Source: Minisyncoccota bacterium
Lineage (GTDB): Bacteria > Patescibacteriota > Minisyncoccia > Phycocordibacterales > XYD1-FULL-46-19
Assembly (NCBI GenBank): GCA_040879645.1
Contig: JBBDJY010000006.1
Location: 94,240 to 158,239 of the forward strand
Reading direction: 5' to 3'
DNA length: 64,000 nucleotides
In this document: positions 1-64,000 of the stretch, one piece after another
How positions within the stretch are numbered: position 1 is the stretch's first letter
How the letters are laid out: every line of letters begins with the position of its first letter
Made by a program: the position numbers and the translations under genes
The notes under the pieces: generated by a model
Seen by the model: the letters and a program-made list of their open reading frames with translations, nothing else
Told to the model about the DNA's origin: nothing
Databases searched by the model: none

Positions 1-1427
1 GGGCGGATGTAAAGAAAGCTCACGACGAAGTCTATGAACTGTTTTTTGACTTGGGAGCGGGTGATGAGCAATTGGATTTTGCCACCGTCTATGCCAATGG
101 CCGGGAGGGCTTAAGTAAACTTGATCCGGCGGAAGATTTCCCGACTGATGGCCTTGGTCTGGCTCCACTTTTGGATTTAGTCTTGGCGAAAGTTCCACCG
201 GCGACGGTGGCCGTTCCGGCTGATGGCGATTTATGTGCCCAAGTTTTTAACTTAGCCTACGATAATTTTCTTGGTCGGATGGGTATTTGCCGGATCTATG
301 CCGGTAGTTTAAAAAGCGGCCAGACCGTAATCGCCAAGGATGCCGGTGGTCACTTACATTCGGGCAAAGTCAGTAAATTATTTACTTTTGAGGGTTTAGC
401 GAAAAAGCCGGTAACTGAGGCCGTGGCCGGCGATATTGTCATGGTCGCCGGTTTGCCGGATATCTACATCAGTCAGACTCTGGTGGCCAATCCGGCGACC
501 GAGGCTTGGCCGGCGATTGCTATTGATGAGCCGACTTTGTCTTTAAATATGTTGATAAACGATTCGCCTTTTGCCGGCCGGTCGGGTAAATTCTTAACCT
601 CGCGGCAAATTCGCGAACGCTTACTCCGTGAGTTGGAAGTCAATGTCGGCTTGCAAGTTGATTTTGACGGACCGGCCGGGATTAAAGTCTTGGGTCGGGG
701 CGAATTGCATTTGGCGGTGCTGTTGGAACAAATGCGACGGGAGGGCTTTGAATTGGCCGTCTCTCAACCGGAAACGATTATCAAAGAAGTGGCTGGTGTC
801 AAACAAGAACCGTTTGAAGAAGTCACGATTTTAGTTCCCGATCAATATGTCGGCGTGGTGATGGAAAAAATTGGCAATCGCAAGGGGCTTTTATTGGATA
901 TGAAAAAAGAACGGGGGCAGACGCGATTGTCTTTTCGGATGCCGACTCGTGGCTTAATCGGTTATCGCAATGAATTTATTGTCGACACTAAGGGCGAGGG
1001 GATTTTGACCAATATTTTTCAGGCTTTTGCGCCGCTGGCCGGTGTGATTAATAAGACTAAATACGGTTCAATGATTTCCATGGAAAGCGGTAAGGTTTTG
1101 GCCTTTGCTTTAGGTGGTCTGCAGGACAGGGGAACCCTCTATATTACCCCCGGGACGGAAGTCTATGAAGGGATGGTCATCGGTAATACCGCCAAGGGCG
1201 AGGATATGATTGTCAATCCGACTAAGGGTAAGCAATTAACCAATATGCGGGCTTCCGGTTCGGACGAGACAATCCAGTTGACCCCACCTTTTGATCTGAC
1301 ACTGGAACGGGCTTTGGGTTTGATGCGTGAAGATGAATATCTGGAGATAACCCCGACAGATATTCGTTTGCGGAAAAAATATCTAACCGAAAACGATCGG
1401 AAGAAATTTGCTCGACGAAAAGGTTAA
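1..1427 (+). CDS. typA: Translational GTPase TypA/BipA; the 5' end is cut off at the window edge. The frame is open from nt 3, upstream of the listed TTG at 51.
   Basis: Translation reads ...ADVKKAHDEVYELFFDLGAGDEQLDFATVYANG..., the typical TypA middle and C-terminal region. The ORF is long and the frame continues to the window start. Confidence 0.88.
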   Translation, partial: ADVKKAHDEVYELFFDLGAGDEQLDFATVYANGREGLSKLDPAEDFPTDGLGLAPLLDLVLAKVPPATVAVPADGDLCAQVFNLAYDNFLGRMGICRIYAGSLKSGQTVIAKDAGGHLHSGKVSKLFTFEGLAKKPVTEAVAGDIVMVAGLPDIYISQTLVANPATEAWPAIAIDEPTLSLNMLINDSPFAGRSGKFLTSRQIRERLLRELEVNVGLQVDFDGPAGIKVLGRGELHLAVLLEQMRREGFELAVSQPETIIKEVAGVKQEPFEEVTILVPDQYVGVVMEKIGNRKGLLLDMKKERGQTRLSFRMPTRGLIGYRNEFIVDTKGEGILTNIFQAFAPLAGVINKTKYGSMISMESGKVLAFALGGLQDRGTLYITPGTEVYEGMVIGNTAKGEDMIVNPTKGKQLTNMRASGSDETIQLTPPFDLTLERALGLMREDEYLEITPTDIRLRKKYLTENDRKKFARRKG

Positions 1428-1451
1428 AATTTGCAAAATGTACACTTTTGA

Positions 1452-1480
1452 TTGACAAACCTACTACTAGGTGCTACTAT
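1452..1480 (+). promoter_or_regulatory. Sigma70-like promoter (TTGACA, 17-nt spacer, TACTAT) followed by a leader of about 75 nt upstream of the DEAD-box helicase.
   Basis: The sequence ttgattGACAaacctactactaggtgcTACTATcaaaat is seen directly. Confidence 0.5.
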
Positions 1481-1556
1481 CAAAATACCTTATTGAATAT
1501 CGAGCTATCGTCTAGTATCGCTGTTCAAAAGCGAAATTAGACATAATCGATATTGC

Positions 1557-2783
1557 ATGAATAACTCATATCAAACCACCCGCCGAGGCGGGGGTCAGGC
1601 GACTTTTCGTCGTCAAGCCACTTCCAAACGAAGCCCTAATCGGTCTTTTCGAGGTGGAGGGGGTAATCGTTTTCGGGGCAAAAAAATCAGCCACGATAAA
1701 TTTATCAATAAAAATCCCAGTGCGCCGGTTGAAGAAAATTACGCACCGGTTCACACTTTTCGTGACTTTGGTTTTGATCGTCAATTGACCAATAACTTGG
1801 TTAAAAAGGGCTATCAAATTCCGACCAAAATCCAAGATGAGGCCATTCCGCAAATTCTGAATGGTCGGGATATTGTTGGTCTGGCCAATACCGGCTCGGG
1901 TAAGACGGCCGCTTTTGTCTTGCCAATTATTCAAAAATTAATCAAACAAAAGAATCGGGAGACCGTCTTGGTGATTACGCCGACGCGCGAATTGGCTCAG
2001 CAAATCCAGGGTGAATTCAAGCAATTTGCCGATCGCTTGCGTTTGTATTCAGTTTTATGTGTCGGCGGTTTGAATATTCGCCAACAAATCAGAGAGATTA
2101 AACGCGAACCGCAAATGATTATCGGCACGCCGGGGCGATTAAAAGACTTGTTACAACAAGGAGAATTAAATTTGCGACCGACAACCACTTTGGTCTTGGA
2201 TGAGGCCGATCGGATGTTGGATATGGGCTTTTTGCCCGATGTTAAATTTATCATTGGTAAATTGCCGGCCAAGCGTCAGTCGCTGTGCTTTAGTGCAACG
2301 ATGGTGCCGGAGATTAGCCGATTACTGGCCGACTTATTACACGAACCGGTAACCATTTCGGTTCGCAGTTTGCGTACCGCCGAACATATCGGCCAAGATG
2401 TTATCCGAGCCCAAAGTAAAGAAGAGAAACTGGCCAAATTGACCGCTCTTTTAGCCCAAGCGCATTTTACTCGCGTGTTGGTTTTTGCCGAAATGAAGTT
2501 TAGCGTCCAGCGATTAGCTGATGATTTAACCAAAGCCGGTTTTCCGGCGGTGGCGATTCATGGTAATAAGTCACAACCTCAGCGCAGTCGGGCCCTGAAC
2601 GCCTTTAAAACCGGCCAGGTCAAGATTTTGGTGGCGACCGATGTCGCCGCTCGGGGTTTGGATATTCCGGCCGTTAGTCAAGTAATTAACTTTGACCAGC
2701 CCAATACTTACGAAGAGTATATTCACCGGATTGGTCGGACCGGCCGAGCCGGCCTGTCGGGTCAGGCCTACACTTTTATTTAA
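1557..2783 (+). CDS. DEAD-box ATP-dependent RNA helicase with an N-terminal Arg/Gly-rich (RGG-like) extension.
   Basis: Motifs GSGKTAAF (I), PTRELA (Ia), LDEADRML (DEAD), FSAT (III), HRIGRTGRAG (VI). The N-terminus reads RRGGGQATFRR...RGGGGNRFRGKK. Confidence 0.9.
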   Translation: MNNSYQTTRRGGGQATFRRQATSKRSPNRSFRGGGGNRFRGKKISHDKFINKNPSAPVEENYAPVHTFRDFGFDRQLTNNLVKKGYQIPTKIQDEAIPQILNGRDIVGLANTGSGKTAAFVLPIIQKLIKQKNRETVLVITPTRELAQQIQGEFKQFADRLRLYSVLCVGGLNIRQQIREIKREPQMIIGTPGRLKDLLQQGELNLRPTTTLVLDEADRMLDMGFLPDVKFIIGKLPAKRQSLCFSATMVPEISRLLADLLHEPVTISVRSLRTAEHIGQDVIRAQSKEEKLAKLTALLAQAHFTRVLVFAEMKFSVQRLADDLTKAGFPAVAIHGNKSQPQRSRALNAFKTGQVKILVATDVAARGLDIPAVSQVINFDQPNTYEEYIHRIGRTGRAGLSGQAYTFI

Positions 2784-2830
2784 AGGCCGCTTCGCTTAGA
2801 CTGTTAGCAGAGGCAAACGATGGAGGATTA

Positions 2831-3052
2831 TTGATGAATATTTCATCAATCAAGACGGCAAATTTTTTTCCTTGGTCTTTACCGCAAACGGCGACGATTG
2901 CTTCTTCCCAAGTTTCGGAACCGGATCAGCCGGCTAGTCGGCAAAATCGCGATTGGGACGCGTTAAACATTGCCGAGCAATATGACCGGTGGGCGAAAAT
3001 CGTTTGCCCGGTCAATGCTTTGGTCGGCAGTCATTTTGATGCCCGTCGGTAG
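2831..3052 (+). CDS. Small hypothetical protein (73 aa).
   Basis: A GGAGGA Shine-Dalgarno sits 6 nt before the ATG, and a strong terminator follows immediately. Confidence 0.4.
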   Translation: MMNISSIKTANFFPWSLPQTATIASSQVSEPDQPASRQNRDWDALNIAEQYDRWAKIVCPVNALVGSHFDARR

Positions 3053-3055
3053 AGT

Positions 3056-3091
3056 CCGGGCCTTCGCTATGAGCGAAGGCCCGGTTTTTTG
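3056..3091 (+). terminator. Rho-independent terminator.
   Basis: The hairpin ccgggccttcgctatgagcgaaggcccgg is followed by tttttt. Confidence 0.8.
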
Positions 3092-3196
3092 TTATTGACG
3101 GATCCGGCCGACCGGCTTTACGGGCGGATTATTTTGGTTTAATCTTTAATTATAAGGTCAATTAGATAATTACTAAATGGGGAGTTTTGATTTCTG

Positions 3197-3925
3197 ATGA
3201 AAAAACATCTTAATCAAGTTTTACTTTCATTCATTACTGGCTTATTTGGCTGGCATGAAGCGGAAAAAATATTTGAAAAAATCCAAATTGCTTTGACGAT
3301 AGTGATGCAATTGGCTTTTATCGGTGCTTTTATCCTCGGTTTTTTTGAGCGTCAATGGGTGATGATGTTCGTTAGTGTGGTGGCCATGCTCACTATTTGG
3401 TTACCGGTGTTGGTGGCTAATCGTCGCCGAGTCCATATCCCGATAGAGTTTGAATTCTTGTTAACCGCTTTTTTGTACGGGACTTTATTTTTAGGCGAGA
3501 TTCGCGGTTTTTACACTCGGTTTTGGTGGTGGGATGCCATCTTGCACGCCGGCGCCGGTTTGGCCCTCGGTTTCCTCGGTTTTCTTATCCTCTATATTTT
3601 ACATTACAATCAACGGTTGAATTTAAGTCCAGGCTGGTTGGCTTTCTTTTCTTTTACTTTTGCCCTGGCTCTTGGGGCTTTGTGGGAAATCTTTGAGTTT
3701 AACCTGGATTCAAATTTTAGTTTGAATATGCAAAAGAGTTTACGCGACACGATGTGGGATATGGTTATGGATACCGGAGGCGCTTTCATTACTTCCGTCT
3801 CCGGTTATTTGTATTTAAAGTCTAATCGGCGCGGTGTCGGTGTTTTTGAGCATTATCTAATGGCTTATCTTAAAAAGAATTTACCGCCGGTCAAAGCAGG
3901 GGAAACCGGTCGTAATTTTGTATAG
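3197..3925 (+). CDS. Polytopic membrane protein of unknown function.
   Basis: The 242-aa ORF has about six hydrophobic helices. Confidence 0.6.
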   Translation: MKKHLNQVLLSFITGLFGWHEAEKIFEKIQIALTIVMQLAFIGAFILGFFERQWVMMFVSVVAMLTIWLPVLVANRRRVHIPIEFEFLLTAFLYGTLFLGEIRGFYTRFWWWDAILHAGAGLALGFLGFLILYILHYNQRLNLSPGWLAFFSFTFALALGALWEIFEFNLDSNFSLNMQKSLRDTMWDMVMDTGGAFITSVSGYLYLKSNRRGVGVFEHYLMAYLKKNLPPVKAGETGRNFV

Positions 3926-3926
3926 A

Positions 3927-3965
3927 AAAACCGCCCGGCCGGAAAAACGGCTTGGGCGGTTGGCC
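3927..3965. terminator. Hairpin terminator between convergent genes, used mainly by the minus-strand RlpA-like gene.
   Basis: The hairpin ccgcccggccggaaaaacggcttgggcgg has a T-run on the minus strand. Confidence 0.55.
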
Positions 3966-3978
3966 ATCGTCAAGCTGA

Positions 3979-4335
3979 TTAATTGACGATGATAACGGTT
4001 AGGGTTTCAATCCCTTTGTCTTTGAAACCAAGCCGGTCGGCTAAAGTTTCGGAGACGTCCAGATCACGATCACCGACAAAAGGTCCGCGATCCAAGACCG
4101 TGGCGGCGACGACTTGGTTGGTTTCGGGATTGATGATAATCAATTTAGTCCCGAAGGGTAGATCGGGATGGGCGACGACCGGATCTTCTCGGTGGAAGAT
4201 TTCGCCACTGGCCATTGGTCGGCCACAAAAACCCGGACCGTACCAACTGGCGGTCATCGTTTCGACTTTGACGGGGAGGCGGATTAATCCGGCCTCAAAA
4301 CCGCCGGTTAGCAAAACAAATAACAGACTGATCAT
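3979..4335 (-). CDS. RlpA-like double-psi beta-barrel (DPBB) domain protein, probably a lytic transglycosylase. The start was moved to an internal Met.
   Basis: TASWYGPGFCGRPMASGEIF is the canonical RlpA/DPBB signature. The N-terminal signal-like segment reads MISLLFVLLTGG, and GAAAGGAAG lies upstream of this ATG. Confidence 0.7.
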   Translation of the reverse strand: MISLLFVLLTGGFEAGLIRLPVKVETMTASWYGPGFCGRPMASGEIFHREDPVVAHPDLPFGTKLIIINPETNQVVAATVLDRGPFVGDRDLDVSETLADRLGFKDKGIETLTVIIVN

Positions 4336-4522
4336 TCGCTTCCTTTCGTTTGCAAACAAAGAACTGACTGGATAGACATTAATATAATTTATTAAACCTG
4401 TCAAATTTTTAAATTTTTCGCCAAAACAGTTGATAAGTTTTTTGGTTTTTAAATTAAAAACAGTGTATGATGTAAGTGATAAACTTTTTAATATTAAAGT
4501 TAGCATTTAAACAAATAGTCCT

Positions 4523-6940
4523 ATGACAAATGATGAGCAATTTATCTATTGGTTTGACCAACTGGATAACAATGATGTGGCGCGAGTTGGCGGGAAGAAT
4601 GCTTCTTTGGGCGAAATGTACCAAAAATTGGTGTCTCAAGGAATTAATTTGCCCAATGGTTTCGCCATTACCGCCGGCGCCTATTTTTATTTTTTAGAGC
4701 AAGCCGGTTTGAAGGATAAAATCAAAGAAATTTTGAGCGATTTAAATACGGCCGATATTGATAATTTAATGGAACGGGGCAAGGAAGTTCGCAAGTTGAT
4801 TTTACAGGCCGAATTACCAGCTGATTTGAGGGAGCAAATTTTTGAGGCTTATCGCGATCTGGAAAATGCCTACAATAAAAAAGATGTTGATGTTGCCGTC
4901 CGTTCTTCGGCGACAGCTGAAGATTTGCCGGATGCATCTTTTGCCGGCCAGCAAGACACTTATCTCAACGTTTCCGGCGAAGATGATTTACTGTCGGCGG
5001 TTAAGCATTGTATGGCCTCGCTTTTTACCAATCGGGCCATTTCCTATCGTCAGGACAAGGGCTTTGATCATCTGTCTATCGGTCTATCGGTCGGCGTGCA
5101 GAAAATGGTTCGAACCGACAAGGGCTCATCGGGCGTGATGTTTAGTATTGATACCGAAAGCGGTTTTCAAGATGCCGTTTTGGTTAACTCTTCTTGGGGG
5201 CTGGGTGAGAATGTGGTCCAAGGTAAAGTGACGCCGGATGAATTTTTAGTTTTTGAACCGACCTTAATGGCCGGCTTTGCGCCGATTGTTTATCGCCGTA
5301 AGGGTACGAAGAAGATTAAAATGATTTACGCCGCCGGTGGTGAGCGGACCAAAGATGTGGCGACGACGAAGAAAGAACAAGCAGCTTGGTCTTTAACTGA
5401 TGACGAAATTTTACAATTGGCCCGCTGGGCAATTCAGATTGAACGGCATTACCATCGGCCGATGGATATGGAGTGGGGCAAAGATGGCGAAACCGGCCAA
5501 TTATTTATTCTTCAGGCTCGACCGGAAACCATTCACGCCACCAAAGCGGTGACGGTTTTGGAAGAGTATAAATTGGAAGAAAGAGGTAAAGTTTTGGCCA
5601 CCGGCGCGGCGGTCGGGGCGAAAATCTCTTCCGGCCGGGCGCGAATTATCCAAAGTGTTAAAGAAATCAATAAATTTGAAGCCGGCGAAATTTTAATTAC
5701 CGATATGACTGATCCGGATTGGGAACCGATAATGAAAATCGCCGCCGGGATTATTACTAATAAAGGTGGGCGGACTTGCCACGCGGCCATTGTCTCACGC
5801 GAATTGGGGATTCCTTGTATTGTCGGTACCGGTGATGCTACTGATAAAATAACCGATGGCCAAGAAGTAACCTTGTCTTGCGCCGAGGGTGATGTTGGCC
5901 GAGTCTATGAAGGTAAAGTCGCTTTTACTCGGATTGATACCGATTTGACCGGCCTGGAAACACCGGAAACCAAAATTATGATGAATATCGGCCAGCCGGA
6001 TATCGCTTTCCGATCATCATTTATTCCCAATAGCGGTGTCGGTTTGGCCCGAGAAGAATTCATCATTATCAATCAAGTTAAAATCCACCCCTTGGCCTTG
6101 CTCCATTATGACAACTTAAAAGATACCAAAGCCAAAAAAGAAATTACCGCTTTGACTGACGGTTATGACGACAAGGGACAATATTTTGTTGATCGGTTGG
6201 CGGAAGGGGTTGGCCAGATTGCCGCCGCTTTTTATCCGAAAGATGTCATTTTGCGTTTGTCGGACTTTAAGTCCAATGAATATGCTAACTTAATCGGTGG
6301 GGCGGAATTTGAACCGACCGAATCCAATCCGATGATCGGCTGGCGTGGGGCTTCGCGTTATTATGCCGAGGAATATAAACAGGCCTTTTTATTGGAATGC
6401 CGAGCGATTAAAAAAGTCCGTGACGAAATGGGTTTGGTTAATACCAAGGTGATGGTACCGTTTTGCCGGACGCCGGAAGAAGGCCGGAAAGTTATCGGCG
6501 TCATGGCTGAAGGGGGATTAGTCCAAGGTGAAAATGGCTTGGAAATTTATATGATGTGCGAGATTCCATCCAATGTGATTTTAGCCGATGAATTTTGTGA
6601 TATTTTTGACGGCCTATCCATCGGTTCCAATGACCTGACTCAGTTGATTTTGGGCGTTGATCGTGATTCGTCTTTAGTCGCTCATATTTATGATGAGCGC
6701 AATGAGGCGGTCAAGCGGATGATTAGTCAAGTAATTAAATCGGCTAAAGCCAAGAATAAAAAAATCGGCATTTGTGGTCAGGCGCCGTCTGATTTTCCCG
6801 ACTTTGCCCAATTTTTGGTTCAGGCCGGGATTGATAGCATCTCCTTAAATCCCGATACGGTAGTCAAAACCACCTTGGCGATTTTGGAAGAAGAAAAAAC
6901 TTTGCGTTTGGCCGAAGATGGAAGTGACGACGAAAATTAA
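4523..6940 (+). CDS. ppsA: Phosphoenolpyruvate synthase (pyruvate, water dikinase).
   Basis: 805 aa, with the phosphohistidine region GGRTCHAAIVSRELGIPCIVG and a PEP-utilising C-terminal domain. Confidence 0.9.
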   Translation: MTNDEQFIYWFDQLDNNDVARVGGKNASLGEMYQKLVSQGINLPNGFAITAGAYFYFLEQAGLKDKIKEILSDLNTADIDNLMERGKEVRKLILQAELPADLREQIFEAYRDLENAYNKKDVDVAVRSSATAEDLPDASFAGQQDTYLNVSGEDDLLSAVKHCMASLFTNRAISYRQDKGFDHLSIGLSVGVQKMVRTDKGSSGVMFSIDTESGFQDAVLVNSSWGLGENVVQGKVTPDEFLVFEPTLMAGFAPIVYRRKGTKKIKMIYAAGGERTKDVATTKKEQAAWSLTDDEILQLARWAIQIERHYHRPMDMEWGKDGETGQLFILQARPETIHATKAVTVLEEYKLEERGKVLATGAAVGAKISSGRARIIQSVKEINKFEAGEILITDMTDPDWEPIMKIAAGIITNKGGRTCHAAIVSRELGIPCIVGTGDATDKITDGQEVTLSCAEGDVGRVYEGKVAFTRIDTDLTGLETPETKIMMNIGQPDIAFRSSFIPNSGVGLAREEFIIINQVKIHPLALLHYDNLKDTKAKKEITALTDGYDDKGQYFVDRLAEGVGQIAAAFYPKDVILRLSDFKSNEYANLIGGAEFEPTESNPMIGWRGASRYYAEEYKQAFLLECRAIKKVRDEMGLVNTKVMVPFCRTPEEGRKVIGVMAEGGLVQGENGLEIYMMCEIPSNVILADEFCDIFDGLSIGSNDLTQLILGVDRDSSLVAHIYDERNEAVKRMISQVIKSAKAKNKKIGICGQAPSDFPDFAQFLVQAGIDSISLNPDTVVKTTLAILEEEKTLRLAEDGSDDEN

Positions 6941-6944
6941 TTTT

Positions 6945-8171
6945 TTACTTACCATCAATGGTGGTAATCGCCAGTAGGCGTTTGTATTTTTGGTCGCGGA
7001 AATTGGCGTCCGGGGCACCGGCTTTTAGGCCGAAACAACCGAAAGCGTAAGCAATGTCGGCGATAAAAGTGTCGGTTGTTTCGCCACTCCGGTGACTGGC
7101 AATGGTTTTAATGCCGGCGGTATGAGCCAGGTTAATGGTATTAATGGTTTCGGTCAGGGTACCGATTTGATTGGGTTTAATGATTAAGGAGTTGATGCTG
7201 TCGGCCTCAATCGCTTGTTGTAAGCGGTCTTCTTTAGTGACGGTTAAATCATCACCAATAATTAAGGCATTAAATAAGTGTTTCTTTAAATTAGCAAAAG
7301 CAGTAAAGTCTTCTTCGGCAAACGGGTCTTCCAAACCAAAGAGGGAATATTGACGGAAAATATTTTGATACCAACGACTTAATTGTTCGGTCGTAAAAGT
7401 TTGATCGGCCAGTTGGTATTGACCGTCTCGGTAAAAGGAATTAGCGGCGGCGTCCAAACCGAATTTAACTCGGTCCCGGTCGGTGACGGCTTCAGTTAAT
7501 AATTCCAAGGGTAATTCGGGATCCGGATCATTAATGGCCAAGCCACCCTCATCGCCTTGGGTGAAGTCGCTTGGCGCGAAGCGTTTAGCCACCAATGTTT
7601 CCAAGTGAGCGAAGGTTTGCCGGCCAATGGCCAAGGCTTGGCGAATATCGTTGGTTTGGGGAATAACTTGATACTCTTGGATGGCACTGCCGTAAGGAGC
7701 ATGGGCGCCGCCATTGATTAAGTTCATAAATAAATGTGGTGGGGGAGCGGTCTGGTTTTGAGGAGATAATGGTTTGAGATATTGGAATAATTCTTGATTG
7801 TTTTCGCTGGCGGCGGCCCGGGCAATGGCAATACTGGCGCCAATCATCGCATTGCCACCGAGGCGACTTTTATTCTCCGTCCCGTCGGCATCAATCATCA
7901 ATTGGTCAAGTTTGTCTTGTTCGGATACTTCTTGGCCAACCAGTAAATCGGCAATCTCTTTCAAACCGGCTAAGGCTTCCGGTAAAGGTAAAGCCAGGGC
8001 TTCGCGGGCACCGGTTGAGGCGCCGGCCGGGACGAAACAATAACCCTCGGCCAAAGTGTCGGTTTTGACGGTGACCGCCAGTGTTGGTTTTTGTCGCGAA
8101 TCAAGGATTTCTTGGCCGGTGATGGAAGTGATTTTAGACATATTATTTTTCGTTAGCTTTGGGATATTCAA
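6945..8171 (-). CDS. eno: Enolase. An alternative start at 8141 (MSKITSI...) would abut the stop of the upstream gene.
   Basis: SHRSGETTDTFIADIAYA and ILDSRQKPTLAVTV are typical enolase motifs. Confidence 0.9.
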   Translation of the reverse strand: MNIPKLTKNNMSKITSITGQEILDSRQKPTLAVTVKTDTLAEGYCFVPAGASTGAREALALPLPEALAGLKEIADLLVGQEVSEQDKLDQLMIDADGTENKSRLGGNAMIGASIAIARAAASENNQELFQYLKPLSPQNQTAPPPHLFMNLINGGAHAPYGSAIQEYQVIPQTNDIRQALAIGRQTFAHLETLVAKRFAPSDFTQGDEGGLAINDPDPELPLELLTEAVTDRDRVKFGLDAAANSFYRDGQYQLADQTFTTEQLSRWYQNIFRQYSLFGLEDPFAEEDFTAFANLKKHLFNALIIGDDLTVTKEDRLQQAIEADSINSLIIKPNQIGTLTETINTINLAHTAGIKTIASHRSGETTDTFIADIAYAFGCFGLKAGAPDANFRDQKYKRLLAITTIDGK

Positions 8172-9435
8172 GTAAGAGCATTAAGTCGGAAACATTAGAT
8201 TCAATTCGACCGGTCATAATCAAGTCATTGGTCTGGCGGAAAAAGTTAAAAGAATCAATTTGTTTGAGATATTCACCAATATTTAAATTTAATTGTTCGG
8301 CCTTGGTTTTGGTTTTACTGTCAATCAAGGCGCCGGCCGCTTCAGTATTATCGTAACCATCCGAGGCGAAAGCGACAAACACTTGATTGGCTTTTAATTT
8401 TTCAAGCATCGTCAAAGCGAAAAAAGTATTGCGACCGCCCTGGCCGGTGTTTTTCGGGCCGACGATTAAGCTTAATTCGCCGGCGGCCACCAGTGCTTGG
8501 CCGGTTTTGGCTTGAGCGGTAAATAAATCGACCGCTTCGGTCATCGGCATAGTCAGATCGTTGCCGATAACGGTGGCGGTAAAACCAAGTTCCTCGGCTT
8601 TTTTTGCCATGGCGGCGGTGGCGGTATGACTGCTAGTCAGGGGAATATTGGTCACTCGTTCAAAGTATTTATTGTCTTTGGTCGTCTCTATCAGTTCAAA
8701 CTGGCCCAAATTATATCGATCAATAATCGCTTGGGCGTCGGCAACCGTGCTATTGTCGCGATAGGTGGCACCGGAAGCCACCAGTTCGTATTGTTCGCCC
8801 GGCACATCACAGAAAATCAGACCGACGACTTCGGCCGGATAAAGGGCTTCAGCCAGCCCCCCACCTTTTAAAATGGAAATATGTTTGCGGACGGTATTTA
8901 ATTCGTGGATGGTGCCACCGGTTGTTAGGAATTTTTGATAAAGGCGTTGGCCTTGTTCAGCTTCGGTTTCGGTTGGACACAGTAAACTCGAACCGCCACC
9001 GGAAACGACGACAATCACCAAATCATCTTCATCAACCTCTTTGCTTAATTCGAGAATTTTTTTGGAAGCGGCAACGTTGGCGGCCGAGGGCATCGGGTGG
9101 GTACCGACATAGGTGTCGATGATTTGGCATAAATTGTCGGCCATGCCGATGACCGTTCCTTTTTTAATCAAGCCCCCCAGGATTTGTTCCAAGGTGGCGG
9201 CCGCTTGGCAAGAGATTTTACCAAAACCAATGACAAAGATGTTTTTATAATCAGGTAAGTGGTAGGTTTTATCGCCAAAGTATAAAGTCTCGCCGTCCAA
9301 ACGGACTTTTTCTCGGATAATGGCGGGAGTGTCGATAGCTCGATAACCGGCTTCAACTATCGTTATCGCTTCCAGTCGGCGTTGGTCACCCTTAGTCAAA
9401 GTCTCGGTATTTTTGATGTAAGATTGATTGGACAT
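8143..9435 (-). CDS. Glycerate kinase, MOFRL/GckA-type glycerate 2-kinase family.
   Basis: 430 aa. The VVVSGGGSSLLC segment and overall layout resemble MOFRL-family glycerate kinases. This is recalled from memory and has not been searched. Confidence 0.55.
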   Translation of the reverse strand: MSNQSYIKNTETLTKGDQRRLEAITIVEAGYRAIDTPAIIREKVRLDGETLYFGDKTYHLPDYKNIFVIGFGKISCQAAATLEQILGGLIKKGTVIGMADNLCQIIDTYVGTHPMPSAANVAASKKILELSKEVDEDDLVIVVVSGGGSSLLCPTETEAEQGQRLYQKFLTTGGTIHELNTVRKHISILKGGGLAEALYPAEVVGLIFCDVPGEQYELVASGATYRDNSTVADAQAIIDRYNLGQFELIETTKDNKYFERVTNIPLTSSHTATAAMAKKAEELGFTATVIGNDLTMPMTEAVDLFTAQAKTGQALVAAGELSLIVGPKNTGQGGRNTFFALTMLEKLKANQVFVAFASDGYDNTEAAGALIDSKTKTKAEQLNLNIGEYLKQIDSFNFFRQTNDLIMTGRIESNVSDLMLLLEYPKANEK

Positions 9436-9436
9436 T

Positions 9437-10435
9437 TTAATTGACGATATTTGTTTGGTGGCCGCTTATAAACTCTTGGATATTACGGAGGGTTATCTCG
9501 CGAATTTCGGCTTTGGCTTCCGCTGTATTAAAAGCGATATGGGGTGTGACGATGACTTGGGGTAAATCCAATAATTCGTGGTCGGCCAAGAGAGCTTTAT
9601 AATCTTCAATCGGCGTGGCGTCATTTAAAAGCAAAGACAATTCGTCATTGAGATGTTCTTCGCCTTCCAAAACATCCAAACCGGCACCCCGGATCCGGCC
9701 ATCTTTAAGGCCCTTAAGTAAGGCGGTGGTTTCAATCAGTCCACCACGGGCGGTATTAATGATAATACTGCCGGGTTTACATTGGGAAATGTTGCCTTGG
9801 TTTAAAATGTGGCGGGTGCCGTCATTTAGAGGTAAATGGAGAGAAATAATATCAGCTTGAGCTAGCAGTTCGTTAAGATCCAAATAAGTCACACCGGTTT
9901 CGTTAATCAATTCTTGATTGGGGTGCAAGTCGCTGGCGATAACCTTCATCGCAAAGCCTCGGGCGATCCGGATGACATTGGCGCCGATATGGCCGGTGCC
10001 GATGACACCGATGGTTTTGCCGTTTAAGTCAAAACCCTCGTAGATTTTCCGATCGGTTTGACCTTCACGCCGAAGGACCTCATAGGCCTCGTTAACCTGA
10101 CGGTTTAAAGCAAAAATCAAAGCAAAAGCAAATTCGGCCACCGTCCGGGCGCCGTAAGTCGGGACATTGCAAACGGCGATATTGCGTTTTCGGGCTTCAA
10201 TCGTATCAATATGGTCAAAGCCGGTGGAACGGGTGGTAATGAGGGAAACTTTAGGTAATTTATCCAAAGTTTCGGCGGTGATCTCCGAATCAATAAACAC
10301 TGAGATAATATCGGCGTCGGAGACCGGGGCTTCGGCCGGTCGGGCCTCGTCAAAAAAGACAACTTCGTGCTCGGCCCTTAATTGGCCGAATAATTCTTTA
10401 TCTTTTTCACTGGCGCTGTAAATGGCAATCTTCAT
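9437..10435 (-). CDS. NAD-dependent D-isomer-specific 2-hydroxyacid dehydrogenase (glycerate dehydrogenase / hydroxypyruvate reductase / D-lactate dehydrogenase type).
   Basis: GVIGTGHIGANVIRIARGFAMKVIASD matches the GxGxxG(17)D pattern. The catalytic R...E...H is seen in TARGGL, DVLEGEE and TPHIAF. Confidence 0.8.
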   Translation of the reverse strand: MKIAIYSASEKDKELFGQLRAEHEVVFFDEARPAEAPVSDADIISVFIDSEITAETLDKLPKVSLITTRSTGFDHIDTIEARKRNIAVCNVPTYGARTVAEFAFALIFALNRQVNEAYEVLRREGQTDRKIYEGFDLNGKTIGVIGTGHIGANVIRIARGFAMKVIASDLHPNQELINETGVTYLDLNELLAQADIISLHLPLNDGTRHILNQGNISQCKPGSIIINTARGGLIETTALLKGLKDGRIRGAGLDVLEGEEHLNDELSLLLNDATPIEDYKALLADHELLDLPQVIVTPHIAFNTAEAKAEIREITLRNIQEFISGHQTNIVN

Positions 10436-10540
10436 AGAAAATTTTGGTTAATTGCTTAAAAAGGCGCGATTAAATCTTGGTCAAGACTGGTTTGATTATA
10501 ACGCAAAAAGATTGAAAATGGTAATTTGCCGGCTGATTGG

Positions 10541-10600
10541 TTACAACCATTGAGGTTAAACCTCCAGATTATTGAGGTTAAACCTCAATATCAGTTAGGA
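10541..10600. repeat. Two tandem copies of the palindromic repeat TTGAGGTTAAACCTC in a divergent intergenic region.
   Basis: The sequence ttgaggttaaacctccagattattgaggttaaacctcaatatc is seen directly. Confidence 0.8.
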
Positions 10601-10628
10601 GAGGCCAATCGGCGGGGGATATGCTAGT

Positions 10629-11603
10629 ATGGGCTTAATGGCTTTTGTTGATGAATTAACGATTATCGCTCGGGCGGGCGACGGCGGCGACGGCGTGGTC
10701 CGTTTTCGGCATGAAAAAAATCGCGAATTTGGCGGTCCGTCCGGCGGCGATGGCGGCCGAGGTGGTAATGTTTATATCAAAGCGGTCCGCGATGTCCATT
10801 TATTGGCCCGTTATCGAGCTCAAAAGGAATTCGTCGCCGACCGGGGCGAGGCTGGTAAAAAAGACGGTTTGACCGGGGCCGGTGGAGCGGATTTGGATAT
10901 TTTATTACCGGTCGGTTCAGTGGTTACCAATCGAGCAACCAATGAGCAATTTCGTTTGAGTCAAGAAGGTGAACGCCATTTACTGTTGGCCGGTGGCGAC
11001 GGTGGCCGGGGTAATGAGTCATTTAAGAGTTCGACCAATCAGGCTCCCCGGGAACGAACCACCGGCGAGCCGGGTGCGAGCGGCGAATTCTTTATTGAAG
11101 TGGAATTAATTGCCGATATTGGTTTAATCGGTTTACCAAGTGCCGGCAAATCTTCCTTACTTAATGCTTTAACCAAGGCTGAAGTCAGAGTCGGTGATTA
11201 TCCTTTTACCACTTTAGAGCCGAATTTGGGCGAATGTTATGGTTTTATTATCGCCGATATTCCGGGCCTGATTGAGGGCGCGGCCGATGGTCGGGGCTTG
11301 GGTCATAAATTCTTGCGTCATGTTCGCCGGACCAAGTTACTGGTGCATCTGGTTTCGGCTGAGGGGAATGACTTGGTCGGTGATTATCAAACTATTCGCC
11401 GAGAATTGGCGCGATTTGATGAAAATTTGCTGACGAAAAAAGAAATTATTGTTTTGACCAAGACTGATTTATTACCGGATCAAAAAACGATAGCGGCGGC
11501 CGTCGATAAGCTAAAAAAACTCAATCCGCAAGTGGAAGCCATTTCTTTATTGGCTGATGACTCGATCAAAAAACTGCGGGAAAAACTACTGACGTTGGTT
11601 TAA
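10629..11603 (+). CDS. obg: GTPase Obg/CgtA.
   Basis: Gly-rich Obg fold N-terminus (GDGGDGVVRF, GGDGGRGG) and the G-domain motif GLPSAGKSSLL. Confidence 0.85.
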   Translation: MGLMAFVDELTIIARAGDGGDGVVRFRHEKNREFGGPSGGDGGRGGNVYIKAVRDVHLLARYRAQKEFVADRGEAGKKDGLTGAGGADLDILLPVGSVVTNRATNEQFRLSQEGERHLLLAGGDGGRGNESFKSSTNQAPRERTTGEPGASGEFFIEVELIADIGLIGLPSAGKSSLLNALTKAEVRVGDYPFTTLEPNLGECYGFIIADIPGLIEGAADGRGLGHKFLRHVRRTKLLVHLVSAEGNDLVGDYQTIRRELARFDENLLTKKEIIVLTKTDLLPDQKTIAAAVDKLKKLNPQVEAISLLADDSIKKLREKLLTLV

Positions 11604-11764
11604 GATTAAGTTTTGACCTCAATCTTCTTTGTTAATTATTTGTCGGGAATGCTATAATAAAAAAGTGAAAACTTTCTACTTGGGCCATAAAAAGAAAATC
11701 ATTTATTGACCGAAGCCTAGAAATTAAACTTTTCAGTTTCCAATCGGGATTATATAATAATCTT

Positions 11765-12277
11765 ATGAGTAATACCATCAAAGCTTATCATGCGGCCGTA
11801 TTTTTTTGGGTTTCTGTTTTCTGGGCACTTTTCTGGGTAATTCGTTGGGGGTTATGGCAACTATCTTGGGCCATTCCAATAGACTACCAACATGTGTTCG
11901 ATATGTTTTTTAGGCCCTGGCCTTTCATTATTATTATCAGTATTCTGCTGGTTTTGTTAAAAATAATCTGGGTAAAACAATGGTCACCGATTCAATACCG
12001 GACCAGAGGGCTTACAATTACCTTCTCGTTTTCTTTGATCGCTTCATTATTTTTTATGATTCATATGTTTATGAGCGATGAATGGGAGGCTTTTTACTTC
12101 CTTTCCTTTCTTTTCCTTCACGTCCCAATATTAATAATATCCGGAGTCTTGCTTTTTGCCACAATCAAGGGCTGTTCGCCCACAGTGGCTTTCATTAGGT
12201 TCGTCCAAGTGGTTATTATCTTTTTTGTTCTTTTAACCTTCTTGATTTTGCTTTTGTCTTTACTTTCATCGCTTTAA
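11765..12277 (+). CDS. Hydrophobic membrane protein of unknown function.
   Basis: 170 aa with multiple transmembrane helices. TATAAT lies 6 nt before the ATG, a leaderless-like arrangement. Confidence 0.5.
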   Translation: MSNTIKAYHAAVFFWVSVFWALFWVIRWGLWQLSWAIPIDYQHVFDMFFRPWPFIIIISILLVLLKIIWVKQWSPIQYRTRGLTITFSFSLIASLFFMIHMFMSDEWEAFYFLSFLFLHVPILIISGVLLFATIKGCSPTVAFIRFVQVVIIFFVLLTFLILLLSLLSSL

Positions 12278-12395
12278 ACGGGATAAAAAATAATCCGGTT
12301 ATCGGTAATTATAATAGAATACGCGTAGCGCTTTCCTCGCGGCTCTGCCGCGATGACCACTAAGAAAAGTATGAAAACCGTTGGTTTTCATTATA

Positions 12396-12512
12396 AATCT
12401 CAATACCGAGGTTAAACCTCGGTATTGAAGAATAATCCTTGTTTTTTGAATATGGAGATATGGAGGTTTAACCTCGGTCTGGTATGGAGGTTTAACCTCG
12501 GTCTGGTAATTT
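12396..12512. repeat. Three copies of the CCGAGGTTAAACCTCGG palindromic family (one 27-bp palindrome plus a tandem pair), with additional hairpins nearby.
   Basis: ctcaataccgaggttaaacctcggtattgaag and atggaggtttaacctcggtctggt x2. Confidence 0.8.
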
Positions 12513-12551
12513 TTGCTTTTGAAATTTGACCGGTGGCGGTATAATAAATAA

Positions 12552-12908
12552 ATGGCAGTCAATAAAAAAATGATAATTTTAGGATTGGTTATTATTGGCA
12601 TCATCGGCTGGCTGGTGTTTAATCAGTCGCCAAATTTACCGCCGGCGGAAAGGGAGGCTTTGGTGGCTGATTACTTAAAAGTCAATCTTCGTCAATGGTC
12701 GGCGGTCTCGCCGGTTTGTCGCCAACCTTTTGCCATTTATAATTTGGAATTTACCGATAAAAATGACGGCACGGTTTTTTATGAGGACGGCTACAATGTT
12801 TATTCGGCCGACTTTACTTATCGTCTCGACCGAAACAATCAAGTTGTCATCACTCATTTTGCCGAACCTTTCCCGATTCATTTATCCGGTGAAGTTTGTC
12901 CCGATTAA
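12552..12908 (+). CDS. Small secreted or membrane-anchored hypothetical protein.
   Basis: 118 aa with an N-terminal transmembrane/signal segment. Confidence 0.5.
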   Translation: MAVNKKMIILGLVIIGIIGWLVFNQSPNLPPAEREALVADYLKVNLRQWSAVSPVCRQPFAIYNLEFTDKNDGTVFYEDGYNVYSADFTYRLDRNNQVVITHFAEPFPIHLSGEVCPD

Positions 12909-13022
12909 GTTTGGGCTGATTTTTGTTGTTAAAAGTTCACGGTGTGTATAACTTTAAAGCTTTACTTGGTTTCGAGGGTTATAATGTAGTTATTATTAGT
13001 TGGGGATTATAATAAAAAATAT

Positions 13023-13412
13023 ATGGATTCATCAATATTTCTTTCCCAAATGATCGGCATTTACCTGGTCTTGATCGGCTTGGTCTTTTTGTTCAAGCGC
13101 AAGACTTTAATGCCGGCGATGAAAGAAGTAATCCAAAGCAAGTCACTTCTTTATATCGTGGCCATGCTTGAGTTGGCTGCCGGTATTGCGATTGTCTTAA
13201 ATCACAATATCTGGGCCTGGAGCTCAGAGCTTTTGATTACTCTCTTTGGCTGGCTTTTGATTGTGGAAAGTGCCGCCTATCTCCTCTTGCCTTACAAGCG
13301 GATGGAAAAATTGGCCCTGAAGTTTAATACGCCGGCCTGGTATGGCAGTTGTGGTGCCGGAGCGGTTATTATCGGCGCTTATTTGATTGGCGTCGGTTTC
13401 GGTTTGATTTAA
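13023..13412 (+). CDS. Small membrane protein of unknown function.
   Basis: 129 aa with four hydrophobic helices. Confidence 0.5.
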   Translation: MDSSIFLSQMIGIYLVLIGLVFLFKRKTLMPAMKEVIQSKSLLYIVAMLELAAGIAIVLNHNIWAWSSELLITLFGWLLIVESAAYLLLPYKRMEKLALKFNTPAWYGSCGAGAVIIGAYLIGVGFGLI

Positions 13413-13426
13413 TCTGATTGACTGAA

Positions 13427-13459
13427 TAAAAAAACACCGGCTAAACCGGTGTTTTTTTG
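13427..13459. terminator. Bidirectional rho-independent terminator.
   Basis: aaaaaacaccggctaaaccggtgttttttt, with an A-run before and a T-run after. Confidence 0.8.
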
Positions 13460-13471
13460 GCGATAAGGGAA

Positions 13472-14773
13472 TTATTTCTTGGTGACGATTTTAATCATCT
13501 GTTCCAGTCGGCGAATATCCGCCAAGAGGCGAGAACGATCTTTATTGAATAAGGTGATGTTAAAAATACTTTTACCGCCATGTTTGGCAAAAATTGCTTT
13601 GTCACCGACTTTTTGATTGACGGTAATGGTGTTAAAAGATTTAAGGGTTTGGACTTTTTTAATGCCGGTTAAAGACATAATCCGGCCTTCATCTTTGGCA
13701 AAAATTTTCAGGACGGCAGTATGGCCTTTAACTCGCCGGAAAGGCTTCGGTCGGCGGGGAATACGGATAAAGATATCGTTGGCCGTATGATTGATACCAA
13801 AAGACAATTCATACATTTTTTGCCGGAAACCACCGATGCGTGGCCCGACTTCAATCACTTTCCAACCTTTTTCTGTTTTTAAAAGTTCAATGTGGGCGGT
13901 GATACTACGCAGACCGAGAGCGTGGACGGCCTTTAGACTTACTTCTTCGGCCGCTTTGATACTTTCTTTATTCAAGGTGGTTGGCGTCATTGTTTGATAG
14001 GCAAAAAAGTCATCAAAGCCGACGCTTTTACCGGTTTTAACCGATACCAAGGGGCAAAAATAGACTTTACCGCGAGAATTGACATAACCGTCAACCGAAT
14101 ACATATCGCCGTCAATAAATTGTTCAACCAAGATTTGAGGTTCGCCCCGGCCTTTGGCTTCTTTGTGAATCCGATTAATGCGACGCAGAATTCGTTTGAG
14201 TGATTTTTCCAATTCTTCCTGATGGAAACAAATACTGACCAAGAGTGACGAGGCTAAGCCGGACGGTTTAATTACCAGCGGAAAACCAATCTTTTTATCG
14301 ATTTCTTTCAAGGTAATCTTTTTAGCGTCGGAAACAACCATAAACTTGGGGGTGATTTTTCGGTCATAGACGCGAAAGCGCCGGCGCATGGCCAATTTAT
14401 TGGTTGACCAAGTTAAGGAGTCGCCGGTCGGGGTGCGCAGGTAGGGGATATGAGGAATTATTTTTTGGAAAAAAGGAATCATTGCTTCCGACCGACAAGT
14501 GACGGCCAGTAAGCGGTCGCGGTAAGGAGAGAGGATGTCGGTGATCGATTTTTCCGAATTGGCATCAACCATTAAAATGTCTTCAAAAACCTCCAAACCT
14601 TCTTTATCCCGAATTTGCTCATAGCCCTTACTGTCGGTCAGTAAGAGATATTTGTATTTAACCCCAACCTCTTTATTCATGGTGGCCAGACTGCGGGCCA
14701 CCGCCGGAATGACCGACCCTACCAATAAGATGGTGTCTTTTTTAACCTGATTATTCAAAGGCTTTTTTGTCAT
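13472..14773 (-). CDS. ATP-grasp domain protein (ligase of the D-Ala-D-Ala ligase / carbamoyl-phosphate synthetase fold).
   Basis: 433 aa. HIELLKTEKGWKVIEVGPRIGG and the surrounding pattern are typical of the ATP-grasp C-terminal half. Confidence 0.55.
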   Translation of the reverse strand: MTKKPLNNQVKKDTILLVGSVIPAVARSLATMNKEVGVKYKYLLLTDSKGYEQIRDKEGLEVFEDILMVDANSEKSITDILSPYRDRLLAVTCRSEAMIPFFQKIIPHIPYLRTPTGDSLTWSTNKLAMRRRFRVYDRKITPKFMVVSDAKKITLKEIDKKIGFPLVIKPSGLASSLLVSICFHQEELEKSLKRILRRINRIHKEAKGRGEPQILVEQFIDGDMYSVDGYVNSRGKVYFCPLVSVKTGKSVGFDDFFAYQTMTPTTLNKESIKAAEEVSLKAVHALGLRSITAHIELLKTEKGWKVIEVGPRIGGFRQKMYELSFGINHTANDIFIRIPRRPKPFRRVKGHTAVLKIFAKDEGRIMSLTGIKKVQTLKSFNTITVNQKVGDKAIFAKHGGKSIFNITLFNKDRSRLLADIRRLEQMIKIVTKK

Positions 14774-14947
14774 ATGACTTATTTAGCTTAAAATCAACCG
14801 AACGGACAAATAGTAGCAACCACCAAAAATTTTTCAAGCCGGATATCTCCAGTTGTGTATAACCGCTCTTGACAAAAATGTTTTCTAGTTTTTTGAGCCG
14901 CCGGCGCCAACGACTAGCAGGCGGTTGGAGACTTTTTATGTTAAAAT

Positions 14948-15682
14948 TTGATAATGAATAATACCAAAATTCTTTTGTTTGTTTTATTGATTATTCTTGC
15001 CGCTTCAGCCGGTTTGGCCTATTGGCAGTTATTGGACTCTTTTGGCCGGCAAAATCTGCCGGCCAATCAGTCGCCGGCTCTGGTCTCGATAACGATTGAT
15101 CGGCCAAATTTAATCATCGAAGGCGATTTTTTGGACCGAGTTGAATTATTGGCATTTTTAGCCGGGACGGAATCAGCCGGTGAGCCGGTCGTTTTGGGGG
15201 AAGCTCAATTAACGGGCGAGAATCGCTGGATTTTTCCGATACCGGATCGACCACTGGCGGCTCGACGAATTACCGCTCAAGGATATGCCGATGGGAGGTT
15301 GGTCGGCGAAATTTCTTTGGGGGTAAGCGGTCCCAATGAAATTTACCGGGCCTTATGGTCGGAGGGTGATTCCATTTTACTTACTTTAAATCCCGGCCAA
15401 ACCGGTTCATTTGAAAATCTGCAAATTAAATTTCGCGAAGTCTTGACCGATAACCGTTGTCCGGCTGATAGTCAATGTGTGCCTCCGGGCGAGTTTTCGC
15501 TTCTGGTAACCTTGTTGTCAGAGCGGGAAGAAGAGGAAGTTGTTTTATTTCATGACTCCGACCCTTATGCTTTCACTGATTATCTCGTTTCTCTGATTGA
15601 TATTAAACCGGCCTTTGAAAGCGATCGTGAAATTAGTAATTATCAAATCACTTTTGCCGTCAGTAAAATTAATCAACCATAG
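14948..15682 (+). CDS. Secreted hypothetical protein.
   Basis: 244 aa with the signal/anchor MIMNNTKILLFVLLIILAASAG. Confidence 0.5.
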   Translation: MIMNNTKILLFVLLIILAASAGLAYWQLLDSFGRQNLPANQSPALVSITIDRPNLIIEGDFLDRVELLAFLAGTESAGEPVVLGEAQLTGENRWIFPIPDRPLAARRITAQGYADGRLVGEISLGVSGPNEIYRALWSEGDSILLTLNPGQTGSFENLQIKFREVLTDNRCPADSQCVPPGEFSLLVTLLSEREEEEVVLFHDSDPYAFTDYLVSLIDIKPAFESDREISNYQITFAVSKINQP

Positions 15683-15912
15683 TTTTCCACACATTGGTTG
15701 AAAAAATAAGGAAAAAACGCGCATAAAAGGTATAATTAAAATACCCGGCGTTAAATCCGGATAACCGGGAAATTACTGTTATGACATTCTTGTTTCCGGT
15801 CACAATTCCTTTCTTTTTTTCTGTGCCGGCAAGTAGTTTTTAGTCGCCGTTTTGGTAATGGTTTTCGGTTTTAGTCGGATATTATGCCTAATTCCCGAAT
15901 ATTCAAATTTAA

Positions 15913-17130
15913 ATGAAACCGCGCATTCTTATGTTTGGCTGGGAGTTCCCTCCGCAAAATAGTGGCGGTCTGGGGACGGCTTGTTTTGGTATCTGTAAAG
16001 CGATGGCCAGACAACAAGTGGAGATGATTTTTGTCTTACCGCGCCGGCAACCGGTGGCCGGTAATAATCTGCCGTTGGTTTTTGCCGGTTTGGAGGAGAT
16101 TCGTTTTGAGACGGTCGATACTTTGCTTTACCCTTATGTCACCGATCAGTCTTATGCTGAACATTACCAAGATATTGAACCGGGACCTTACGGCCCAACC
16201 TTATTTGATGAAGTTATAGCCTATGGTAAACGTGCCCGATCGATTGCCCGGAAGCATTCTTTTGATATTATCCACGCTCATGATTGGCTCTCTTTTCCGG
16301 CTGGCCTAGCGGCCAAACGAATTAGCGGTAAACCGCTTATTATCCATGTTCATGCCACTGAATTTGACCGGAGTGGCGGAGCGGGTGTTAATGAAAAAGT
16401 TTATGCCATTGAACGCGAGGGAATGGAACAAGCTGATGGGATTATCGCCATCAGCCATTGGACTAAAAATATTATTATCAAGCATTACGGTATTCCCGAG
16501 GAAAAAATCAGGGTGGTTCATAACGGTATTGATTCTGATGATATTGTTTTAATCCCCGAGTCACTACATCAGCTTAAACGAGTCGGCAAAAAGATGATTC
16601 TTTTTCTTGGTCGAATTACTTTACAAAAAGGCCCGGATTACTTTTTGGCCGCCGCCGCTCGTGTTCTCGAGTTGCGCGACGATGTCTTTTTTGTTGTCGC
16701 CGGTTCCGGCGATATGGAAAGAGCGATGATCCGCCGGGCGGCGGAATTAGGGATTGCCGATCGGGTGCTTTTTGCCGGTTTCCTGCGGGGGGCCGAAGCT
16801 CAAGCGATGTATCAAGCAGCCGATTTATTTGTGATGCCGTCAGTCTCCGAGCCATTTGGTTTGACTCCGCTTGAATCATTGGTCGTCGGTACGCCGGTGT
16901 TAGTCTCCAAACAATCCGGGGTCTCGGAAGTCCTTCATCATGCGATTAAGGCTGATTTTTGGGATATTGATGAAATGACCAATAAGATGGTGGCCTTGTT
17001 GCGCGAACCGGCCTTAAGTAAAACCCTGACGGAAAATGGCCACCGGGAAGCTTTGAGTTTGACTTGGGATCGATCGGTGGCCGGTTATGTTGATTATTAC
17101 AAAACAATATTAAATAAATTAAGAAAATAA
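15913..17130 (+). CDS. GT-B glycosyltransferase, glycogen/starch-synthase-like (GT4/GT5 type).
   Basis: The N-terminus SGGLGTA resembles the KxGGL motif. The C-terminal EPFGLTPLESLVVGTPVLVS is seen, and the gene is followed by GH57 and GH15 genes. Confidence 0.7.
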   Translation: MKPRILMFGWEFPPQNSGGLGTACFGICKAMARQQVEMIFVLPRRQPVAGNNLPLVFAGLEEIRFETVDTLLYPYVTDQSYAEHYQDIEPGPYGPTLFDEVIAYGKRARSIARKHSFDIIHAHDWLSFPAGLAAKRISGKPLIIHVHATEFDRSGGAGVNEKVYAIEREGMEQADGIIAISHWTKNIIIKHYGIPEEKIRVVHNGIDSDDIVLIPESLHQLKRVGKKMILFLGRITLQKGPDYFLAAAARVLELRDDVFFVVAGSGDMERAMIRRAAELGIADRVLFAGFLRGAEAQAMYQAADLFVMPSVSEPFGLTPLESLVVGTPVLVSKQSGVSEVLHHAIKADFWDIDEMTNKMVALLREPALSKTLTENGHREALSLTWDRSVAGYVDYYKTILNKLRK

Positions 17131-17131
17131 T

Positions 17132-18358
17132 ATGGCTTCCGTTTGTTTTTATTTTCAAGTTCACCAGCCTTACCGATTAAAAAAATATCGTATTTTTGAT
17201 ATTGGTCGGGATAATGTTTATTTCAATGATGCTTCCGGTACCAATTTGGATAATAAATGGATTTTTCAAAAAGTGGCGACTAAATGTTATTTGCCAACCA
17301 ATGAAGTTTTACTTGATCTCTTAAACCGTCATCCGGAATTTAAAATCAGTTTTTCTTTATCGGGAGTTTTTTTGGAGCAAGCCGCCGAATATATGCCCCA
17401 AGTGCTTGATTCTTTCAAGCGCTTGATCGATACCGGTCGGGTGGAAATTCTGGGCGAAACTTATTATCATTCGTTGGCTTTTTTACATTCTCGGACGGAG
17501 TGGTTGCGTCAGATTATGCTTCATACTCGGCAGGTAAAAAAATTATTTGGCGTCGAACCGACGACTTTTCGCAATACTGAATTGATTTATAACAATGATA
17601 TCGCTCACATTATCGAGGGCTTGGGTTATCAAGCAATTTTACTGGAGGGAGCCGACCACATTCTTGATTGGCGCAGTCCCAATTTTCTCTATCGGCCGCG
17701 ACGGGGCAGTAAGTTAAAAATGTTGCTGAAAAATTACAAATTGTCGGACGATGTGGCTTTTCGCTTTTCGTCGCGCGATTGGAATGAATGGCCGTTGTCG
17801 GCCGAAAAATTCGCTCACTGGGTTAGTCAGGTCAACGGCAATGGCGAGGTAGTTAACCTGTTTATGGACTATGAGACTTTTGGCGAGCATCAATGGGCCG
17901 ATACCGGCATTTTTGATTTTCTTCGCCACTTGCCGGCCGAATTACTTAAGCATCCGGACAATGATTTTTTGACACCGACGGAAGCGGCCGGCCGTTTTCC
18001 GGCCCGGGGAGTTTTAGATGTTCCGGATTATGTGTCTTGGGCCGATGTTGAACGCGATTTATCAGCTTGGCGGTCCAATGATATGCAATATGACGCGCTT
18101 AATAAAATTTATGCTTTAGAGAAAGACATCATTTCTCTGGGCGATAAAAAATTAATTGATGATTGGCGTCGACTGCAAACTTCCGATCACTTTTATTATA
18201 TGTGCACCAAGTGGTTTAATGACGGCGATGTTCATAAATATTTTAATCCTTACGAATCGCCTTACGATGCCTTTATCACTTTCATGAATGTCTTAAATGA
18301 TTTACAATTAAGATTGAAGCAATTAAAAAATAATTCAGTCGTCACGAATGAACAGTAA
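17132..18358 (+). CDS. Glycoside hydrolase family 57 protein (alpha-amylase / branching enzyme / 4-alpha-glucanotransferase type).
   Basis: The N-terminal motif FQVHQPYRL is seen, in a 408-aa ORF. Confidence 0.7.
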   Translation: MASVCFYFQVHQPYRLKKYRIFDIGRDNVYFNDASGTNLDNKWIFQKVATKCYLPTNEVLLDLLNRHPEFKISFSLSGVFLEQAAEYMPQVLDSFKRLIDTGRVEILGETYYHSLAFLHSRTEWLRQIMLHTRQVKKLFGVEPTTFRNTELIYNNDIAHIIEGLGYQAILLEGADHILDWRSPNFLYRPRRGSKLKMLLKNYKLSDDVAFRFSSRDWNEWPLSAEKFAHWVSQVNGNGEVVNLFMDYETFGEHQWADTGIFDFLRHLPAELLKHPDNDFLTPTEAAGRFPARGVLDVPDYVSWADVERDLSAWRSNDMQYDALNKIYALEKDIISLGDKKLIDDWRRLQTSDHFYYMCTKWFNDGDVHKYFNPYESPYDAFITFMNVLNDLQLRLKQLKNNSVVTNEQ

Positions 18359-20354
18359 ACATCTCATTCTCAAAACTTTAACTCTCGGTAACGGCAACAT
18401 TCTGATTAACTTTGATAAGTTTGGCCAAGTCCGAGATTTTTATTATCCCTATATCGGTTTGGAAAACCATATCGGCAATCATTTACTGCACTCGATCGGT
18501 GTTTATGTTAACGGCGCCCAGTCTTGGCTTAATGACGGTTATTGGCAAATTAAAGTTGATTGCGATTCCGACACTTTCTCCGGCAAATTTACCGCTTTCA
18601 ATGAAGGCCTGGGGATCGAGTTGCGGTTTGTTGATGTTGTTTACAATGAAAAAAACATTTTTATCCGTCGAGCGATTGTCCACAATCATTCCGAAGACGA
18701 GCGGGAGATTAAAGTTTTTTTCTACCAGCAATTTGAGCTTTACGAATCACGGATGGCTCATACCGCTTATTATGACCCCGAACACAAAGCGATTATCCAC
18801 TATCGTAATAAACGAGCCTTTTTAATCGGTGGACAATTGGAAGGTCGGGATTGTTCCGACTTTACCACCGGCGTCTTTGAATCGGATGGCAAAGAGGGGA
18901 GTTATATTGATGTGACCGACGGTCAATTGGCCAAGAATCCGATTGAACACGGCCAAGTTGATTCGGTTATCGCTTTCGCCGCCAATTTCAAACCGGCCGA
19001 AGAAAAATTTCTTTATTACTGGGTCAATGTCGGCTTGTCGGTCGAGGAAGTACGGGAATTGGACAATTATATCAAACATAAAGGAGCCGGCTATTTAATC
19101 AAAACAACTCAAGATTTTTGGCATGCTTGGGTCACCCGTCGGGATTTTTCTTTTTACGGTTTGTCGTCGGAAGTCGTTTCCTTATTTAATAAGTCATTAT
19201 TCTATATTCGAGTCCATGCTGATGTCGATGGCGGGATTATCGCTTCCGGTGATTCCAGTATGCTTCATATGGGCAAGGATACTTATGCTTATGTTTGGCC
19301 ACGCGATGCCGCTTATGCTTGTCGAGCCCTGGACCAAGTTGGCGACTTTAATGTTACCGAGCGTTTTTACCAATTTTGTAATGAGGTGATTACGCCGGAT
19401 GGTTACTTTATGCATAAATACAGCCCGGATAAATCACTGGGCAGTTCTTGGCATGGTTGGTTGCAACCCAATGGTGAATTTCAATTGCCGATTCAAGAAG
19501 ACGAGACGGCGATTGTCTTAATCGTTTTATGGGATCATTACCGTTTGTCTAAAAATCTTGAATTTATTGAAGCTATTTATAATTCCTTGATTAAAAAGGC
19601 GGCTGATTTTATGGTTACTTTTCGTGATGAGGAGATGTTATTGCCCAAGCCTTCTTTCGGTTTATGGGAAGAAAAATTCGGCATTCATACCTACACCGCG
19701 GCGACGGTTTACGGGGCCTTGATTGCCGCCGCCAATTTTTCGCGCCTGTTGGGTAAAACCAAAAGCGAAAATCGTTATATCCGGGCGGCTAAGGAAATTA
19801 AGAGTGGTATTTTGCAGTATTTATACAATACCGATGAAGGAATTTTTTACAAAATGATCAATAAAAATGAAAACGGGGAAATCATTGCCGATCGGACACC
19901 GGATGTTTCTACTTTTTTCGGCTTATTCAATTTCGGGGTGTTAACCCCTGATGATCCGAAAATGATGGCGGTGGCCGAACAAATGAAGCGGGAGGCGGTG
20001 CCAAAGACCGACTTGGGCGGCTTTTGCCGGTATAAAGATGATCGTTATTATCGTCAGCCGGACAGTCGCCATTGTAATCCGTGGTTTGTGACCACTTTTT
20101 GGTACGCTCAATGGTTGATTGCCAAAGCCAAAAATGAAAAAGATTTGGCGGAGGTTAAAGAAATTTTGGCTTGGTCGGTCCGTTATGCCCAAACTTCCGG
20201 TATTTTATCCGAACAATTGGATGCGTCGAGTGGCCGGCAATTATCGGCCACCCCGCTGGTCTGGAGTCATGCCGAATTTGTTATGACCGTCGTTCAATAC
20301 TTGAATAAATTGGAAGAATTTGGTATTTGCCAAGCGGCCAATCCTATTGATTAG
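18348..20354 (+). CDS. Glycoside hydrolase family 15-like protein (glucoamylase/glucodextranase/trehalase type).
   Basis: WPRDAAY is the GH15 signature. The 668-aa ORF has an N-terminal beta-sandwich plus an (alpha/alpha)6 layout. Confidence 0.7.
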   Translation: MNSKHLILKTLTLGNGNILINFDKFGQVRDFYYPYIGLENHIGNHLLHSIGVYVNGAQSWLNDGYWQIKVDCDSDTFSGKFTAFNEGLGIELRFVDVVYNEKNIFIRRAIVHNHSEDEREIKVFFYQQFELYESRMAHTAYYDPEHKAIIHYRNKRAFLIGGQLEGRDCSDFTTGVFESDGKEGSYIDVTDGQLAKNPIEHGQVDSVIAFAANFKPAEEKFLYYWVNVGLSVEEVRELDNYIKHKGAGYLIKTTQDFWHAWVTRRDFSFYGLSSEVVSLFNKSLFYIRVHADVDGGIIASGDSSMLHMGKDTYAYVWPRDAAYACRALDQVGDFNVTERFYQFCNEVITPDGYFMHKYSPDKSLGSSWHGWLQPNGEFQLPIQEDETAIVLIVLWDHYRLSKNLEFIEAIYNSLIKKAADFMVTFRDEEMLLPKPSFGLWEEKFGIHTYTAATVYGALIAAANFSRLLGKTKSENRYIRAAKEIKSGILQYLYNTDEGIFYKMINKNENGEIIADRTPDVSTFFGLFNFGVLTPDDPKMMAVAEQMKREAVPKTDLGGFCRYKDDRYYRQPDSRHCNPWFVTTFWYAQWLIAKAKNEKDLAEVKEILAWSVRYAQTSGILSEQLDASSGRQLSATPLVWSHAEFVMTVVQYLNKLEEFGICQAANPID

Positions 20355-20418
20355 TCATTGGCGATTTTTGTTTTTGATTGTTATAATAACCGTTATTAAT
20401 AATTAATGTATTGGGACT

Positions 20419-20823
20419 ATGTCTAGCCAAAAACCTTATGTCGGCAACATTCCTGCCGAAACCGTGGATAATAGTAATTTCCGTCAAGTTATTTATACCG
20501 GGCCAAAAAGCCAATTGGTTTTAATGTCGCTTAAACCGGGTGAAGATATCGGAGCAGAAGTTCATCAAGTTGATCAATTTTTCCGGTTTGAAGCGGGTAC
20601 CGGACGAGCAATCGTTGACGGACAAGATTATGAAGTGGTTGATGGCAGCGCTCTTTTGGTGCCGGCCGGCGCTTCGCACAATGTCGAGAATACCGGTTCG
20701 GTCGACTTAAAATTCTATACCCTCTACGCACCGCCTAATCATATTGACGGTCGGATTCATCTGACGAAATCTGAGGCTGAAGCCGATACTGAAGACGAAG
20801 AGTTTGGCCATCGCTCCAGTTAA
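20419..20823 (+). CDS. Cupin-domain protein.
   Basis: 134 aa with a cupin_2-like motif pair (GAEVHQVDQ ... PAGASHNVENTG). Confidence 0.55.
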   Translation: MSSQKPYVGNIPAETVDNSNFRQVIYTGPKSQLVLMSLKPGEDIGAEVHQVDQFFRFEAGTGRAIVDGQDYEVVDGSALLVPAGASHNVENTGSVDLKFYTLYAPPNHIDGRIHLTKSEAEADTEDEEFGHRSS

Positions 20824-20970
20824 AACAAAAAAAGCTCCAAGTGTCAGCCGGTAAGAAGCCGACACTTGGAGCAGGAGCTACAGCATGGGGATGTCGTAGC
20901 TTTTCAACTATATCAGAATAGCAATAAAAAAGCAAGTTTTGGGCTTAATGGTCATTTTTGCTATAATCAA

Positions 20971-22047
20971 ATGATGGAATTTGCTTTAACTATTACTGTT
21001 TCGCTGATTATTGGTGCCGCTTTGGCCGCCTTGCTTGCTTATATTTTCTTGGCCGGCCGTCACTCTAACGGGTCGGCGACCCCGACTGAACCAAATCGGG
21101 ATTTTTTCTTACTGCAAGACCAAATCCGGCAATTAATTAAAACAGTAGATGACAAATTAGGCAGTTCAAATAAAGAGATGCAAGAGGCGGTTCGCCATCA
21201 ATTCGGCGAATCACAAAAATTAATTAGAGATATTACCGAAAAAGTGACTAAAGTTGAGGAATCCAGTCGTCAGGTTTTTACCGTTGCCGAAGCGTTGCAA
21301 AATTTGGAAAAAGTGCTCAAACACCAAAAACAACGGGGTAATCTCGGCGAGGCCGGTTTGGAACTCATTTTAAGTAATGTTTTACCACCAGGGCAATACA
21401 AAATGCAATACGCTTTTCGAGGTGGCGACCAGGTGGATGCGGTGATCATGACCAAGGAAGGGATGATACCGGTAGATGCCAAGTTTTCACTGGATAATTA
21501 CAACCGGATTATCAATGAAAATGATGATAATCGCCGAACGGAATTGGAAAAGATTTTCCGCGATGATTTGAAAAAGCGCATCAACGAAACGGCCAAATAC
21601 ATTCGGCCGGAAGAGGGGACCTTGCCGTTTGCTTTTATGTTTATTCCGGCCGAGGGGATTTATTACGATCTGTTGGTTAATGAAGTCGGAGCGATTAAAA
21701 GCAATACCCGTAGTCTGATTGATTATGCCTATCGGGATAAAAATGTCATTGTCGTTTCGCCGACGACCTTTGCCGCCTATCTCCAGTCGGTTATATATGG
21801 CTTTAGGGCGTTTAAAATTGAGGAAGGGGCCAAAGAAATCCGTCAACGAGTGGGGGAGTTAGGCAAGCATTTGGCCGCTTATGACCAATTTATGGCTAAA
21901 TTGGGCAATTCGCTTGGGACGACGGTTAATCATTACAATACCGCTCACAAGGAATTAAAGAAAATAGACAAAGACGTGGTGCGTATTAATGGCGAGAGCG
22001 CCGGGATTGAACCGGTGGTTTTGGATCGACCCCGAACGGACGACTAG
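20971..22047 (+). CDS. rmuC: DNA recombination protein RmuC. The start was moved to MMEFALT; the listed ORF starts at 20866.
   Basis: N-terminal transmembrane helix, long coiled-coil, and a C-terminal LPFAFMFIPAEGIYYDLL region. A TATAAT box ends 3 nt before the ATG. Confidence 0.65.
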   Translation: MMEFALTITVSLIIGAALAALLAYIFLAGRHSNGSATPTEPNRDFFLLQDQIRQLIKTVDDKLGSSNKEMQEAVRHQFGESQKLIRDITEKVTKVEESSRQVFTVAEALQNLEKVLKHQKQRGNLGEAGLELILSNVLPPGQYKMQYAFRGGDQVDAVIMTKEGMIPVDAKFSLDNYNRIINENDDNRRTELEKIFRDDLKKRINETAKYIRPEEGTLPFAFMFIPAEGIYYDLLVNEVGAIKSNTRSLIDYAYRDKNVIVVSPTTFAAYLQSVIYGFRAFKIEEGAKEIRQRVGELGKHLAAYDQFMAKLGNSLGTTVNHYNTAHKELKKIDKDVVRINGESAGIEPVVLDRPRTDD

Positions 22048-22048
22048 T

Positions 22049-22090
22049 CGTATTTTGTCAAGGTGTCACCTTGACAAAATACTATTCGGT
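22049..22090 (+). terminator. Perfect 16-bp inverted-repeat hairpin after rmuC; a terminator, or possibly a protein-binding site.
   Basis: gtattttgtcaaggtg / tcaccttgacaaaatac. Confidence 0.55.
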
Positions 22091-22147
22091 GGATGAATAA
22101 TCGGTATAATCTTGCCTAAAAGCTCATTTTATGTATAATAATCTTGT

Positions 22148-22480
22148 ATGACATTCGCCATTATTGAAACTGGAGGTAAGCAATACAAGGTCGCCGAAGG
22201 GGAGACCCTGAAGGTGGAAAAATTGCCGGCCCCGGAAAAAGGTCAGACCATCACCTTTGATAAGGTGCTTTTGATTGATGACGGTAAGGAAACCAAAATC
22301 GGTGATCCTTATTTGGCGGGCGTGACGGTTACCGCCGATTGGCTACAAACCGGCCGGAGTAAAAAAGTCACGGTGTTGAAATTCAAGAATAAAATTCGCT
22401 ATAAAAAAGTCTATGGCCACCGCCAACCCTTTACTGAAGTCAAAATTGCCGGTCTAAAAACTAAAACCGCTAAAAATTAA
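22148..22480 (+). CDS. rplU: 50S ribosomal protein L21.
   Basis: MTFAIIETGGKQYKV..., 110 aa. Confidence 0.9.
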   Translation: MTFAIIETGGKQYKVAEGETLKVEKLPAPEKGQTITFDKVLLIDDGKETKIGDPYLAGVTVTADWLQTGRSKKVTVLKFKNKIRYKKVYGHRQPFTEVKIAGLKTKTAKN

Positions 22481-22481
22481 A

Positions 22482-22506
22482 AACCCCGGAAAACCGGGGT
22501 TTTTAA
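22482..22506 (+). terminator. Rho-independent terminator after rplU.
   Basis: ccccggaaaaccgggg followed by ttttt. Confidence 0.85.
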
Positions 22507-22562
22507 TTAGTCCAATACCGAGGTTAAACCTCGGTATTGGAGGTTAAACCTCGGTATTGGAT
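22507..22562. repeat. Two tandem copies of the CCGAGGTTAAACCTCGGTATTGG palindromic repeat.
   Basis: ccaataccgaggttaaacctcggtattgg aggttaaacctcggtattgg. Confidence 0.85.
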
Positions 22563-22592
22563 TTGCAGCAATCCCGGCTTTCCCCGGCTATT

Positions 22593-23201
22593 TTAATGGC
22601 GGTTTTTAAGGGCATCATCCAAGGTGCGATAGTCGGAATATTCAAGTTCGGTACCGGTGGAGAGACCGCGACCAAGGAGGGAGATTTTGAAATTAAGGTC
22701 GCGCGCTAATTCGGCTAATTCGCTTCGCAGGTATTCGGCGGTGGCATCACCTGAATCGGAGACGGCCAGAGCGATAATCACTTCTTGCGGTTTAAGTTTT
22801 TTGAGGCCGGCTTTTAATTCGGTCAAACGAATCCTTTGTCCCGGTTTTTTTTCTAAAACCGGAATCAGGCCACCTAAGACAAAAAACAAACCGGCGTAGA
22901 CATCGGTCTTGCGAATTGTTTCCAAATCGGCATCTTTCTCGACAATCATTAAACTGTGTTTATCTCGGCTCTGATCGGAACAAAGATTACAAATTGTTTG
23001 ATTGTTGCCAGTGAAATAACGGTAGCATTGCCGGCACTGGCCGGTGTGGACACGCAACTGGCTAATAGTTTCGGCTAAACGTCGGACATTTTCCGGATTA
23101 TCTCTGAGGAGATGATAAACAAACCGGCGTGCTTGACGCGGACCGATACCCGGAAAGCGGATAAACATCGCGGTTAATTTTTCGATGAGATTATCCGTCA
23201 T
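22593..23201 (-). CDS. recR: Recombination protein RecR. The start was moved to MTDNLIEKL; the listed ORF extends to 23360.
   Basis: N-terminal HhH region (FIRFPGIGPRQARRF), a Cys4 zinc finger (CRQC...CNLC) and a Toprim domain. The gene abuts the dnaB stop. Confidence 0.85.
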   Translation of the reverse strand: MTDNLIEKLTAMFIRFPGIGPRQARRFVYHLLRDNPENVRRLAETISQLRVHTGQCRQCYRYFTGNNQTICNLCSDQSRDKHSLMIVEKDADLETIRKTDVYAGLFFVLGGLIPVLEKKPGQRIRLTELKAGLKKLKPQEVIIALAVSDSGDATAEYLRSELAELARDLNFKISLLGRGLSTGTELEYSDYRTLDDALKNRH

Positions 23202-23202
23202 A

Positions 23203-24567
23203 TCAGAAAGAACCGAAATCACCCTTTTCAATGGTATTAAAGCTGACTTTTTGTTCGTCAAAATACAGCTCAATCTTACCGACCGGTCCGTTACGGTGTT
23301 TTTCGACCAAGATCTCCACAATGTTTTTCTTTTCCGTCGAATCATCATATTTATCTTCACGATGGATAAACATCACGACGTCGGCGTCTTGCTCAATTGA
23401 TCCCGAATCACGAAGGTCGGATAAGCGCGGCCGGCCACCGCGGGCCTCAACCGCCCGGGATAATTGCGACAGGGCAATGACCGGCACTTCCAATTCGCGG
23501 GCCAAGCCCTTAAGTGAGCGAGAAATTTCGGTAACCATTTGGACCATAGAATCGGATGAGCGCTGAGGAGTCATTAATTGCAGATAGTCAACGATAATTA
23601 AACCGAGATTATGTTCGGCTTTAAGTCGACGGGCGACCGCCTTCATCTTCATAATATTATTGGACGGTTCGTCATCAATAAAGATTGGTGCTTTAGACAG
23701 TGAATCCAGGGCATCACGAATACGGGAAAATTCATCATCCGCCGAGATTTTACCGGTACGCAATTTCCAAGAATTAACCCGGGCCTCGGCGGCGATGATC
23801 CGATCCACTAATTGTTGAGTACTCATTTCCAGAGAGAAAATAGCCGTACTGATATTTTGCCGGCAAGCAACGTTCCGGACAATATCCAGGGCTAGCGAAG
23901 TCTTACCGACGGACGGCCGGGCGGCGAGAATAATCAAGTCGGATTTTTGAAAACCGGCTAAGAGATTATCCAAATCGCGAAAACCACTCGGAATGCCGCG
24001 AATCCCTTCTTTTGATTTATTCAGTTTATCAAAGCGGTCCCAAGCATCGGCTAAAGTGTCTTTAATATTGGTAAAAGTCTTTTTGGTAAAATTAGTTAGG
24101 GCAAAAATAATTTTTTCGGCTTGATCCAAAGTGGAATCCAAGTCCTCGGATTCGTTGTAGCCAAGTTCTAGGATATTATCAGCCGATTCAATCAATTTAC
24201 GCAAGGAAGCTTTTTTAGCCACTAATTCGGCGTAATATTTAATATTGGAAGCGGTTGGTACAGCGTTGGTTAATTCGGACAGATAACTGGCCCCGCCGGC
24301 TTGTTCCAATTTTTTTTGATTTTTGAGAAAAGAGTTTAAAGATACCAAGTCTATCGGTTCATGCTTTTCATTCAAGGCCAACATCGCTTGAAAAATGGTT
24401 CGATGTTTAAAACTGTAAAAAGAAGCCGGGATAACGGAGTCTCCGATTTCGTAAATGGAATCGGGTTTGAGCATAATTGCACCCAAAAGCGCCTGTTCAG
24501 CACCGAGATCTTGAGGCGGGATTTTTAGGGGACTTTTTTGAAATGGTTTTTCCGTATAGGTGGGCAT
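23203..24567 (-). CDS. dnaB: Replicative DNA helicase DnaB.
   Basis: 454 aa. Walker A ARPSVGKTSLAL, an N-terminal DnaB domain and a RecA-like C-terminal domain. Confidence 0.9.
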   Translation of the reverse strand: MPTYTEKPFQKSPLKIPPQDLGAEQALLGAIMLKPDSIYEIGDSVIPASFYSFKHRTIFQAMLALNEKHEPIDLVSLNSFLKNQKKLEQAGGASYLSELTNAVPTASNIKYYAELVAKKASLRKLIESADNILELGYNESEDLDSTLDQAEKIIFALTNFTKKTFTNIKDTLADAWDRFDKLNKSKEGIRGIPSGFRDLDNLLAGFQKSDLIILAARPSVGKTSLALDIVRNVACRQNISTAIFSLEMSTQQLVDRIIAAEARVNSWKLRTGKISADDEFSRIRDALDSLSKAPIFIDDEPSNNIMKMKAVARRLKAEHNLGLIIVDYLQLMTPQRSSDSMVQMVTEISRSLKGLARELEVPVIALSQLSRAVEARGGRPRLSDLRDSGSIEQDADVVMFIHREDKYDDSTEKKNIVEILVEKHRNGPVGKIELYFDEQKVSFNTIEKGDFGSF

Positions 24568-24707
24568 CTAAAGATTGTAACATAAAGCCCTAATCGGCCG
24601 ATGAGTAAAAACGGCTAAAAATAGTCAAACCGAATCAATTCGGGTAATAAGTGTGGACAACTCAAATGAGATTTTTTAATAGTCAGTGGCTTAGGCTTAC
24701 GGCCGGG

Positions 24708-26102
24708 CTAGGTAGGCAAAATCATTTCCAGGGATTTAGGCAAGAGAATTGGGCCGGTTGGCGTGTCTTTGACGATCAGGCCGGTTTTGGCGATTTCTGC
24801 CCGCAGGCGGTCGGCTTCGGCCCAGTCGGTGTTTTCTCGGGCCTGTTCTCTTTTTTGTATCAGTTCTTTTACTTCTTTGCTTGGTTCGGGGGTGTTGATT
24901 TCATCAAGACCCAAACCAAGATAATGGTCAAGGTTAAGGAGGGTTTCGCACTTGTCGGCAACTGATAATTGCTCGTCGGCAATTAACTGCCAGAGGATAG
25001 GCAGGGCTTGCGGGGTATTAAGGTCATCAGCCAACACGGCTTGGTATTTTTGCCGGTAAGCATCATTAACTTGCCCGCCGGCGGTATGGTTGTTTTCTAT
25101 CAAGAAATGGGCCAATTTAAGCAGGGCGACTTCAGCGCCGGCCAGCGCCGCCAGTGAAAAATTTATTTTTTGTCGGTAATGGGCGCCAAGATAAAGATAG
25201 CGTAAAGCTAGGGGATGATGACCTTTTTCTTTGATATCGTCCAAGGTTAGAAAATTACCGGCCGATTTGGCCATTTTTGCTTCACCGGTAACAACGAAAG
25301 CGTTATGGAGCCAATAGTTGGCCAGCGGTTTGCCGGTAACCGCTTCGGCTTGAGCTCGTTCATTAATGTGGTGGATGGGGATATGATCGGCCCCACCGGT
25401 GTGAATATCAAAGGTCTCGCCGAGATATTTCATACTCATGGCCGAACATTCAATATGCCAACCGGGAAAGCCGGTACCAAAAGGCGAGGGCCATTCTTGT
25501 TCCCGTTTGTCGGCCGGTTGGGAAAATTTCCATAAAGCAAAATCCCGGGGGTTTTTCTTTTCCGGATTTCTTTTAATTCGGCTTGATTTTGTTGATTTTT
25601 CGGTGACTGGATTCTCGTAATCAGGGTATTGGCCGGTGTCAAAATAAAGACCGTCACTTATTTGATAGGCGAGACCTTTGGCCAGGAGTTTTTCAATCAA
25701 GGCGATTTGTTCGGCAATATGGTCGGTGGCTTTGGGAAAGGAATATTCAGCAATCTTGATATTTAAGGCGGTCAAGTCTTTAAAAAATAACTCACTATAC
25801 TCGGCGCTCAAAGCGGCCGCGGTTTTTTTCTCCCGACGAGCGGCGACTTCCACTTTATCTTCACCATCATCACCGTCATCGGTTAAATGCCCGACGTCGG
25901 TGATATTAATGAGGTGCTTGACGGTAAAACCTTCAGTGACAAAAAGGCGATGAAGAGTATCGGCAAAAACATATGAACGCAGATTGCCGATATGGGCCGG
26001 ATAGTAAACCGTCGGTCCGCAAGTATAAATACCGACGGTTTTTGGTTTTAAGGGCGTGAATTCACGGCGAGTGCCACTTAAGGTATCAAATAATTCAATC
26101 AT
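24708..26102 (-). CDS. cysS: Cysteinyl-tRNA synthetase.
   Basis: TCGPTVYYPAHIGN (HIGH) and KMAKS (KMSKS), 464 aa. Confidence 0.85.
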   Translation of the reverse strand: MIELFDTLSGTRREFTPLKPKTVGIYTCGPTVYYPAHIGNLRSYVFADTLHRLFVTEGFTVKHLINITDVGHLTDDGDDGEDKVEVAARREKKTAAALSAEYSELFFKDLTALNIKIAEYSFPKATDHIAEQIALIEKLLAKGLAYQISDGLYFDTGQYPDYENPVTEKSTKSSRIKRNPEKKNPRDFALWKFSQPADKREQEWPSPFGTGFPGWHIECSAMSMKYLGETFDIHTGGADHIPIHHINERAQAEAVTGKPLANYWLHNAFVVTGEAKMAKSAGNFLTLDDIKEKGHHPLALRYLYLGAHYRQKINFSLAALAGAEVALLKLAHFLIENNHTAGGQVNDAYRQKYQAVLADDLNTPQALPILWQLIADEQLSVADKCETLLNLDHYLGLGLDEINTPEPSKEVKELIQKREQARENTDWAEADRLRAEIAKTGLIVKDTPTGPILLPKSLEMILPT

Positions 26103-26135
26103 TGGCTTTAGAATATCATAAGGTTGGTTCGGTTG

Positions 26136-26978
26136 CTACCGGTAAAAAATTATCAGCCAAACCATAATGATTAAAATAAATAGACCAAGACCAAAGAACC
26201 TTTGTCGGCGGCGGAAAGTCCTGTCGGTGGTAATGAGTAAAATTATCTCGTTTTGGTATTTAAGGGTTAGACTCAAGCGTTTAAGAGCCGATAGGGCTTT
26301 TTGCAGAGCCAGAAAGCGTCGTTTAATCAGCAGGCCGTTTTGTTCACGTGGGCCAAAAAAATGTAAACAAGCCGGAATCAAACGGCGAATGGTCGGTTCG
26401 TGGACATTGATGAGTTTTTGCCGGGAGTTAATGTCCTGACGATTTTTTTTCAAATGGGTCAGTCTGGCCGATACCGGTTGACGGTGGAGTAATTTTAATT
26501 TTTGATCTTCCGCCTTTATTTCTTTGAGTAGGGATAAGTAAAGGTCGTTTAAAATACCGCCCAAGATAAATCCGGCCGGGGAGTCTCGACCGATAATCGG
26601 TTGTTTCCGCCTATTTGCCGGTTGGAAAATTCGACTGAATTCGGCCAAAGCGGCGATTGGTCGGTCGTGCAGGGTAACGATTAATTTCGATCCGATAATA
26701 AAGCGGACAATTGTCACTGAATCGGTCTTTTGGTCAGCAAAAGAAGAAGCGGGCCAAGGTAAAGCCAAATAACCATAATCGTCAATGGTAAAAAATTCCG
26801 CACCGGTTTCAACCGGAGGAGTGTTCATGGCGAGTCGAGCTTTAATTTTATCAGGCAATTTATATTGGCCGGCCAGTTTTTCCACATCGGTCATTGACGG
26901 TCTTTCCAGGTCAAGCCAAATAATACCATTTTGTTTTAATTGTCGGATCACACGAGTGGAAATTAAAATTAGCAACAA
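26136..26978 (-). CDS. Hypothetical protein with a CorA-like N-terminal domain and a single C-terminal transmembrane helix. It lacks the GMN motif and a second transmembrane helix, so it may be truncated.
   Basis: 280 aa, C-terminus FFGLGLFILIIMVWLIIFYR. The resemblance to CorA is weak and by eye only. Confidence 0.3.
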   Translation of the reverse strand: MLLILISTRVIRQLKQNGIIWLDLERPSMTDVEKLAGQYKLPDKIKARLAMNTPPVETGAEFFTIDDYGYLALPWPASSFADQKTDSVTIVRFIIGSKLIVTLHDRPIAALAEFSRIFQPANRRKQPIIGRDSPAGFILGGILNDLYLSLLKEIKAEDQKLKLLHRQPVSARLTHLKKNRQDINSRQKLINVHEPTIRRLIPACLHFFGPREQNGLLIKRRFLALQKALSALKRLSLTLKYQNEIILLITTDRTFRRRQRFFGLGLFILIIMVWLIIFYR

Positions 26979-27072
26979 GCGGAACGATTTAAGTATAGAG
27001 GGAATTTAATTTTTTGTATATTGTCGGTCGCTTTAATTTGACGACCAACCGGTCGTTTGCGATAATAACAAA

Positions 27073-28308
27073 ATGAGACGCTTAATGGTTTTCCTGATTA
27101 CTTTGTCTGTTTTTATCGTCGGCTGGGGCGGCGCTTTTTTTGTCGGTACTTATTACGGTTATACCAATCGTCCGGCGATTGAAAGCGTTACCGCTTTATA
27201 TAATAAAGAAGAAGATAAACCGCCGACCGTTGATTTTTCGGTTTTTTGGGAAGCTTGGAAGGTGCTGGATGAAAAGTATGTTGACACCAATTCAGATAAT
27301 CGACCGGCGGTAACTGATGAGCAAAAGGTCTGGGGAGCGATTCAGGGCTTAACCCAATCCTTGGGTGATCCTTATACCGTCTTTTTGCCACCGGAAGAAA
27401 AAAAGCAATTTGAAGACGATATTGCCGGTAATTTTAGCGGCGTGGGGATGGAAATCGGCATTCGTGACGGCCAGTTGACGGTGGTGGCTCCGTTGCCAAA
27501 TACACCGGCCAAAAAAGCCGGGATTTTGGCCGGTGACCGGATCATCAAGATCGACGGTGAAGAAACCACTAAAATGAATGTTAATGAAGCAGTGAAAAAC
27601 ATTCGTGGCCCGAAGGGAGAGCCGGTTACTCTGACTATCAAGCGAGGGGAGTCCACTGAAGAATTAAGTATCACCATTGTTCGAGATGATATTCAGATCC
27701 CGACCATTGATACCGAGTTATTAGCCGAGGGAATCTTTGTTATCCGGTTGTATAATTTTTCCGCTCCGGCCCCTGATCTGTTTCGTAAGGGTCTGGAAGA
27801 ATTTATTGACTCGGGAGCGAATAAATTAATTTTGGATCTGCGGGGTAATCCGGGTGGTTATTTGGAGGCAGCGATTCATATTTCCAGCTGGTTCTTACCG
27901 GACGACAAAACGGTGGTAGTGGAGAAAAAAGGACAAGTGGACAAGGAAACGGTTCATAAAAGTTACGGTTTTGATGTCTTTACCGATCAACTGAAAATGG
28001 TTGTCTTGATCGACCAAGGGAGCGCCTCGGCTTCGGAAATTGTCGCCGGCGCTTTGCGGGGAAATGGAGCGGCCACTTTAATCGGTCAAAAAACTTTCGG
28101 CAAGGGCTCGGTTCAAGAATTAGTCTCCTTATCCGGCGATACCTCACTTAAGGTGACGGTTGCCCGTTGGTATACGCCGGACGGTCACTCGATTTCGGCT
28201 GACGGCTTGGAGCCGGATATCGTCGTTGATTGGACGGAAGAGGATGCTCAAGCCGGTCGTGATCCGCAATTAAGCCGAGCCATCGATTATTTAACCACCG
28301 GCCGGTAG
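27073..28308 (+). CDS. Carboxyl-terminal processing protease (S41, Ctp/Prc family) with a PDZ domain.
   Basis: N-terminal transmembrane anchor, PDZ segment GDRIIKIDGEET, and the S41 motifs GQKTFGKGSVQ and LIDQGSASASE. Confidence 0.85.
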   Translation: MRRLMVFLITLSVFIVGWGGAFFVGTYYGYTNRPAIESVTALYNKEEDKPPTVDFSVFWEAWKVLDEKYVDTNSDNRPAVTDEQKVWGAIQGLTQSLGDPYTVFLPPEEKKQFEDDIAGNFSGVGMEIGIRDGQLTVVAPLPNTPAKKAGILAGDRIIKIDGEETTKMNVNEAVKNIRGPKGEPVTLTIKRGESTEELSITIVRDDIQIPTIDTELLAEGIFVIRLYNFSAPAPDLFRKGLEEFIDSGANKLILDLRGNPGGYLEAAIHISSWFLPDDKTVVVEKKGQVDKETVHKSYGFDVFTDQLKMVVLIDQGSASASEIVAGALRGNGAATLIGQKTFGKGSVQELVSLSGDTSLKVTVARWYTPDGHSISADGLEPDIVVDWTEEDAQAGRDPQLSRAIDYLTTGR

Positions 28309-28374
28309 TTGGCCCGTTGTCTGGACAAGAGGCGTTTTTTGGTGTAAATTAGATTTAAAGTAAGATAAATAAAT

Positions 28375-28869
28375 ATGGCAACAACAAAAGTTATTTTATT
28401 AGAAAGTGTCCCTAAATTAGGCGCTCGGTTTGAAACCAAGGCCGTGGCTTCCGGTTATGCCCGTAATTTCCTATTACCGCAAAAAAAGGCGGTTTTGGCC
28501 ACCGAGGCTAATTTAGCCGGTCTGAATGACCGACAGGCAAGGGTTAAGCAAGATTTAGCGGTTCAGGCTGAATTATTTAAGAAAGAAATTGAGCGCTTTC
28601 GTGATATCGTGGTAACCATTTCGATGCCGGCCAATGAAGAAGGGGGATTGTATCAAGCCGTCCACGAAAACGATATCGTCGAGGCCTTGTCTCGAGAGCA
28701 TAAATTAGTTATTGATCCGTCTTGGCTAAAGTTACCAACGGTTGTGAAGAAAGTCGGCGATTACGACATTTTGATTGCACCGGCGGGCTCGTCCGACCGG
28801 GTCATCCGGGCGGGGGAGGAAGCTCCGGCTGAGACCGCCCAAATTAAATTGACAGTTGTCGCTAAATAA
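28375..28869 (+). CDS. rplI: 50S ribosomal protein L9.
   Basis: MATTKVILLESVPKLG...GYARNFLLP. Confidence 0.85.
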   Translation: MATTKVILLESVPKLGARFETKAVASGYARNFLLPQKKAVLATEANLAGLNDRQARVKQDLAVQAELFKKEIERFRDIVVTISMPANEEGGLYQAVHENDIVEALSREHKLVIDPSWLKLPTVVKKVGDYDILIAPAGSSDRVIRAGEEAPAETAQIKLTVVAK

Positions 28870-28877
28870 ACAAAATA

Positions 28878-28918
28878 AAAAAACCGACCAGCAACCCCGG
28901 TCGGGTTTTTTTTTTTTT
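28878..28918. terminator. Bidirectional rho-independent terminator between rplI and rpmA.
   Basis: aaaaaaaccgaccagcaaccccggtcgggtttttttttt. Confidence 0.8.
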
Positions 28919-28919
28919 T

Positions 28920-29204
28920 TTACTTATCTTTTTTGACGACATTGGCCACTTTATAGACTCGCTTATTACCGTCAAAACGCATTTTTTTCTTGGTGGTGAA
29001 TTTTACCAAGCCGGGTTCTCGAGTATAGAGAGTGTGGTCGCGACCGACACTGACATTAACTCCCGGTAAGATTTTGGTCCCACGCTGGCGAACGATAATC
29101 GCTCCGGCCTTGGCTTCCTGGCCGTCATAAAGTTTAGTGCCAAGATATTTAGGATTGGAATCTCTTAAGTTTTTAGCGGATCCACCCGCTTTACGATGTG
29201 CCAT
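28920..29204 (-). CDS. rpmA: 50S ribosomal protein L27.
   Basis: [22 protein letters not shown]...IIVRQRGTK...GRDHTLY. Confidence 0.9.
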
Positions 29205-29917
29205 AAGGAAATACTTACTGTTAAATTTATTATTGCCAGTATAGTGGAGATTGACAAAAAAATCAAGGCCTACCCCGGTAGGCGAGGGGAGAGGGCGTCC
29301 GGCTTAAAGCCCCCTACCCCCTTTCACTTAATTTTGAGGCCGATTCTAAGATTCGGTGATTTAGTCGGAATTTACCACCGGTATCTGGACCTGTTGTTAA
29401 GGATAAAAAAGTAAAATTTTTAGCTTTTATTTAAAATTTACCAAAATTACACGGTGAAAATTTTGACCGGTTAAGGGTTGGATTTATCAAGTAAATCAGC
29501 TAATCAAAATCAGCTAAATAGGACTCCTAATTAATCATTGGCAATAAAGGGTGACATTGCACCAAGAAGGGCCTCAGAGAGGAAAATAGAGGTACTAGGG
29601 TACCACTCGATTGACTAACCGAGGCCCGTTGGTCGCTACCGGTGAGCGACTTTGCGGACCGGCTTCAATTAAAAGGAGAGAGTCGGATCGTTTATATTAT
29701 AATGTCGCATAATATACATTTTGCGCGGTATTAATCTAAAACCCACTCCCCGGCCGATAATTTATTTTTTCCAACCCGATTCGCCGGTCTCTCTTTTTAT
29801 TACTTTTTCTTTTGTTTCTCCCATGCTCCCTTCTCCGCTCCGTCTTAAGATAGTTTTTTATCAATTGGCTTGTTTAAAAATAAAAAATATCCACTTCTCC
29901 ACCGGAATATTTTTTAG

Positions 29918-29947
29918 TTGACAGAATTTGATATAATTAGTAGTATT
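29918..29947 (+). promoter_or_regulatory. Strong sigma70-like promoter (TTGACA, 17-nt spacer, TAGTAT; a perfect TATAAT also lies at 29932-29937) driving the small RNA.
   Basis: agTTGACAgaatttgatataattagTAGTATtaggggg. Confidence 0.55.
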
Positions 29948-29953
29948 AGGGGG

Positions 29954-30118
29954 TGCAGAGTTCGGTCCCATCCCTCTTCTCGGACGAGGGTGCAATCCGC
30001 CACGGGATAAACTGTCCTCTATGGATGGTAAAGAAACCAGCCGATAGGTCAGAGTTCACCGGACTCTGCACGCCAATCCTCTCCCCTGCGCTTACAAGTT
30101 GCCGGGGAGTTTTTTTAT
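29954..30118 (+). ncRNA. Unclassified small structured RNA of about 120 nt plus an intrinsic terminator. Its architecture is riboswitch-like, or it is a standalone sRNA.
   Basis: A 13-bp closing helix pairs GUGCAGAGUUCGG (29954-29966) with CCGGACUCUGCAC (30060-30072). Internal hairpins are present, plus an alternative local hairpin that re-uses the 3' strand. The terminator ctcccc...ggggag + UUUUUUU lies at 30082-30117. No ORF is present. Confidence 0.5.
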
Positions 30119-30293
30119 ACAAAAAATATTTAGGGCGGTTTTTAAGCTCACCAGATTCCCTCCCCATTCTTGACGAATAAAAATAATAGTGTTAGTAATT
30201 TATTAGGAAGAACGTTAAAAACTTGGGTCTGTCTGCCGTAGGCAGGCCCGCTGGCAAAAATCGCGACTTTTTGTCGCCGAAGAGGAGACTACT

Positions 30294-30893
30294 ATGAGTG
30301 ATATTACTCTCGATGTCGGCCTCGCTTACAAGCTTAAGCAGGCACTATCTCGCAACAGTATTCCCGACGTTGCCGACCTTGATTGGTTGGCGACGGGCGA
30401 TAACATCGCCAAGATGCGTCGGGTGCGACTCGGCCACGCCGAGATCACCGACCCGGAGCACGTCATCGACTGCGATGATGCCGATCCGTTTATTCTGAAC
30501 AACTGGAAGTTCGAGGAACACCGCAAGGGCGGCGCGTTCAAGTGGAACGCCGCCGACGTGGCGCTTCACCTCGACAAGGGGCAACAGAACGGCAAGTGGA
30601 TCGAGGGCAACAAGCTCCGCAAGGAGCTGGCAGACAAAACCGTCTTGAACGCCAATGTCCTCGACTACCTGCTTGCCCATCCACACCTCATTCCCGAGGA
30701 ATGGAAGGGAAAGATGGTCTTCTTTTGGGGTACGATCTACCGCGACCGGTTCGGCGACCTCTACGTCCGTTACCTCCACTGGCTCGGCGACAGGTGGCGC
30801 TGGAACACCGGCTGGCTTGGCGACGTTTGGTACGACTACAACCCCGCCGCGATTTCCGCCGGTCTGCCGACCGATAGGCTTGATTATCGGTAG
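30294..30893 (+). CDS. Hypothetical protein with a Trp-rich C-terminus, in a high-GC, foreign-looking gene.
   Basis: 199-aa ORF at about 60% GC against a background of about 45%. Many overlapping alternate-frame ORFs on both strands are typical GC-rich artefacts. A terminator follows at 30998-31019. Confidence 0.55.
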   Translation: MSDITLDVGLAYKLKQALSRNSIPDVADLDWLATGDNIAKMRRVRLGHAEITDPEHVIDCDDADPFILNNWKFEEHRKGGAFKWNAADVALHLDKGQQNGKWIEGNKLRKELADKTVLNANVLDYLLAHPHLIPEEWKGKMVFFWGTIYRDRFGDLYVRYLHWLGDRWRWNTGWLGDVWYDYNPAAISAGLPTDRLDYR

Positions 30894-30997
30894 TCATTAT
30901 CGGCCGATTGAACTTGGCCCGACATCATTTTGGTGTTGGGCTATTTTTTTGTCGATGTTTAATATAAAAAGAGTCGGGGTGATTTGCAAACTAAAAA

Positions 30998-31019
30998 AGC
31001 CCCCAAGCGGGGCTTTTTT
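30998..31019. terminator. Bidirectional terminator.
   Basis: aaaaaagcccccaagcggggctttttta. Confidence 0.75.
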
Positions 31020-31053
31020 AGTAGGGATCTCATTCAAACGAGTTGAGACGAGA

Positions 31054-31527
31054 TCAAGCGTCTAAAGCGATTTTTTTACTCCAACACGGTCGGCTGGCGT
31101 TCCAGTGTCTGGTCCCTTCATTTTCAAGTAACCAGAGAGCGTAACCAACATTACCTTCTAGGGTGTAGATATCGAAACCTAATTCAGCGCTTTTGTCTTG
31201 ATGGAATGTTTCGTTGATTTGGAAGAGCCCGACATCTTTCGGATTTACCAGACCGCGCAAGGGCTGTCCGGTCCGCTCGTCATATTGACGGTCGGTGCTT
31301 TCACAAAAAGCGATTGAAGTGGTCAGACGGGCGTCTAAGCCGCGTCTCAAGCTCTCCAACTCAACATATTCCGAGACAGTTAGTTCGGAAACTATGGCTG
31401 TTTGGGTTTCATCTAAGTTGCTATCGGGCGTTGGTCCGATCGCGACCGTGGGGGTAAAATTCGCAAAGGTTATGAGGCTTGCAAAGCCTATTTGGACGAT
31501 ACGTAAAATAAGCTGGCAATAAAAAAA
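31054..31527 (-). CDS. Lytic transglycosylase-like (SLT/Rpf-type lysozyme-fold) protein. The open frame extends to a stop at 31528 with no ATG/GTG/TTG before a TTG at 31359.
   Basis: IAFCESTDRQ...GLFQINETFH is an SLT-type motif. The upstream in-frame translation ...ILRIVQIGFASLITFANFTPTVAIGPTPDS looks like a signal peptide plus linker. Confidence 0.5.
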   Translation of the reverse strand, partial: FFYCQLILRIVQIGFASLITFANFTPTVAIGPTPDSNLDETQTAIVSELTVSEYVELESLRRGLDARLTTSIAFCESTDRQYDERTGQPLRGLVNPKDVGLFQINETFHQDKSAELGFDIYTLEGNVGYALWLLENEGTRHWNASRPCWSKKIALDA

Positions 31528-31682
31528 CTAAGTATTAACCCTAGTTTCCTTATCTGATTTGTTTTCAACTTAATGTTACAGTCAACCACGCATTCTCTGT
31601 AACGTCAACATTGTAATATGGTGGGAAATAAAAGTCAAGGGGTAAAATAGTATGGTAAAGTATGGTTTAAAATAAGGGTATT

Positions 31683-31958
31683 TTAGCCTTTTGGCCACAA
31701 TGAAATTACTTTCTGCCACAGGCTCATTAAATAGTCACCAAGAGCGGTTAGTGGTCCATAAGCGTAAGTGAACCACCAGTTTTTGACCGTGGCCAGGGCG
31801 CTTTTAACCATTTCCCAAGCAAAAGTAAAATTAGTACGCATGGTTTCTGAATCCAGCAGGCCTCGGAGGTCAATTTTAAGGATAGATAGGATAATAATGG
31901 TAAAAATAATTAAGCTTAAAAGCTTAATCAAGCCTGATTGTTTGTGGCCGGAAGTCAT
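31683..31958 (-). CDS. Small membrane protein, hypothetical.
   Basis: 91 aa with one transmembrane helix. Confidence 0.4.
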   Translation of the reverse strand: MTSGHKQSGLIKLLSLIIFTIIILSILKIDLRGLLDSETMRTNFTFAWEMVKSALATVKNWWFTYAYGPLTALGDYLMSLWQKVISLWPKG

Positions 31959-31984
31959 ATTACCTATTATAACTCACAATTCAA

Positions 31985-33277
31985 TTAAAGATAAGATAAA
32001 GGATTTAATTTACCGTTAAAGCCGGATAAGGGTAAGCGATAGACGGCACCGGCACAGGATTTGCTTTTTAATTCGGTAATGCCATCGGTTACTCGGACGG
32101 CGGAAGTTACCAGTACTTCAAAATGTAAGTGCGGACCGGTGGTATAGCCGGAATTGCCGGTATAGGCGATTTCTTGACCGGCCTTGACGGCATCGCCTTC
32201 CTTAAGCGGTGTATGCGATAGATGAGCGTATAGGGTTGAGAGGCCGTTAGCATGCTCCAGCAACAACCATTTACCGTAAGACGCCCCCGGGCAGACGCGA
32301 TCGGTGTCGTCAATCCCGGTCACTCGCCCGTCGGCGACGGCGTAAGTCGGCGTGCCGACACTGGCCGCTAAGTCAATGCCACTATGACCTTTACCGCTAT
32401 AAACTTGAGGGTTTTGCGTCGCAAATGGCGTGTTGCCGAAATATTGGGTAATCCGGACTTCTTTTAACGGCCACCTTAAAACACCACTACCCGGACTGGG
32501 TAAAGAGCTCGGATCAATCACCACTCTGATTTGTTCTTCAATCCGTCTAATTTCCGCCTCAATTTGCTTCTTCTGCTCCAGCCGTTTGGCTAATTGTTGT
32601 TGGTAAGTACTTTCTTCATTTCGGGTTGAAGTTAATAAAGCGTTTTGTTGTGTCCGTTCGCGATCAACAATCGATTTCTGGCTGGCCAAACGGTTCTGGA
32701 GCGTACTCAATTCCTGCCGTTCCCGTTCTTCTTCAGTCATCCGGATGGCCATGGCCACTTGGTGATCTTGTAAGGCCAGAAGATTACTTTTCATTTCTTC
32801 TTGCAGGCGTTCCAGGGCGTTGGTTTCTTGCAAAAAATCGGATAGTGAATTATGAGTTAAAAAAATCTCAACGATATTATCGGTATTGATTAAATTTATT
32901 TTTTTTATTGCTTCAGCCATTACCATTCGCCGATTAGTGATTTCTTTTTCTGTGTCGGCAATTTCTAAGTTTAATTTTTCAAGCGTTAATTCAGTCGTTT
33001 GGATTTCTTTGGTCGTCAGATTAATATCGGCTGATAATTTTTGGCGGGTTAAATCGATTCGCTCTATTTCTGTTTGTAAGGTATTGGCTTTACTTTTAAC
33101 TTGCGACAATCGTTGACTGTATTCGGCAATCTCTTTTTCAATTTGTTGGATTTCACTGCTATGACTTTGAATTTCCTTTTTCAGGTTTTCCACATTACCA
33201 ACAACCGGTACCGGTTTGCCGGCTAAAGCGAGGAATAAACAAAAAAGCAAGACAATGATTTGCGGGTTCTTTTTCAT
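31985..33277 (-). CDS. M23 (LytM) family peptidase with a long N-terminal coiled-coil (EnvC-like). The start was moved to MKKNPQ, which gives an ATGA overlap with the gltX stop.
   Basis: Signal peptide MKKNPQIIVLLFCLFLALAG, a Q/E/L-rich coiled-coil, and the M23 motifs GHSGIDLAASVGTPTYAVADGRV and YAHLSH. Confidence 0.8.
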   Translation of the reverse strand: MKKNPQIIVLLFCLFLALAGKPVPVVGNVENLKKEIQSHSSEIQQIEKEIAEYSQRLSQVKSKANTLQTEIERIDLTRQKLSADINLTTKEIQTTELTLEKLNLEIADTEKEITNRRMVMAEAIKKINLINTDNIVEIFLTHNSLSDFLQETNALERLQEEMKSNLLALQDHQVAMAIRMTEEERERQELSTLQNRLASQKSIVDRERTQQNALLTSTRNEESTYQQQLAKRLEQKKQIEAEIRRIEEQIRVVIDPSSLPSPGSGVLRWPLKEVRITQYFGNTPFATQNPQVYSGKGHSGIDLAASVGTPTYAVADGRVTGIDDTDRVCPGASYGKWLLLEHANGLSTLYAHLSHTPLKEGDAVKAGQEIAYTGNSGYTTGPHLHFEVLVTSAVRVTDGITELKSKSCAGAVYRLPLSGFNGKLNPLSYL

Positions 33278-34605
33278 AGGGTTAAAGCGTAACTTATCCG
33301 AGACAAGGTCTCTTCCTTGCCGATAATGGCGGCCACGGTAAAAGGGTCGGGTGATTTTTCTCGGCCGGTTAAAGCGACTCGGAGTGGCCATAAGACTTCT
33401 CCGCGACCATTGGCGGTGGCAAAATCCCATAGCTTGTCTTTAATCACTTCCGCCGTGAAATCATCTTTATCAATCTGATCAATTATCTCCTTGGTTTGAG
33501 CCAGATATTTTGCCGGGCCGAGCATTTCTTTAGCTAAACCGGGTGGCGAAAAGTAAAAGTCATATTCGCCTTCTTCGGCTAATCTCCGGATGTCGTTAAA
33601 GACGGTAATGCGTTCGGTGATGAGCGGAATGATTTGGCGCAACCGCTCGTCGCTATAGGTTGGCCGGGTAAAAATATTTTCCGGTAATTGATTCTTGATT
33701 TGAGTGAATAGTTCGTCGGCCGGCAAGCGTTTGATTTGCTCGCGATTAAACCAATCTAATTTATCTTGATTAAAGACCGCTCCACTTTTTTGAATACCGT
33801 CCAGAGAAAAAAGTTTAGTCAATTCAGTCAAAGTAAAAATTTCTTGATTAGTCCCCTCCTTGCCTGCTTGGGCCGACCAGCCTAGGCTTGCCAAAAAATT
33901 AATCATCGCCTCCGGCAAATAACCTTGTTCGCGGTATTGGCGAAGGTCAACCGCCCCATGGCGCTTGGATAATTTTGAGCGGTCCGGAGCCAAGATAAGC
34001 GGAATATGAGCGTAAGCCACTGTCGGTTTAATCTCATCGGCGACGGCCAGGGCTTCGGTAATTAAGATTTGGCGGGGGGTGTTAGAAATATGGTCTTCGC
34101 CGCGAATAATGTGAGTAATGCCCAGTTCTCGATCATCAATGACCGAAGCCAAATGATAGAGTGGGCGGTTTTCGTCTTTAGCGATGACAAAATCACCCAA
34201 GTCACTGGTATCAAATTCAATATTACCACGGATAAGATCGGTAAACCGGATTAAGCGATTGGGATTTTTAAAGCGAATCACCGGTTCCCGTCCCCCCTCA
34301 TCGGTCGAGACATAGGCTTGGCCGCCGGCCAGTAATTGTTTTAAATATCGGCGATAAATATCGGTTCGTTCCGATTGTTTGATTTCTTGGTCAAAAGAAA
34401 GACCGAGCCAAGCTAAGCCACTTTTGATACTTTCTTCATATTCCGGTCGAGAGCGTTCGTTGTCGGTGTCGTCGATACGCAAAATGATCCGACCGTTTTG
34501 CTTGGCGGTAAAAAGATAATTAAATAAGGCCGTCCGGGCGCCGCCTAAGTGCAAATTTCCGGTCGGACTGGGGGCAAAACGGGTAATGATTGATTCAGTC
34601 TTCAT
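33274..34605 (-). CDS. gltX: Glutamyl-tRNA synthetase.
   Basis: PSPTGNLHLGGARTALFNYL (HIGH-type) and KLSKR (KMSKS), 443 aa. Confidence 0.85.
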   Translation of the reverse strand: MKTESIITRFAPSPTGNLHLGGARTALFNYLFTAKQNGRIILRIDDTDNERSRPEYEESIKSGLAWLGLSFDQEIKQSERTDIYRRYLKQLLAGGQAYVSTDEGGREPVIRFKNPNRLIRFTDLIRGNIEFDTSDLGDFVIAKDENRPLYHLASVIDDRELGITHIIRGEDHISNTPRQILITEALAVADEIKPTVAYAHIPLILAPDRSKLSKRHGAVDLRQYREQGYLPEAMINFLASLGWSAQAGKEGTNQEIFTLTELTKLFSLDGIQKSGAVFNQDKLDWFNREQIKRLPADELFTQIKNQLPENIFTRPTYSDERLRQIIPLITERITVFNDIRRLAEEGEYDFYFSPPGLAKEMLGPAKYLAQTKEIIDQIDKDDFTAEVIKDKLWDFATANGRGEVLWPLRVALTGREKSPDPFTVAAIIGKEETLSRISYALTL

Positions 34606-35722
34606 GGCTTAAGGCAATATTAACGATTTCTTCGGCAATCAATCGGCCGGCTGTCGGTCGGGCAAAAGTTTTGGCGCCCTCGACCATTTCCTTAGCCAGG
34701 GTCGGGGTAGCAAAAAATCGTTCAATTTCCGACCATAAAACCGAAGCCGATAAATTATTTTCTTCAATCACCCAAGCACCGCCGGAACGGGCATAAGTAA
34801 AGGCATTACTGCGTTGGTCGTGACTGACTGTCTCGGGAATGGGGATGATGATAGCTGGCACTTGCCAATAAGCGATTTCAAAAATCACCGAACCGGCGCG
34901 GGTAATAATCAAACCGGCGGCCCCGGCGGCCATCCTCAAAGCCAGGTCGTCTAATTGGTCGAAAGGCTTGTAATAAGCACGATTTTCATTATCAGCCAGA
35001 ATAACTTGGCTACGATTTTTGATTTCGTTGAAATGTTTGGGGCCGGTTTGGTGGATGACGCTGTAATTATTCAATAAACGGGGCAGAATCTCTAAAATCG
35101 TCTCATTGATTTTACCGGCTCCCAAGGATCCGCCCAAGACCAAAATCACCGGTCGGTCTTCGGGTAATTCTAAAAATTTATGCGCTCCCTTCTTGACCGG
35201 ATGGAGAATACCTTCCCGCAAAGGATTGCCGGTAACCGCCGTTTTTTCCTCCGGAAAGTAGCCGGCCGCTTCCGGGTAAGAAACGGCTATTCGTTTGGCA
35301 AATTTTGCCGACCAGCGATTAGTCCGTCCCGGTCGCGAATCAGATTCGTGGATAAAAACCGGAATACGGAGAAGACGAGCCGCCCATAAGGCCGGCAGGC
35401 TGGCATAACCACCTTTACTGAAAACGACGTCGGGATAAAGCCAGAACATTTTCCAAGTGGCGATAATAATCCCGGCGATCAGTTTAAAGGGGTCAATCAG
35501 ATTTTGCCAAGCAAAGTAGCGCCTTAATTTTCCCGACGGGGCCGAAACAAAAATGATGTCATTGGCTAAAAGCAAATCTCGATCATAGGGCCGGTCGGAC
35601 ATAAAATATAATTTGGCCCGAACCAATTTTTTAGCAAAAACGATATTGTTGATTTCTTGAGCGACGGCGATTAGCGGATAGAAATGTCCGCCGGTCCCTC
35701 CGCCGGTTAACAGGATCTTCAT
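34595..35722 (-). CDS. murG: UDP-GlcNAc:lipid I GlcNAc transferase MurG.
   Basis: ILLTGGGTGGHFYP N-terminal motif, GT28 layout, 375 aa. Confidence 0.85.
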   Translation of the reverse strand: MKILLTGGGTGGHFYPLIAVAQEINNIVFAKKLVRAKLYFMSDRPYDRDLLLANDIIFVSAPSGKLRRYFAWQNLIDPFKLIAGIIIATWKMFWLYPDVVFSKGGYASLPALWAARLLRIPVFIHESDSRPGRTNRWSAKFAKRIAVSYPEAAGYFPEEKTAVTGNPLREGILHPVKKGAHKFLELPEDRPVILVLGGSLGAGKINETILEILPRLLNNYSVIHQTGPKHFNEIKNRSQVILADNENRAYYKPFDQLDDLALRMAAGAAGLIITRAGSVIFEIAYWQVPAIIIPIPETVSHDQRSNAFTYARSGGAWVIEENNLSASVLWSEIERFFATPTLAKEMVEGAKTFARPTAGRLIAEEIVNIALSHED

Positions 35723-35739
35723 TGTCTTTTGAGTTATAC

Positions 35740-36840
35740 TTAAGCGCTTTTTTCGGCGATATTTCTAATAATCCCTGACTCCAATAAAGCAAACAAAAGA
35801 GCGGTACCGCCCTGGCTGAAGAAAATGAGCGGTATTCCCGTTAAAGGAAAAACAGCAATCATGGCGCCGATATTAATAAACGATTGCGATATAACTAGTA
35901 TAACAAGACCGACGGCCAATAGTCTACCGAAGACATTGGCCGCTCGACTGGCAATTTTTAAGCCCCAGAGAGCATAAAAGATAAATGACATAATGATTAA
36001 ACCGGCACCAATCAAACCAAACTCTTCGGCGGCGACCGAAAAAATGGAGTCACCAATCGGTTGGGGTAAGAAACTGAACTTTTGCACACTTTGGCCGAAG
36101 CCTCGGCCGGTAATCCCGCCTGAACCGATAGCAATCAATGATTGGTTGATTTGATAAGATGAGCCGAGTAAATCACTGTTGGGATTTAAGTAAGTGAGCA
36201 TTCGCTCCATAATATAAGGTCGACTGACGATTAGTCCTCCGATTAAAAGAAGTGAGAATAGACCGATTAGGATAAAATGCCGCCATTTACCACCGGCCAC
36301 CAGAAACATTGCCGCGCCGGTGGTGATAATGACGATGATCGTGCCGGTGTCTTTTTGCAAAGCCAAAATGCCGGTTGCCAGCCCGATTAAAACCAAAAGC
36401 GGGACTAGGCCGTATTTGATGGTTTGGACCTGATATTTAAAAGCCGTCAACCAAGCGGCGGCGTAAATAACAAAAGCAAATTTTAATAATTCAGCCGGTT
36501 GGAAAGACAATCCACCAATAATAAGCCAGCGCCGGGCGCCGCCGGCTTCCAAGCCGAGGCCCGGGATAAAGGTTAACAGACTGACAAAAATGGCCGTCAT
36601 AAATAAAATTAAAGCGTATTTACGCCAAAAATTAAACGGCACTTTACTGACCGCAAAAAAGAGTCCCAAGCCACCGATTAAAATAATAAATTGCTTGACG
36701 GCAATTAAAACAAAATGCGGGAAATCTTGGCTGGCCTGTCCCAAAACGGCAGAGAGAAAAACAATATAACCCAAAGTCGCCATTATTAAGACAACAACGG
36801 TAAAGGCCTGTCTGATTTTATTTTTTCTAACTTTGGGCAT
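35740..36840 (-). CDS. ftsW: FtsW/RodA/SpoVE (SEDS) family protein.
   Basis: 366 aa with about ten transmembrane helices, positioned between mraY and murG. Confidence 0.75.
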   Translation of the reverse strand: MPKVRKNKIRQAFTVVVLIMATLGYIVFLSAVLGQASQDFPHFVLIAVKQFIILIGGLGLFFAVSKVPFNFWRKYALILFMTAIFVSLLTFIPGLGLEAGGARRWLIIGGLSFQPAELLKFAFVIYAAAWLTAFKYQVQTIKYGLVPLLVLIGLATGILALQKDTGTIIVIITTGAAMFLVAGGKWRHFILIGLFSLLLIGGLIVSRPYIMERMLTYLNPNSDLLGSSYQINQSLIAIGSGGITGRGFGQSVQKFSFLPQPIGDSIFSVAAEEFGLIGAGLIIMSFIFYALWGLKIASRAANVFGRLLAVGLVILVISQSFINIGAMIAVFPLTGIPLIFFSQGGTALLFALLESGIIRNIAEKSA

Positions 36841-36901
36841 AATAATTAATCTTCTCCCGACTTAAGATTAAATAATGTTGTCGATTTTGCGGTCAATCGA
36901 C

Positions 36902-37960
36902 TTACTTGCTTAATAAAACCAAAATCATACCGACAATGGCGGCGATAACACTGATCACCCAATAACGCATTACCACTTTGTAAGCCGGCCAGCCAATCGA
37001 TTCAAAGTGATGATGCAGTGGGGCGACATTAAAGACTTTTTTACCGTGACGCAAGCGTTTGGAAGTTAATTGGATAATGACCGACAATGACGTGGCCAAA
37101 AGCGGTAAGGCGATAATCGGTAGGAAAATTACCGAATCGGTCAAGAAAGCGATGACGGTCAAAGTGGTCGTCAAGCCGAGGATGCCCGTTTCTGACATAT
37201 AAAAACGAGCCGGCGGGATATTAAACCACAAAAAAGCCAAAGTTCCACCGGCCAAAACGGCGGAGAGAGCGGCAATATCAATTTGATTTTGGAAAAAAGC
37301 GATACCGGCATAGGCGGTAAAAATAATCGCCATCACTCCCCCGGCCAAGCCGTCCAAGCCGTCAATGACGCTACTTGAGAATAAACTGAGCATAACCAGA
37401 ATAAATAAAGGGATTAACCAAATGCCAAGAAAAAGCTCTCCACCCCAGGGAATGGTAATGGTCGCTACGCCTAATTTACTGTAAAACCACCAACCGCCAA
37501 CAAGGCCAATACCCGACACGACTAATAAGCGATAACGAAAAGGCAGGCCGCCGGAAATGAATTTGCCATCGCCTTTAATTTGCATTATGTCGTCAATTAA
37601 GCCTAAGCCGGCGGCGGTGATCAAGGTAAATAAAGGCAACCAAGTCTGATTTCGGCTTAAAAAATTAAGTTTGGTCGTAATATCATTCGGCCAGATTTGG
37701 GCGATGAGCCAGAATAAAAAGACCGTCAACAGGGCACTGGCCCAAATAACAATACCACCCATTCGCGGTGTGCCAACCTCTTTTTCTTTATGTAAGCGAT
37801 CAAAAATCGGCGTCGCTCGCCCATCAGGGGCTTGTTTGCCGGAACGCTTTTTCCATAGTTTGTATTTATAAAGATAATGAGTCAGAAACGGCGTGGCCGC
37901 CATCCCGATAAAAAAAGCGGTCGTCGTCGGAATAAAAACTTTGAGAACGTCGATAAACAT
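36902..37960 (-). CDS. mraY: Phospho-N-acetylmuramoyl-pentapeptide transferase MraY.
   Basis: 352 aa polytopic protein with DD/IDGLDGLAGG motifs. Confidence 0.85.
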   Translation of the reverse strand: MFIDVLKVFIPTTTAFFIGMAATPFLTHYLYKYKLWKKRSGKQAPDGRATPIFDRLHKEKEVGTPRMGGIVIWASALLTVFLFWLIAQIWPNDITTKLNFLSRNQTWLPLFTLITAAGLGLIDDIMQIKGDGKFISGGLPFRYRLLVVSGIGLVGGWWFYSKLGVATITIPWGGELFLGIWLIPLFILVMLSLFSSSVIDGLDGLAGGVMAIIFTAYAGIAFFQNQIDIAALSAVLAGGTLAFLWFNIPPARFYMSETGILGLTTTLTVIAFLTDSVIFLPIIALPLLATSLSVIIQLTSKRLRHGKKVFNVAPLHHHFESIGWPAYKVVMRYWVISVIAAIVGMILVLLSK

Positions 37961-37972
37961 ATTGATTATTAA

Positions 37973-38950
37973 TTACTTAACTACCCTGCCTACCGCCTGC
38001 CTGCCGGTAGGCAGGGTAGGTAGGGCAGGCGTCAGGTAGGATTGATATTCAATCGTGGCTTGCACCAAGGCGATAATATCGGCAAAGCGATAATCTCGGG
38101 TGGAAGCTAGGGCGACCGCCACATATGGTCGGCCCAGACCGGCATCAAAAACGACGGCTAAATTACCGCCGGCATTATCGGTAAAACCGGTTTTGGAAGC
38201 CAGTAGGCCGGCAATGTTCGTCACGGATTTATTAGTATTGTGACCGGTATAATTTTCACCATCAATGGTTTGACGCTTAATCATCGGTTCGCGAGTCGGG
38301 GCGAGTAAGGCCGGATATTCCGTCAGGGTATAACGGAATAATTTTGCCACATCAACGGCGGTACTATACGATCCGCCATAAGGCCCGCCGACATCCAAGC
38401 CGGTCGGATTGATAAAATAAGAATTAGCTAAACCAATCTCCTCGGCTAGACGGTTCATCGCCAAAACAAAATCTTCTCCGGTTTTTTGTTTGTAAGTGGC
38501 CGCGATGGCATTGGCGGCGCCATTAGAAGAGGTGACCAAAGAAAAATCCAACAAATCACTTAAATACCACCGGCCCTGGCCGAGGCCGGCATTACTGCCC
38601 TGGCGGAGAGAAATATCATCAACGGTGACAATGGTCTCACTGTCCAATTTATTGACCGCCGTTATTGCCGACATTATTTTGGTGATAGAAGCCAGAGGTA
38701 ATAACTTATCCTCATTCTTAGCAAAAATTATTTCACCACTTTCTAAGTCCATGACGATCACCGCTTCGGCCGCCAAGATTAGGTCGCTAAACGGATCGTG
38801 GGGCGGTGGTTGATTGACCGCCACGATACTGGCCGCCAATTGATTATGAGCTTCGGCCCAAGGCAAAAGATAAATACCACCGCTTAAGACGGCGAGCATG
38901 GTTCCGGCGATAATCAGTCTATTGGTTAATTGGGGATTCGGTTTTTTCAT
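37973..38950 (-). CDS. D-alanyl-D-alanine carboxypeptidase (S11, PBP5/6-like).
   Basis: Signal peptide and the SxxK motif ASITKIMSA, 325 aa. Confidence 0.75.
   Translation of the reverse strand: MKKPNPQLTNRLIIAGTMLAVLSGGIYLLPWAEAHNQLAASIVAVNQPPPHDPFSDLILAAEAVIVMDLESGEIIFAKNEDKLLPLASITKIMSAITAVNKLDSETIVTVDDISLRQGSNAGLGQGRWYLSDLLDFSLVTSSNGAANAIAATYKQKTGEDFVLAMNRLAEEIGLANSYFINPTGLDVGGPYGGSYSTAVDVAKLFRYTLTEYPALLAPTREPMIKRQTIDGENYTGHNTNKSVTNIAGLLASKTGFTDNAGGNLAVVFDAGLGRPYVAVALASTRDYRFADIIALVQATIEYQSYLTPALPTLPTGRQAVGRVVK
37981..38019. repeat. 14-bp perfect inverted repeat embedded in the 3' end of the carboxypeptidase gene, immediately upstream of mraY.
   Basis: ctaccctgcctacc gcctgcctgcc ggtaggcagggtag. 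Confidence 0.6.
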
Positions 38951-39476
38951 TTTCTTTAATTAAAAAATCAGCTAATTCTTGCTTGATACTTTCAAATTCC
39001 GGCAAGGCCGATAATTCGGTAATACCCAGATGAGACAAAAGGTCAAAGGTCGGCCGATAAAGATAAGAACGGGCATCATGGGGGTTACTGACCCGCTCAA
39101 TTAATCCCCTGACTGTTAAGTGGCGCAAAATAAAAGATGAATTAACTCCCCGGATATAATCAATATCAGCTCGGGCGACCGGCGAGCGGTATAAGATAAT
39201 GGTTAGAGTTTCCAGCGCTGCTTTACCTAAATCTTCCGATAATTCATCTTTGATTATCTTTTCAATCAAGTCGGCTGCTTCCGGGGCTGTTGCCATCATC
39301 ACTTGGTCGTCTTTTTCCATTAAGGTTATTCCTCGATTTTTTAGTCGGTCTTTTAATTCATTTAAACCGGCCTGAACGGTATTTGCCGGGATATCCAAAA
39401 CCTTGGCCAACCGATCAAAAGACACCGGTTCGGAACGGTGGAATAAAATTGCTTCAATTTTTGCCGGAATATCCAT
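38919..39476 (-). CDS. scpB: Segregation and condensation protein B. The start is probably MDIPAKIEAILF; the listed ORF extends to 39569, overlapping scpA.
   Basis: The IEAILF motif and two winged-helix repeats. Confidence 0.65.
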   Translation of the reverse strand: MDIPAKIEAILFHRSEPVSFDRLAKVLDIPANTVQAGLNELKDRLKNRGITLMEKDDQVMMATAPEAADLIEKIIKDELSEDLGKAALETLTIILYRSPVARADIDYIRGVNSSFILRHLTVRGLIERVSNPHDARSYLYRPTFDLLSHLGITELSALPEFESIKQELADFLIKENEKTESPINQ

Positions 39477-39516
39477 ATTTTCTATAGTATATAGCCATTT
39501 TTCGCCTTGTCCAAGT

Positions 39517-40248
39517 TTAATCGTAACGGGGTAAACCAACCTGACTGGTTTCCATCTCAATGTCGGCAAAAGGTCGATTTTGATCGGCAGTTAAGATACC
39601 TTGTCTGACTAATTCCAATAAGCCGAGAAAGTTAACAATCACTTCGATTTTTTCTGACCGTTCGCGGTCGACCAAATCCTTGAATTTAAGCCGGAGGGAG
39701 GATTGGATTCTTTTGGTTAAGTGGTCTATCACCGCTTCCAGGCTGATTGTTTTTCTAATGACCGCTTGGGGTCGAATTTCAGTCTTTGGCAGATTGGCAA
39801 TCACTTTTTGTCCGGCTTGGACAATATTTTCCATTGAGACATCCGCTCCCGGGGCAAAGATTGTCTCCATCCTTCTTTTTTCTTGACGCGGAAAAAGTGG
39901 CCGACGACCAAAGTGGTGTTTAATCTTTTCACTTAAAGTTTTAAAGCGACGATAAATAACCAATCGCCTCTCCAGCTCTTCAATATCCCCGGTTTCTTCC
40001 TCGGTTCGTTCCAAGGTCGGTAGTAAGGATAGAGATTTAATAAACACCAGAGTCGAGCCGATAACTAAAAAATCAGCCACATCTTTTTTCGGTAAATGAT
40101 GTTGACCGGCAAGATAGTTAAGATAATCATCGGCCACCTTGGCCAAGGATATTTCATTGATATGGAGTTTTTTCCTTTCGACTAATTGCAAGAGTAAATC
40201 CAACGGACCCTCGAAATTTTCGGATTTGACAACAAAATGGGAAGACAT
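39517..40248 (-). CDS. scpA: Segregation and condensation protein A.
   Basis: 243 aa, LLQLVERKKLHINEISLAKVADDYL (ScpA N-terminus). Confidence 0.7.
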   Translation of the reverse strand: MSSHFVVKSENFEGPLDLLLQLVERKKLHINEISLAKVADDYLNYLAGQHHLPKKDVADFLVIGSTLVFIKSLSLLPTLERTEEETGDIEELERRLVIYRRFKTLSEKIKHHFGRRPLFPRQEKRRMETIFAPGADVSMENIVQAGQKVIANLPKTEIRPQAVIRKTISLEAVIDHLTKRIQSSLRLKFKDLVDRERSEKIEVIVNFLGLLELVRQGILTADQNRPFADIEMETSQVGLPRYD

Positions 40249-40315
40249 ATCACTTTATTATACCGTTTTTACTGATAAAAAAAAGCTCCGCTGATAGTAA
40301 TCAACGGAAACTTAA

Positions 40316-40403
40316 GTGGGGCCGGATGAACCGACAGAAAGGAGGTTCTCTGATTCCCGAGATAGGCCCGGAAATCAATCGTTTATGAGACTCATCCGGC
40401 CCC
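40316..40403. other. 88-nt element closed by a perfect 12-bp inverted repeat (GGGGCCGGATGA...TCATCCGGCCCC), lying between aspS and scpA.
   Basis: Seen directly. The interior contains GAAAGGAGG / CCTCCTTTC and CCCGGAAA. Confidence 0.4.
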
Positions 40404-40465
40404 GAAAAAATAGCGTGATTCAATTTTTTATCTAGATTGATTATATAACGCTAAACTTAACAGTG

Positions 40466-41899
40466 TCAATTGTTTTTATTTTGTTTTGGCGATTTGATTT
40501 GAAGGTGTAATTCGGCTAATTGCTCGGCGGTTAATTCTTTTGGTGCTTTCATCACGGCCGTGCCCCCGCCACGGGTCATCGGAAAGGCTTGAACTTCGCG
40601 CAATTCGGTCGCGCCGGTTAAATTCATCAGACTGCGATCAACGCCGACCGCGATGCCACCATGAGGCGGAACGCCGAAACTAAAGGCCTCCAGCATATGA
40701 CCGATTCGCTCGGCGGTTTCTTCCTCACTGTAACCCATCACTTTATAAGTAGCGGCCAAGATTTCCGGCCGATGGGCGCGGATACTGCCACCGGCCGATT
40801 CAAAACCGTTACAAACCAAGTCGTATTGAGTGGTTAAAATCTTTTCAATATTTTCGCCTTTAAGCAACCAGTCCAAATGTTCGGTCTTGGGCATCGAAAA
40901 GGGATTGTGGGTAAAAGTCCACTTGCCATTATCGGTTTTTTCAAAAAAAGGAAAATCAATCACCCAGGCATAGGCCAAAATACCGGCTTCTTTATCTTCT
41001 TTTGTCCGCAGATCAAATTTATCCGCTCCATATTTAGCCATTGATTCGGCATAAGTAAGGCGTGGGAAGGGTTTTTCTTTAATGATGAGACCCATCTTTT
41101 CAACGGCGGTGGTAATCATCTCTTCAACTGTTTGCAAAACATCTTCTTGGTTGACAAAAGACATTTCCAAGTCAATTTGCGTATGTTCAAAACCCCGATC
41201 GGCTCGTAAGTCTTCGTCACGAATCGCCCGGGCCAGTTGGAAATAGCGTTCAAATCCCCCGGCCATTAAAAGTTGTTTGTATTGTTGAGGTGATTGAGGC
41301 AGAGCATAAAATTTTCCCGGTTGCAGGCGGGACGGGACGACAAAATCCCGTGAACCTTCCGGTGTTGATTCGGTTAAAAGCGGAGTTTCAATCTCAACGA
41401 AGTCATTGGCGTAAAGGTAATCACGGCAATAACGGACAAAATCACTGCGCCGACGGATATTTTTTTGCATCCGGTCGGTGCGTAAATCCAAATAGCGGTA
41501 CTTTAAGCGAACGGCTTCATCAATATTTGCACTATCGGCATCAACGGCAAAAGGTGGGGTCTTGGATTGGTTTAAAACCGAAATAGCGGTAATCTCTAAT
41601 TCCAAATTACCGTTTAATTCGTCGGCTTTAACCATCTTTTCCGGTCGCTTATTAACTTGTCCGGTTATTTCCACCACCCACTCGGAACGTAATTCGCTTG
41701 CCGCTTCGTGGGCCTCGCTATGATTCGGTAAAGCGACCATCTGTACTCGGCCGCTTTCGTCGCGTAAGTCAAGAAAAATCAACTTGCCGTGATCTCGCCG
41801 GCCGTGAATAAAGCCGGCCACTTTTACTTCGTTGCCGATCTGATTTTCCAATTCACTGATTTTTATTCGTTTGGACATAGGTAATTGTTTTTTTATCAC
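40466..41899 (-). CDS. aspS: Aspartyl-tRNA synthetase, a short form without the GAD insertion (archaeal/eukaryal-like length).
   Basis: 477 aa, an OB-fold N-terminus and class II motifs (FRDE, GGSIR, GLDR). Confidence 0.85.
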   Translation of the reverse strand: MIKKQLPMSKRIKISELENQIGNEVKVAGFIHGRRDHGKLIFLDLRDESGRVQMVALPNHSEAHEAASELRSEWVVEITGQVNKRPEKMVKADELNGNLELEITAISVLNQSKTPPFAVDADSANIDEAVRLKYRYLDLRTDRMQKNIRRRSDFVRYCRDYLYANDFVEIETPLLTESTPEGSRDFVVPSRLQPGKFYALPQSPQQYKQLLMAGGFERYFQLARAIRDEDLRADRGFEHTQIDLEMSFVNQEDVLQTVEEMITTAVEKMGLIIKEKPFPRLTYAESMAKYGADKFDLRTKEDKEAGILAYAWVIDFPFFEKTDNGKWTFTHNPFSMPKTEHLDWLLKGENIEKILTTQYDLVCNGFESAGGSIRAHRPEILAATYKVMGYSEEETAERIGHMLEAFSFGVPPHGGIAVGVDRSLMNLTGATELREVQAFPMTRGGGTAVMKAPKELTAEQLAELHLQIKSPKQNKNN

Positions 41900-41966
41900 T
41901 CAATCCTACCATGTCGGCCCTGAGCCGGCAACGGCAGTAAAAAGCCACCGACAATGCCGGTGGCTC

Positions 41967-42215
41967 CTAGTGTGGCCGCAGTTCGTAAAAATCAGCAGCT
42001 GAATCGTGGTAAGTGGTTGCCGTCTCGTCTTTGGATCCCCGACCATTTGCCGATCGGTAATAACTTTGGCCGGCAAAACAAACGAGCTCCAATTCAACGT
42101 CAAAACGTCGGCAGTGTAAGCGGATATGTCCGTTGGTGGCGGAGACAACCACACACTGGTCAATAAGAATTTGGCGTTTGGTCAGATAAACATCCTGACC
42201 GACTTTGAGGATCAT
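41967..42215 (-). CDS. Small hypothetical protein (82 aa). The start was moved to the ATG that follows the GAAAGGAGGT Shine-Dalgarno; the listed ORF starts at a GTG inside that Shine-Dalgarno.
   Basis: GAGAAAGGAGGTCTG ATG. Confidence 0.4.
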   Translation of the reverse strand: MILKVGQDVYLTKRQILIDQCVVVSATNGHIRLHCRRFDVELELVCFAGQSYYRSANGRGSKDETATTYHDSAADFYELRPH

Positions 42216-42293
42216 CAGACCTCCTTTCTCCCCCACTCAATGTCTTCAGTTAATTTACTACCAACCTCTTAATTAGGCAAGGGCGGTTTTATT

Positions 42294-44078
42294 TTATTGA
42301 TGCAAACCGATTTGCAATTCGTAAAGCTGACGATATTTTCCCCCAGCTAGTTTCATTAATTCTTCATGACTTCCCCGCTCGGTAATGCGGCCCTCATCAA
42401 AAACCAAGATCAAATCGGCTTTGCGGACGGTGGAAATCCGGTGAGCGATAATAAAAGTCGTCCGATCCTTCATTAACTTATTCAATGACTTTTGAATAAT
42501 TTCTTCCGAGCGAGCGTCCAGGGCGGAAGTCGGCTCGTCAAGAATAAGGATTTTTGGTCGACGCAAAACCGCTCGGGCGATGGCCACCCTTTGTTTTTGA
42601 CCGACCGAGAGCTTAACTCCCCTTTCGCCGACCAATTGTTTCCATTTTTTCGGGAATTTTTCGATAAAAGTTAAGGCATGGGCCTCTTTAGCCGATTGTT
42701 CAATTTCAGCAAAAGAGGCATTTGGATTGCCATAAGCAATGTTACTTTTAATCGTATCGTTAAACAAAGTTACTTCTTGGGGGACAATACCCAAATGCGA
42801 TCGCAAAATTTTAAGCGGTAGTCGTTTTATATTATGACCATCAATTAAAACCTGACCTTTTTGGGCAAAGTAATAGCCGGACAAAAGATCAATCAAAGTG
42901 CTTTTGCCCACACCCGATTCCCCGACCAGCGCCACCACTTGGCCGGCTTGAACGGAAAAAGATATGCCTTCCAAAACCGGCTTGCCGGCTTCATAGCGAA
43001 AAAAGACATTCTTAAATTCTACATCTCCACGAATATCGTTAATTTTAAGAGCATTTTTTGGTTGATAAGTTTCCGAACGGGTATTTAAAATTTTTTCTAC
43101 GGCCGAGATGTCTAAAATGCCGGTCTGAATCATTCGCCACATCTGCATCAAACTGGTAAAAGGGGCAAAGAGCATCGCCAAATAACTATTGAAGGCAATC
43201 AATTCACCAATGGTCATACTGCCGGCCAAAACTAAACGAATAGACCAAGCAAAAACAATGACCTGCAAAACAATAACGACTAGACCCCGAACCAAGTCTA
43301 AGGACTGCCAAATTTTGTCCATAACAAACCAATGAGGAAAAATATTTTGCACGAAGCGTTTGTTAATCTTTTTTTGTTCGGTATCTTCCGTTACCGCTTG
43401 CTTGACAGTTTGGGCATTATTGATGACATCGTAAGTATCACCATAAGATTGCCCCCAACCCTTAATCAATTTTTTCTGCCAATCAGCACTGTCGCGAATA
43501 AAGAGCCAAGCGATAGAAACATAAAAGAGAACCATTCCGGTGGCGATTAAAGCCAAAATCGGATTAATGCTGATCAAAAAAGAGATAGCGACAAATATTG
43601 TCAAAAATTGCGGGCCCAAACTACCAAGAACGCGGTCACTGATCAATTCAAAACCACCGCCGGCATTGGAAATTTTAGAATGAACTTCGCCGATCTTGCG
43701 CTTTTTGTGAAAAGACAGAGGTAATTCAAGCAACTTGGCATAGCTCTTACTCTGATAGTCAAAACGGGCGTGGAAAGAAATAACTGAACGCAATAAGGTC
43801 AAGCGATATTCAATGGCCATAACCACCAATTGGATGATGACTAAAATAAGGATAAAGACGACATAAGTCGGAATAGCCCGACCGGTGATATTGATCGTCT
43901 CGGGGGTAATGATAGTGTCAAATAACCGACCGGTGATATAGGGTACGGCCCCGTTGCCAATCGCCGAAATAATACCAAATATCAAAACTAAAATTGCCGA
44001 ACGCCGGTGTTGCGCCAAAAAGTCTATGATGACGGCCGTTGCTGTCCGCCAATGGCTAAATTTTACTTTACTGGCCAT
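42294..44078 (-). CDS. ABC transporter, fused permease/ATPase (exporter type, MsbA-like).
   Basis: Six transmembrane helices followed by a nucleotide-binding domain with GESGVGKSTL, LSVGQKQRVAIARA and ILILDEPTSALD. Confidence 0.85.
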   Translation of the reverse strand: MASKVKFSHWRTATAVIIDFLAQHRRSAILVLIFGIISAIGNGAVPYITGRLFDTIITPETINITGRAIPTYVVFILILVIIQLVVMAIEYRLTLLRSVISFHARFDYQSKSYAKLLELPLSFHKKRKIGEVHSKISNAGGGFELISDRVLGSLGPQFLTIFVAISFLISINPILALIATGMVLFYVSIAWLFIRDSADWQKKLIKGWGQSYGDTYDVINNAQTVKQAVTEDTEQKKINKRFVQNIFPHWFVMDKIWQSLDLVRGLVVIVLQVIVFAWSIRLVLAGSMTIGELIAFNSYLAMLFAPFTSLMQMWRMIQTGILDISAVEKILNTRSETYQPKNALKINDIRGDVEFKNVFFRYEAGKPVLEGISFSVQAGQVVALVGESGVGKSTLIDLLSGYYFAQKGQVLIDGHNIKRLPLKILRSHLGIVPQEVTLFNDTIKSNIAYGNPNASFAEIEQSAKEAHALTFIEKFPKKWKQLVGERGVKLSVGQKQRVAIARAVLRRPKILILDEPTSALDARSEEIIQKSLNKLMKDRTTFIIAHRISTVRKADLILVFDEGRITERGSHEELMKLAGGKYRQLYELQIGLHQ

Positions 44079-44117
44079 AAGGCAGTAAGATAAAGAAGAA
44101 GATTACTTGTTAATTGG

Positions 44118-45128
44118 TTAAAGTGTCAGACCGACTCTTTCTTTAACCGTCATCATTTTAAGGCGAGCCCGATCGCCGGCCACCTCGGCACCGTTCTTTA
44201 GGATTTGGATAGCAGTGGTGGCATCATTTGTAATATCAGCTCGCTTTTCGCGAAGAGGTGCCAAATATTTATTCATATTCTCAATTAATATCTCTTTTGA
44301 TTCTTTGTAGCCCAGACCACCTTGTTCATAGCGTTTTCGGATATCAGCCAAATCATCGGTGGAAAACAATTTGTGCAAAGCAAAGACAGCATCGGTATTC
44401 GGGTCTTTCGGTTCAGTGGTTTCTTTGGAATCGGTGACGATTTTCATTACCGCTTGGCGAATGTCATCTTCACCGGCAAATAGCGGAATGGTATTGTTGT
44501 AACTCTTACTCATCTTTCGGCCATCGATACCGGTAATTGTTTCCACTTCGGACATTAAGTATTCTTCTGGTCGTCGGAAAGTCTCACCAAAGATGCGATT
44601 GAATTTCTCGGCCGTATCCCGGGCGTATTCCACATGTTGTTTTTGATCTTGGCCGACCGGGACGATATCGGTATCGTAAAGCAAGATATCGGCCGCCATC
44701 AGCATCGGATAGTCAAAAGTCCCGACATTAATCTCTTTATTTTTGGCCGCCGCGTCTTTATAGGCATGGGCGCGCATTAGATAAGGCATAGTGGTCAGAC
44801 AATTAAAGATCCAAGCCAATTCGGTGTGAGCCGGCACGTCCGATTGACGAAAAAGCGTCACCTTACTCGGGTCAAGACCGATAGCCAAATAGTCAAAGAC
44901 TAAATCCAAAATATCGGCCCGCAAAGCCGACGGATCGTGGACGGTGGTCAAAGCGTGCAGGTCGGCCACCATAATCAGGGTATCGTAATCTTCTTGCATA
45001 TCAACAAATTGCTTCATCGCCCCGAAATAATTGCCAATATGCGGACGCCCCGTCGGCTTAACCCCGGATAATAAGATTTTTTTACGATTGCTTGTCATAG
45101 ATTTTGATTTTACCACTGATTCAGGCAA
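44118..45128 (-). CDS. trpS: Tryptophanyl-tRNA synthetase.
   Basis: GVKPTGRPHIGNY (HIGH) and KMSKS, 336 aa. Confidence 0.85.
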   Translation of the reverse strand: MPESVVKSKSMTSNRKKILLSGVKPTGRPHIGNYFGAMKQFVDMQEDYDTLIMVADLHALTTVHDPSALRADILDLVFDYLAIGLDPSKVTLFRQSDVPAHTELAWIFNCLTTMPYLMRAHAYKDAAAKNKEINVGTFDYPMLMAADILLYDTDIVPVGQDQKQHVEYARDTAEKFNRIFGETFRRPEEYLMSEVETITGIDGRKMSKSYNNTIPLFAGEDDIRQAVMKIVTDSKETTEPKDPNTDAVFALHKLFSTDDLADIRKRYEQGGLGYKESKEILIENMNKYLAPLREKRADITNDATTAIQILKNGAEVAGDRARLKMMTVKERVGLTL

Positions 45129-45136
45129 GTTTCAAT

Positions 45137-45385
45137 TTAATCAAGCCGGCGATAAGTTTTTTCGTTTCTTATTCCAATCTCTCTAATTAGATTTAGGCCT
45201 TTTGACTTTTCAAAGACTAAGCGATATTTGCCGATTCGAACTCGGTAAAGACTTTTAGCACCAGCCAGTTTCTTTACCGCCAATAACTTTAGGTCGTTGA
45301 TTTCAATCAGAAAGACAATTGCCTTGATCTGCTCTCGATCTCTAGGGCTCTTTTTTTGGAACAGCTTTTCGATTTTATCCATCAA
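45137..45385 (-). CDS. RelE/ParE-family toxin (type II toxin-antitoxin).
   Basis: 82 aa, ...YRVRIGKYRLVFEKSKGLNLIREIGIRNE..Y, with the RelE/ParE C-terminal pattern. Confidence 0.6.
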   Translation of the reverse strand: MMDKIEKLFQKKSPRDREQIKAIVFLIEINDLKLLAVKKLAGAKSLYRVRIGKYRLVFEKSKGLNLIREIGIRNEKTYRRLD

Positions 45386-45617
45386 TCTTTTTTATAATCC
45401 TCAAGAGGTCTTTGGCTGGTAGTCCCCGACCTTGATTATCGCGCTCGGCCGAAAAGACAATCGTCTCCTCCAGTTGATCAATGTCCACCGGCCTGATTGT
45501 TAGGCTATCATCTTGCCACTTGAGGGCGAAATGAGAGGTCTTGAATTTTCCTCGCCAAGCCTTCGGCAAAGTGATTTGGCCTTTACTGGTCGTCTTTTGA
45601 ATACTTTTATTAACCAT
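45375..45617 (-). CDS. AbrB/MazE-type (SpoVT/AbrB fold) antitoxin.
   Basis: 80 aa with a KGQITLPKAWR swapped-hairpin motif. It overlaps the toxin gene by 11 nt. Confidence 0.6.
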   Translation of the reverse strand: MVNKSIQKTTSKGQITLPKAWRGKFKTSHFALKWQDDSLTIRPVDIDQLEETIVFSAERDNQGRGLPAKDLLRIIKKIDG

Positions 45618-45849
45618 GGTTTTTTATCATAAATTAAGTAATTCCTACTTTCTTACTAGTGTAGTGAAAATGTAAGAATAAGTCAAATTTCTAAACTGGT
45701 TACAGAGGTAAATTCCTTATTTCATTTTCTTCGCTTAGCTAGTCAAATAATTTTTGATTCATTGACATTTATAATATCTTTAACCATACTAAAAACAGGT
45801 AAACGGTGCTGATTGTCGGCACCTTGTCAAAAAAAGGAGGAATTGGGTC

Positions 45850-46737
45850 ATGAAGATCCACTCTGTTGGAATCGGGCTTATGCTCGTTGTTTTGCTCTTG
45901 GCCTACTCGGCCGAGGCGCAACGCAATCGCAACAAACTGCTGGGTGACGGTCGGGAGGTGGCCGCTCAGACTGGGGCCAACCCCCAGTCACAAGTGGAGC
46001 TCATCTCCATCCCCGCGGACCCGTCGAAACCGACCTTCTACGTCACCGTGGAAGAGCCGTTTGTGATGGCGGCCCAAGACATCACTTCCGGCGGTGGCAT
46101 CACGCCTGGCGCGCCGGAACAGTCTTACTTCATCTCCAACTGGTTAATCGCCACTCAGATGCACCATCCTCAAGCGATTAGCCCATCGGCCCCACTGAGC
46201 GAAAAGCTGGGTTATGGCATGGCCGCCCAGCTCACCAGTGTCTTGACCCGGATCGGCAATCTGGCCGTGATTGATTACCCCACTTATCGCGATAATCCGG
46301 GTCGTTATCCTGAGATTTTCGTCATTCGGGGTACAGTCACCGAGTTCACCGAGACCGATGGTCTGGATGAACAGAAGAAGGGTTTCGATACCAAAATCGC
46401 TGGCCGGGTACTCTCGATTATTGGCGGCGGACGCGGATTGGGCCAGGCTGGCAATCTCATCTCCAGCGCTAATGTTGGCCAGAAGAAGATCATCACCAAC
46501 CGAACCGGTGTGGTCGGCTTGGATATCCAGCTAATTCAAACGGCGACCGGCCGGGTGATGCGCTCGACCCCTTGCCAGGGAACCTTCACCACCCAAAGCG
46601 CCACGGAGATCCAACATGGTTTAGGCTTCAGCGAAAGCCAGTCCGAATACCAAGCTTCGGCTTTAAACCAAGCCAGTCGGGCGGCTTTGAACCAAGCCGC
46701 GACCGAAATTTGGCAAGCTCTGGCAACCACGCGATGA
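45850..46737 (+). CDS. Secreted protein of unknown function, possibly a CsgG-like periplasmic assembly component (weak resemblance), in a GC-rich islet.
   Basis: Signal peptide MKIHSVGIGLMLVVLLLAYSAEA, about 58% GC. AGGAGG lies upstream. Confidence 0.55.
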   Translation: MKIHSVGIGLMLVVLLLAYSAEAQRNRNKLLGDGREVAAQTGANPQSQVELISIPADPSKPTFYVTVEEPFVMAAQDITSGGGITPGAPEQSYFISNWLIATQMHHPQAISPSAPLSEKLGYGMAAQLTSVLTRIGNLAVIDYPTYRDNPGRYPEIFVIRGTVTEFTETDGLDEQKKGFDTKIAGRVLSIIGGGRGLGQAGNLISSANVGQKKIITNRTGVVGLDIQLIQTATGRVMRSTPCQGTFTTQSATEIQHGLGFSESQSEYQASALNQASRAALNQAATEIWQALATTR

Positions 46738-46823
46738 CCAATCCTCCATTTCTTGACTGTTCGTTAATTCCCGTTCAATCTCTTAGGATTTGGACGGGAA
46801 TTTTTCTGTAAATAAAAAAACAA

Positions 46824-46857
46824 ACCTGTTCCATTCGCTAAAAGGAATGGAACAGGT
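46824..46857. terminator. 12-bp stem terminator between convergent genes.
   Basis: acctgttccatt...aatggaacaggt flanked by an A-run and a T-run. Confidence 0.75.
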
Positions 46858-46874
46858 CTTTGGAGACAAGATAG

Positions 46875-47258
46875 TCAATTGACCAAAGCGGTCTCTGGCG
46901 TTGACAATTCGTCTGACAATTCGAGACTCTTCGCGTCGAAGATGGTCCACTCCCTAGTGGTCCCGGCTTCGAGATAAACGTCGAAACGGGCGCTCCAGTC
47001 GCCAGTGAAAGACACCACCCGGAGGTCATACCAACCCGGCGGCAATCCGCGGACATCGTAGTAGGAGTTTGGCGCTAGCGTCGCCGGTAACCGATTTGTG
47101 CCCCAAGTCGTGGAAGAAGAAGAGACGACGTTGACCTCTACGAGGTAATGCGAGCTGATGTTTTTGACCCGGAGGGTCGCCGTATAGGGATCTAGTGGAC
47201 AACCGGAGAGACCAACCAGACAGAGAACAATCACCACTAAAAACAAGTATCGAGACAT
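46875..47258 (-). CDS. Small lipoprotein-like secreted protein. The start is the ATG after the cassette's Shine-Dalgarno; the listed ORF starts at a GTG inside that Shine-Dalgarno.
   Basis: MSRYLFLVVIVLCLVGLSGC (lipobox-like), about 55% GC. Confidence 0.55.
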   Translation of the reverse strand: MSRYLFLVVIVLCLVGLSGCPLDPYTATLRVKNISSHYLVEVNVVSSSSTTWGTNRLPATLAPNSYYDVRGLPPGWYDLRVVSFTGDWSARFDVYLEAGTTREWTIFDAKSLELSDELSTPETALVN

Positions 47259-47322
47259 CAGATTCACCTCCTTTCGAAGACCAAGTTTTCTCCGGAATCT
47301 GCTCCGGAAGATTATCTACCCG
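47259..47322 (-). promoter_or_regulatory. Conserved 5' leader cassette, copy A: a -10-like TAGATAAT, a 7-bp hairpin, then AAAACTTGGTCTTCGAAAGGAGGTGA.
   Basis: Shared with the cassettes at 51393-51465 and 61068-61135. Confidence 0.6.
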
Positions 47323-47366
47323 AAGTGTGCTCTGGTGTCGATTTATTGTCAATGGGTAGATAAATT

Positions 47367-48149
47367 TCATTTTATTAAATCATTCCAGAAACTAAGGCGA
47401 TTCTCTTCATAACCATTTTTCCACGAAAGGGGAATAATAAAATCTTTCTCCCATTCCCGATAATCGCCGAAAAAAGTTTTTGCAAATAGGTCTTGATAGT
47501 GCTTCATCTTCTCCTCAAGATTGGAGCTTTGGATATATTTTTGAAAAATTGAGAGAAATTCCGGATCATTTTGCTCAAAATATCTTACGGCCATCTTCTC
47601 ACCCCGCCATGGGATATCGCGGAAAGCGAAGTAGGCAGTAGTAAGTTCCATCACACTGTAAAGTAGACGGAACTCCAGGGCTTTATGGTAGAGCGAATCA
47701 GGGGCCTGATAATAACGAGAATTGGCGATAAAGTTATAATTTATTTTAAGCCAAAAATTTGTTTTCTCGGTTTTCAGAATATTTTGAGAAAGAGGGTTTT
47801 GAACGATCTTGTTTCTAAACATCGTCAATAGGTTGTCGGGATCATATTCAATCTTCCCTTTCATTAACCACTCGGCAAACATTCCCTCAAAATCATTCGC
47901 GGAGACTTCTTGCTTGGTCTGTAATTTATGGATGAAATCAACGTCAAAGAAAAAAATATCAGCAAACCGACCCTCAACCGTGGTATAAACAGACTTGAGA
48001 TCTTCATCATTTTTGTCCAACAAAACAATCAGATCAATGTCGCTTGAAGGATTAAGTTGCGAGGCGGTGGTGCCGGTAGTAAATATACCTCTTACTCGCG
48101 ATGAGGATTTTAATTTCTCCACTAATTTTGTCAGTGATGGATATTTCAT
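47367..48149 (-). CDS. Pol-beta-fold nucleotidyltransferase with a C-terminal helical domain (aminoglycoside/lincosamide nucleotidyltransferase-like).
   Basis: GIFTTGTTASQLNPSSDIDLIVLL nucleotidyltransferase motif, 260 aa. Confidence 0.55.
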   Translation of the reverse strand: MKYPSLTKLVEKLKSSSRVRGIFTTGTTASQLNPSSDIDLIVLLDKNDEDLKSVYTTVEGRFADIFFFDVDFIHKLQTKQEVSANDFEGMFAEWLMKGKIEYDPDNLLTMFRNKIVQNPLSQNILKTEKTNFWLKINYNFIANSRYYQAPDSLYHKALEFRLLYSVMELTTAYFAFRDIPWRGEKMAVRYFEQNDPEFLSIFQKYIQSSNLEEKMKHYQDLFAKTFFGDYREWEKDFIIPLSWKNGYEENRLSFWNDLIK

Positions 48150-48153
48150 AAAA

Positions 48154-48684
48154 TTACAATTTTTTACTCATTCCGATGATAATTTCGCCCTCATCTCCTT
48201 CCTCGCGCATAAACTCCTTGTATCCCAGTCTTTCGTACAGTTTGACCGCATTGATATTTGTTTCTTCAACCCCTAGAGTCACCTCTTTAAATTTGCGAGC
48301 CCGCGCCTCATCAGTGATAATTTTTACCAAATAAGAACCGATCCCTATCCCCCTTGATTCTTGTCGAACTCTAGCGTGATGCAGGTGCGCTTTGGCCTTC
48401 CCATCAGCATAAAACGTCTTGTCCATTCTGAAAACTAATTGAATTGTTCCGACAATCTTTCCCTTCAATCTGGCGCCATAAATGATTCTGTTTCCGACCG
48501 CCGCGTCTCCGATGTCTTTTTTGATGTCGGTTTTTATTTTAATTTTACGATTAGAATCCGCTTCCGGATAGAGTGAAATTATATCCTCCGAGTTGGTTAT
48601 TGTGAAAATCTCCAGATCTTTCATCTTACTTATAACCATAGCAAATGTTATAACGCTAAACAAATCAGGTTTCGATGCCCGCAC
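48154..48684 (-). CDS. GNAT family N-acetyltransferase.
   Basis: QESRGIGIGSYLV (motif A) ... NINAVKLYERLGY, 176 aa. Confidence 0.7.
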   Translation of the reverse strand: MRASKPDLFSVITFAMVISKMKDLEIFTITNSEDIISLYPEADSNRKIKIKTDIKKDIGDAAVGNRIIYGARLKGKIVGTIQLVFRMDKTFYADGKAKAHLHHARVRQESRGIGIGSYLVKIITDEARARKFKEVTLGVEETNINAVKLYERLGYKEFMREEGDEGEIIIGMSKKL

Positions 48685-48716
48685 TTTTCTTGTAGAGATA
48701 GAGAATGCCAGTATTT

Positions 48717-50402
48717 TCAGGCGTTGTTTTTAGGCACGTTTTTAGGTTTGTTCGTAAAGGCGGAATAATCAGCCACGCGAGTCAGTGACCCTTCGGCCAA
48801 GATGTAAGTGGAGTCAAGTTTAGCCCGCTCGAGAAAGTAGCGGTCATGTGAGACAAGAATGACCGTTCCGGTGTAAGTTGACAGGGTCTTTTCCAAGGCA
48901 AAAAGGGCAGCCAAGTCCAGGTGATTGGTCGGTTCATCAAGAATTAATGTATTCACCGACCGAGCGGAGAAGATGGCCAGAAGCAGGCGAGCTCGCTCGC
49001 CGGGACTTAGAGTCCCAACCAATTGCTTGACGCGGCTTTTATCAAAGCCAAACTTGGCCAGTTTGGCATAGGACTCTTGGCGACCCAATTTCGCTTGCTT
49101 CATCACACACTCAAGTAATGACAAATCTCGAGGCAAAGTTTCGTGTTCTTGCATCAAATTACCAACTTTAACGCCGGAACCGAGCTTGACCTCGCCGGCC
49201 AGCGGTGGCAGTTTGCCGGTAATTGTCTTGAGTAGAGTTGACTTGCCCGAACCGTTCAAACCAATGATTCCCAGACGATTGCCGTAGGAAATGTCCAAAG
49301 ATAACGGACCAACACGAAAGCCATCAGGGTAACCGGCAACCACGTCACTCAAAGACAAATGGCGCCGACCGGGGCCGGTTTTTGCCTCAAGCGGAATGGC
49401 AAAATCATCGGACTCAAACGGCTTTTCAATTTTCTCCATCTGGCCAATCCGCTTCTCAATCACTTTGGCGGCCCGGGCCGATTGTCCGGCCCGTTCACGC
49501 TTGAAACCCTTGAGCAGCTTGTCTCCATCGCTCCCCTGCCAGTGTGACCCTTTTTCTGATGATTGGCGTTTTTTCCTAGCGGTTTCGGTTAGGCGCTTAA
49601 CCTCTTTTTGCTGGAGGGTGTATTCGGTCTCTTGCCTGGCATTTTCTTTGGCCAATCTGGCCAAATAATCGCTGTAGGTACCACCAGAGACAATCAGGGT
49701 TTGCTGGCGAGAGTCTAGCCGGAAAATCTTTTTGGTCGTCCGGTCAAGAAATTGCCGATCATGAGAGACGACAATGCAAGTCGCCGAAATTTGCCGGATG
49801 AATTCCTCAAGCCAAATGAGAGCTGGTAAATCAAGATTATTGGTTGGTTCGTCAAGTAGAAGTAAATCAACCCCCCGGAGAAGAACTCCGGCCAAGGCCA
49901 CTTTGCTCTTCTGTCCGCTACTCAAGGCCGTCAACGGCTTATCAATATCGTCCTCGGTTAAACCAAATCCGGAAATGATTGCCTTCAACCTGAAGGTAAA
50001 AGTATAACCATCTAAACGCAAGTACTCTTCGTGTAGCTGATTATACTTTTGGGCCTGATCGGGTTGGTGAAGATCTGGCGACAAGTTCTCCAGTTCCTTT
50101 TCAATCTTGTCGATGCCGAGTAAAGCTCGAAGATGCTCGCCGACCGTTTCCTCTCCGGTCAAGCTCGTGTCTTGGGGCAAATAGCCGAGGCGAAGATCTT
50201 TCGCCAGCTTAATTTCACCACCATCAAGTTCTTCCAGACCGGCAATGATTTTAAGCAAAGTGGTCTTGCCGGACCCATTGTCTCCGACTAGGGCCACCTT
50301 GTCCCCTTCTTCCACCAAGAAAGAAACATCAGCCAACAAAGTCAGTGAGCCGTAGTTCTTGTGGATGTTTTTAGCTTGAATCATGCTCATATCTCCTTCC
50401 AC
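48717..50402 (-). CDS. ABC-F family ATPase (two nucleotide-binding domains, no transmembrane domain; EttA/Uup or ARE type).
   Basis: GDNGSGKTT + LSGGQKSKVALAG, then GLNGSGKST + LSPGERARL, with a charged linker; 561 aa. Confidence 0.85.
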   Translation of the reverse strand: MEGDMSMIQAKNIHKNYGSLTLLADVSFLVEEGDKVALVGDNGSGKTTLLKIIAGLEELDGGEIKLAKDLRLGYLPQDTSLTGEETVGEHLRALLGIDKIEKELENLSPDLHQPDQAQKYNQLHEEYLRLDGYTFTFRLKAIISGFGLTEDDIDKPLTALSSGQKSKVALAGVLLRGVDLLLLDEPTNNLDLPALIWLEEFIRQISATCIVVSHDRQFLDRTTKKIFRLDSRQQTLIVSGGTYSDYLARLAKENARQETEYTLQQKEVKRLTETARKKRQSSEKGSHWQGSDGDKLLKGFKRERAGQSARAAKVIEKRIGQMEKIEKPFESDDFAIPLEAKTGPGRRHLSLSDVVAGYPDGFRVGPLSLDISYGNRLGIIGLNGSGKSTLLKTITGKLPPLAGEVKLGSGVKVGNLMQEHETLPRDLSLLECVMKQAKLGRQESYAKLAKFGFDKSRVKQLVGTLSPGERARLLLAIFSARSVNTLILDEPTNHLDLAALFALEKTLSTYTGTVILVSHDRYFLERAKLDSTYILAEGSLTRVADYSAFTNKPKNVPKNNA

Positions 50403-51031
50403 TTAACCGCAATAAGATTATTATCTTCTTTCCAAGGCTTAGACATTGCTTTGATAAAAGTTTTTCGACCAACTTTCCGATTTTTAATTGGTGGCAATCC
50501 CGGATCATGGAAAGTAATATTATTATCTTCTATTGCCGTGATTAGAACCAAATGACTGGCATATCCTTTCTTTCTTTCCAAAACGTAAGGGTTAATTGAT
50601 ATCATAACCAAAAAGCCGTCATAGAAATACCTCTCAATATCACTGATAGAAATTTTTTTATTTATTAATTTAATTAAGGGATTCTTGATCAATTTCCGGG
50701 CTTGTATCTGTTCATTATCTAAATCAGAATATTTTTCTTGAACTTCAAAAACCTCTTTGCTCCAAATTTGGGCTAAATATTTTTTTCCTTGGCGAACAAA
50801 CTTTTTATAGTCGAGATTTTCAATATTAACCACCTCAAATCCCAGATTGGCTAAATATAGTAATCCTTGACTCTGCCAAGTCCATTGTTTCGGCTTATGA
50901 CCAATCAGGGGATCTAATATGTGATAGGGATAATTTTTATTCGGCAAATAATATTTTAAAACCATCCGCCAGCAAGCTGGCAAGCAACGAGTGTCATCTT
51001 TAGTATTTTTGTAAAAAGGAATATTAAGCAT
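50387..51031 (-). CDS. Standalone peptidase C39-like (papain-fold, bacteriocin-processing type) domain protein. The start is probably MLNIPFY; the listed ORF runs to 51076 through a terminator.
   Basis: DTRCLPACWRMVLKYY (catalytic Cys motif) and SHLVLITAIEDNNITFHDPG (His motif). Confidence 0.5.
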   Translation of the reverse strand: MLNIPFYKNTKDDTRCLPACWRMVLKYYLPNKNYPYHILDPLIGHKPKQWTWQSQGLLYLANLGFEVVNIENLDYKKFVRQGKKYLAQIWSKEVFEVQEKYSDLDNEQIQARKLIKNPLIKLINKKISISDIERYFYDGFLVMISINPYVLERKKGYASHLVLITAIEDNNITFHDPGLPPIKNRKVGRKTFIKAMSKPWKEDNNLIAVKWKEI

Positions 51032-51063
51032 AATTTTTATTAGGATAACACATAAATAAAATA

Positions 51064-51095
51064 GGCGGCAGGTCATGACCTGCCGCCAAGTGTCT
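51064..51095 (-). terminator. Rho-independent terminator after the Gly-rich micro-ORF.
   Basis: ggcggcaggtcatgacctgccgcc plus a T-rich run on the minus strand. Confidence 0.75.
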
Positions 51096-51112
51096 GACAG
51101 GGATTACTTCTT

Positions 51113-51181
51113 CCTGCCACCACCACCTCCGCCGCAACCACCACCGTTGTGATTACCGCCGTTGCCGGACATACTAACACC
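51113..51181 (-). CDS. 22-aa Gly-rich, Cys-containing micro-ORF, MSGNGGNHNGGGCGGGGGGRKK, with a strong Shine-Dalgarno. An in-frame 28-aa form starts at MRGGVS.
   Basis: GAGAGGAGGTGTTAGT ATG. Terminator immediately downstream. It is co-transcribed with the 61-aa ORF from the leader cassette. Confidence 0.35.
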
Positions 51182-51206
51182 TCCTCTCATATGGATTTTT
51201 TGCCTG

Positions 51207-51392
51207 CTACTTCTCAAGTGGCAAACGAATGCCCAAGGGTGAAAAGGAAGGATAACTAGTATTATATCTCTTCCTCCTATCCTTACTCCTCCTCCGCTCA
51301 GGGATTTTTGGGTCAGGATAGTTGAACCAAGGATTTTGTTGGCTTGAGGTTGAGTCAGAGGAAAATCCTGGCACTAGTTCTTCCGGGATCAT
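51207..51392 (-). CDS. 61-aa hypothetical peptide MIPEELVPGFSSDSTSSQQNPWFNYPDPKIPERRRSKDRRKRYNTSYPSFSPLGIRLPLEK.
   Basis: The ATG lies 9 nt after the cassette's AGGAGGTGA. The listed ORF starts at a GTG in that Shine-Dalgarno. Confidence 0.4.
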   Translation of the reverse strand: MIPEELVPGFSSDSTSSQQNPWFNYPDPKIPERRRSKDRRKRYNTSYPSFSPLGIRLPLEK

Positions 51393-51465
51393 AATGATGT
51401 TCTCACCTCCTTTCAAAGATCAGTTCTTCCCGGAACCCATTTTCCGGGAAATCTAATATCAGTCT
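51393..51465 (-). promoter_or_regulatory. Conserved 5' leader cassette, copy B: TATTAGAT, a 9-bp hairpin TTCCCGGAA/TTCCGGGAA, then ...CTTTGAAAGGAGGTGA.
   Basis: Seen directly; compare copies A and C. Confidence 0.6.
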
Positions 51466-51476
51466 AACCCGATGTC

Positions 51477-51500
51477 TTTTGTTGGCAATAGCCGACAAAC
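51477..51500. promoter_or_regulatory. 20-bp imperfect palindrome TTGTTGGCAATAGCCGACAA (operator-like), copy B.
   Basis: Identical core at 59810-59829 and 61149-61168. Confidence 0.5.
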
Positions 51501-51592
51501 TGAAATAAAAATCAAGCCAAAATCCCCTTTATTTAAAATGTATTTTCTCCTCCGCAAAAAATTTCTCTGATTCTGTCGGCCGGTGACAACAC

Positions 51593-53269
51593 TTACTCTC
51601 CTGCTTGCTTTATTTCCTCTCGATTAGCCGAGGCGGCATCAGGTAATTCAAGGGTAAAAGTGGAGCCCTGGTCCTTGCCGGGCGAATTGGCGATAATTTG
51701 TCCTTGATGGGCTTCAATGATTTGTTTGGCGACAAACATTCCCAGACCGGTACCTTTGACATTTATCTTCCCCTCATCATCAGCCCGAACAAATTTTTGA
51801 AACAGTTTTTCAATTTCCTCCGCTTCCAAACCGACACCGGTGTCGGTGACATCAATCCTCACCTTTCCATCACCGGACTTAACCGCTACCTTTACCGAAC
51901 CGGCCGGCGTGTACTTAATCGCATTGTCGATAACATTGGAAATTACCTGACCGATTTTACCACTGTCGCCATAAACCAAGTACTCACCCTTGTCAGCCGT
52001 AAAGGATAATTTGATTTTCTGATTCTTGGCTGTCGCTTCGTATTCTTTAAGAACTTGTTCGGTTAAGTTCTTAAGATCAAATTCAGTCAATTCATATTTC
52101 ATCTTGCCCAATTCAATTCGCGTGATATTAAGAAAATCTTCAATCACCCGGACCAATTTCTGGCTGGATTCAAATACAATATCAACCTTTTCCTTTATTT
52201 TTTTCGGTACTTTTCCAAATGACCCTTCCAAAATCATTGATGAATACCCCTTGATGGCGGTCAACGGTGCCCGCAACTGATGCGAAGCGATAGAAACAAA
52301 TTCGGTCTTTTGTTTGTCCAATTCTTTCAATTTTTCATTAGCCCCAAACAAAGCTTTATTGACCTCTCTTAATTCTCCAGCCAATTTTTCAATGTGCTCT
52401 CTTTGTTTTATTTCCCGACGAACACTACGAATTAAATAAATGCCGAATATAAGTATTGATACAAAAATTAACGAATCCACCGCTCTTTCTATGATAGTGT
52501 TTGATCTAAATATTTGAGAAAAAATTATAATCCACAAAACTATTATAACTGCCTCAGTCACTATTATTTTAATATTAAAAAGTTCATATTTAGTAATTGC
52601 ATAGGCGGTTATCCCCATAAAAATTAGTGCATAAATAGAAATCAGGGGTAAAAATATTCCATTTCCGTAGATTATTATTGGAAGTAAGATTGTCCCAATA
52701 AGCAATAATAGCATCAGTGATATTCCGATTAAAATTAAAATGGATTGATATTGTCTGACTCCACTGTACTCTATTGTTTTTTTAAATAGAAAATATATGG
52801 CCAAGACACTAAACAAGGTAGATATAATCGCAAATGGAATTATTCCTAATCCAGCAATGGGATTTCCGCTATTATCTGTGGTATGGGTAAAGGCATAAGG
52901 AGATATATTTATAATTGCCATTACCGCAGTAAGAAGTAAAATTAAAACAAAATTACGTTGCGACATCATTATTTTATGACTTGGTATTGTATGGGCAAAT
53001 AGAAGGAACAAGGCGCTCATTAATGCCGCGAACATTATGCTAAGACGATGAAAGAAAATAGCTAATGATTCTATTTCTGGTAGTCCGGCTATATATCCTG
53101 ACCATAACCAAAACAATATAAAAATACTTAGCAATGAAAAAATTATATTGGTAGCACTTTTTTTATTACTGTAATAAATAGTAAAAATCAGTACGATTGA
53201 TCCTATCGACACTCCAGCAAGAAAAAATAACTCTAATTCACTTACTATATTAGAAAAAATTTCAATCAT
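51593..53269 (-). CDS. Sensor histidine kinase with a 7-transmembrane N-terminal domain; no response regulator is adjacent.
   Basis: HisKA region VSIASHQLRAPLTAIKGY, HATPase_c region DTGVGLEAEE...GTGLGMFVAKQII, 558 aa. Confidence 0.85.
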   Translation of the reverse strand: MIEIFSNIVSELELFFLAGVSIGSIVLIFTIYYSNKKSATNIIFSLLSIFILFWLWSGYIAGLPEIESLAIFFHRLSIMFAALMSALFLLFAHTIPSHKIMMSQRNFVLILLLTAVMAIINISPYAFTHTTDNSGNPIAGLGIIPFAIISTLFSVLAIYFLFKKTIEYSGVRQYQSILILIGISLMLLLLIGTILLPIIIYGNGIFLPLISIYALIFMGITAYAITKYELFNIKIIVTEAVIIVLWIIIFSQIFRSNTIIERAVDSLIFVSILIFGIYLIRSVRREIKQREHIEKLAGELREVNKALFGANEKLKELDKQKTEFVSIASHQLRAPLTAIKGYSSMILEGSFGKVPKKIKEKVDIVFESSQKLVRVIEDFLNITRIELGKMKYELTEFDLKNLTEQVLKEYEATAKNQKIKLSFTADKGEYLVYGDSGKIGQVISNVIDNAIKYTPAGSVKVAVKSGDGKVRIDVTDTGVGLEAEEIEKLFQKFVRADDEGKINVKGTGLGMFVAKQIIEAHQGQIIANSPGKDQGSTFTLELPDAASANREEIKQAGE

Positions 53270-54330
53270 CTGTAATTTATTTTAGGTAATAACTTTGTCG
53301 ATTTAGCTGAAGGCTCTCCGTCATATCCTATGCGCAGGATCGTTGTGATAATCCCATTTAATCTACAAATTGACTCTATCCCATGATAAGCCGTCTTAAT
53401 TTCATTATTGTCTTTTTCCGTAAATACCTGTGAAGCGGTTTTTTCTTCAACGGCTTGGTGAAAGAATAATAACCCACTGTTTAATTGTACTGACAAATTA
53501 TTTTTTGTTGCCGCTAACCAAATTGATTGGACTTGTCTCCCAACGTCAATAAAAGATTTACTATCTTTTAACTTAGCGCTAATAATACACAGCCCGGCAC
53601 AAGCGGAATGTGTCTCCTTATTTTCTGCGGCAATTTTTTTAGCGATGCCTAGTTTAAGCGCCAAAGACATAATTGGCCAATATTTAAGTAATCGCATCAA
53701 TAGTCTTTTGCCGAAGCTTAATTCCAGTGTATGGATTAATAGTCCCCCACCTCTTAACTTTTCTTCATTTTTATTCCAAACCAATTCTTTAAAAAAAAGT
53801 CTGTTTAAAAATTTATTTTCAAACATTATTCTTTCACCGACTGATAAATATTTAGCGATTTCGTCTATACTCGTTCGATTATAGATAAAATTAACATTTA
53901 CTTGATTATTAAAATTTATATATTTTTTTAAATCTGAAACAACGTTTTCCGTGATTGCCTCTTTGGCGTAAGGTTTTCGATTAGAGGCCCGCTTATGCAA
54001 ATAACTGTATAAAGGGCTTAATTTAACCGAGTCATCGTCTATTAACTCTATCGAAGCCGTTAATTTGGGCTCATTTTGATTAGGAAATATTTTTACAATA
54101 GCTTTTAAGTTGTGCTTGGTCGAAGCAATGGCAATATTTTCAATCAAGGCCCCATGAGCGATATAGGTTCCTCGATTTCGGACGTTTAGAACCGCGTGAT
54201 CTTTTTCCGGCTGAGCAAATATATTAATGGTGTTATCTTTTATTTCAAAGTACCAAGGCTGAGAATTTCCTCCCGATGGAGCATCGTAACTATCAGCCAG
54301 TATTTTTTCTATTATCACCTGATTAACCAT
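53266..54330 (-). CDS. Nitroreductase-family flavoprotein, enlarged (354 aa; tandem or SagB-like dehydrogenase type).
   Basis: PSGGNSQPWYF signature near the N-terminus. The length exceeds simple nitroreductases of about 200 aa. Confidence 0.6.
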   Translation of the reverse strand: MVNQVIIEKILADSYDAPSGGNSQPWYFEIKDNTINIFAQPEKDHAVLNVRNRGTYIAHGALIENIAIASTKHNLKAIVKIFPNQNEPKLTASIELIDDDSVKLSPLYSYLHKRASNRKPYAKEAITENVVSDLKKYINFNNQVNVNFIYNRTSIDEIAKYLSVGERIMFENKFLNRLFFKELVWNKNEEKLRGGGLLIHTLELSFGKRLLMRLLKYWPIMSLALKLGIAKKIAAENKETHSACAGLCIISAKLKDSKSFIDVGRQVQSIWLAATKNNLSVQLNSGLLFFHQAVEEKTASQVFTEKDNNEIKTAYHGIESICRLNGIITTILRIGYDGEPSAKSTKLLPKINYR

Positions 54331-54337
54331 AGTTTTA

Positions 54338-55378
54338 TTATATCAAATTTTCATTAAAACCACTCTCTTTAATCCCGGTCGCCTTTATTATTTTAGCCAC
54401 CCCTTTTTGCCAAGTGGCAATCGGGGTGATTTTAAGTCGAGGAATATCCGGCACTTGTTCATCAACCATATATCTAAATTCTCCGGCGGTCAGAAGAGAT
54501 CCAATTAGTAATCCTTCGGCGGTTAACAGGTTGGAAAATTTGGTTAAATCCTCGATGTTTTCTATCTTTTCAGTTTTCAGATAGTGTTGTAAAGTTTTTG
54601 TGGTTATTTGCCCGGAGACATACAACTTTTTTGTAAGCTCTATCAATTTGTCCATATCTAACCAGTAGGTTGGGAATTTATAGGAATAAAAAGATCGGTC
54701 AACATTTAATTTTTTATTGGGAGGCAGGCCTAAAGTTTCTTCGGCGGCAATAAAAGGCATGGCGGTTACTTTCCCATTTTTATTCAGGGCAATCACTTTA
54801 TTTTGGATATCACCCCTGACGATAGCGGTAACATATTCAAAGGTATTGATGTCTTCAGAATAATCAGCTATAAATTGCGCCTGCATCAGGGCGAAACATA
54901 TAGCGGTAAATTTATGTTTAGTTGAGTTTTTTTTGTTTATAAAACACGGATGAACCCCACACATTCTGGAGTCAGAATACACTTTAGACCATAGATTCTT
55001 ATTTGACCAATTCATTTTGTCGCACAGTAACTTAGGTACCGGCTGATTTTTATATTTATACAATTCTATTTCTCCAATCCCGGTAAATAATCCATCCCCG
55101 GGAACCATGCGCACACTCAACCATTCTTCGGTTTCTTTACCGTACCGGGCCCGGGCAAGATAGATAACAGCCTTATCGTCATATTTATCAAATAATTCCC
55201 GTGCCCCATATTTTTTGTATGAACCTCTGGCCAAGGCCAGGATTTTATACAGGCTTTTATCTAACCACTTTTTGTTATTTAAGTCTTTGGCACGGTAAAT
55301 CTCAAATTCTGCTTCAGCTGTAGAATAAACAGCTAAGGGTTTGGGTAATTTAAGCAGTGTCTCTGATATATTATTCAT
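54338..55378 (-). CDS. Hypothetical protein (346 aa) with a possible acyltransferase-like fold (very weak LuxI/FeeM/FemX-like impression).
   Basis: No clear motif was found. It is tightly packed inside the operon. Confidence 0.4.
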   Translation of the reverse strand: MNNISETLLKLPKPLAVYSTAEAEFEIYRAKDLNNKKWLDKSLYKILALARGSYKKYGARELFDKYDDKAVIYLARARYGKETEEWLSVRMVPGDGLFTGIGEIELYKYKNQPVPKLLCDKMNWSNKNLWSKVYSDSRMCGVHPCFINKKNSTKHKFTAICFALMQAQFIADYSEDINTFEYVTAIVRGDIQNKVIALNKNGKVTAMPFIAAEETLGLPPNKKLNVDRSFYSYKFPTYWLDMDKLIELTKKLYVSGQITTKTLQHYLKTEKIENIEDLTKFSNLLTAEGLLIGSLLTAGEFRYMVDEQVPDIPRLKITPIATWQKGVAKIIKATGIKESGFNENLI

Positions 55379-55383
55379 TGTAA

Positions 55384-56505
55384 TTAAATGTCCAATAGAT
55401 TGTTTAATTGCTTAAGGGTTTTTTGCCTTTGTTTTATGGCGTCTTTTTTTTGAAAATCAGAATCTAAAGTTGAAATCGGACTAAAGACATATTTGCCAGA
55501 CTTAAGATGATCAGTTGTTAAAATCATTTTGACAGTCATTGCTAATATTGATCCGGACATTACCGCCGCAATCCCTAATTGAGGTACATGGTTAATCGTT
55601 TGACCAATTGCTATGAGTGACTTTTGTAGATCTTCTTCCATAAATTCTGTTCCGATAATTTTAGAAGAAAGTTTACTCCAGGCTTTCGGGTCTTTATGGC
55701 GCAATAATGCCAGCCCGATATTTTTTGGTAAACTTACTCGGCCGTGGAAAATCGGGTATTTAGGGTCTCTATCATATCTTTCGATGTCTAAGATAATACC
55801 ATTGCCATTATCGGTCGCCATTAAAACGGGGATTTTCTTTTGTCTTGCTTTTTGCCTTATCCTCACTTTCATCATCAAATTATCCATCTCATCAATTAAG
55901 ATGTCGACGGCCGATAAAAAATTATCAATATTTTTCTCAGTTACTCCTTGGCGGAATATCTTTATGTCAGCGTAGGGGTTATTTTGATAGATATATTCGG
56001 CTGTTCTTTCTGCTTTATTCTGGCCAATATCGAGAAAATCAAAATGGAGCCGGTTTAGGTTGGTGCCAGAAATCTTGTCTCCATCCGCGATTTTCAAGTG
56101 TTTGGCAATACCGGACATCGAAAGAACCATGGCGGCATGACTACCAACGCTTAATCCGGCAATGGCAATTGTCGCATTATATAATTTATCTTGAGCAATA
56201 CTTGATACGACTTCTTTATTGCGAGCGGTTCTTAATTCCTGATGAAGGTCTTCCGGTAAATAGGAGACTAAAGTTTTGTTCCAAGGAAAATAAAACCAAG
56301 TTCCAGGCTTTGTTTGTTTTTTATTGTTTGGAAGATTTTTTATGAATTGTTTAAATTTGGGATCGTTTTTCGATTTTACTTTCTTTAGCGGATTTCTGAC
56401 TTGATAAAGCTCATAGATCAAATCGTCATATTTATCAATTTTTTTAGATATTTCATGAGAATTCTCAAATTTTTTTAGATTTAAAACTCGAATTGGTTTT
56501 TTCAT
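55384..56505 (-). CDS. ThiF/MoeB/E1-like adenylyltransferase with an N-terminal extension of about 105 aa.
   Basis: Rossmann/E1 signature IAIAGLSVGSHAAMVL...IADGDKISGTNLNRL, 373 aa. Confidence 0.7.
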   Translation of the reverse strand: MKKPIRVLNLKKFENSHEISKKIDKYDDLIYELYQVRNPLKKVKSKNDPKFKQFIKNLPNNKKQTKPGTWFYFPWNKTLVSYLPEDLHQELRTARNKEVVSSIAQDKLYNATIAIAGLSVGSHAAMVLSMSGIAKHLKIADGDKISGTNLNRLHFDFLDIGQNKAERTAEYIYQNNPYADIKIFRQGVTEKNIDNFLSAVDILIDEMDNLMMKVRIRQKARQKKIPVLMATDNGNGIILDIERYDRDPKYPIFHGRVSLPKNIGLALLRHKDPKAWSKLSSKIIGTEFMEEDLQKSLIAIGQTINHVPQLGIAAVMSGSILAMTVKMILTTDHLKSGKYVFSPISTLDSDFQKKDAIKQRQKTLKQLNNLLDI

Positions 56506-56515
56506 GGATCCTTAA

Positions 56516-57625
56516 CTACTTTCTTAAATCGGCAATATATTTGTTTTTATAAGAACTTGTTTTGGATGCATCTATGTTTTTTTGGAAAATAATTTTTTTA
56601 TTTTTTAAAAAATTGAGAGTTTCGTTTATTTCGGCTTCTTTCTTCTTTACTTTATTATCAATAAAAATTTCAACCAGATCTCTATCATTGTTGGTTTTAA
56701 TATAAACCATAAATTGGTCGGTAAATTTAAGTAACGAATCTATAATTTTTGTTTTAGATGTCAGAATACCCTGGACTTTAATTAAATCATCACTCCGGTT
56801 TATTATTTCAAATTCCTTCAACGATCCATTCCGGTTATATTTTACATTATCCAAAATATCCCCCGTTTTATATCGGATTATCGGTGTGGCCAGATTATAT
56901 AAATCAGTGACAACTAAATGTTTTAAGTTTTTAATTTCTATCGCTTCAACATATATACCATTGCTTATGACGGTTATTTTTTGAGGATCATCTTTTTTTG
57001 ATACCCCAATCGCCGGGCACTCGGTTAGGCCAAAGTGATTAATGACTTCAATCCCATACCTTTTAAATGTATCGGTATAGCTGTCTAAAAGTCTCTCGCC
57101 GGCGACAATTATCTTTTTGGGGAAATATCTTGATTTTTTTTCTTGTGCCAACAAGTTAAGTAAACTGATGGCATAACTGGGGACCGAAAGCCAAACATTT
57201 GGCCTGATCTTTTTTATTGCTTCTATCATCTTATCTTTAGGATAAGTGTTAGGGGCGCCTAGCGGTATTACCGAAATGTCCATTTTTTGGCAGGCCTTTT
57301 CGTACATACTCCCCGGCACATAATTACCATAGGCAAAAAGGTTTAAGACGATATCGTCTTTTGCTACTCCTGATTTTTTAAGCGATTTAATGGCCCGACT
57401 GATAAAGTGATGAACCGCTTGTTTTGAGTAAAAAACATATAAAGGGAGCCCGGTTGACCCGCTGGTAACCCGTAACTCTAAAAAAGATTTAGGCGTCTTA
57501 AATTTTTTAATTACGTTTTTATTACTGACTGGTACCTCGCTCCAGGTTTTTATTTTTGAGCCCCGATGAAAATTACGTAATATGTCTTGTTGTCGTATTT
57601 TTAGCGATGATTTGTTGTTTTTCAT
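56516..57625 (-). CDS. Adenylate-forming enzyme of the PaaK / coenzyme F390 synthetase / CapK-like family (ANL superfamily).
   Basis: VTSGSTGLPLYVFYS (A3-like), HFGLTECP (A5-like) and YKTGDIL (A8-like). Confidence 0.65.
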   Translation of the reverse strand: MKNNKSSLKIRQQDILRNFHRGSKIKTWSEVPVSNKNVIKKFKTPKSFLELRVTSGSTGLPLYVFYSKQAVHHFISRAIKSLKKSGVAKDDIVLNLFAYGNYVPGSMYEKACQKMDISVIPLGAPNTYPKDKMIEAIKKIRPNVWLSVPSYAISLLNLLAQEKKSRYFPKKIIVAGERLLDSYTDTFKRYGIEVINHFGLTECPAIGVSKKDDPQKITVISNGIYVEAIEIKNLKHLVVTDLYNLATPIIRYKTGDILDNVKYNRNGSLKEFEIINRSDDLIKVQGILTSKTKIIDSLLKFTDQFMVYIKTNNDRDLVEIFIDNKVKKKEAEINETLNFLKNKKIIFQKNIDASKTSSYKNKYIADLRK

Positions 57626-57636
57626 AGAGGAAGAAT

Positions 57637-58044
57637 TTAAACTACATAAAATTTTTCTTCAACCTCGGCCCTTATCTCGCCTCTTATTTTATATTTTCGA
57701 GAATAATTTGTTTTTGAGATAAGAATTCTTTTTAAATTTTTATTTTGAAAAATTTTACCAAATGGTTCATTGGGATTATGAGTGGCCCAATCATTAACAA
57801 ATTTGTTTTTTTTAAGTTTGTTAGTGGCTTGGCATAGGATTTTATCATTTTTTAAAAAGGCAATTTCTCGAAAGATAAAATCTTCGGTTATTTTTTGTTT
57901 TAATAGTTTGAACTCGACATCAGGAATATTTTTTTCAATATATAAAGTTGTTGATAAGGTAATATCATTTAATAATTCGAAAAACCACGGTGCCTCTTTT
58001 TTATTCATTCCAGCAAAAAAGCGATGCAAAAAAATAGCTTTCAT
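57637..58044 (-). CDS. Hypothetical 135-aa protein.
   Basis: ORF in the operon. It is preceded by a 19-aa micro-ORF (58063-58122, MEKYLIKKSYLDMTLLGEK) with an AAAGGTGG Shine-Dalgarno. Confidence 0.4.
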   Translation of the reverse strand: MKAIFLHRFFAGMNKKEAPWFFELLNDITLSTTLYIEKNIPDVEFKLLKQKITEDFIFREIAFLKNDKILCQATNKLKKNKFVNDWATHNPNEPFGKIFQNKNLKRILISKTNYSRKYKIRGEIRAEVEEKFYVV

Positions 58045-58247
58045 TATTTTATAGATTAAATTTTACTTTTCGCCAAGTAAAGTCATATCCAAATAGGACT
58101 TTTTAATCAAGTATTTTTCCATTCTTTCCACCTTTTAATAATATGACATTTTTTATCATACCACGGTTTAATTTATAAAGAAAGATTGATCAATTAAACT
58201 TAAATCCAAAAACTGTTTTTTATTTAACAATTAAAACCGAGATATCA

Positions 58248-59399
58248 TCAGGTCTCTTTTCCGATAGCTTGACTGATGTTGTGATATCCGTCTTGTTGTA
58301 ATAATTTAACCAAACCTTGGTTAATCTGGCTAATTGTTTGTGGTCCGTTAAAAATCATACCGGTAATCATTTGCAAAAGAGAAGCACCGGCTTTTATTTT
58401 TTTATAGGCATCAGTGGCATTAAATATCCCACCGACTCCGATGATGATAAATCTATCCCCGGCTTTTTTATAGAGATAAGAGATTTGCTGATTGGCTAAA
58501 TCTTCGACGGCTTTTCCCGATAGCCCGCCATTTTCCGCTGGCAATGTTTCCTTAATTTTTGCTTGGATGTTTTTATTGGTCTTATCTTTAACTAAATTGG
58601 AACAAATAAAACCACTGATGTTATACTCTTTCCCCAATTCAATAATTTCATCTAATTTGTTTGCCGGCAAATTATCCGGTGGCAATTTTATAAAAATCGG
58701 TTTTGACCAAGTGGCTATCGGAGAATGTTCTGTGGCCAGGGCCGTAAGTAGTTTTTTGAGAGAAGATGGATTGGCAAAAGGTTCTCCGCCAAAAGTATTC
58801 GGGCAACTGATATTGATAGTATAATAATCGCCAACCTTGGCTGCCAAAAAATAACGGTAAGCCGACAGATAATCGGCAACGCCGGCATCGGTCTCGATTG
58901 TCTTTTTGCTATTGGTTTTGGCTAAACTAACACCGACCGGAAAAGCAAATTTTTTGACCTTAAGGCGATGGCTGATAACTTTTGCCCCGTCATTTTTAAG
59001 GCCATAGTAAACCAGTAAACTTTTAGATTTTGGTAAACGCCAAAGACGAGGTTTGGGATTTCCTTCGCAAGGTTCACCGGTGACCGAACCACCTTCCATA
59101 AAACCAAAACCAACGAAGGGTAAAATATCTGCCAATTCTATATTTTTATCAAAACCGGCCGATAAGCCAACCGGGTTTTTAAATTTGATCCCCAAAATAT
59201 TTTGTTCCAGTGTCGGATGTGAATATCCGAAACATAATCTCACTATGAATCTGGTGATTTGGAATTGGCCCAGAAATTTACCAATTTCATTAAATCTATC
59301 GTGAACCTCTTCCGGATTATGTCGAAATAAAATTGGCTTTAACAAAAAACGATACTTCCAGGCAATTATAGTATTTCTAAATTTTATTAATGTTTCCAT
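58248..59399 (-). CDS. pyrD: Dihydroorotate dehydrogenase, class 2 (quinone-type) fold.
   Basis: FKNPVGLSAGFDKN, GFGFMEGGSVTGEPCEGNPKPRLWRL, INISCPNT, GGLSGKA, IIGVGGI...AGASLLQ align with the recalled E. coli PyrD. Confidence 0.85.
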   Translation of the reverse strand: METLIKFRNTIIAWKYRFLLKPILFRHNPEEVHDRFNEIGKFLGQFQITRFIVRLCFGYSHPTLEQNILGIKFKNPVGLSAGFDKNIELADILPFVGFGFMEGGSVTGEPCEGNPKPRLWRLPKSKSLLVYYGLKNDGAKVISHRLKVKKFAFPVGVSLAKTNSKKTIETDAGVADYLSAYRYFLAAKVGDYYTINISCPNTFGGEPFANPSSLKKLLTALATEHSPIATWSKPIFIKLPPDNLPANKLDEIIELGKEYNISGFICSNLVKDKTNKNIQAKIKETLPAENGGLSGKAVEDLANQQISYLYKKAGDRFIIIGVGGIFNATDAYKKIKAGASLLQMITGMIFNGPQTISQINQGLVKLLQQDGYHNISQAIGKET

Positions 59400-59520
59400 C
59401 TATTGGTGCACCTTATTAATTTGAACTGTAGCACATTTTAAAAAGAAAAGTAAAATATTAAAATTAGTCTCCCGAGGCCAAAAAACCACTCCATTTTTAT
59501 GGTTCTTAAGACAAGTCAAA

Positions 59521-59545
59521 AAAACGCCTGTTTAGGCGAGGATTT
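59521..59545 (-). terminator. Small hairpin plus T-run after the GreA-C-like gene.
   Basis: cgcctaaacaggcg followed by ttttttt on the minus strand. Confidence 0.5.
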
Positions 59546-59783
59546 TTTCAACTTTGATTACCACTTGGCGATCTCGAATCACTCCTGGTTTTTCTTCACC
59601 CGCCTGCATTTCAAGCAGAAGTGAAGCCAAGGGAGCATCGCTCGCAATTTTACCTTCGGCGATATCGGTTTGGCCAAGGCCGACAATGGTCCAAGTTTGG
59701 GACTGACCGTTAACCGTGACGGCTATTCGGTTGCCAATCTGGACTTTTGGCGCTTTTTGTTCATGGATTTCTTTGGTTTCCAT
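59532..59783 (-). CDS. GreA/GreB C-terminal (FKBP-like) domain-only protein of 84 aa. The start was moved to METKEIH; the listed TTG start lies inside the operator palindrome.
   Basis: RIAVTVNGQSQTWTIVG..ADIAEGKIASDAPLASLLLEMQAGEE resembles the GreA C-terminal domain. Confidence 0.45.
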   Translation of the reverse strand: METKEIHEQKAPKVQIGNRIAVTVNGQSQTWTIVGLGQTDIAEGKIASDAPLASLLLEMQAGEEKPGVIRDRQVVIKVEKILA

Positions 59784-59807
59784 TAAGGTGATAATAGGCC
59801 CCCGGCC

Positions 59808-59915
59808 AATTGTTGGCAATAGCCGACAAAATGACTTTGATTTTAGTCAAAAATATCCTTGGTTTGCAATCTTTGCCGGCTAAGAGAGAGAATTTCACCG
59901 GTTTTGTTGGGGCTG
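59808..59915. repeat. Repeated regulatory module of about 110 bp, copy D. It contains the palindrome TTGTTGGCAATAGCCGACAA and a TTGACT box.
   Basis: 64 nt are identical to 61147-61209, followed by a similar tail (..ccgrttttgttgggg..). Confidence 0.8.
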
Positions 59916-59936
59916 GATGACAAATCAAGACAATTT

Positions 59937-60485
59937 TTATTTTATATATAGAAAATGTAAAATATGCCAATTTTTGATCTTGTCCTGCCTGGTTAATCCC
60001 TGACCAATATCTTCTGAAGAAAAATAAGGCGGAATGGATAACAATGAGAGTGATTCATCCCGCGAATAAAATGACATTTTTCCTCTTCTTTCCGTCACCC
60101 AGCCATCATTAGGGCCAAATAAAGTAAAATAAAGAAAACCGGATTCGTCCAATGACCGGAAGGCCGTTTTAATTATTCGCGCAATCTCTTGTTTATCGGT
60201 GATAAAAGGTAAAACATTAGCCATTATGATGCCGTCATATTTCTGATTAAAAACAAAATCCTGAATGTTTTTATTTTCAATTCGCCAATAACCATCCTCT
60301 GCTATTTCTTTAAAATTTTTTTGGGCTTGAATCAGCGCTCCCTCGTCTACATCTACTAAAGTTACCTGATATCCGTATTTTAGAAAATCCATTGCTTGCC
60401 GACCATCACCGCCACCCAGGTCAATTAATTGACCGTCAGCTTTTAATAACTTCTCATTTTTTAATTTTTTAAATAAAGGAATCAT
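59937..60485 (-). CDS. Class I SAM-dependent methyltransferase (TehB-like).
   Basis: LIDLGGGDGRQA (motif I), VTLVDVDE, 182 aa. Confidence 0.7.
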   Translation of the reverse strand: MIPLFKKLKNEKLLKADGQLIDLGGGDGRQAMDFLKYGYQVTLVDVDEGALIQAQKNFKEIAEDGYWRIENKNIQDFVFNQKYDGIIMANVLPFITDKQEIARIIKTAFRSLDESGFLYFTLFGPNDGWVTERRGKMSFYSRDESLSLLSIPPYFSSEDIGQGLTRQDKIKNWHILHFLYIK

Positions 60486-60587
60486 AAAATTATTTTAATA
60501 TTTATATTAATTTTAAAACATTAACAAAAAAATCGCGCAATTACCACAGTAACTGCGCGATCCAAGTCTTGGTCACAGAATAGGTAA

Positions 60588-61067
60588 TCAGGTGCAATTG
60601 ACAGTGCCATTGCAATCGTAGTCAGGGGAGCAATCTAACCCACAGCCAACTCGCCCAGATATAGCTCCTTCCTTCGCCCATCCCCAATTGTCAGAGATGA
60701 GAACAGGATCAAGATGTTTCTTGACAGCCTTAATGGTCCGAAGGATACAATCACGGTCTGATACCGAGTCACGTTCTGTCTTAGGAACGTGGTGAATGAA
60801 AACACCAAATTCCCTCTGACAAAATTCTGCGTAGTCTCGCGTGAATAAAATGAAAGAATGCCACCCCTCATCAATAATTGAAGGCGGGGCAATGCTCTCA
60901 TTTTCTTGCTGAGTCAGCCACAGAAATGTTAAGGTATCCCTGAACAATTCCTCGGCTTCTTCCATTGGAAGGCAGAGGTTCCGTGAAAGACGGCTCACTA
61001 CTCCATGGTTATCGTAGTGAAGAACGTCTTCAAGAGAAGCCTTGTTCTCTGTTTGTTGCAAAGTCAT
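60588..61067 (-). CDS. Hypothetical protein with a DUF1399/GRDP-like motif and a Cys-rich C-terminal tail. The start is the ATG after the cassette's Shine-Dalgarno.
   Basis: IIDEGWHSFILFTRDYAEFCQREFG fits a W-H...L....Y...C...[FY]-G pattern, recalled from memory. The tail reads GCGLDCSPDYDCNGTVNCT. Codon usage is more GC-rich than the neighbours. Confidence 0.5.
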   Translation of the reverse strand: MTLQQTENKASLEDVLHYDNHGVVSRLSRNLCLPMEEAEELFRDTLTFLWLTQQENESIAPPSIIDEGWHSFILFTRDYAEFCQREFGVFIHHVPKTERDSVSDRDCILRTIKAVKKHLDPVLISDNWGWAKEGAISGRVGCGLDCSPDYDCNGTVNCT

Positions 61068-61135
61068 ATAATCACCTCCTTTCAAAGACCAAGTTTTTCT
61101 TTGGACCTATTTCCAAAGAATCTAATATCACCTTA
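61068..61135 (-). promoter_or_regulatory. Conserved 5' leader cassette, copy C: TATTAGAT, a 7-bp hairpin CTTTGGA/TCCAAAG, then AAAAACTTGGTCTTTGAAAGGAGGTGA.
   Basis: Seen directly. Confidence 0.6.
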
Positions 61136-61146
61136 CTGAAAAAAAG

Positions 61147-61255
61147 AATTGTTGGCAATAGCCGACAAAATGACTTTGATTTTAGTCAAAAATATCCTTG
61201 GTTTGCAATATCTTTCGATTTCAGGTGGAAATTTTGCCGATTTTGTTGGGGAGAT
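61147..61255. repeat. Repeated regulatory module of about 110 bp, copy C (palindrome at 61149-61168), lying between divergent genes.
   Basis: See copy D. Confidence 0.8.
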
Positions 61256-61316
61256 TAAACAATCCATTCGTCGCCAAAATATGCAATGGATATTGTTTGT
61301 GAGATAATAAATATCT

Positions 61317-62198
61317 ATGAGATTAGATATCATTGTCAATAAACAGGCAAATTTCTATTTTTTTGCCCAAAATCTTTCCGAATGGCATTTCAGTAATCGA
61401 AAAGATTACAATACTTTATGGCGTAAAGAATTAGGAAAATTTTCAGATGATGAAGAATTAGCCATTAAACATCTAAAAAAGATTCATCTGCGGTATTCGT
61501 TTGGTAAATCATATTTAGGACGTCACTTTTTTCTTGAAGAAAATCCTTGGTTTTTTTTAAAGACGAGAATGGCTCAAGAAGACTTTATTACACTTAAAAA
61601 TATTTTCTCTTTATTGGAAGATAAGTTTAATCTTTTTTGGAGTAAAGAAGCGCCATTGCTTTTAGCGTGGCAAAAAGAATTAGCCAATAAAGCAGATGAT
61701 CACCTAATGATAGAAAATATCATTGAATTACTGAAAATAATTTTCAATACTAATCCTTCAACGTCTGAAGTGGCGATAAACCTATTGCCGTCTTCCCCTG
61801 TCCATACCGGAGGCGGAGCAAATATTGACAGTAAAAATATAACTTTAGAAATTTCTCGATACCCCAAGCAAGGCACCAATCACGCTATGAGTCTTATTTG
61901 GCATGAAATTATCCATCTATGTTTCCAAGAACAGTATTTCTCCGCGCTAGTGTCAGAAAAATTGCCAAACGATAGACAAAAAGCTGATTTGATAAATGAA
62001 ATTGCTATCAGGTCTTTATTTCCTAGGGGTATTTTAGGGATAAGATTATTCAAAGAGGAGTCTAGGCGTAAATTAATAGAAGAAACTAATCCGGAACAAA
62101 CAGTTAAAATTATTGACCTGGCAAAAGAGTATGTGGACGATAAAAAGTCCTTTGATAATACATATATAGAGAAAATTTTGGAGATTTTAAAAATATAA
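61317..62198 (+). CDS. Hypothetical HExxH protein (putative zinc metallopeptidase).
   Basis: WHEIIH motif, 293 aa. Confidence 0.45.
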   Translation: MRLDIIVNKQANFYFFAQNLSEWHFSNRKDYNTLWRKELGKFSDDEELAIKHLKKIHLRYSFGKSYLGRHFFLEENPWFFLKTRMAQEDFITLKNIFSLLEDKFNLFWSKEAPLLLAWQKELANKADDHLMIENIIELLKIIFNTNPSTSEVAINLLPSSPVHTGGGANIDSKNITLEISRYPKQGTNHAMSLIWHEIIHLCFQEQYFSALVSEKLPNDRQKADLINEIAIRSLFPRGILGIRLFKEESRRKLIEETNPEQTVKIIDLAKEYVDDKKSFDNTYIEKILEILKI

Positions 62199-62272
62199 AA
62201 AGTGGCCAGCTATGAAGTGTTTGGTCACATATTTGCCTAATATTTTTTGAGGTATATTATTAGCAGTAATTT

Positions 62273-62980
62273 ATGGAGAAAAAAGAGAAAAAACATATTA
62301 AATTAAAGACGGGAAAGGGAGATAAAACTATCGATGTTTTTTTTGGCACCGGATTTGTAAACAAAAAAACTATTGGAATGATTAAAATTGGGGTACAAAA
62401 AGCTTTCAAATTCTTTAATCAAGTTGAAAAAGTTAATTTCAGGATAGACCTTGTCTCATCTAGATCGGAATTTGACAAAAAAATCGGTTTTAAGACTGAG
62501 GATTGGTTTATTGGAAATTCATTTGGGAATAAGTTTATGATATTTAGTCCCGAGACGATAGAAAAAGAGACTAGTCATAAAAAAAATGAATTTATTCCCC
62601 TCATAGCGCATGAAACCGCCCACATTTTGCATAAAAAAATTAATCCTAATTTTAGTCACTGGATGAGTGAAGGTATTGCTCAAAATATTGCCGAGCAAAA
62701 AACAAAAAAAGATATAAAACCCGAGAACATAAAACATTTTTTAGAGCATAATTTATTCCAAAATTCTGATTATAGAGAGTTCATCTCTCATCAGGGTTAT
62801 GAAATTTCGAATAAATTGACCAAGTTTTTTATTGATCATTATAGTAAAAAACAAGTCATGGACTTATTGAAAATAAAATACAGTTCCTCACCTGTTGTGA
62901 TTGAAAAAAAGTTTTGTGATAGATTAAGAATCGACAAGAATCATTTGATTCTTGCGGTTAAAAATATCTTGAAGGATTAA
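62273..62980 (+). CDS. Putative zincin-like metallopeptidase (HExxH + E).
   Basis: IAHETAHILHK...SEGIAQ, 235 aa. Confidence 0.5.
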   Translation: MEKKEKKHIKLKTGKGDKTIDVFFGTGFVNKKTIGMIKIGVQKAFKFFNQVEKVNFRIDLVSSRSEFDKKIGFKTEDWFIGNSFGNKFMIFSPETIEKETSHKKNEFIPLIAHETAHILHKKINPNFSHWMSEGIAQNIAEQKTKKDIKPENIKHFLEHNLFQNSDYREFISHQGYEISNKLTKFFIDHYSKKQVMDLLKIKYSSSPVVIEKKFCDRLRIDKNHLILAVKNILKD

Positions 62981-63045
62981 ATAAAAGGTCCGAGAGATTA
63001 CATCTCCCGGACCTGGTTCGTTCTGTCTGTCTACGGCTTGAAACA

Positions 63046-63115
63046 GCCGCCACCCAGGTCAATCAATTGACCGTCAGCTTTTAATAACTTCTCATTTTTT
63101 AAATAAAGGAATCAT
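63046..63115. repeat. Duplicated fragment of about 70 bp, copying the 5' end and start region of the methyltransferase gene at 60409-60490.
   Basis: gccgccacccaggtcaat(c/t)aattgaccgtcagcttttaataacttctcatttttt...aaataaaggaatcat. Confidence 0.8.
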
Positions 63116-63130
63116 TGATAAGATATATTT

Positions 63131-63724
63131 ATGAATAAGAGTATCGCTTACATTGGGGGGATGTTTGAAAGCAAGAAAGATAATCTTTTTTTAGATATTC
63201 AACAAAAACTTAGTGGTAAGTGTTATTTTATTGATATTTATCCGAACAACCAATTTGGTGCTTATTCTTTTTATACCGAAATAAAGAGAACAAGTAAACT
63301 CTTAGGAGAAATCCGGCCTGATTTAATTATCGCCCACAGTCTTGGTGCCTATATTGCGATGAATCTTAACATAAAGTGTCCACTCGTATTATTAGACCCA
63401 TCTTTAAGTGTTGACGATATAATTTTACCAAACATCAACGAAGGAAGGTATTTTGACGGAACGCATACCCTTAATTTGTCTCAAGAATTTTTAGAATCCT
63501 TGAAAACCTGCCCCTCGGTTGAAATATTATCAAAAAATTTGAAACATAATAATGTTTTTATCTTCGGGGCCGGCCAAGGCGGTTTTAAAATTGCCGAACG
63601 TTATCATAAACAAATTCATAATTCCAACTATTTTTTTCTCCCCAAAGCCGATCATGATTTTTCAAGGAAATCTGACCGGAAAAAAATACTAACCGTGATA
63701 CAAAAACAGCTCGGCTTTACTTAG
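63131..63724 (+). CDS. Alpha/beta hydrolase-fold protein (esterase-like).
   Basis: IIAHSLGAYIAMNL nucleophile elbow and a late HD, 197 aa. Confidence 0.55.
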   Translation: MNKSIAYIGGMFESKKDNLFLDIQQKLSGKCYFIDIYPNNQFGAYSFYTEIKRTSKLLGEIRPDLIIAHSLGAYIAMNLNIKCPLVLLDPSLSVDDIILPNINEGRYFDGTHTLNLSQEFLESLKTCPSVEILSKNLKHNNVFIFGAGQGGFKIAERYHKQIHNSNYFFLPKADHDFSRKSDRKKILTVIQKQLGFT

Positions 63725-64000
63725 CCGAGCTGTGAAGCATGTACTGACACAGAGTCTGAGTGATGGGTAAATCAGTAAGCTCTTCAATCCAAATCCAGTG
63801 CCCTTTGTTTTGTAGTCTATTGCCGAAACAAACTGCATTTTCCCTAAAATTTGAGTAGGGGTCAAAAAGTGGTAAAATTGATTAAACTTTAAGATATTTC
63901 ATGTCTATAGATATTACCGTAAAAATAGATAACAAAAGAGATCTTTCATTAATCAAAGATTTTTTCTTTAAAACGTCAACTCATCATTTCAAAGAGAGAA

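Follow-up and report, generated by a model that had tools for sequence, protein, structure and literature searches.

Among the closest described systems, ComC-ComA, CtA-PCAT1 and LahA-LahT have their C39 peptidase fused to an ABC exporter, and double-glycine precursors carry a leader of 15-30 aa with hydrophobic residues at -4/-7/-12/-15 and a GG, GA or GS end. Microcin B17 (McbA/McbBCD) is a Gly-rich ribosomal peptide with a 26-aa leader, and microcin C is made from a 7-aa peptide, MccA, with the E1-like enzyme MccB; in the mcc operon the enzyme genes lie beyond a terminator that follows the peptide gene and are reached by read-through. C39-like proteins also occur as stand-alone forms of the DUF3335, Guanylate_cyc_2 (GUCD1-like) and Peptidase_C39_2 types, which are associated with GNAT domains (PMC10318531), and none of these was reported in the literature searched to have a dedicated Gly-rich mini-peptide partner.

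We analyzed a 64-kb window (the whole stretch of DNA under study) of an uncultured Paceibacterota (CPR) bacterium, and found there a member of a previously undescribed peptide family of Paceibacteria-type CPR bacteria, which forms a two-gene module with a C39-like peptidase. A sequence-only reading of this window had proposed a promoter/leader cassette, a 61-aa ORF, a 22-aa ORF with its own Shine-Dalgarno (SD) sequence, a clean terminator and a free-standing C39-like peptidase; every part is present, all on the minus strand, and the features of the region are as follows.

51593-58044, minus strand: upstream operon encoding a PaaK-like ligase, a ThiF/E1-like protein, a LuxI/FeeM-like GNAT (346 aa), an Acg/Rv1355c-type nitroreductase-like protein and a 7TM histidine kinase
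51461-51488, minus strand: sigma-70-like promoter from a sequence scan (-35 TTGCCA, 16-nt spacer, -10 TAGACT)
51427-51450, minus strand: 5'-UTR stem-loop with a 9-bp stem, TTCCCGGAA/AATGGG/TTCCGGGAA, read from the sequence
51403-51410, minus strand: SD GGAGGTGA of the 61-aa ORF, 10 nt before its start
51207-51392, minus strand: 61-aa ORF (MIPEELVPGFSSDST...), a putative disordered, basic small protein
51178-51184, minus strand: SD GGAGGTG of the micro-ORF, 5 nt before its ATG
51104-51172, minus strand: micro-ORF MSGNGGNHNGGGCGGGGGGRKK, 22 aa, ATG at 51172
51054-51087, minus strand: intrinsic terminator, GGCGGCAGGTCATGACCTGCCGCC + TATTTTATTT, separating the peptide gene from that of the peptidase
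50387-51031, minus strand: free-standing C39-like cysteine peptidase, 214 aa, catalytic C16/H160/D176
48717-50402, minus strand: soluble ABC-F ATPase of the ribosome-associated type, not an exporter, whose start overlaps the peptidase stop

Intact homologues of the micro-ORF are present at 16 loci, and their peptides, 16-29 aa long and 55-65% Gly, share the pattern MSGNGGNH(N/K/E/G)GGG-X-G(n)-basic tail, with an SD preceding the mini-ORF in every locus. Since no other ORF of the 64 kb combines a preceding SD with a Gly content of 30% or more, and homologous ORFs lie beside homologous peptidases in many other genomes, the micro-ORF is not a chance ORF. It differs from its counterpart in L005, where the peptidases are 38% identical, by 11 synonymous substitutions and one non-synonymous, and from that in L045 by 14 and one; these counts come from peptidase-first comparisons, so that the choice of loci is unbiased as to the peptide. 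Across codons 1-12 in 14 loci, the third position varies in 11 of 12 codons and the second in none, and the non-Gly residues S2, N4, N7 and H8 are conserved through synonymous changes. G10-G11-G12 are near-invariant, X13 is the only hypervariable residue, and residues 1-12 hardly change between loci whose peptidases have no more than 36-38% identity. Judged from these alignments, the micro-ORF is a real gene under selection at the level of the peptide: what is conserved is the peptide and not merely the DNA, the substitutions being almost all synonymous and at third positions.

Other readings of the same stretch were discarded. Longer versions of the micro-ORF starting at 51190 or 51217 do not fit a conservation that begins exactly at MSGNGG, the upstream sequence differing among loci. 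An antisense poly-Pro ORF (51075-51152, plus strand) does not hold up: in 8 of 14 loci stops interrupt the Pro-rich frame, no start codon is available to it inside the region of the peptide ORF, and the codons that are best conserved fall outside it. As for a phage origin, the peptide pattern has no match in viral contigs.

The peptide matches no Pfam or NCBIfam family, and neither literature nor family searches returned a described family or a paper corresponding to the peptide and peptidase module; the literature searched on DUF3335, stand-alone C39, Gly-rich peptides with C39 in Patescibacteria, Patescibacteria RiPPs and polyglycine small proteins likewise yielded nothing on it. In the public protein collection, the peptides are present solely as mis-started calls of 41-53 aa or are missing, and one peptidase gene call overlaps the peptide ORF. 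Most gene callers presumably apply a floor of about 30 codons. The module has therefore stayed invisible so far, because its peptide genes lie at or below that floor and the corresponding protein entries are mis-started or absent.

The peptide and the C39-like peptidase form a conserved two-gene module. A peptide-only DNA pattern searched against metagenomes gave nine matches, corresponding to eight distinct loci, and in seven of these a C39-like gene lies at most about 170 nt from the peptide; in two of the seven it is a different, canonical short C39 (PF03412, 41-43 bits), barely alignable to the window-type peptidase. Overall, 15 of the 16 intact peptide loci adjoin a C39-like gene, the remaining one (L031) being a 3.8-kb contig with no peptidase, and in L005 the order is reversed, with the peptide 3' of the peptidase. 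Conversely, when close peptidase homologues were fetched regardless of the peptide, an intact Gly-rich mini-ORF was found upstream in 7 of 11 and an interrupted one in 1 of 11, while the Gly-rich ORF is missing at 3 of 11 close and 21 of 23 distant homologues. As the association holds for two distant C39-like subfamilies and through a swap in gene order, it would be difficult to account for if peptide and peptidase had no direct functional tie. Adjacency says nothing on the direction of this relation, in which the peptide may act as substrate, inhibitor or regulator. The proposal that the peptide may be a novel leaderless substrate of the C39-like protein is thus plausible, in the form of a short-leader substrate, because the two are a conserved pair.

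The peptidase is cytoplasmic and has C39 catalytic residues and fold. By inspection it has no signal peptide or membrane segment, the catalytic Cys being residue 16. It passes the cutoffs of three Pfam families by narrow margins (PF11814, 28.2 against 25; PF13529, 27.5 against 24; PF03412, 25.0 against 22) and matches no NCBIfam model. In a profile alignment C16, H160 and D176 fall on the Cys, His and Asp of ComA, with a His-Asp spacing of 16 residues in both, so that the triad which the sequence-only reading had wished to see checked is intact. All 19 homologues keep H160 and D176, and all but one keep C16, the exception being P0045, which is truncated at its N terminus. At the oxyanion position most members have an Asn at -7 (N9), one residue further from the Cys than the usual Gln, whereas the archaeal homologue L021 has a Gln at -6 and both residues are missing in P0022 and P0033. 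In fold the protein comes closest to double-glycine proteases, with staphopain also among the fold relatives, and this sets aside the possibility that it belongs to a BtrH-like family. A helical insert of about 70 residues (~72-140) is present. Cleavage at Gly-Gly is its predicted activity.

Three further copies of the upstream promoter/5'-UTR cassette occur elsewhere in the 64-kb window, and three homologous cassettes of the window share a TTGaCA-16/17-TAnnnT arrangement with a fourth in L032; the promoter of the L045 cassette is TCGACA-16-TATTTT, and several loci have a TTGACA-17-TAnnnT promoter of the peptide locus itself. The 5'-UTR stem is maintained through compensatory changes across the copies (TCTTTGGA/TCCAAAGA at 61.1 kb in the window, TCTCTGGA/TCCAGAGA in L045 and TTTCCAAG/CTTGGAAA in L032), and is probably an mRNA-stabilising hairpin; Rfam shows no match to a known RNA family anywhere in the window. 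The 61-aa ORF has a single homologue, a 67-aa ORF that occupies the equivalent position in L032/L036 (38% identity, E 0.001); no database entry matched it in a search, nor did any family. Given this one weak homologue and its absence from L045, the closest locus, where the cassette drives the peptide directly, the 61-aa ORF is a lineage-specific extra of uncertain protein status, and not a general component of the system. Downstream of the peptide gene, the terminator stem has 10 bp with 8 GC pairs (51087-51064), followed by TATTTTATTT, and a hairpin with a T-run is found 3' of the peptide ORF in most other loci (it is not evident in L031 and unclear in L035).

The best explanation of these data, in which we place about even confidence, is that the 22-aa peptide is translated, probably at a high level, and cut by a dedicated Gly-Gly protease; a role as dedicated substrate of this cytoplasmic enzyme is the most likely for the peptide. 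An excess of peptide would be made from a unit with its own promoter, SD and terminator, and a smaller supply of peptidase would come from read-through of that terminator. The Cys16/His160/Asp176 site would then hydrolyse a Gly-Gly bond of the peptide; the position after G10-G11-G12, just before X13, is the leading candidate and would yield the 12-residue conserved N-terminal part and a short X-Gly6-Lys/Arg part. Cleavage, its site, the identity of the fragment that serves as product and the action of that product are the parts of this scheme that we infer. Against it, the peptide has no amphipathic hydrophobic leader of the kind gripped by known C39 enzymes, and offers many possible Gly-Gly sites; the departures from the usual oxyanion Gln, the L031 peptide with no peptidase and the peptidase homologues with no Gly-rich ORF also weigh against this scheme. 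If the peptide is indeed cleaved, its near-invariance over distant lineages would point to a conserved target of the product.

That same near-invariance, in the face of peptidases that are so divergent, would also suit a peptide that binds a conserved target in a cellular role of its own (hydrophilin-like, KGG/RGG-like nucleic-acid-binding or metal-binding) and is simply co-regulated with the peptidase. Such a role would accommodate the L031 peptide with no peptidase, as well as the occupation of the peptide's place by Gly/Lys/Arg-rich mini-ORFs of another sequence, MAKGPSPHGKGSGGG... in L003 and L050 and forms of 45-54 aa in L006 and L051. However, the link to two distant C39-like subfamilies and its survival of a gene-order swap speak against mere co-regulation, no KGG or other family is matched, and we regard this explanation as unlikely.

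We consider it improbable that the peptide is instead a pseudo-substrate or inhibitor restraining a cytoplasmic protease, on the model of the staphostatin/staphopain pair. The two are co-encoded and both cytoplasmic, a strong cassette that precedes the terminator would produce the peptide in excess, and staphopain is a fold relative of the peptidase; yet known inhibitors of the staphostatin kind are folded proteins, and a 16-aa all-Gly/Asn peptide is unlikely to withstand a Gly-Gly protease.

Similarly improbable is a cis-acting leader or arrest peptide, whereby the behaviour of the ribosome along the run of Gly codons would set how often transcription passes the terminator and continues into the peptidase and ABC-F genes. 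The position of the ORF directly 5' of the peptidase in most loci, with the terminator 17-30 nt past the stop, would fit such a device, as would the translational coupling of a ribosome-associated ABC-F to the peptidase in the window (ribo_prot_ABC_F of NCBIfam, 419.5 bits against a cutoff of 380; no membrane domain; overlap of 4 nt in the L001 gene calls); ABC-F genes also lie close to the peptidase in L003 and L038. But the MFE and centroid folds both retain the terminator hairpin and show no antiterminator pairing that would compete with it, the L005 peptide gene lies 3' of the peptidase with nothing beyond, L031 has no peptidase to follow, and S2, N4, N7 and H8 are kept through synonymous changes. 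A leader-peptide transcription attenuator was rejected on the missing antiterminator and the reversed L005 order.

The neighbourhood suggests further possibilities. The upstream operon is possibly associated with the module and is not TOMM machinery. In the window its ThiF and nitroreductase-like genes stand 2-5 kb upstream, and they recur in L030 but not in L032, L005 or L034. The 346-aa protein between them, the only enzyme-sized protein of the cluster that lacked an assignment, has an AHL-synthase/FeeM-like GNAT fold, and another GNAT gene lies two genes downstream of the peptidase. No precursor was found beside the radical-SAM gene of L002. Membership in a defence system was dismissed, as PADLOC matched only a generic E1 for ThiF.

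We see a slim chance that the N-terminal part MSGNGGNHNGGG, once the peptidase has released it and left its Gly-Gly-Gly end free, serves as a minimal ribosomal tag or signal, either activated by ThiF as an unfolded ubiquitin-like or microcin-C-like adduct or sensed by the neighbouring 7TM kinase; if true, this would be a new peptide-based modification or signalling system in host-dependent CPR bacteria. The more specific proposal that the peptidase exposes a C-terminal Gly-Gly-Gly and that the E1-like ThiF adenylates it, for conjugation or some further modification, is slimmer still, since ThiF is missing near the peptide in the other loci whose flanks are long, neither an E2-like nor a JAB partner is present, and the operon of ThiF, which also encodes a ligase, a GNAT and a nitroreductase-like protein, resembles a small-molecule pathway.

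A microcin B17-like (TOMM) precursor, with Cys/Ser heterocyclised by E1-like and dehydrogenase enzymes and trimmed by the C39-like peptidase, had been suggested from the Gly-rich core, its Cys13 and two of the three TOMM enzyme types nearby, and has next to nothing left in its favour: E1-like and nitroreductase-like genes are indeed there, but their products are of the Rv1355c/Acg and not the McbB/McbC type and rarely accompany the peptide, profile searches found no YcaO among the cluster proteins, the protein between the two is a GNAT, no long leader exists, and Cys13 is restricted to a sub-clade (the window and its close relatives L045 and L046) within a core that otherwise consists of Gly, residue 13 being Q/T/L/K/V in the other 14 loci, usually Gln, as it is in L030 which has both enzyme genes.

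A peptide cut by its neighbouring peptidase would be a simple and testable enzyme/substrate pair (a 22-mer and a 214-aa soluble protease) in the Patescibacteria, where most gene functions are unknown. If cleavage were confirmed, C39-type proteases would be able to recognise a 12-residue leader lacking hydrophobic residues, the rules for mining double-glycine peptides would be broadened, and a new Gly-rich peptide product would be indicated.

Compared with known systems, the peptidase differs from ComA, PCAT1 and LahT in being free-standing, cytoplasmic and not fused to an ABC exporter, as well as in its helical insert; in place of the PCAT architecture there is a stand-alone ORF with a soluble ABC-F as its ABC-type neighbour. 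Being soluble and stand-alone, it is like DUF3335, Guanylate_cyc_2 and Peptidase_C39_2 proteins, its best Pfam match being PF11814. The module shares with microcin B17 a Gly-rich ribosomal peptide and, in the window, nearby E1-like and flavoprotein-like genes, and is unlike the microcin B17/TOMM/LAP systems in having no YcaO, no 26-aa leader, no conserved core Cys/Ser and an intervening GNAT. With microcin C it shares a very short ribosomal gene that has an SD to itself and, in the window and L030, an E1-like enzyme nearby; unlike microcin C, the peptide has no C-terminal Asn, its partner is a protease, and ThiF is not generally linked. Finally, it resembles double-glycine bacteriocin and RiPP precursors in that the peptide gene lies beside a C39 peptidase (15/16 loci, two subfamilies), and departs from their leader in being short and Gly-rich, with a conserved N-terminal part of 12 aa that has no hydrophobic residue after Met1.

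All elements described in the sequence-only reading (a promoter/leader cassette, a 61-aa ORF, a 22-aa ORF bearing a Shine-Dalgarno sequence (SD), a terminator and a C39-like ORF) are present, and all lie on the minus strand:

51488-51461 (-), sigma-70-like promoter, TTGCCA-16-TAGACT
51450-51427 (-), 5'-UTR hairpin, perfect 9-bp
between this hairpin and the 61-aa ORF (-), SD GGAGGTGA
51392-51207 (-), 61-aa ORF
5 nt ahead of the micro-ORF ATG (-), second SD, GGAGGTG
51172-51104 (-), 22-aa micro-ORF, MSGNGGNHNGGGCGGGGGGRKK
51087-51054 (-), terminator, 10-bp GC-rich stem plus T-run
51031-50387 (-), 214-aa peptidase ORF, narrow pass of three C39-like Pfam models

The window belongs to an uncultured Candidatus Paceibacterota bacterium. 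The peptidase corresponds to NCBI locus tag WDZ85_02125 (100% identity), and L001 (L-numbers denote loci compared with the window) is the same 16-kb stretch as in the window. Only 33 nt, with no evident SD, separate the terminator from the peptidase ATG.

The micro-ORF is a real gene. Scanning 28 genomic loci with peptidase relatives for Gly-rich ORFs, we found MSGNGGNHNGGGLGGGGGGKDGKGK in L005 (peptidase just 38% identical to that of the window), MSGNGGNHKGGGQ... in L025 (remainder masked), and different Gly-rich mini-ORFs in L003 and L006, all immediately adjoining the peptidase gene. A degenerate DNA pattern based on the peptide only retrieved nine complete ORFs from eight distinct loci among metagenome contigs, a protein search with concatenated peptides gave seven additional members, and six further peptidase homologues, picked regardless of the peptide, contributed L045 and L053 among others. 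The family totals 16 intact loci plus an interrupted one, is 16-29 aa long, and follows the pattern M-S-G-N-G-G-N-H-(N/K/E/G)-G-(G/S)-(G/S)-X-Gly-run-(K/R-rich tail). Conservation, which the sequence-only reading had left to be established, holds across the 16 intact loci, whose differences are mostly synonymous. Among 14 distinct DNA sequences, third-position variation affects 11 of the first 12 codons, first-position variation three and second-position variation none, and pairwise codon differences are 506 synonymous versus 61 non-synonymous, a count in which pattern-derived matches are biased towards synonymous excess. Free of that bias are the peptidase-first pairs, window-L005 (11 synonymous changes over 19 shared codons and a single non-synonymous one, from Cys to Leu) and window-L045 (14 and 1). 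An SD precedes the micro-ORF in every locus, a hairpin with T-run clearly follows it in most (none evident in L031, ambiguous in L035), and several loci have a consensus promoter of their own for the peptide. The Pro-rich antisense frame contains stops in 8/14 loci, and the 64-kb window has no second ORF that both follows an SD and reaches 30% Gly. In two independent assemblies (L046 76-141 and L047), an in-frame TAG lies at codon 9 (MSGNGGNS*GGGCGGGGGGKD*, identical in both samples), which could mean that the ORF is a pseudogene, yields a shorter product or has its stop read through.

We could not find any matching family in Pfam, NCBIfam or Rfam, nor any description of the peptides in a literature search. 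Gene callers do not accept ORFs as short as the true ones, so all seven members from the protein search, which are public gene calls (P0046-P0052), carry spurious N-terminal extensions; the peptidase call P0012 is likewise too long and runs across the peptide ORF. Annotation of the family is therefore systematically wrong or lacking.

A C39-like gene adjoins the peptide in 15/16 intact loci. In the peptide-first scan it starts at most ~170 nt downstream in seven of eight distinct loci, five encoding peptidases of the window's kind (type A) and two (L030, L033) short canonical C39 proteins (type B; Pfam PF03412 at 41-43 bits), whose alignment with type A (hhalign probability 50%) is restricted to the neighbourhood of the His-Asp region. 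L031 shows no peptidase on its 3.8-kb contig, the peptide being flanked by an MMPL-like gene on one side and a small membrane protein on the other. Reciprocally, of 11 close homologues of type A (at least 42% identity) that were retrieved peptidase-first, seven carry the Gly-rich mini-ORF intact, one carries it interrupted and three lack it, versus only 2/23 distant homologues (Saccharibacteria, Gammaproteobacteria, Binatia, archaea); the pairing therefore belongs to a Paceibacteria-centred clade and not to the entire peptidase family. The peptides make up a hitherto undescribed family that annotation systematically leaves out, and in CPR bacteria they and stand-alone C39-like proteases constitute a conserved pair.

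A second conserved mini-ORF family, MAKGPSPHGKGSGGG(R/K)GG(N/H)GKPGKPG(K/H), occupies the same position upstream of type A genes and likewise has His at position 8; the remaining Gly-rich cationic mini-ORFs there are 45-54-aa forms. Those other than the main family are:

L003 2517-2600
L050 426-509
L006 5783-5920
L051 842-1006

L034 carries tandem type A paralogues (2653-3294 and 3375-4010) behind one peptide gene. In L002, where the type A peptidase is 58% identical and no Gly-rich ORF accompanies it, a radical-SAM/SPASM enzyme gene (4779-5951) precedes the peptidase gene by 50 nt; we saw no obvious precursor peptide in the vicinity. NUDIX-like hydrolase genes adjoin type A homologues of several lineages, in L005 (Pfam) and in L008, L010, L023 and L002 (motifs by eye), and TrmB-family transcription regulators, absent from the window, flank the pair in four distinct loci (L030 3644-4417; L032 8417-9217 and 10569-10907; L034 1464-2267; L035 1514-2275).

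At its smallest, the conserved unit comprises the peptide gene, the terminator and a cytoplasmic C39-type protease. We propose that the peptide would be a dedicated substrate of the peptidase, made in excess while the peptidase is supplied through terminator read-through, with G12 as the putative cleavage site, by analogy with processing between GG and X. The invariant 12-mer ending GGG, followed by one hypervariable residue, a Gly run and a basic tail, is consistent with such cleavage. An independent role of the peptide is unlikely, and we give still less credence to its being a pseudo-substrate or inhibitor of the adjoining peptidase. Just as doubtful is a cis-regulatory leader, a reading weakened by the predicted folds, which keep the terminator and show no competing antiterminator, and by L005, where the order is peptidase, peptide, terminator.

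Upstream in the window lie genes for a PaaK-like ligase, a ThiF/E1-like protein and an Acg/Rv1355c-type nitroreductase-like protein, which jointly match both halves of the Rv1355c family. A 7TM histidine kinase (HK) gene is translationally coupled to this operon, which looks like a small-molecule pathway. The nitroreductase-like, ThiF and HK genes are likewise upstream of the peptide in L030, and absent from L032, L005 and L034. That the peptide is an E1-activated tag seems very improbable. The sequence-only reading had likened the peptide loosely to the microcin B17 (TOMM) core and pointed to two of the three microcin B17 enzyme types nearby; ThiF and nitroreductase-like genes do exist, of Rv1355c type and missing from those three loci. 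The proposed Cys-containing core fails: Cys13 is restricted to the window, L045 and the interrupted L046, the position elsewhere being Gln (commonest, and found in L030 despite its ThiF/nitroreductase-like neighbours), Thr, Lys, Leu or Val. On both grounds we rejected the TOMM reading, which has hardly any probability left. The observations of the sequence-only reading are confirmed and its interpretation is supported in part: the link between peptide and C39-like peptidase holds up, the microcin B17 analogy does not.

The gene overlapping the peptidase stop by 4 nt (48717-50402, minus strand) encodes a soluble ABC-F ATPase, not an exporter (NCBIfam ribo_prot_ABC_F, 419 bits, cutoff 380), which might conceivably be connected with how the poly-Gly ORF is translated. 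ABC-F genes adjoin the peptidase in two more loci (L003 3468-4916, L038 2185-2676). An ABC exporter (membrane and ATPase domains, 594 aa; 42294-44078, minus strand) lies 6 kb downstream of the peptidase, and its 50%-identical orthologue in L050 (1224-3005) is immediately beside the peptidase, convergent; the arrangement might provide for export or simply reflect synteny.

The cassette combines TTGaCA, a 16-17-nt spacer, TAnnnT, a hairpin and (A/G)TCTTTGAAAGGAGGTGA, with compensatory base changes preserving stem pairing across five copies. In the window it heads four small genes (the 61-aa ORF with the peptide, orf165, a GreA/GreB C-terminal-domain protein and orf130), and homologous copies precede equivalent genes in L032 and L045:

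51403-51510, 61064-61180, 59785-59912 and 47262-47380 (-), cassette copies, window
L032 9315-9425 and L045 1-108, cassette copies, other loci
59532-59783, 83-aa GreA/GreB C-terminal-domain protein (Pfam 36 bits)
60588-61085 (-), orf165, 165 aa, no family, Cys-rich C-terminus (GCGLDCSPDYDCNGTVNCT)

It looks like a lineage-typical strong promoter with stabilising 5' hairpin and SD, peculiar to no single locus. Homologues of orf165 (L011 4097-4396, L018 5357-5674; a Saccharibacteria and another Patescibacteria genome) lie less than 2 kb from type A genes. The 61-aa ORF, without match in a protein database search, has a single homologue, an ORF of 67 aa in the equivalent position of L032/L036 (38% identity, E 0.001); L042 and L043 leave no room for it, it is absent in L037, L039 and L044, and in L045, the closest relative, the cassette directly heads the peptide. 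It could be a genuine small protein specific to the lineage, and is outside the conserved module.

Concerning the peptidase itself, the catalytic triad is kept: across 19 homologues His160 and Asp176 are invariant and Cys16 near-invariant, and a PDB profile search places all three on the ComA peptidase domain's catalytic C/H/D. AF2 gives a confident model (pLDDT 94.5), and inspection reveals no signal peptide. Unlike classical C39 domains, the protein is free-standing, carries ~70 helical residues inserted between its Cys half and its His half, and has as probable oxyanion residue an Asn, not universal, in place of Gln. The peptide/peptidase pair is a new variation on the double-glycine peptide/protease theme.

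Follow-up and report, generated by a model that had tools for sequence, protein, structure and literature searches.

Putative mobile promoters, i.e., promoters reused within prokaryotic genomes, have been described as upstream regions of at least 50 nt that are at least 80% identical within fixed 100-nt windows, while the coding sequences that follow them are non-homologous (Matus-Garcia, Nijveen and van Passel 2012; PMC3488235). The window analyzed here, a 64,000-nt stretch of the genome of an uncultured Paceibacterota bacterium, contains copies of a non-coding module of ~118 nt, each with the palindrome TTGTTGGCAATAGCCGACAA at its head, that are similar to these promoters. Copies B and C can be aligned over 105 nt at 85% identity and stand before non-homologous genes of one genome, with non-homologous upstream neighbors and without transposon hallmarks. 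Their alignment corresponds to the published definition in substance and not to the letter, because in fixed 100-nt windows B and C would overlap by ~46 nt only. The downstream genes (gene A, a GreA-C-like gene, gene C, and an ndk-like gene) have no significant mutual match by blastp, and the upstream neighbors (a histidine kinase, a methyltransferase, and a divergent 293-aa gene) differ too. In contrast to the described promoters, copies A and D fall below the 80% rule and can be recognized only by their invariant palindrome, the set is clustered where acquired gene blocks are joined, and the conserved core is a dyad overlapping a predicted -35 element.

The palindrome also resembles the -35-overlapping operators of repressors of the MarR, TetR, and LexA types, in that a 20-bp dyad with 8-bp arms is present at three predicted promoters, is much better conserved than the DNA around it, and is accompanied by an auxiliary weak site about nine helical turns away. 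Unlike for those operators, no cognate protein was found here in 66 kb, the sites have flanking DNA in common, as expected of copied and not independent sites, and there is no conservation in the other genomes searched. We know of no operator consensus that matches the TTGTTGGCAATAGCCGACAA-type palindrome. With Correia, BOX, and ERIC-type repeats the module has in common that it is short (~100 to 150 bp), modular, intergenic, and repeated, that it is located upstream of genes, that it can donate promoter elements, and that it has a mosaic makeup (module, leader, and core); it differs in lacking terminal inverted repeats and target duplication, in its very low copy number in 66 kb, and in being known from a single genome.

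The attL/attR direct repeats and the attC sites of integrons are similar to the present locus in that the B and C direct repeats, with their identical cores, surround an acquired unit, the sites are all oriented alike, and their core is palindromic but imperfect. Here, however, the center is 4 bp, and unlike integron cassettes the genes lie in both orientations with their own promoters, with "cassettes" of 1.3, 3.9, and 8.3 kb. An integron attC site was rejected because the R''/R' motifs RYYYAAC...GTTRRRY, as read from the sequence, are not in the right arrangement and no integrase was found in 66 kb. Tyrosine recombinases have an overlap region of 6 to 8 bp, and a tyrosine-recombinase core was rejected on the 4-bp center and on the failure to find a recombinase in 66 kb, the direct repeats around the acquired unit being present nonetheless.

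Copies of the module and conservation of the palindrome

The palindrome has three exact matches in the window (51479 to 51498, 59810 to 59829, and 61149 to 61168), all on the plus strand; none of 100 dinucleotide shuffles reached three matches of the 20-mer (mean, 0.02). The preliminary description had placed it upstream of three loci, which the exact copies confirm. A fourth copy, D (TTGTTGGCAATAGGCGACAA; one mismatch), is located 1 kb beyond the window end, upstream of the ndk-like gene (L008 positions 1961 to 1980, equivalent to window position 65033), and adjoins a 51-aa ORF with a truncated look. A profile of the module (nhmmer) found four copies only; these lie inside a 14-kb stretch, and the remaining 50 kb contain no copy. 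The orientation of the palindrome is identical in all four copies over 66 kb (the three exact ones and that with one mismatch); a single chromosomal orientation is not something that an operator demands.

The 4-nt center that had been reported for the palindrome was found again, but the 8-bp arms are imperfect, with Watson-Crick pairing at seven of eight positions. The odd position is T.G on the plus strand and C.A on the minus strand, and this asymmetry (G.U versus C.A) is the same in all copies. The minus-strand reading is TTGTCGGC TATT GCCAACAA.

Copies B and C are direct repeats, 1,339 bp apart, with an identical run at 59808 to 59870 and 61147 to 61209 that is 63 nt long and not 64 nt, as first counted. 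The tails next to this run have only ~55% identity, and the pair looks like the product of a recent duplication or gene-conversion event. Copy A had been described at 51477 to 51500 as diverged but retaining the palindrome. Both points stand; it is not, however, a 24-nt remnant but aligns over the whole module, with gapless identities of 61% to B over 105 nt, 73% identity to C over 104 nt, and an E value of 2e-30 over 116 nt in the profile search. While its palindrome is conserved at 20 of 20 positions, the remaining 96 nt are 52 to 55% identical to those of B and C (chance level, ~27%, calculated from base composition); at the background identity rate of the module, a perfect palindrome in A would have a chance of ~1e-6. 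In copy D, the palindrome retains 19 of 20 positions, compared with ~32% identity around it, and a 34-nt block is 94% identical to B and C. The palindrome is conserved above the surrounding non-coding DNA in both A and D, and the invariant block of 20 to 21 bp is symmetric and includes the distal arm and the 4-nt center. The homology of B, C, and D ends 0 to 2 nt from the left foot of the palindrome and reaches rightward for 34, 63, or 118 nt, while the homology of A and C is present on both sides of it.

Copies A and D are older and have diverged, but the palindrome is still kept in them, and one recent segmental duplication therefore fails to explain the set. Such a duplication, with no conservation of the palindrome in other genomes, had been considered in the preliminary description; it is the second part that was borne out. 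No copy of the motif was found in ~75 kb of loci from Paceibacterota relatives (L014 to L018), and upstream of the gene C ortholog in L009 there is a plain TTGACA promoter without the palindrome. The exact 20-mer was not found as a module in three public collections, with one stray match only in 185,579 species genomes, matches only inside apparent coding regions in JGI metagenomes, and no match in viral contigs.

Predicted promoters and a candidate operator

The gene-proximal arm of the palindrome contains, on the minus strand, the -35-like hexamer TTGCCA, which in copies A, B, and C is followed by TAnnnT after 16, 17, and 17 nt, respectively, in predicted promoters. This geometry is expected by chance at ~0.06 per site, calculated from base composition. 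Between A and C, the spacer from TTGCCA to the -10 hexamer is unalignable, yet its length is equal within 1 nt. The -10 hexamers are weak in A (4/6) and C (3/6). Promoters of the related Paceibacterota type share this consensus, with TTGACA-17-TAGTAT in L009 (read from the sequence) and TTGACA-17-TAACAT in L008. We infer that the TTGCCA-TAnnnT pairs are promoters; GATATTAGAT, previously proposed as a -10-like box, is better read as the transcription-start region. Predicted starts are 3 to 4 nt 5' of a conserved leader hairpin (A and C; 9 bp, with compensatory changes) or at a leaderless ATG (B).

Module A (51477 to 51594, minus strand) makes up the whole spacer from the histidine-kinase stop codon (51593 to 51595) to the gene A promoter. 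This promoter (51461 to 51488, minus strand), predicted by promoter scan and geometry, consists of the -35 TTGCCA (51488 to 51483) in palindrome O1-A, a 16-nt spacer, and the -10 TAGACT (51466 to 51461). The leader hairpin (UUCCCGGAA-AAUGGG-UUCCGGGAA; 51427 to 51450, minus strand) is located ~4 nt past the predicted start, with compensatory changes relative to C and X. Gene A (51207 to 51392, minus strand) is a 61-aa ORF with the ribosome-binding site AAAGGAGGTGA in front, for which Pfam and NCBIfam profile searches returned no family match. A weak second site, O2-A (CTGTCGGCCGGTGACAACAC; 51573 to 51592), is 94 bp from O1-A and inverted relative to it, has three arm mismatches, and adjoins the kinase stop codon.

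Module B (59808 to 59925, minus strand) separates the TehB-like methyltransferase, whose stop codon is at 59937, from the GreA-C-like gene. The predicted promoter of the latter (59791 to 59819, minus strand; scan score, 10/12) consists of TTGCCA (59819 to 59814) in O1-B, a 17-nt spacer, and TATTAT (59796 to 59791), and with 7 nt between TATTAT and the ATG at 59783 the gene is predicted to be leaderless. It encodes 83 aa (59532 to 59783, minus strand) with a GreA/GreB C-terminal domain only (PF01272; E = 5.9e-9), its NCBIfam GreA matches being weak and far under the cutoff. The weak second site O2-B (TTGTTGGGGCTGGATGACAA; 59904 to 59923) is again 94 bp from the palindrome. Module B also has a second promoter-like site, TTGCAA-18-TAAAAT (59840 to 59869, minus strand; scan score, 9/12), which is found in C as well (61179 to 61208) and is not conserved in A; this site would put O1 just downstream of its own transcription start.

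Module C (61147 to 61264, minus strand) occupies the divergent spacer between gene C (minus strand) and the 293-aa gene at 61317 (plus strand). The predicted gene C promoter (61130 to 61158, minus strand), sub-threshold in the scan and read from the sequence, consists of TTGCCA (61158 to 61153) in O1-C, a 17-nt spacer, and TAAGGT (61135 to 61130), and the leader hairpin (UUCUUUGGA-AAUAGG-UCCAAAGAA; 61097 to 61120, minus strand) is located ~3 nt past the predicted start. The second site, O2-C (61243 to 61262), also 94 bp from the palindrome, is degenerate, with the half-site TTGTTGG only. Between B and C is a horizontally acquired two-gene unit (59937 to 61067, minus strand) of gene C (60588 to 61067, minus strand; PF27765, UCP032817-like) and the TehB-like methyltransferase (59937 to 60485, minus strand). 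The palindrome of copy D is not in a -35 position; a gene on the opposite strand has its predicted -35 ~24 nt downstream of it, and relative to that promoter the palindrome is centered near -70.

A homologous module upstream of non-homologous genes points to promoter reuse, and a palindrome that is conserved far above the module and overlaps the predicted -35 in three copies has the appearance of an operator. The copies are probably homologous promoter modules of ~118 bp placed before unrelated genes in a low-GC accessory region. We tentatively favor a reused ("putative mobile") promoter module in which the palindrome would serve as a -35-overlapping operator for a putative dimeric regulator. 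The gene-proximal arm would supply the -35 TTGCCA of a sigma-70-type promoter, and the -10 and everything downstream (a hairpin leader with a ribosome-binding site, or a leaderless ATG) would be the individual gene's own. Since conservation extends over a symmetric block of 20 bp, and not merely over a 6-bp -35, the palindrome would most likely double as an operator. A regulator bound at about -45 to -26 would compete with sigma region 4 and could jointly repress, rather than activate, gene A, the GreA-C-like gene, and gene C with the methyltransferase, possibly assisted through DNA looping by the weak second site 94 bp upstream (~nine helical turns). Sites of one regulon usually have the motif alone in common, and the 34 to 118 nt of flanking DNA common to these sites thus indicates that they were spread by copying.

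The preliminary description had offered an operator or a miniature mobile promoter, and the findings are consistent with both together; the module does not qualify as a classical miniature transposon, since it has neither inverted terminal repeats nor a target-site duplication. A search for a nearby transcription factor had been suggested there; Pfam scans of 59 ORFs in 66 kb (56 in the window and 3 in L008) identified no DNA-binding regulator except a MazE/AbrB antitoxin (45375 to 45617), 6 kb away.

To our knowledge, how reduced, uncultured Patescibacteria (CPR) control transcription and make use of newly acquired genes is almost wholly unknown. If the promoter-operator interpretation is true, foreign genes with their own leader would be plugged behind a common upstream module that supplies the -35 and a shared operator, a simple route by which unrelated accessory genes would be brought under one control, and the exact 20-bp sequence provides a probe for finding the regulator. 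The module is probably a local curiosity and not a new kind of system.

Alternative readings of the palindrome

An ordinary promoter without a dedicated binding protein, its module spread by segmental duplication and gene conversion, would explain that TTGCCA fits a -35 role in the predicted geometry, that the 63-nt identity of B and C beside their diverged tails resembles a conversion tract, that further short duplications are found in the same region, and that the other genomes searched do not share the motif. The palindrome would then be kept for the -35 and an upstream contact of RNA polymerase, or conversion tracts would start at the hairpin-forming sequence. We consider this unlikely, because a -35 needs 6 bp, yet the invariant block extends symmetrically through the distal arm and center, and because D keeps the palindrome where a -35 role is impossible.

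The main rival reading, similarly doubtful, makes the palindrome the core of a site at which gene blocks recombine or are joined, being inserted, excised, or exchanged, with the promoter-like features secondary, whether through a putative site-specific recombinase, a hairpin-nicking enzyme, or plain homologous recombination between module copies. B and C flank exactly gene C and the methyltransferase, a pair that travels together in unrelated organisms and is found in L009 and L012. In relatives, the histidine kinase is followed directly by TrpRS, 13 to 22 nt apart; in the window 6.46 kb separate the two, and module A forms the start of this insertion on the kinase side. Copy D adjoins the truncated-looking ORF, and a fragment of the methyltransferase N terminus (63047 to 63115, minus strand), which duplicates 60409 to 60485 and was left by another rearrangement of this region, is close by. 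The fixed left edge and variable right extent of the homology in B, C, and D and the single orientation of all copies also fit, and a recombination core remade perfectly at every event would account for a perfect core with diverged arms. Against this, the same Pfam scans of 66 kb found no recombinase, integrase, or transposase, the 4-bp center is too short for a tyrosine recombinase overlap region, the far end of the 6.46-kb insertion is without a second copy, A and C are homologous on either side of the palindrome, and the constant 16- to 17-nt distance from palindrome to TAnnnT in three contexts is left unexplained.

We regard as improbable the further proposal that the palindrome is the recognition and junction site of an undescribed mechanism of gene-block shuffling in this Patescibacteria genome. 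The modules would be docking sites, with acquired genes inserted behind a ready-made, co-regulated promoter, and a cut or nick at the hairpin foot would be followed by rightward copying over variable lengths. Such a mechanism would account jointly for a left boundary that is fixed, right boundaries that vary, the direct repeats flanking gene C and the methyltransferase, and the location of module A at the edge of the 6.46-kb insertion.

A small non-autonomous mobile element (MITE-, REP-, or PATE-like) with a recognized terminal hairpin and, by chance, an outward-facing -35 is decidedly improbable. A hairpin-forming sequence is located at the fixed end of the module and is repeated in degenerate form close to the opposite end, the two ends of A are inverted and able to pair, and B resembles insertion-sequence hybrid promoters, in which the element contributes the -35 and the flanking DNA the -10. 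L015, from a related Paceibacterota genome, contains a Y1-transposase-like gene flanked by palindromes of its own, though these are unrelated to the one described here. However, no terminal inverted repeats besides the palindromes themselves and no target-site duplication common to the flanks of the four copies were found, the four copies are confined to 14 kb, no transposase was detected in 66 kb (and no Y1_Tnp gene in the window), and dead copies should decay evenly, whereas A has an intact palindrome and an interior that is ~45% diverged. That the palindrome acts as a plus-strand RNA hairpin (a stabilizer, processing site, or small RNA) whose odd position is a G.U pair is very improbable. 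In its favor, every fold contains the hairpin, the folding of module B is better than that of shuffles (z = -3.3), and the G.U versus C.A asymmetry is constant across copies; against it, the other copies fold no better than shuffles (z of about -1.1 to -1.5), the stem and loop are invariant without compensatory changes, the one change in D breaks a pair, plus-strand transcription in A and B would run antisense into the neighboring gene, neither a conserved ORF nor a terminator is present, and Rfam 15 gave no match at the gathering score in the whole window.

Were the module only a local duplication, it would still be an example of promoter reuse, of spurious ORFs made by repeats, and of short-read assembly breaks. 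The ORF translations confirm the earlier observation that two ORFs with CKPRIFLTKIKVILSAIANN in common read through the repeat, and Logan contigs terminate inside the repeats described here.

Structure and conservation of the repeated module

The exact 20-bp palindrome TTGTTGGCAATAGCCGACAA was found three times in the window, at 51479 (copy A), 59810 (copy B), and 61149 (copy C), always on the plus strand, and none of the shuffled versions of the window reached three matches to it. Each occurrence heads a noncoding repeat of about 118 nt, referred to here as the module (A, 51477 to 51594; B, 59808 to 59925; C, 61147 to 61264). B and C align over 105 nt with 85% identity; the identical block that the preliminary description had given as 64 nt is confirmed as a run of 63 nt (59808 to 59870 and 61147 to 61209). 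Copy A, previously taken for a 24-nt remnant, instead aligns with the module without gaps over its full length (61% over 105 nt; nhmmer E = 2e-30). A fourth copy, D, lies on Logan contig L008, which reaches 2.3 kb beyond the window end; its palindrome (L008 1961 to 1980, equivalent to window position 65033) differs at one position, and 34 nt of this copy match B and C at 94% identity. The same strain was found in the Logan assembly of SRR27977663, whose contigs end within the module repeats. When A, B, and C were combined into a profile, it recovered just A to D in the 66.3 kb searched, all in the same orientation. The repeated module with its palindrome is real, and with four copies and a whole-module repeat it is larger than first noted.

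A weaker second site, O2, lies 94 bp from the first palindrome (O1) and is inverted in A, present in B, and a half-site in C. Near-matches to the palindrome number four, including two of these second sites, against a calculated chance expectation of about 0.5. Partial matches also lie leftward of O1, at a distance of exactly 143 nt, in both A (TTGTTGGC, 51336 to 51343, within ORF A) and B (GGTTTGGCCAAGGCCGACAA, 59667 to 59686, within the GreA-C-like gene); these share TTGGC alone in register and may be a coincidence.

In copy A the palindrome is retained at 20 of 20 positions while the remaining 96 nt of the module are 52 to 55% identical to B and C, where about 27% would be expected by chance from base composition; at the module's own identity rate, the probability of 20/20 in A is about 1e-6. 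In copy D the palindrome is retained at 19 of 20 positions and only 14 more bases to its right are clearly alignable, followed by a 10-nt insertion and then about 50% identity. Against such diverged surroundings, the palindrome, including its 4-nt center, is the constrained part. No compensatory changes were found in the palindrome among the four copies, and the single change in D breaks a pair, which argues for sequence-specific recognition rather than structure alone. Several intergenic regions in the housekeeping part of the window carry another, unrelated set of palindromes, often in tandem pairs, that have the core ACCGAGGTTAAACCTCGGT (10549 to 10592, 12401 to 12427, 12459 to 12506, and 22513 to 22559).

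Promoter geometry, leaders, and a putative shared operator

Read on the minus strand, the palindrome is TTGTCGGC TATT GCCAACAA, with TTGCCA within its proximal arm. The promoter scan predicted TTGCCA-17-TATTAT for copy B, followed by 7 nt and then the ATG in a leaderless arrangement, and TTGCCA-16-TAGACT for copy A. The predicted promoter of copy C, TTGCCA-17-TAAGGT, was read from the sequence and falls under the scan threshold, with the key A2 and T6 positions retained. Between A and C the spacers from TTGCCA to the -10 cannot be aligned, and their lengths are within 1 nt of each other. Predicted starts near 51454 (A) and 61123 (C) fall 3 to 4 nt ahead of a 9-bp leader hairpin; compensatory changes distinguish its stem among A, C, and a third gene (47258), and after this hairpin comes a maximal ribosome-binding site, AAAGGAGGTGA. 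Because the predicted starts fall just before the leader hairpins, and given TTGCCA-16/17-TAnnnT in three contexts, the 11-nt GATATTAGAT, earlier described as a -10-like box, is more likely the start region. Both observations also led us to drop a class II activator, for which the palindrome would be centered near -41.5 if GATATTAGAT were the -10.

The ndk-like gene behind copy D has a predicted sigma-70-like promoter (TTGACA-17-TAACAT), one of two near-consensus examples noted in this lineage, the other being that of the gene C ortholog in L009. Its -35 begins about 24 nt downstream of the palindrome, whose center is near -70, and no usable -10 was found on the minus strand beside this copy.

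The genes behind A to D have no mutual homology. Behind module A is gene A (51207 to 51392, minus strand), a 61-amino-acid ORF with no family match; behind B is a protein of 83 amino acids consisting of a GreA/GreB C-terminal domain only (59532 to 59783, minus strand); behind C is gene C (60588 to 61067, minus strand), which matches PF27765 (UCP032817-like) and is followed by a TehB-like methyltransferase; and downstream of D is the ndk-like gene, a divergent nucleoside diphosphate kinase (L008 2079 to 2501, plus strand). The GreA-C-domain-only architecture is that of the "regulator of nucleoside diphosphate kinase" (Rnk), and pyrD lies directly downstream of this gene. A theme of nucleotide metabolism linking the GreA-C-only protein, the ndk-like gene, and pyrD is possible as judged from these annotations.

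We tentatively favor the reading that the module is a reused promoter region, in which the fixed end would supply the -35 and the gene-specific part the -10 and leader. A dimeric regulator would bind the palindrome across about -45 to -26 and block sigma region 4, making the palindrome a putative repressor site shared by at least three transcription units, and the auxiliary site O2, nine helical turns away, could permit looping. A dimeric regulator best accounts for symmetric conservation over 20 bp, which goes well past the 6 bp of a -35. What we infer from this arrangement is promoter activity, the regulator, whether it represses or activates, and looping. To our knowledge, none of the Rex, ComA, parS, resolvase res, sigma-54, and integron core sequences fits the palindrome in spacing or sequence. 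The "putative mobile promoters" described by Matus-Garcia et al. (PMC3488235) are the same in concept: B and C are as similar as their identity criterion asks, and the neighboring genes are nonhomologous. On this reading the locus would be a further example of known promoter reuse, here with an operator-like core, in a poorly studied lineage; no regulator was found among the 59 ORFs scanned except a MazE/AbrB antitoxin. Of the two proposals originally made, an operator for a dimeric regulator or a miniature mobile promoter element, each was partly right: promoter reuse with an operator-like core is retained, and a classical miniature transposon is unlikely.

A leader cassette, consisting of a hairpin near the 5' end and then the full-length ribosome-binding site AAACTTGGTCTTTGAAAGGAGGTGA, is common to three mutually unrelated minus-strand genes: a lipoprotein gene (46875 to 47258), gene A, and gene C. 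The hairpins are at 47291 to 47308, 51427 to 51450, and 61097 to 61120, within flanks at 47260 to 47330, 51393 to 51460, and 61068 to 61127, and their stems differ through compensatory changes. The leader at 47264 occurs without the palindrome module; upstream of it, TTGACA (47352 to 47347)-17-CACACT was noted by eye. The low-GC genes at 59783, 61317, and 63131 seem by eye to be leaderless: they lack a ribosome-binding site, and a -10-like hexamer precedes the ATG by 6 to 8 nt. Long leaders with a strong ribosome-binding site were observed on higher-GC genes (47258, 51392, 61067, and the ndk-like gene), which were probably acquired.

Rearrangements around the copies and other explanations

The main rival, which we consider doubtful, is that the palindrome is a junction or recombination site. 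Related Paceibacterota loci were reached via pyrD, the closest relatives having 62 to 69% protein identity. In two of these, L017 and L018, TrpRS directly follows the histidine kinase, 13 to 22 nt apart, and beyond it come a class II tRNA synthetase, ScpA, ScpB, and a D-Ala-D-Ala carboxypeptidase. The backbone of the window has the same order, yet the kinase stop (51593) is separated from the TrpRS start (45128) by 6.46 kb of genes of mixed composition. By this comparison the block (45129 to 51592) is an insertion relative to the conserved backbone; it holds a MazE/RelE-like pair, a CsgG-like gene (0.57 GC), the lipoprotein, a nucleotidyltransferase, small gene A, a GNAT acetyltransferase, an ABC-F ATPase, and a C39-like peptidase. 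It begins exactly with module A at the kinase end, whereas its far end has no second module copy. B and C are direct repeats 1,339 bp apart that enclose gene C and the methyltransferase, a pair found together in unrelated organisms too (loci L009 and L012). Copy D adjoins a truncated-looking 51-amino-acid ORF, and the last 14 kb of the window, a low-GC accessory region (0.32 to 0.37 versus about 0.45 elsewhere), contains gene fragments and short duplications. Among these, a 69- to 77-nt fragment of the methyltransferase N terminus is duplicated (63047 to 63115 versus 60409 to 60485; 98% over the first 56 nt), and the duplicate ends exactly at the start codon, beside the promoter of the 63131 gene. 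Between B, C, and D, homology stops at most 2 nt from the left foot of the palindrome while its rightward extent varies, which, like the shared orientation of all four copies, would suit a junction. However, no recombinase, integrase, or transposase was found among the 59 ORFs scanned, the palindrome center is just 4 bp, and the distance to the -10-like hexamer is conserved at 16 to 17 nt. Weighing these points, we keep recombination as the main rival; homologous recombination and gene conversion among the module copies would fit the same junction facts as well. That the modules act as docking sites through which acquired genes are shuffled we consider improbable; were it so, the finding would be of greater interest.

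The module lacks terminal repeats, target duplication, and even decay, which makes a classical miniature transposon unlikely. An RNA element is unlikely as well: no Rfam match was found, one of eight folds was better than shuffles, and plus-strand transcripts would run antisense to the neighboring genes in A and B. The features of an integron attC are not present. A replication origin where the strands switch, near 61.2 kb, was rejected, as the window-wide GC skew shows just a terminus-like maximum near 35 kb.

From position 1 to about 35 kb the skew stays positive and is then near zero or negative, regardless of gene strand, and the cumulative maximum lies inside the window at about 34000 to 38000. 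Two stretches of about 1 kb each, 29204 to 30294 and 33430 to 34595, lack any long ORF, and Rfam gave no match to them at gathering score. Genes between 50387 and 58044 encode an AMP-binding enzyme, a ThiF-like enzyme, an unknown 346-amino-acid protein, a nitroreductase-like protein, and a 7TM histidine kinase, followed by small ORF A and the C39-like peptidase; this set looks like a peptide-modification or signaling cluster. The related locus L015 has nitroreductase-like, ThiF, and TrmB genes with the same kinase type nearby.

Occurrence in other genomes and relatives

Collection-scale motif scans were restricted to exact 20-mer matching, so diverged forms of the motif may exist in other species. 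One stray match was found in 185,579 species genomes, and five in metagenome contigs, all apparently within coding sequence from unrelated organisms; no match represents a module copy. There was no exact match in viral contigs and no BLAST match to the module in phage and plasmid collections, and the related Paceibacterota loci, about 75 kb in all, had no copy of module or palindrome. A chimeric peptide query made from the module's three open reading frames, aimed at spurious ORFs running through further copies, had no match, an outcome that says nothing either way about such copies. So far as these searches reach, the module is confined to one genome. Nothing relevant was found in the literature on Patescibacteria promoters and palindromes.

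At the gene C ortholog in L009 the gene pair, terminator, and hairpin leader are retained, and the palindrome is absent; an ordinary sigma-70-like promoter, TTGACA-17-TAGTAT, was read from the sequence there. Homologs of gene C occur in unrelated, high-GC organisms and thus give no information on motif conservation; this distribution shows the gene C-methyltransferase pair to be horizontally mobile. A near-match to the palindrome in L017 (17340) falls within an apparent T-box leader and is probably due to chance. This T-box-like leader (AGGGTGGCACCGCGG; L017 17300 to 17560), recognized by eye, precedes a class II tRNA synthetase, and the Rfam scan found no T-box upstream of the window ortholog (40466 to 41899). 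In L015, a Y1-transposase-like gene (4700 to 5640; weak PF01797) is inserted between rpsI and grpE with flanking repeats of the type TGTGCGA...TCGCACA, and the similar TGTGATTGTGCGA is present in the terminator after the gene C ortholog of L009.

Follow-up and report, generated by a model that had tools for sequence, protein, structure and literature searches.

Six genes, all on the minus strand, lie at 51593-58044 of the window (the whole 64-kb stretch of DNA analysed here) and form a co-transcribed operon. Read from the upstream end, they encode a 135-aa protein with a predicted chorismate-lyase (UbiC/DUF98, UTRA) fold (57637-58044), a PaaK-like ANL adenylating enzyme of 369 aa (56516-57625), a ThiF-like ATP-dependent cyclase of 373 aa (55384-56505), a proposed LuxI/FeeM-fold acyltransferase of 346 aa (54338-55378), an Acg/TyzC-type flavin-dependent oxidase (FDO) of 354 aa with a nitroreductase fold (53266-54330) and a 7TM histidine kinase of 558 aa (51593-53269). 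The first five ORFs are separated by spacers of 11, 10, 5 and 7 nt. All five had been described as packed minus-strand ORFs in the earlier note and lie where it placed them, but the sixth gene, whose start overlaps the stop of the nitroreductase ORF by 4 nt, had been left out. The same genes are syntenic, not scattered, in 28 related loci from metagenomes and MAGs, which bears out the idea of a dedicated biosynthetic cassette. This synteny excludes chance adjacency, and the clustering is far beyond chance.

GC content is 0.31-0.37 over the cassette genes, down from about 0.45. The AT-rich character noticed previously is therefore real, but low GC persists from about 52 kb through to the end of the window and thus does not delimit the cassette. 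Upstream, on the same strand, the cassette is adjoined by the gene for PyrD, a quinone-type dihydroorotate dehydrogenase (58248-59399; NCBIfam NF003652 at 325.8 bits, cut-off 267). PyrD is also encoded directly upstream of the acyltransferase in related locus L027, and 6 contigs carry a Candidatus Magasanikbacteria protein in which PyrD is fused to the acyltransferase; no PyrD was found beside the cassette in the remaining related loci compared. It is possibly a seventh component or a mere neighbour, and which of the two is uncertain. The recurring adjacency and fusion has no place in the pathway proposed below and was counted against it.

Family assignment of the enzymes

The family calls made previously (PaaK-like, ThiF/E1-like and nitroreductase) were upheld by Pfam and NCBIfam. 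The ThiF ORF matched Pfam ThiF at 5.8e-26 from residue 99 and NCBIfam NF005901 ('Rv1355c family') at 5.9e-75 over model positions 27-346. The FDO ORF, a Nitroreductase family match, covered positions 374-711 of the same model (1.4e-48) and also matched NF011424 (2e-51) and the Acg-family model NF047509 (5e-34). By sequence homology, the two ORFs are split N- and C-terminal halves of the Rv1355c/TrzS family. Their scores together come to about 419 bits, under the 476-bit NF005901 equivalog cut-off, and this was counted against the reading; the 774-aa ThiF-FDO fusion of related locus L019 reaches 769.5 bits against that model, and ThiF-FDO and NAS-ThiF fusions both occur among the related loci. 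Adenylation and FMN motifs are unchanged throughout 13 cassette orthologs, with the G117/S119/G121 loop, D141, N151-R152 and E206-x-D208 (the DEMD adenylation motif) invariant in the ThiF protein and N22/Q24/P25, R114, R118 and R333 invariant in the FDO. The label 'SagB-like' did not hold up, as the FDO gave no match to the SagB-type model TIGR03605 and is, from its model matches, Acg/TyzC-type; we propose that it acts as a C-alpha/C-beta desaturase.

The closest sequence with a solved structure to the ThiF ORF is the cyclodehydratase TcdA, and MccB and PaaA give weak sequence matches over the adenylation core only. The N-terminal extension that had been likened to the peptide-recognition region of these two proteins does exist (about 100 aa, the ThiF domain starting at residue 99), but a peptide clamp was not borne out: alignment of the protein with the Rv1355c-family model begins at model position 27, indicating that the extension is a family feature and not a demonstrated MccB/PaaA-style clamp. 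Rv1355c, which is TrzS, biochemically cyclises (with ATP) and desaturates (with O2) N-acyl-Trp to tryptazolones (PMC12856293), and TyzB/TyzC and OxzB perform equivalent reactions for Tyr/Phe (PMC10404671; bioRxiv 10.1101/2020.06.11.147165). The family works on N-acyl amino acids in free form and not on peptides (PMC12856293, PMC10404671, bioRxiv 10.1101/2020.06.11.147165). Homology suggests that the ThiF-like protein is the counterpart of the N-terminal half of TrzS/OxzB and of TyzB.

The ligase matched Pfam AMP-binding at 1.4e-12, while its best NCBIfam matches were PaaK models (4e-23 and 1e-22, far under their cut-offs), followed by weaker matches to FlxY, BagE/FevW and F390 synthetase. Its translation carries the ANL core motifs TSGSTG, GLTE, YKTGD and RSDDLIKVQG, and orthologs occupy the equivalent position in L004-L007, L010 and L011; type B loci encode a long FadD-like ligase (AMP-binding plus AMP-binding_C). 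We propose that the PaaK-like ligase activates a carboxylic acid, possibly aromatic, as acyl-AMP or acyl-CoA. The 135-aa protein did not match UbiC/DUF98 by sequence; in its predicted UbiC/DUF98 fold, shared by ligand-binding UTRA domains, the equivalent of UbiC E155 is invariant. The protein is proposed to supply or bind an aromatic starter acid, e.g. 4-hydroxybenzoate from chorismate; the fold, the invariant E155 equivalent and the neighbouring PaaK-like, aryl-acid-type ligase were counted for such a starter module, and the missing sequence match and the fold shared with UTRA against it.

The 346-aa protein had been called an unknown and is now placed, by predicted fold, as a LuxI/FeeM-fold acyltransferase to which a further C-terminal domain of some 130 aa is added, making it a proposed N-acyl amino acid synthase. 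It matched nothing in Pfam and NCBIfam (FeeM, Acetyltransf_5 and Autoind_synth models included) or in a profile search of PDB sequences, its hhalign comparison with LasI was not significant, and Foldseek against the PDB returned generic GNAT matches only, all non-significant; these outcomes were counted against the proposed pathway.

Linkage of the 7TM histidine kinase

The kinase matched Pfam HisKA_7TM (6.7e-07), HisKA (2.3e-14) and HATPase_c (7e-27), and its residues 8-285 are near-continuously hydrophobic with short loops. Overlooked previously, it is the most unusual feature of the cassette: a kinase whose 7TM domain is homologous to that of the window kinase is found with the enzymes in 21 of 21 related loci with sufficient flanks (compared with the window were L001, L002, L004-L007, L009, L010, L014-L016, L019-L027 and JGI 3300050821), which represent about 15 lineages, nearly all CPR. 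It directly follows the core in most loci and is 1-2 genes off in the rearranged L006, L024, L025 and L027, the linkage persisting through altered gene order, strand, fusion state and phylum. The 7TM domain as sole query returned cassette-linked kinases only, and this sensor domain is absent from the other kinases of the related loci.

We consider it highly likely that the kinase is functionally coupled to the enzymes. A role as receptor for the pathway product is more tentative, at somewhat less than even odds, and a role as regulator of the pathway is proposed as the alternative. Adjacency of the kinase fits operon regulation as well as product reception. Receiver proteins and type IV pilus genes (PilB/PilC, REC-PilB fusions) are often found near the cassette in relatives; no receiver-domain protein is encoded within the 64-kb window, and this was counted against the best explanation.

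Proposed pathway and alternatives

The cassette is probably a split, divergent version of the oxazolone synthetase small-molecule pathway in an ultrasmall (CPR) bacterium. The statement that the gene combination corresponds to no nameable pathway is outdated, since descriptions of matching oxazolone synthetases appeared between 2020 and 2025. The enzymes very probably produce an oxazolone or a dehydro-amino acid derived from an N-acyl amino acid, and the combined statement, a six-gene operon joining an oxazolone-type N-acyl amino acid pathway to a dedicated 7TM sensor kinase, is given a probability of roughly 0.55. The pathway steps are all drawn from homology, fold and synteny. The 135-aa chorismate-lyase-fold protein would supply an aromatic acid (in the simplest case 4-hydroxybenzoate made from chorismate) for adenylation by the PaaK-like ligase to acyl-AMP or acyl-CoA, and the 346-aa acyltransferase would transfer the acyl group to the amino group of an amino acid. 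The ThiF-like enzyme would then adenylate the carboxylate of the N-acyl amino acid, with the amide oxygen closing the ring to form an oxazol-5(4H)-one, followed by C-alpha/C-beta desaturation by the FDO. The co-transcribed kinase may sense the lipophilic product or an intermediate within the membrane, an output being suggested by the receiver-only response regulator and the REC-PilB/PilC type IV pilus genes of relatives. We infer both the chemistry and the signalling role, and the cassette is plausibly a signal synthase-receptor module, which as a whole would be autoinducer-like and belong to CPR bacteria.

The shikimate pathway and fatty-acid/CoA biosynthesis are usually missing from CPR bacteria, and many of these are anaerobic whereas characterised FDOs use O2; both points were counted against this pathway. 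The constant kinase linkage hints that the poorly understood oxazolone-type molecules are signals, and the papers describing oxazolones left their physiological role unresolved while noting that they resemble signalling molecules (PMC12856293; de Rond et al.).

The same chemistry could instead yield an end-use metabolite (a membrane lipid, antimicrobial or stress protectant), with the kinase responding to the state of the membrane or envelope, or to a host cue, while controlling, or being co-regulated with, the pathway. Kinase genes beside operons they regulate are common, and the FadD-like ligase of type B loci fits fatty acyl chains; moreover, a membrane-lipid role has been considered for C12-tyrazolones, and the related N-acyl dehydrotyrosines known as stieleriacines have antimicrobial activity (PMC12856293, PMC12479983). 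However, response regulators adjoining the cassette in relatives are receiver-only, without a DNA-binding output, so that direct transcriptional control of the operon is not evident, and a sensor domain tied specifically and universally to the enzymes despite rearrangements resembles synthase-receptor pairs more than generic regulation. We regard an end-use metabolite as rather unlikely. A lower probability still is given to an end product that is an open-chain N-acyl 2,3-dehydro-amino acid (compare thalassotalic/kyonggic acids and stieleriacines), the ThiF step giving a transient or hydrolysed intermediate. Producers of those compounds share the NAS/ThiF/nitroreductase trio with no oxazolones observed (PMC12479983), and at pH 8 the hydrolysis of oxazolones takes only hours (de Rond et al., bioRxiv 10.1101/2020.06.11.147165). 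By contrast, each of the three systems reconstituted biochemically yielded oxazolones (PMC10404671, PMC12856293, de Rond et al.), and the ThiF protein of the cassette has invariant ATP-binding residues.

The earlier note had favoured RiPP-type peptide modification without YcaO, in which the E1-like N-terminal extension would recognise a precursor and micro-ORFs would be substrates. N-terminal peptide clamps are known from E1-like proteins such as MccB and PaaA, and the 19-aa micro-ORF MEKYLIKKSYLDMTLLGEK (58063-58122) with its strong AAGGTGG Shine-Dalgarno is indeed present just upstream, but it is missing upstream of the orthologs in L004 and L006. Likewise, the C39-like peptidase (50387-51076) and the Gly/Cys-rich micro-ORF (51104-51190) 2 kb away are both there but have no counterpart in any related locus. 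The reported absence of YcaO was confirmed, neither YcaO nor TIGR03605 being matched by any ORF tested, and no conserved precursor peptide was found. The E1 N-terminal region falls within the Rv1355c-family model, whose characterised members use small molecules (PMC12856293), and the conserved partner is an acyltransferase, not a peptide. YcaO, a SagB-type dehydrogenase and a conserved precursor peptide are all missing, so that the TOMM/RiPP reading finds no support; it is largely refuted and very improbable, and the cassette is probably not a peptide-modifying system. Of the E1-like and nitroreductase pairing, heterocyclisation and dehydrogenation without YcaO stand, while the TOMM C/B family and a peptide substrate do not. 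An ordinary sulfur-carrier-activating MoeB/ThiF and an ordinary NAD(P)H nitroreductase as chance neighbours would account for the matches of MoeB/ThiF models to the adenylation core (1e-12 to 1e-23), but the equivalog scores are all far under cut-offs, the Rv1355c-family match is much stronger and no ThiS/MoaD-like gene adjoins. Synteny kept in 28 loci, fusions included, refutes this candidate, the least probable of all.

Comparison with characterised systems

The window cyclase and FDO are homologous to the halves of TrzS, and an acyltransferase gene adjoins them as in TrzA/TrzS (Rv1356c/Rv1355c; M. tuberculosis, M. smegmatis, Rhodococcus; PMC12856293), whose product is an N-acyl tryptazolone; L019 has the trzA-trzS order of acyltransferase then fusion, and its fusion passes the equivalog cut-off. 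Unlike TrzS, cyclase and oxidase are separate genes in the window with the acyltransferase encoded between them, and this acyltransferase, unlike TrzA, belongs to a distinct family that is unrecognisable by sequence and has an added C-terminal domain. The window further adds the ligase, the chorismate-lyase-fold protein and the 7TM kinase, in a CPR host, whereas the trzAS locus is flanked by c-di-GMP genes. In the N-acyl tyrazolone pathway of TyzA/TyzB/TyzC (Rv2336/Rv2338c/Rv2337c), no kinase, ligase or UbiC-like gene was reported and TyzA draws acyl-CoAs from the cellular pool (PMC10404671); the window FDO is also closer to the Rv1355c-family model than to the Acg model (NCBIfam). OxzA/OxzB of Pseudoalteromonas rubra (de Rond, Asay and Moore, bioRxiv 10.1101/2020.06.11.147165) share the N-acyl amino acid synthase and the ThiF-nitroreductase chemistry, but OxzB is a fusion, the hosts are proteobacteria and no linked receptor was described, although a signalling role was already speculated on by the authors.

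TOMM/microcin B17-type systems (McbBCD, SagBCD) likewise combine E1-like and nitroreductase-superfamily proteins, with ATP-dependent heterocyclisation preceding flavin-dependent dehydrogenation. They differ from the window in having YcaO, a SagB-type dehydrogenase and a conserved precursor peptide, and the E1-like protein of the window is itself the predicted ATP-using catalytic cyclase, acting on a small molecule. In M. tuberculosis, Rv2949c (chorismate pyruvate-lyase) adjoins FadD22 (p-hydroxybenzoyl-AMP ligase), the pair supplying an activated aromatic acid. The window resembles this pair, at fold level only, in its stand-alone chorismate-lyase-fold protein adjoining an adenylating enzyme, which unlike FadD22 is minimal, PaaK-like and without a carrier domain. 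Autoinducer synthases and membrane histidine-kinase receptors are encoded by gene pairs in LuxM-LuxN, CqsA-CqsS and LqsA-LqsS. Unlike LuxN/CqsS, the window kinase is non-hybrid, has no demonstrated sensor-domain homology to them and would have an oxazolone as its predicted signal. As in those pairs, the gene of a lipophilic-signal synthase would adjoin that of a polytopic kinase without a large extracytoplasmic domain, and the synthase set of the window includes an enzyme of predicted LuxI fold.

Cyclase and oxidase genes of the cassette

The earlier note had described five closely packed minus-strand genes as a candidate peptide-modification operon. All five were found, coding for a small protein of 135 aa (57637-58044), a PaaK-like ligase of 369 aa (56516-57625), a ThiF-like cyclase of 373 aa (55384-56505), a candidate acyltransferase of 346 aa (54338-55378) and a nitroreductase-family protein of 354 aa (53266-54330), with gaps of 11, 10, 5 and 7 nt, the last two separating the three core genes (ThiF, acyltransferase and oxidase). 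However, the operon had been drawn one gene short, and a 558-aa histidine kinase (51593-53269; HisKA_7TM, HisKA and HATPase_c domains in Pfam), whose start lies 4 nt before the nitroreductase stop codon, also belongs to it. Pfam and NCBIfam confirmed the AMP-binding/PaaK-like, ThiF-family and nitroreductase-family calls and left the 135-aa and 346-aa proteins without a family match, as had been noted. GC content is indeed low over the cassette genes (0.31-0.37), but the low-GC stretch runs on to the window end. The remaining genes of the window, which stems from a Candidatus Paceibacterota (CPR) metagenome-assembled genome, are ordinary housekeeping genes. A promoter scan gave a result no better than shuffled sequence, no clear terminator follows directly after the kinase, an Rfam scan of 50-64 kb had no match, and a tRNA scan across the window found none.

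The key finding at the level of sequence is that the ThiF and nitroreductase ORFs each match one half of one and the same NCBIfam model, NF005901 (Rv1355c family protein). The ThiF ORF covers model positions 27-346 (E 5.9e-75, 252.9 bits) and the nitroreductase ORF positions 374-711 (E 1.4e-48, 165.7 bits), scores to be read against a model that expects a fusion protein and has an equivalog cut-off of 476 bits. In a related locus (L019), cyclase and oxidase are fused into a protein of 774 aa that reaches 769.5 bits, above this cut-off. The nitroreductase ORF also matches the Acg family of FMN oxidoreductases (NF047509, 5e-34); by contrast, the SagB-like label had to be given up, with no TIGR03605 match at E<=0.1 in NCBIfam and the Rv1355c and Acg families as the best matches. 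Across 13 cassette orthologs, the cyclase keeps a Gly-rich nucleotide-binding loop, NxNR and the DEMD adenylation motif invariant, while the oxidase keeps NxQPW and RxxxR. In TrzS, the D217A substitution blocks cyclisation and R540A blocks desaturation; their counterparts would be D208 of the ThiF ORF and R114/R118 of the nitroreductase ORF. We assign the ThiF ORF as a probable ATP-dependent cyclase of the TrzS/TyzB/OxzB group with its adenylation motif intact, and the nitroreductase ORF as a probable Acg-like member of the flavin-dependent oxidase (FDO) subgroup of the nitroreductase superfamily. The FDO of oxazolone synthetase pathways is likewise Acg-like, about 340 aa long and of the monomer type.

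The Pfam ThiF match starts at residue 99 of the 373-aa protein, and the N-terminal extension of about 100 aa before it, which the earlier note likened to the peptide-recognition extensions of MccB and PaaA, does exist and keeps a YYPW...ELRTxRN motif among cassette orthologs. However, the extension aligns with the Rv1355c-family model from model position 27 onwards and is more probably a family trait than evidence of peptide recognition.

Candidate acyltransferase and proposed starter module

The candidate acyltransferase belongs to a family of about 256 cluster representatives and carries an extra C-terminal domain of about 130 residues. It had no match at E<=0.1 in Pfam (FeeM, Acetyltransf_5, Autoind_synth) or NCBIfam, a profile search of PDB sequences with the family alignment found none, comparison of this alignment with the single LasI sequence (hhalign) was not significant, and Foldseek against PDB returned non-significant GNAT matches only; no sequence-profile method used linked the family to known acyltransferases. 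Its best-kept motifs align with the LuxI-family signature motifs of LasI (sequence verified against PDB 1RO5) in three pairs, namely FDKYDDKAVIYLA with IDGYDALSPYYML, WLSVRMVPGDG with GCWRILDTTG, and SDSRMCG with WELSRFA. The protein is predicted to adopt a FeeM/AHL-synthase fold and to be a candidate N-acyl amino acid synthase (NAS) adjoining the cyclase and the FDO. Two naturally fused proteins connect the family with the pathway, one of 795 aa that joins acyltransferase and ThiF (P0132/L025) and a Candidatus Magasanikbacteria protein of 705 aa, seen on 6 contigs, that joins PyrD and acyltransferase (L024 8001-10118). A gene for PyrD, a quinone-type dihydroorotate dehydrogenase, also immediately precedes the cassette in the window (58248-59399, minus strand) and the acyltransferase gene in one related locus (L027 172-1275), whereas the cassettes of the other loci have no PyrD gene beside them; this adjacency or fusion may reflect either a gene order inherited from a common ancestor or a true functional tie.

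On its own, the 135-aa protein retrieved nothing but itself in a word-based search, and its homologs, giving 6 known members, were found only by alignment-based search. All six members had nothing relevant in Pfam at E<=10, a profile search of PDB sequences with their alignment gave no match, and comparison of the alignment with the single UbiC sequence, verified against PDB, was not significant (hhalign). Of the product-binding residues of UbiC, Glu155 aligns with the invariant E130 of the small protein; Arg76 was not aligned to the invariant R59 by MAFFT, and their equivalence is inferred from the strand register REILLC / REIAFL. The small protein is a stand-alone protein of the chorismate-lyase fold, of UbiC/DUF98 type, a likeness at the fold level only. 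A fold and a plausible function are now assigned to two formerly unannotated families, the acyltransferase and this small protein.

The adjoining ligase scored 80-82 bits with PaaK models against cut-offs of 646-700 and misses the first ~80 model positions; it is a minimal PaaK-like ANL enzyme with core motifs intact, and not a PaaK by cut-off. The pairing of a chorismate-lyase-fold protein with an aryl-acid-type ligase has a parallel in Rv2949c/FadD22 of M. tuberculosis and points to an aromatic acyl starter. Of all the proposed steps, the supply of this starter stands on the weakest footing. Chorismate synthesis is usually absent from CPR bacteria (Patescibacteria), and the chorismate-lyase fold is also used as a ligand-binding domain.

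Linked histidine kinase, receivers and type IV pili

Related loci were collected from metagenomes and metagenome-assembled genomes (28 in all, ORFs annotated with phmmer), with a metagenome scan run with a 31-sequence alignment and a genome-collection scan with narrow peptide patterns that gave 3 loci. Where the source is named, it belongs to Paceibacterota, Parcubacteria, Saccharibacteria or Magasanikbacteria, except for a single bin with a Poribacteria label. The gene order of the window, with small protein, PaaK-like ligase, ThiF, acyltransferase, FDO and kinase (type A), is shared by L004-L007, L010 and L011. Type B loci (L001-L003, L008, L015, L016 and JGI 3300050821) start with a receiver-only response regulator, followed by ThiF, acyltransferase, FDO, kinase and then a long FadD-like ligase. 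The order is permuted in L026 (ThiF, FDO, acyltransferase, kinase), genes are inverted in L024, L025 and L027, and genes are fused in L019, L024 and L025.

A homologous histidine kinase accompanies the enzymes in 21 of the 21 loci with enough flanking sequence, which include several near-duplicates and represent about 15 distinct lineages; the loci outside this set end before the kinase position. It follows the core directly in most of the 21, with one unannotated gene between in L006, and stands one or two genes away from the enzymes in the rearranged L024, L025 and L027. The 7TM domain alone (residues 1-290) retrieves only cassette-linked kinases from the related loci (E 1e-88 to 7e-9), while the match of two further kinases in these loci to the window kinase is limited to the catalytic core. 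All 21 informative loci fit an autoinducer-type layout, in which synthase genes lie beside a polytopic kinase without a large extracytoplasmic domain. Because this linkage is universal and survives rearrangement, it argues that the enzymes and one sensor-kinase subfamily are functionally coupled. Residues 8-285 of the window kinase form a nearly unbroken hydrophobic stretch in which loops are short, so that sensing would have to take place within the membrane.

In related loci, receiver-only regulators are encoded immediately upstream of the cassette or at a distance of a few kb, and they occur together with PilB-like and PilC-like genes in L001, L003, L008, L014, L023, L026 and JGI 3300050821, and probably in L009. 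A PilB-like ATPase with an N-terminal receiver (REC) domain is encoded a few kb from the cassette in L014 (12854-14671), L023 (16763-18502) and L026 (11526-13271), each time with a receiver-only regulator before it and a PilC-like gene after it, an arrangement that would imply direct phospho-control of pilus assembly in these three bacteria. No receiver domain or pilus gene was found in the window. Type IV pili are essential to the host-associated lifestyle of cultivated Saccharibacteria (PMC11665869).

Several loci have features of their own. One CPR lineage carries the whole cassette within its S10 ribosomal-protein operon, where it separates rplB (L2) from rpsS (S19) (L004 3564-10077; L005 5329-11842, the same as L007), and the insertion also carries an Asn/Asp-type tRNA synthetase gene, with a DUF3800 gene in L004; this unusual insertion site suggests that the cassette moves as a unit. 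L025 (JGI 3300020198; member P0169, Candidatus Poribacteria label) stands alone among the cassettes in coming from a bin without a CPR label, which indicates horizontal transfer or a binning error. Its acyltransferase and ThiF are fused and its oxidase gene is inverted, and the locus also encodes a DDE transposase, a 7TM kinase and two receivers. The extra gene between oxidase and kinase in L006 (6846-7772) codes for about 308 aa without a Pfam match, and a homolog follows the oxidase in L003 (9664-10220).

Candidate signalling circuit, rival readings and neighbouring genes

The enzyme trio is of a known kind, described in 2020-2025. TrzA, an acyltransferase, and Rv1355c/TrzS convert tryptophan to N-acyl tryptazolones by ATP-dependent cyclisation and then O2-dependent desaturation (PMC12856293), and the split TyzA/TyzB/TyzC system (PMC10404671) and OxzA/OxzB (bioRxiv 10.1101/2020.06.11.147165) use the same chemistry. 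In these synthetases (OxzAB/TyzACB/TrzAS), cyclase, FDO and acyltransferase are adjacent or fused, as in the cassette; by contrast, the cassette acyltransferase is not recognisable by sequence as one of the known NAS or autoinducer-synthase families. The cassette enzymology is best explained as a pathway of the oxazolone type, a class whose products are N-acyl 4-ylidene-oxazol-5-ones. An acid would be activated, with starter supply more weakly inferred; an amino acid would then be N-acylated, as fold and synteny suggest, and, by homology, ThiF-catalysed cyclodehydration via an acyl-adenylate and flavin-dependent desaturation would follow.

The earlier note's grouping of E1-like, nitroreductase-fold and PaaK-like enzymes had pointed to thiazole/oxazole (TOMM) synthetases; these and other azol(in)e RiPP synthetases have a YcaO, a SagB-type dehydrogenase and a precursor-peptide gene. 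The cassette lacks all three, and every testable defining feature of that model fails: as already remarked there, no YcaO was found, either by Pfam in 37 larger window ORFs (chiefly 30-64 kb, all cassette genes included) or by NCBIfam in 10 ORFs, no enzyme is of SagB type, and no precursor peptide is conserved. The canonical MoeB/ThiF enzyme that the note itself had named as its refutation does not fit either, since sulfur-carrier E1 models gave 35-83 bits, far below equivalog cut-offs of 152-647, and no ubiquitin-like small ORF was identified among the cassette neighbours as a ThiS/MoaD-like partner gene.

As for the kinase, the most economical model would be a synthase-receptor pair like LuxM-LuxN or CqsA-CqsS, whose putative output would run through receiver proteins and type IV pili. 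Extended to the whole cassette, this becomes a self-contained CPR signalling circuit, in which UbiC-like protein, ligase, LuxI-fold enzyme, ThiF and FDO would make an oxazolone, possibly N-aroyl, that is sensed by the membrane 7TM kinase and relayed through CheY-like receivers and REC-PilB ATPases to type IV pili, motility and host attachment, a proposal to which we give a probability of roughly 0.3. In a less favoured rival model, the kinase would control or accompany a pathway for a lipid or an antimicrobial but would not bind what that pathway makes. All three biochemical oxazolone papers leave the role of the product open, with signalling merely suggested (PMC12856293, PMC10404671, bioRxiv 10.1101/2020.06.11.147165), and one calls the physiological role "a major unresolved question" while mentioning resemblance to signalling molecules (PMC12856293). 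The enzyme-kinase linkage, for its part, holds in about 15 lineages despite shuffling and fusions, and many of these cassettes also lie beside receivers and receiver-fused pilus ATPases.

Four features appear to be new, namely the occurrence of the trio in CPR bacteria, an acyltransferase family of high divergence, a starter module of UbiC-like and PaaK-like proteins and, above all, the constantly linked 7TM kinase with its tie to receivers and pili. Full-text searches of the literature covered here returned no earlier mention of any of the four, and none that connects CPR bacteria or histidine kinases with oxazolones or N-acyl amino acid synthases. CPR bacteria have tiny genomes and little biosynthetic capacity; that they retain the five enzymes of a secondary pathway suggests its importance for them. 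If true, the signalling circuit would assign oxazolones a first receptor as well as a first physiological role, and it would be the first dedicated system for small-molecule communication in CPR bacteria. The cassette supplies a named candidate receptor, and the question of oxazolones as signals is now open to experiment.

Other neighbouring genes fall outside the cassette. The 19-aa micro-ORF upstream of the small-protein gene (58063-58122, minus strand) is present with its strong AAGGTGG Shine-Dalgarno, as reported, and ends 18 nt short of the 135-aa gene, for which no Shine-Dalgarno is recognisable. As a leader or precursor peptide it was rejected, since nothing equivalent precedes the orthologous operons of L004 and L006; it is possibly a lineage-specific leader or coupling ORF. 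A Gly/Cys-rich micro-ORF (MRGGVSMSGNGGNHNGGGCGGGGGGRKK; 51104-51190, minus strand) lies immediately upstream of a C39-like peptidase gene (50387-51076, minus strand), with a strong GC-rich hairpin where the two meet (51064-51087). The suggestion that micro-ORFs and peptidase form part of the system was not borne out, as they lack counterparts in the related loci compared; having no homolog in the 28 related loci, the Gly/Cys-rich micro-ORF and the peptidase could be a separate small peptide/protease pair. A methyltransferase gene and the downstream unknowns were likewise rejected as cassette members, without homologs in related loci. Three ORFs of the low-GC region, of 165 aa with a Cys-rich tail (GRVGCGLDCSPDYDCNGTVNCT; 60588-61085, minus strand), 293 aa (61317-62198, plus strand) and 235 aa (62273-62980, plus strand), had no Pfam match and no homolog in related loci.

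A 105-nt direct repeat (59808-59912 and 61147-61251; identical over the first 63 nt, 85% identity overall) encloses the genes for the methyltransferase and the 165-aa protein. On the minus strand, its two copies precede the gene for the 165-aa protein and a GreA-like gene. Its first ~20 nt, an imperfect hairpin (TGTTGGCAATAGCCGACAAA), recur as a partial copy of the repeat at 51480-51500, ~95 nt downstream of the kinase stop codon. The repeat may be a duplicated promoter or 5' region.
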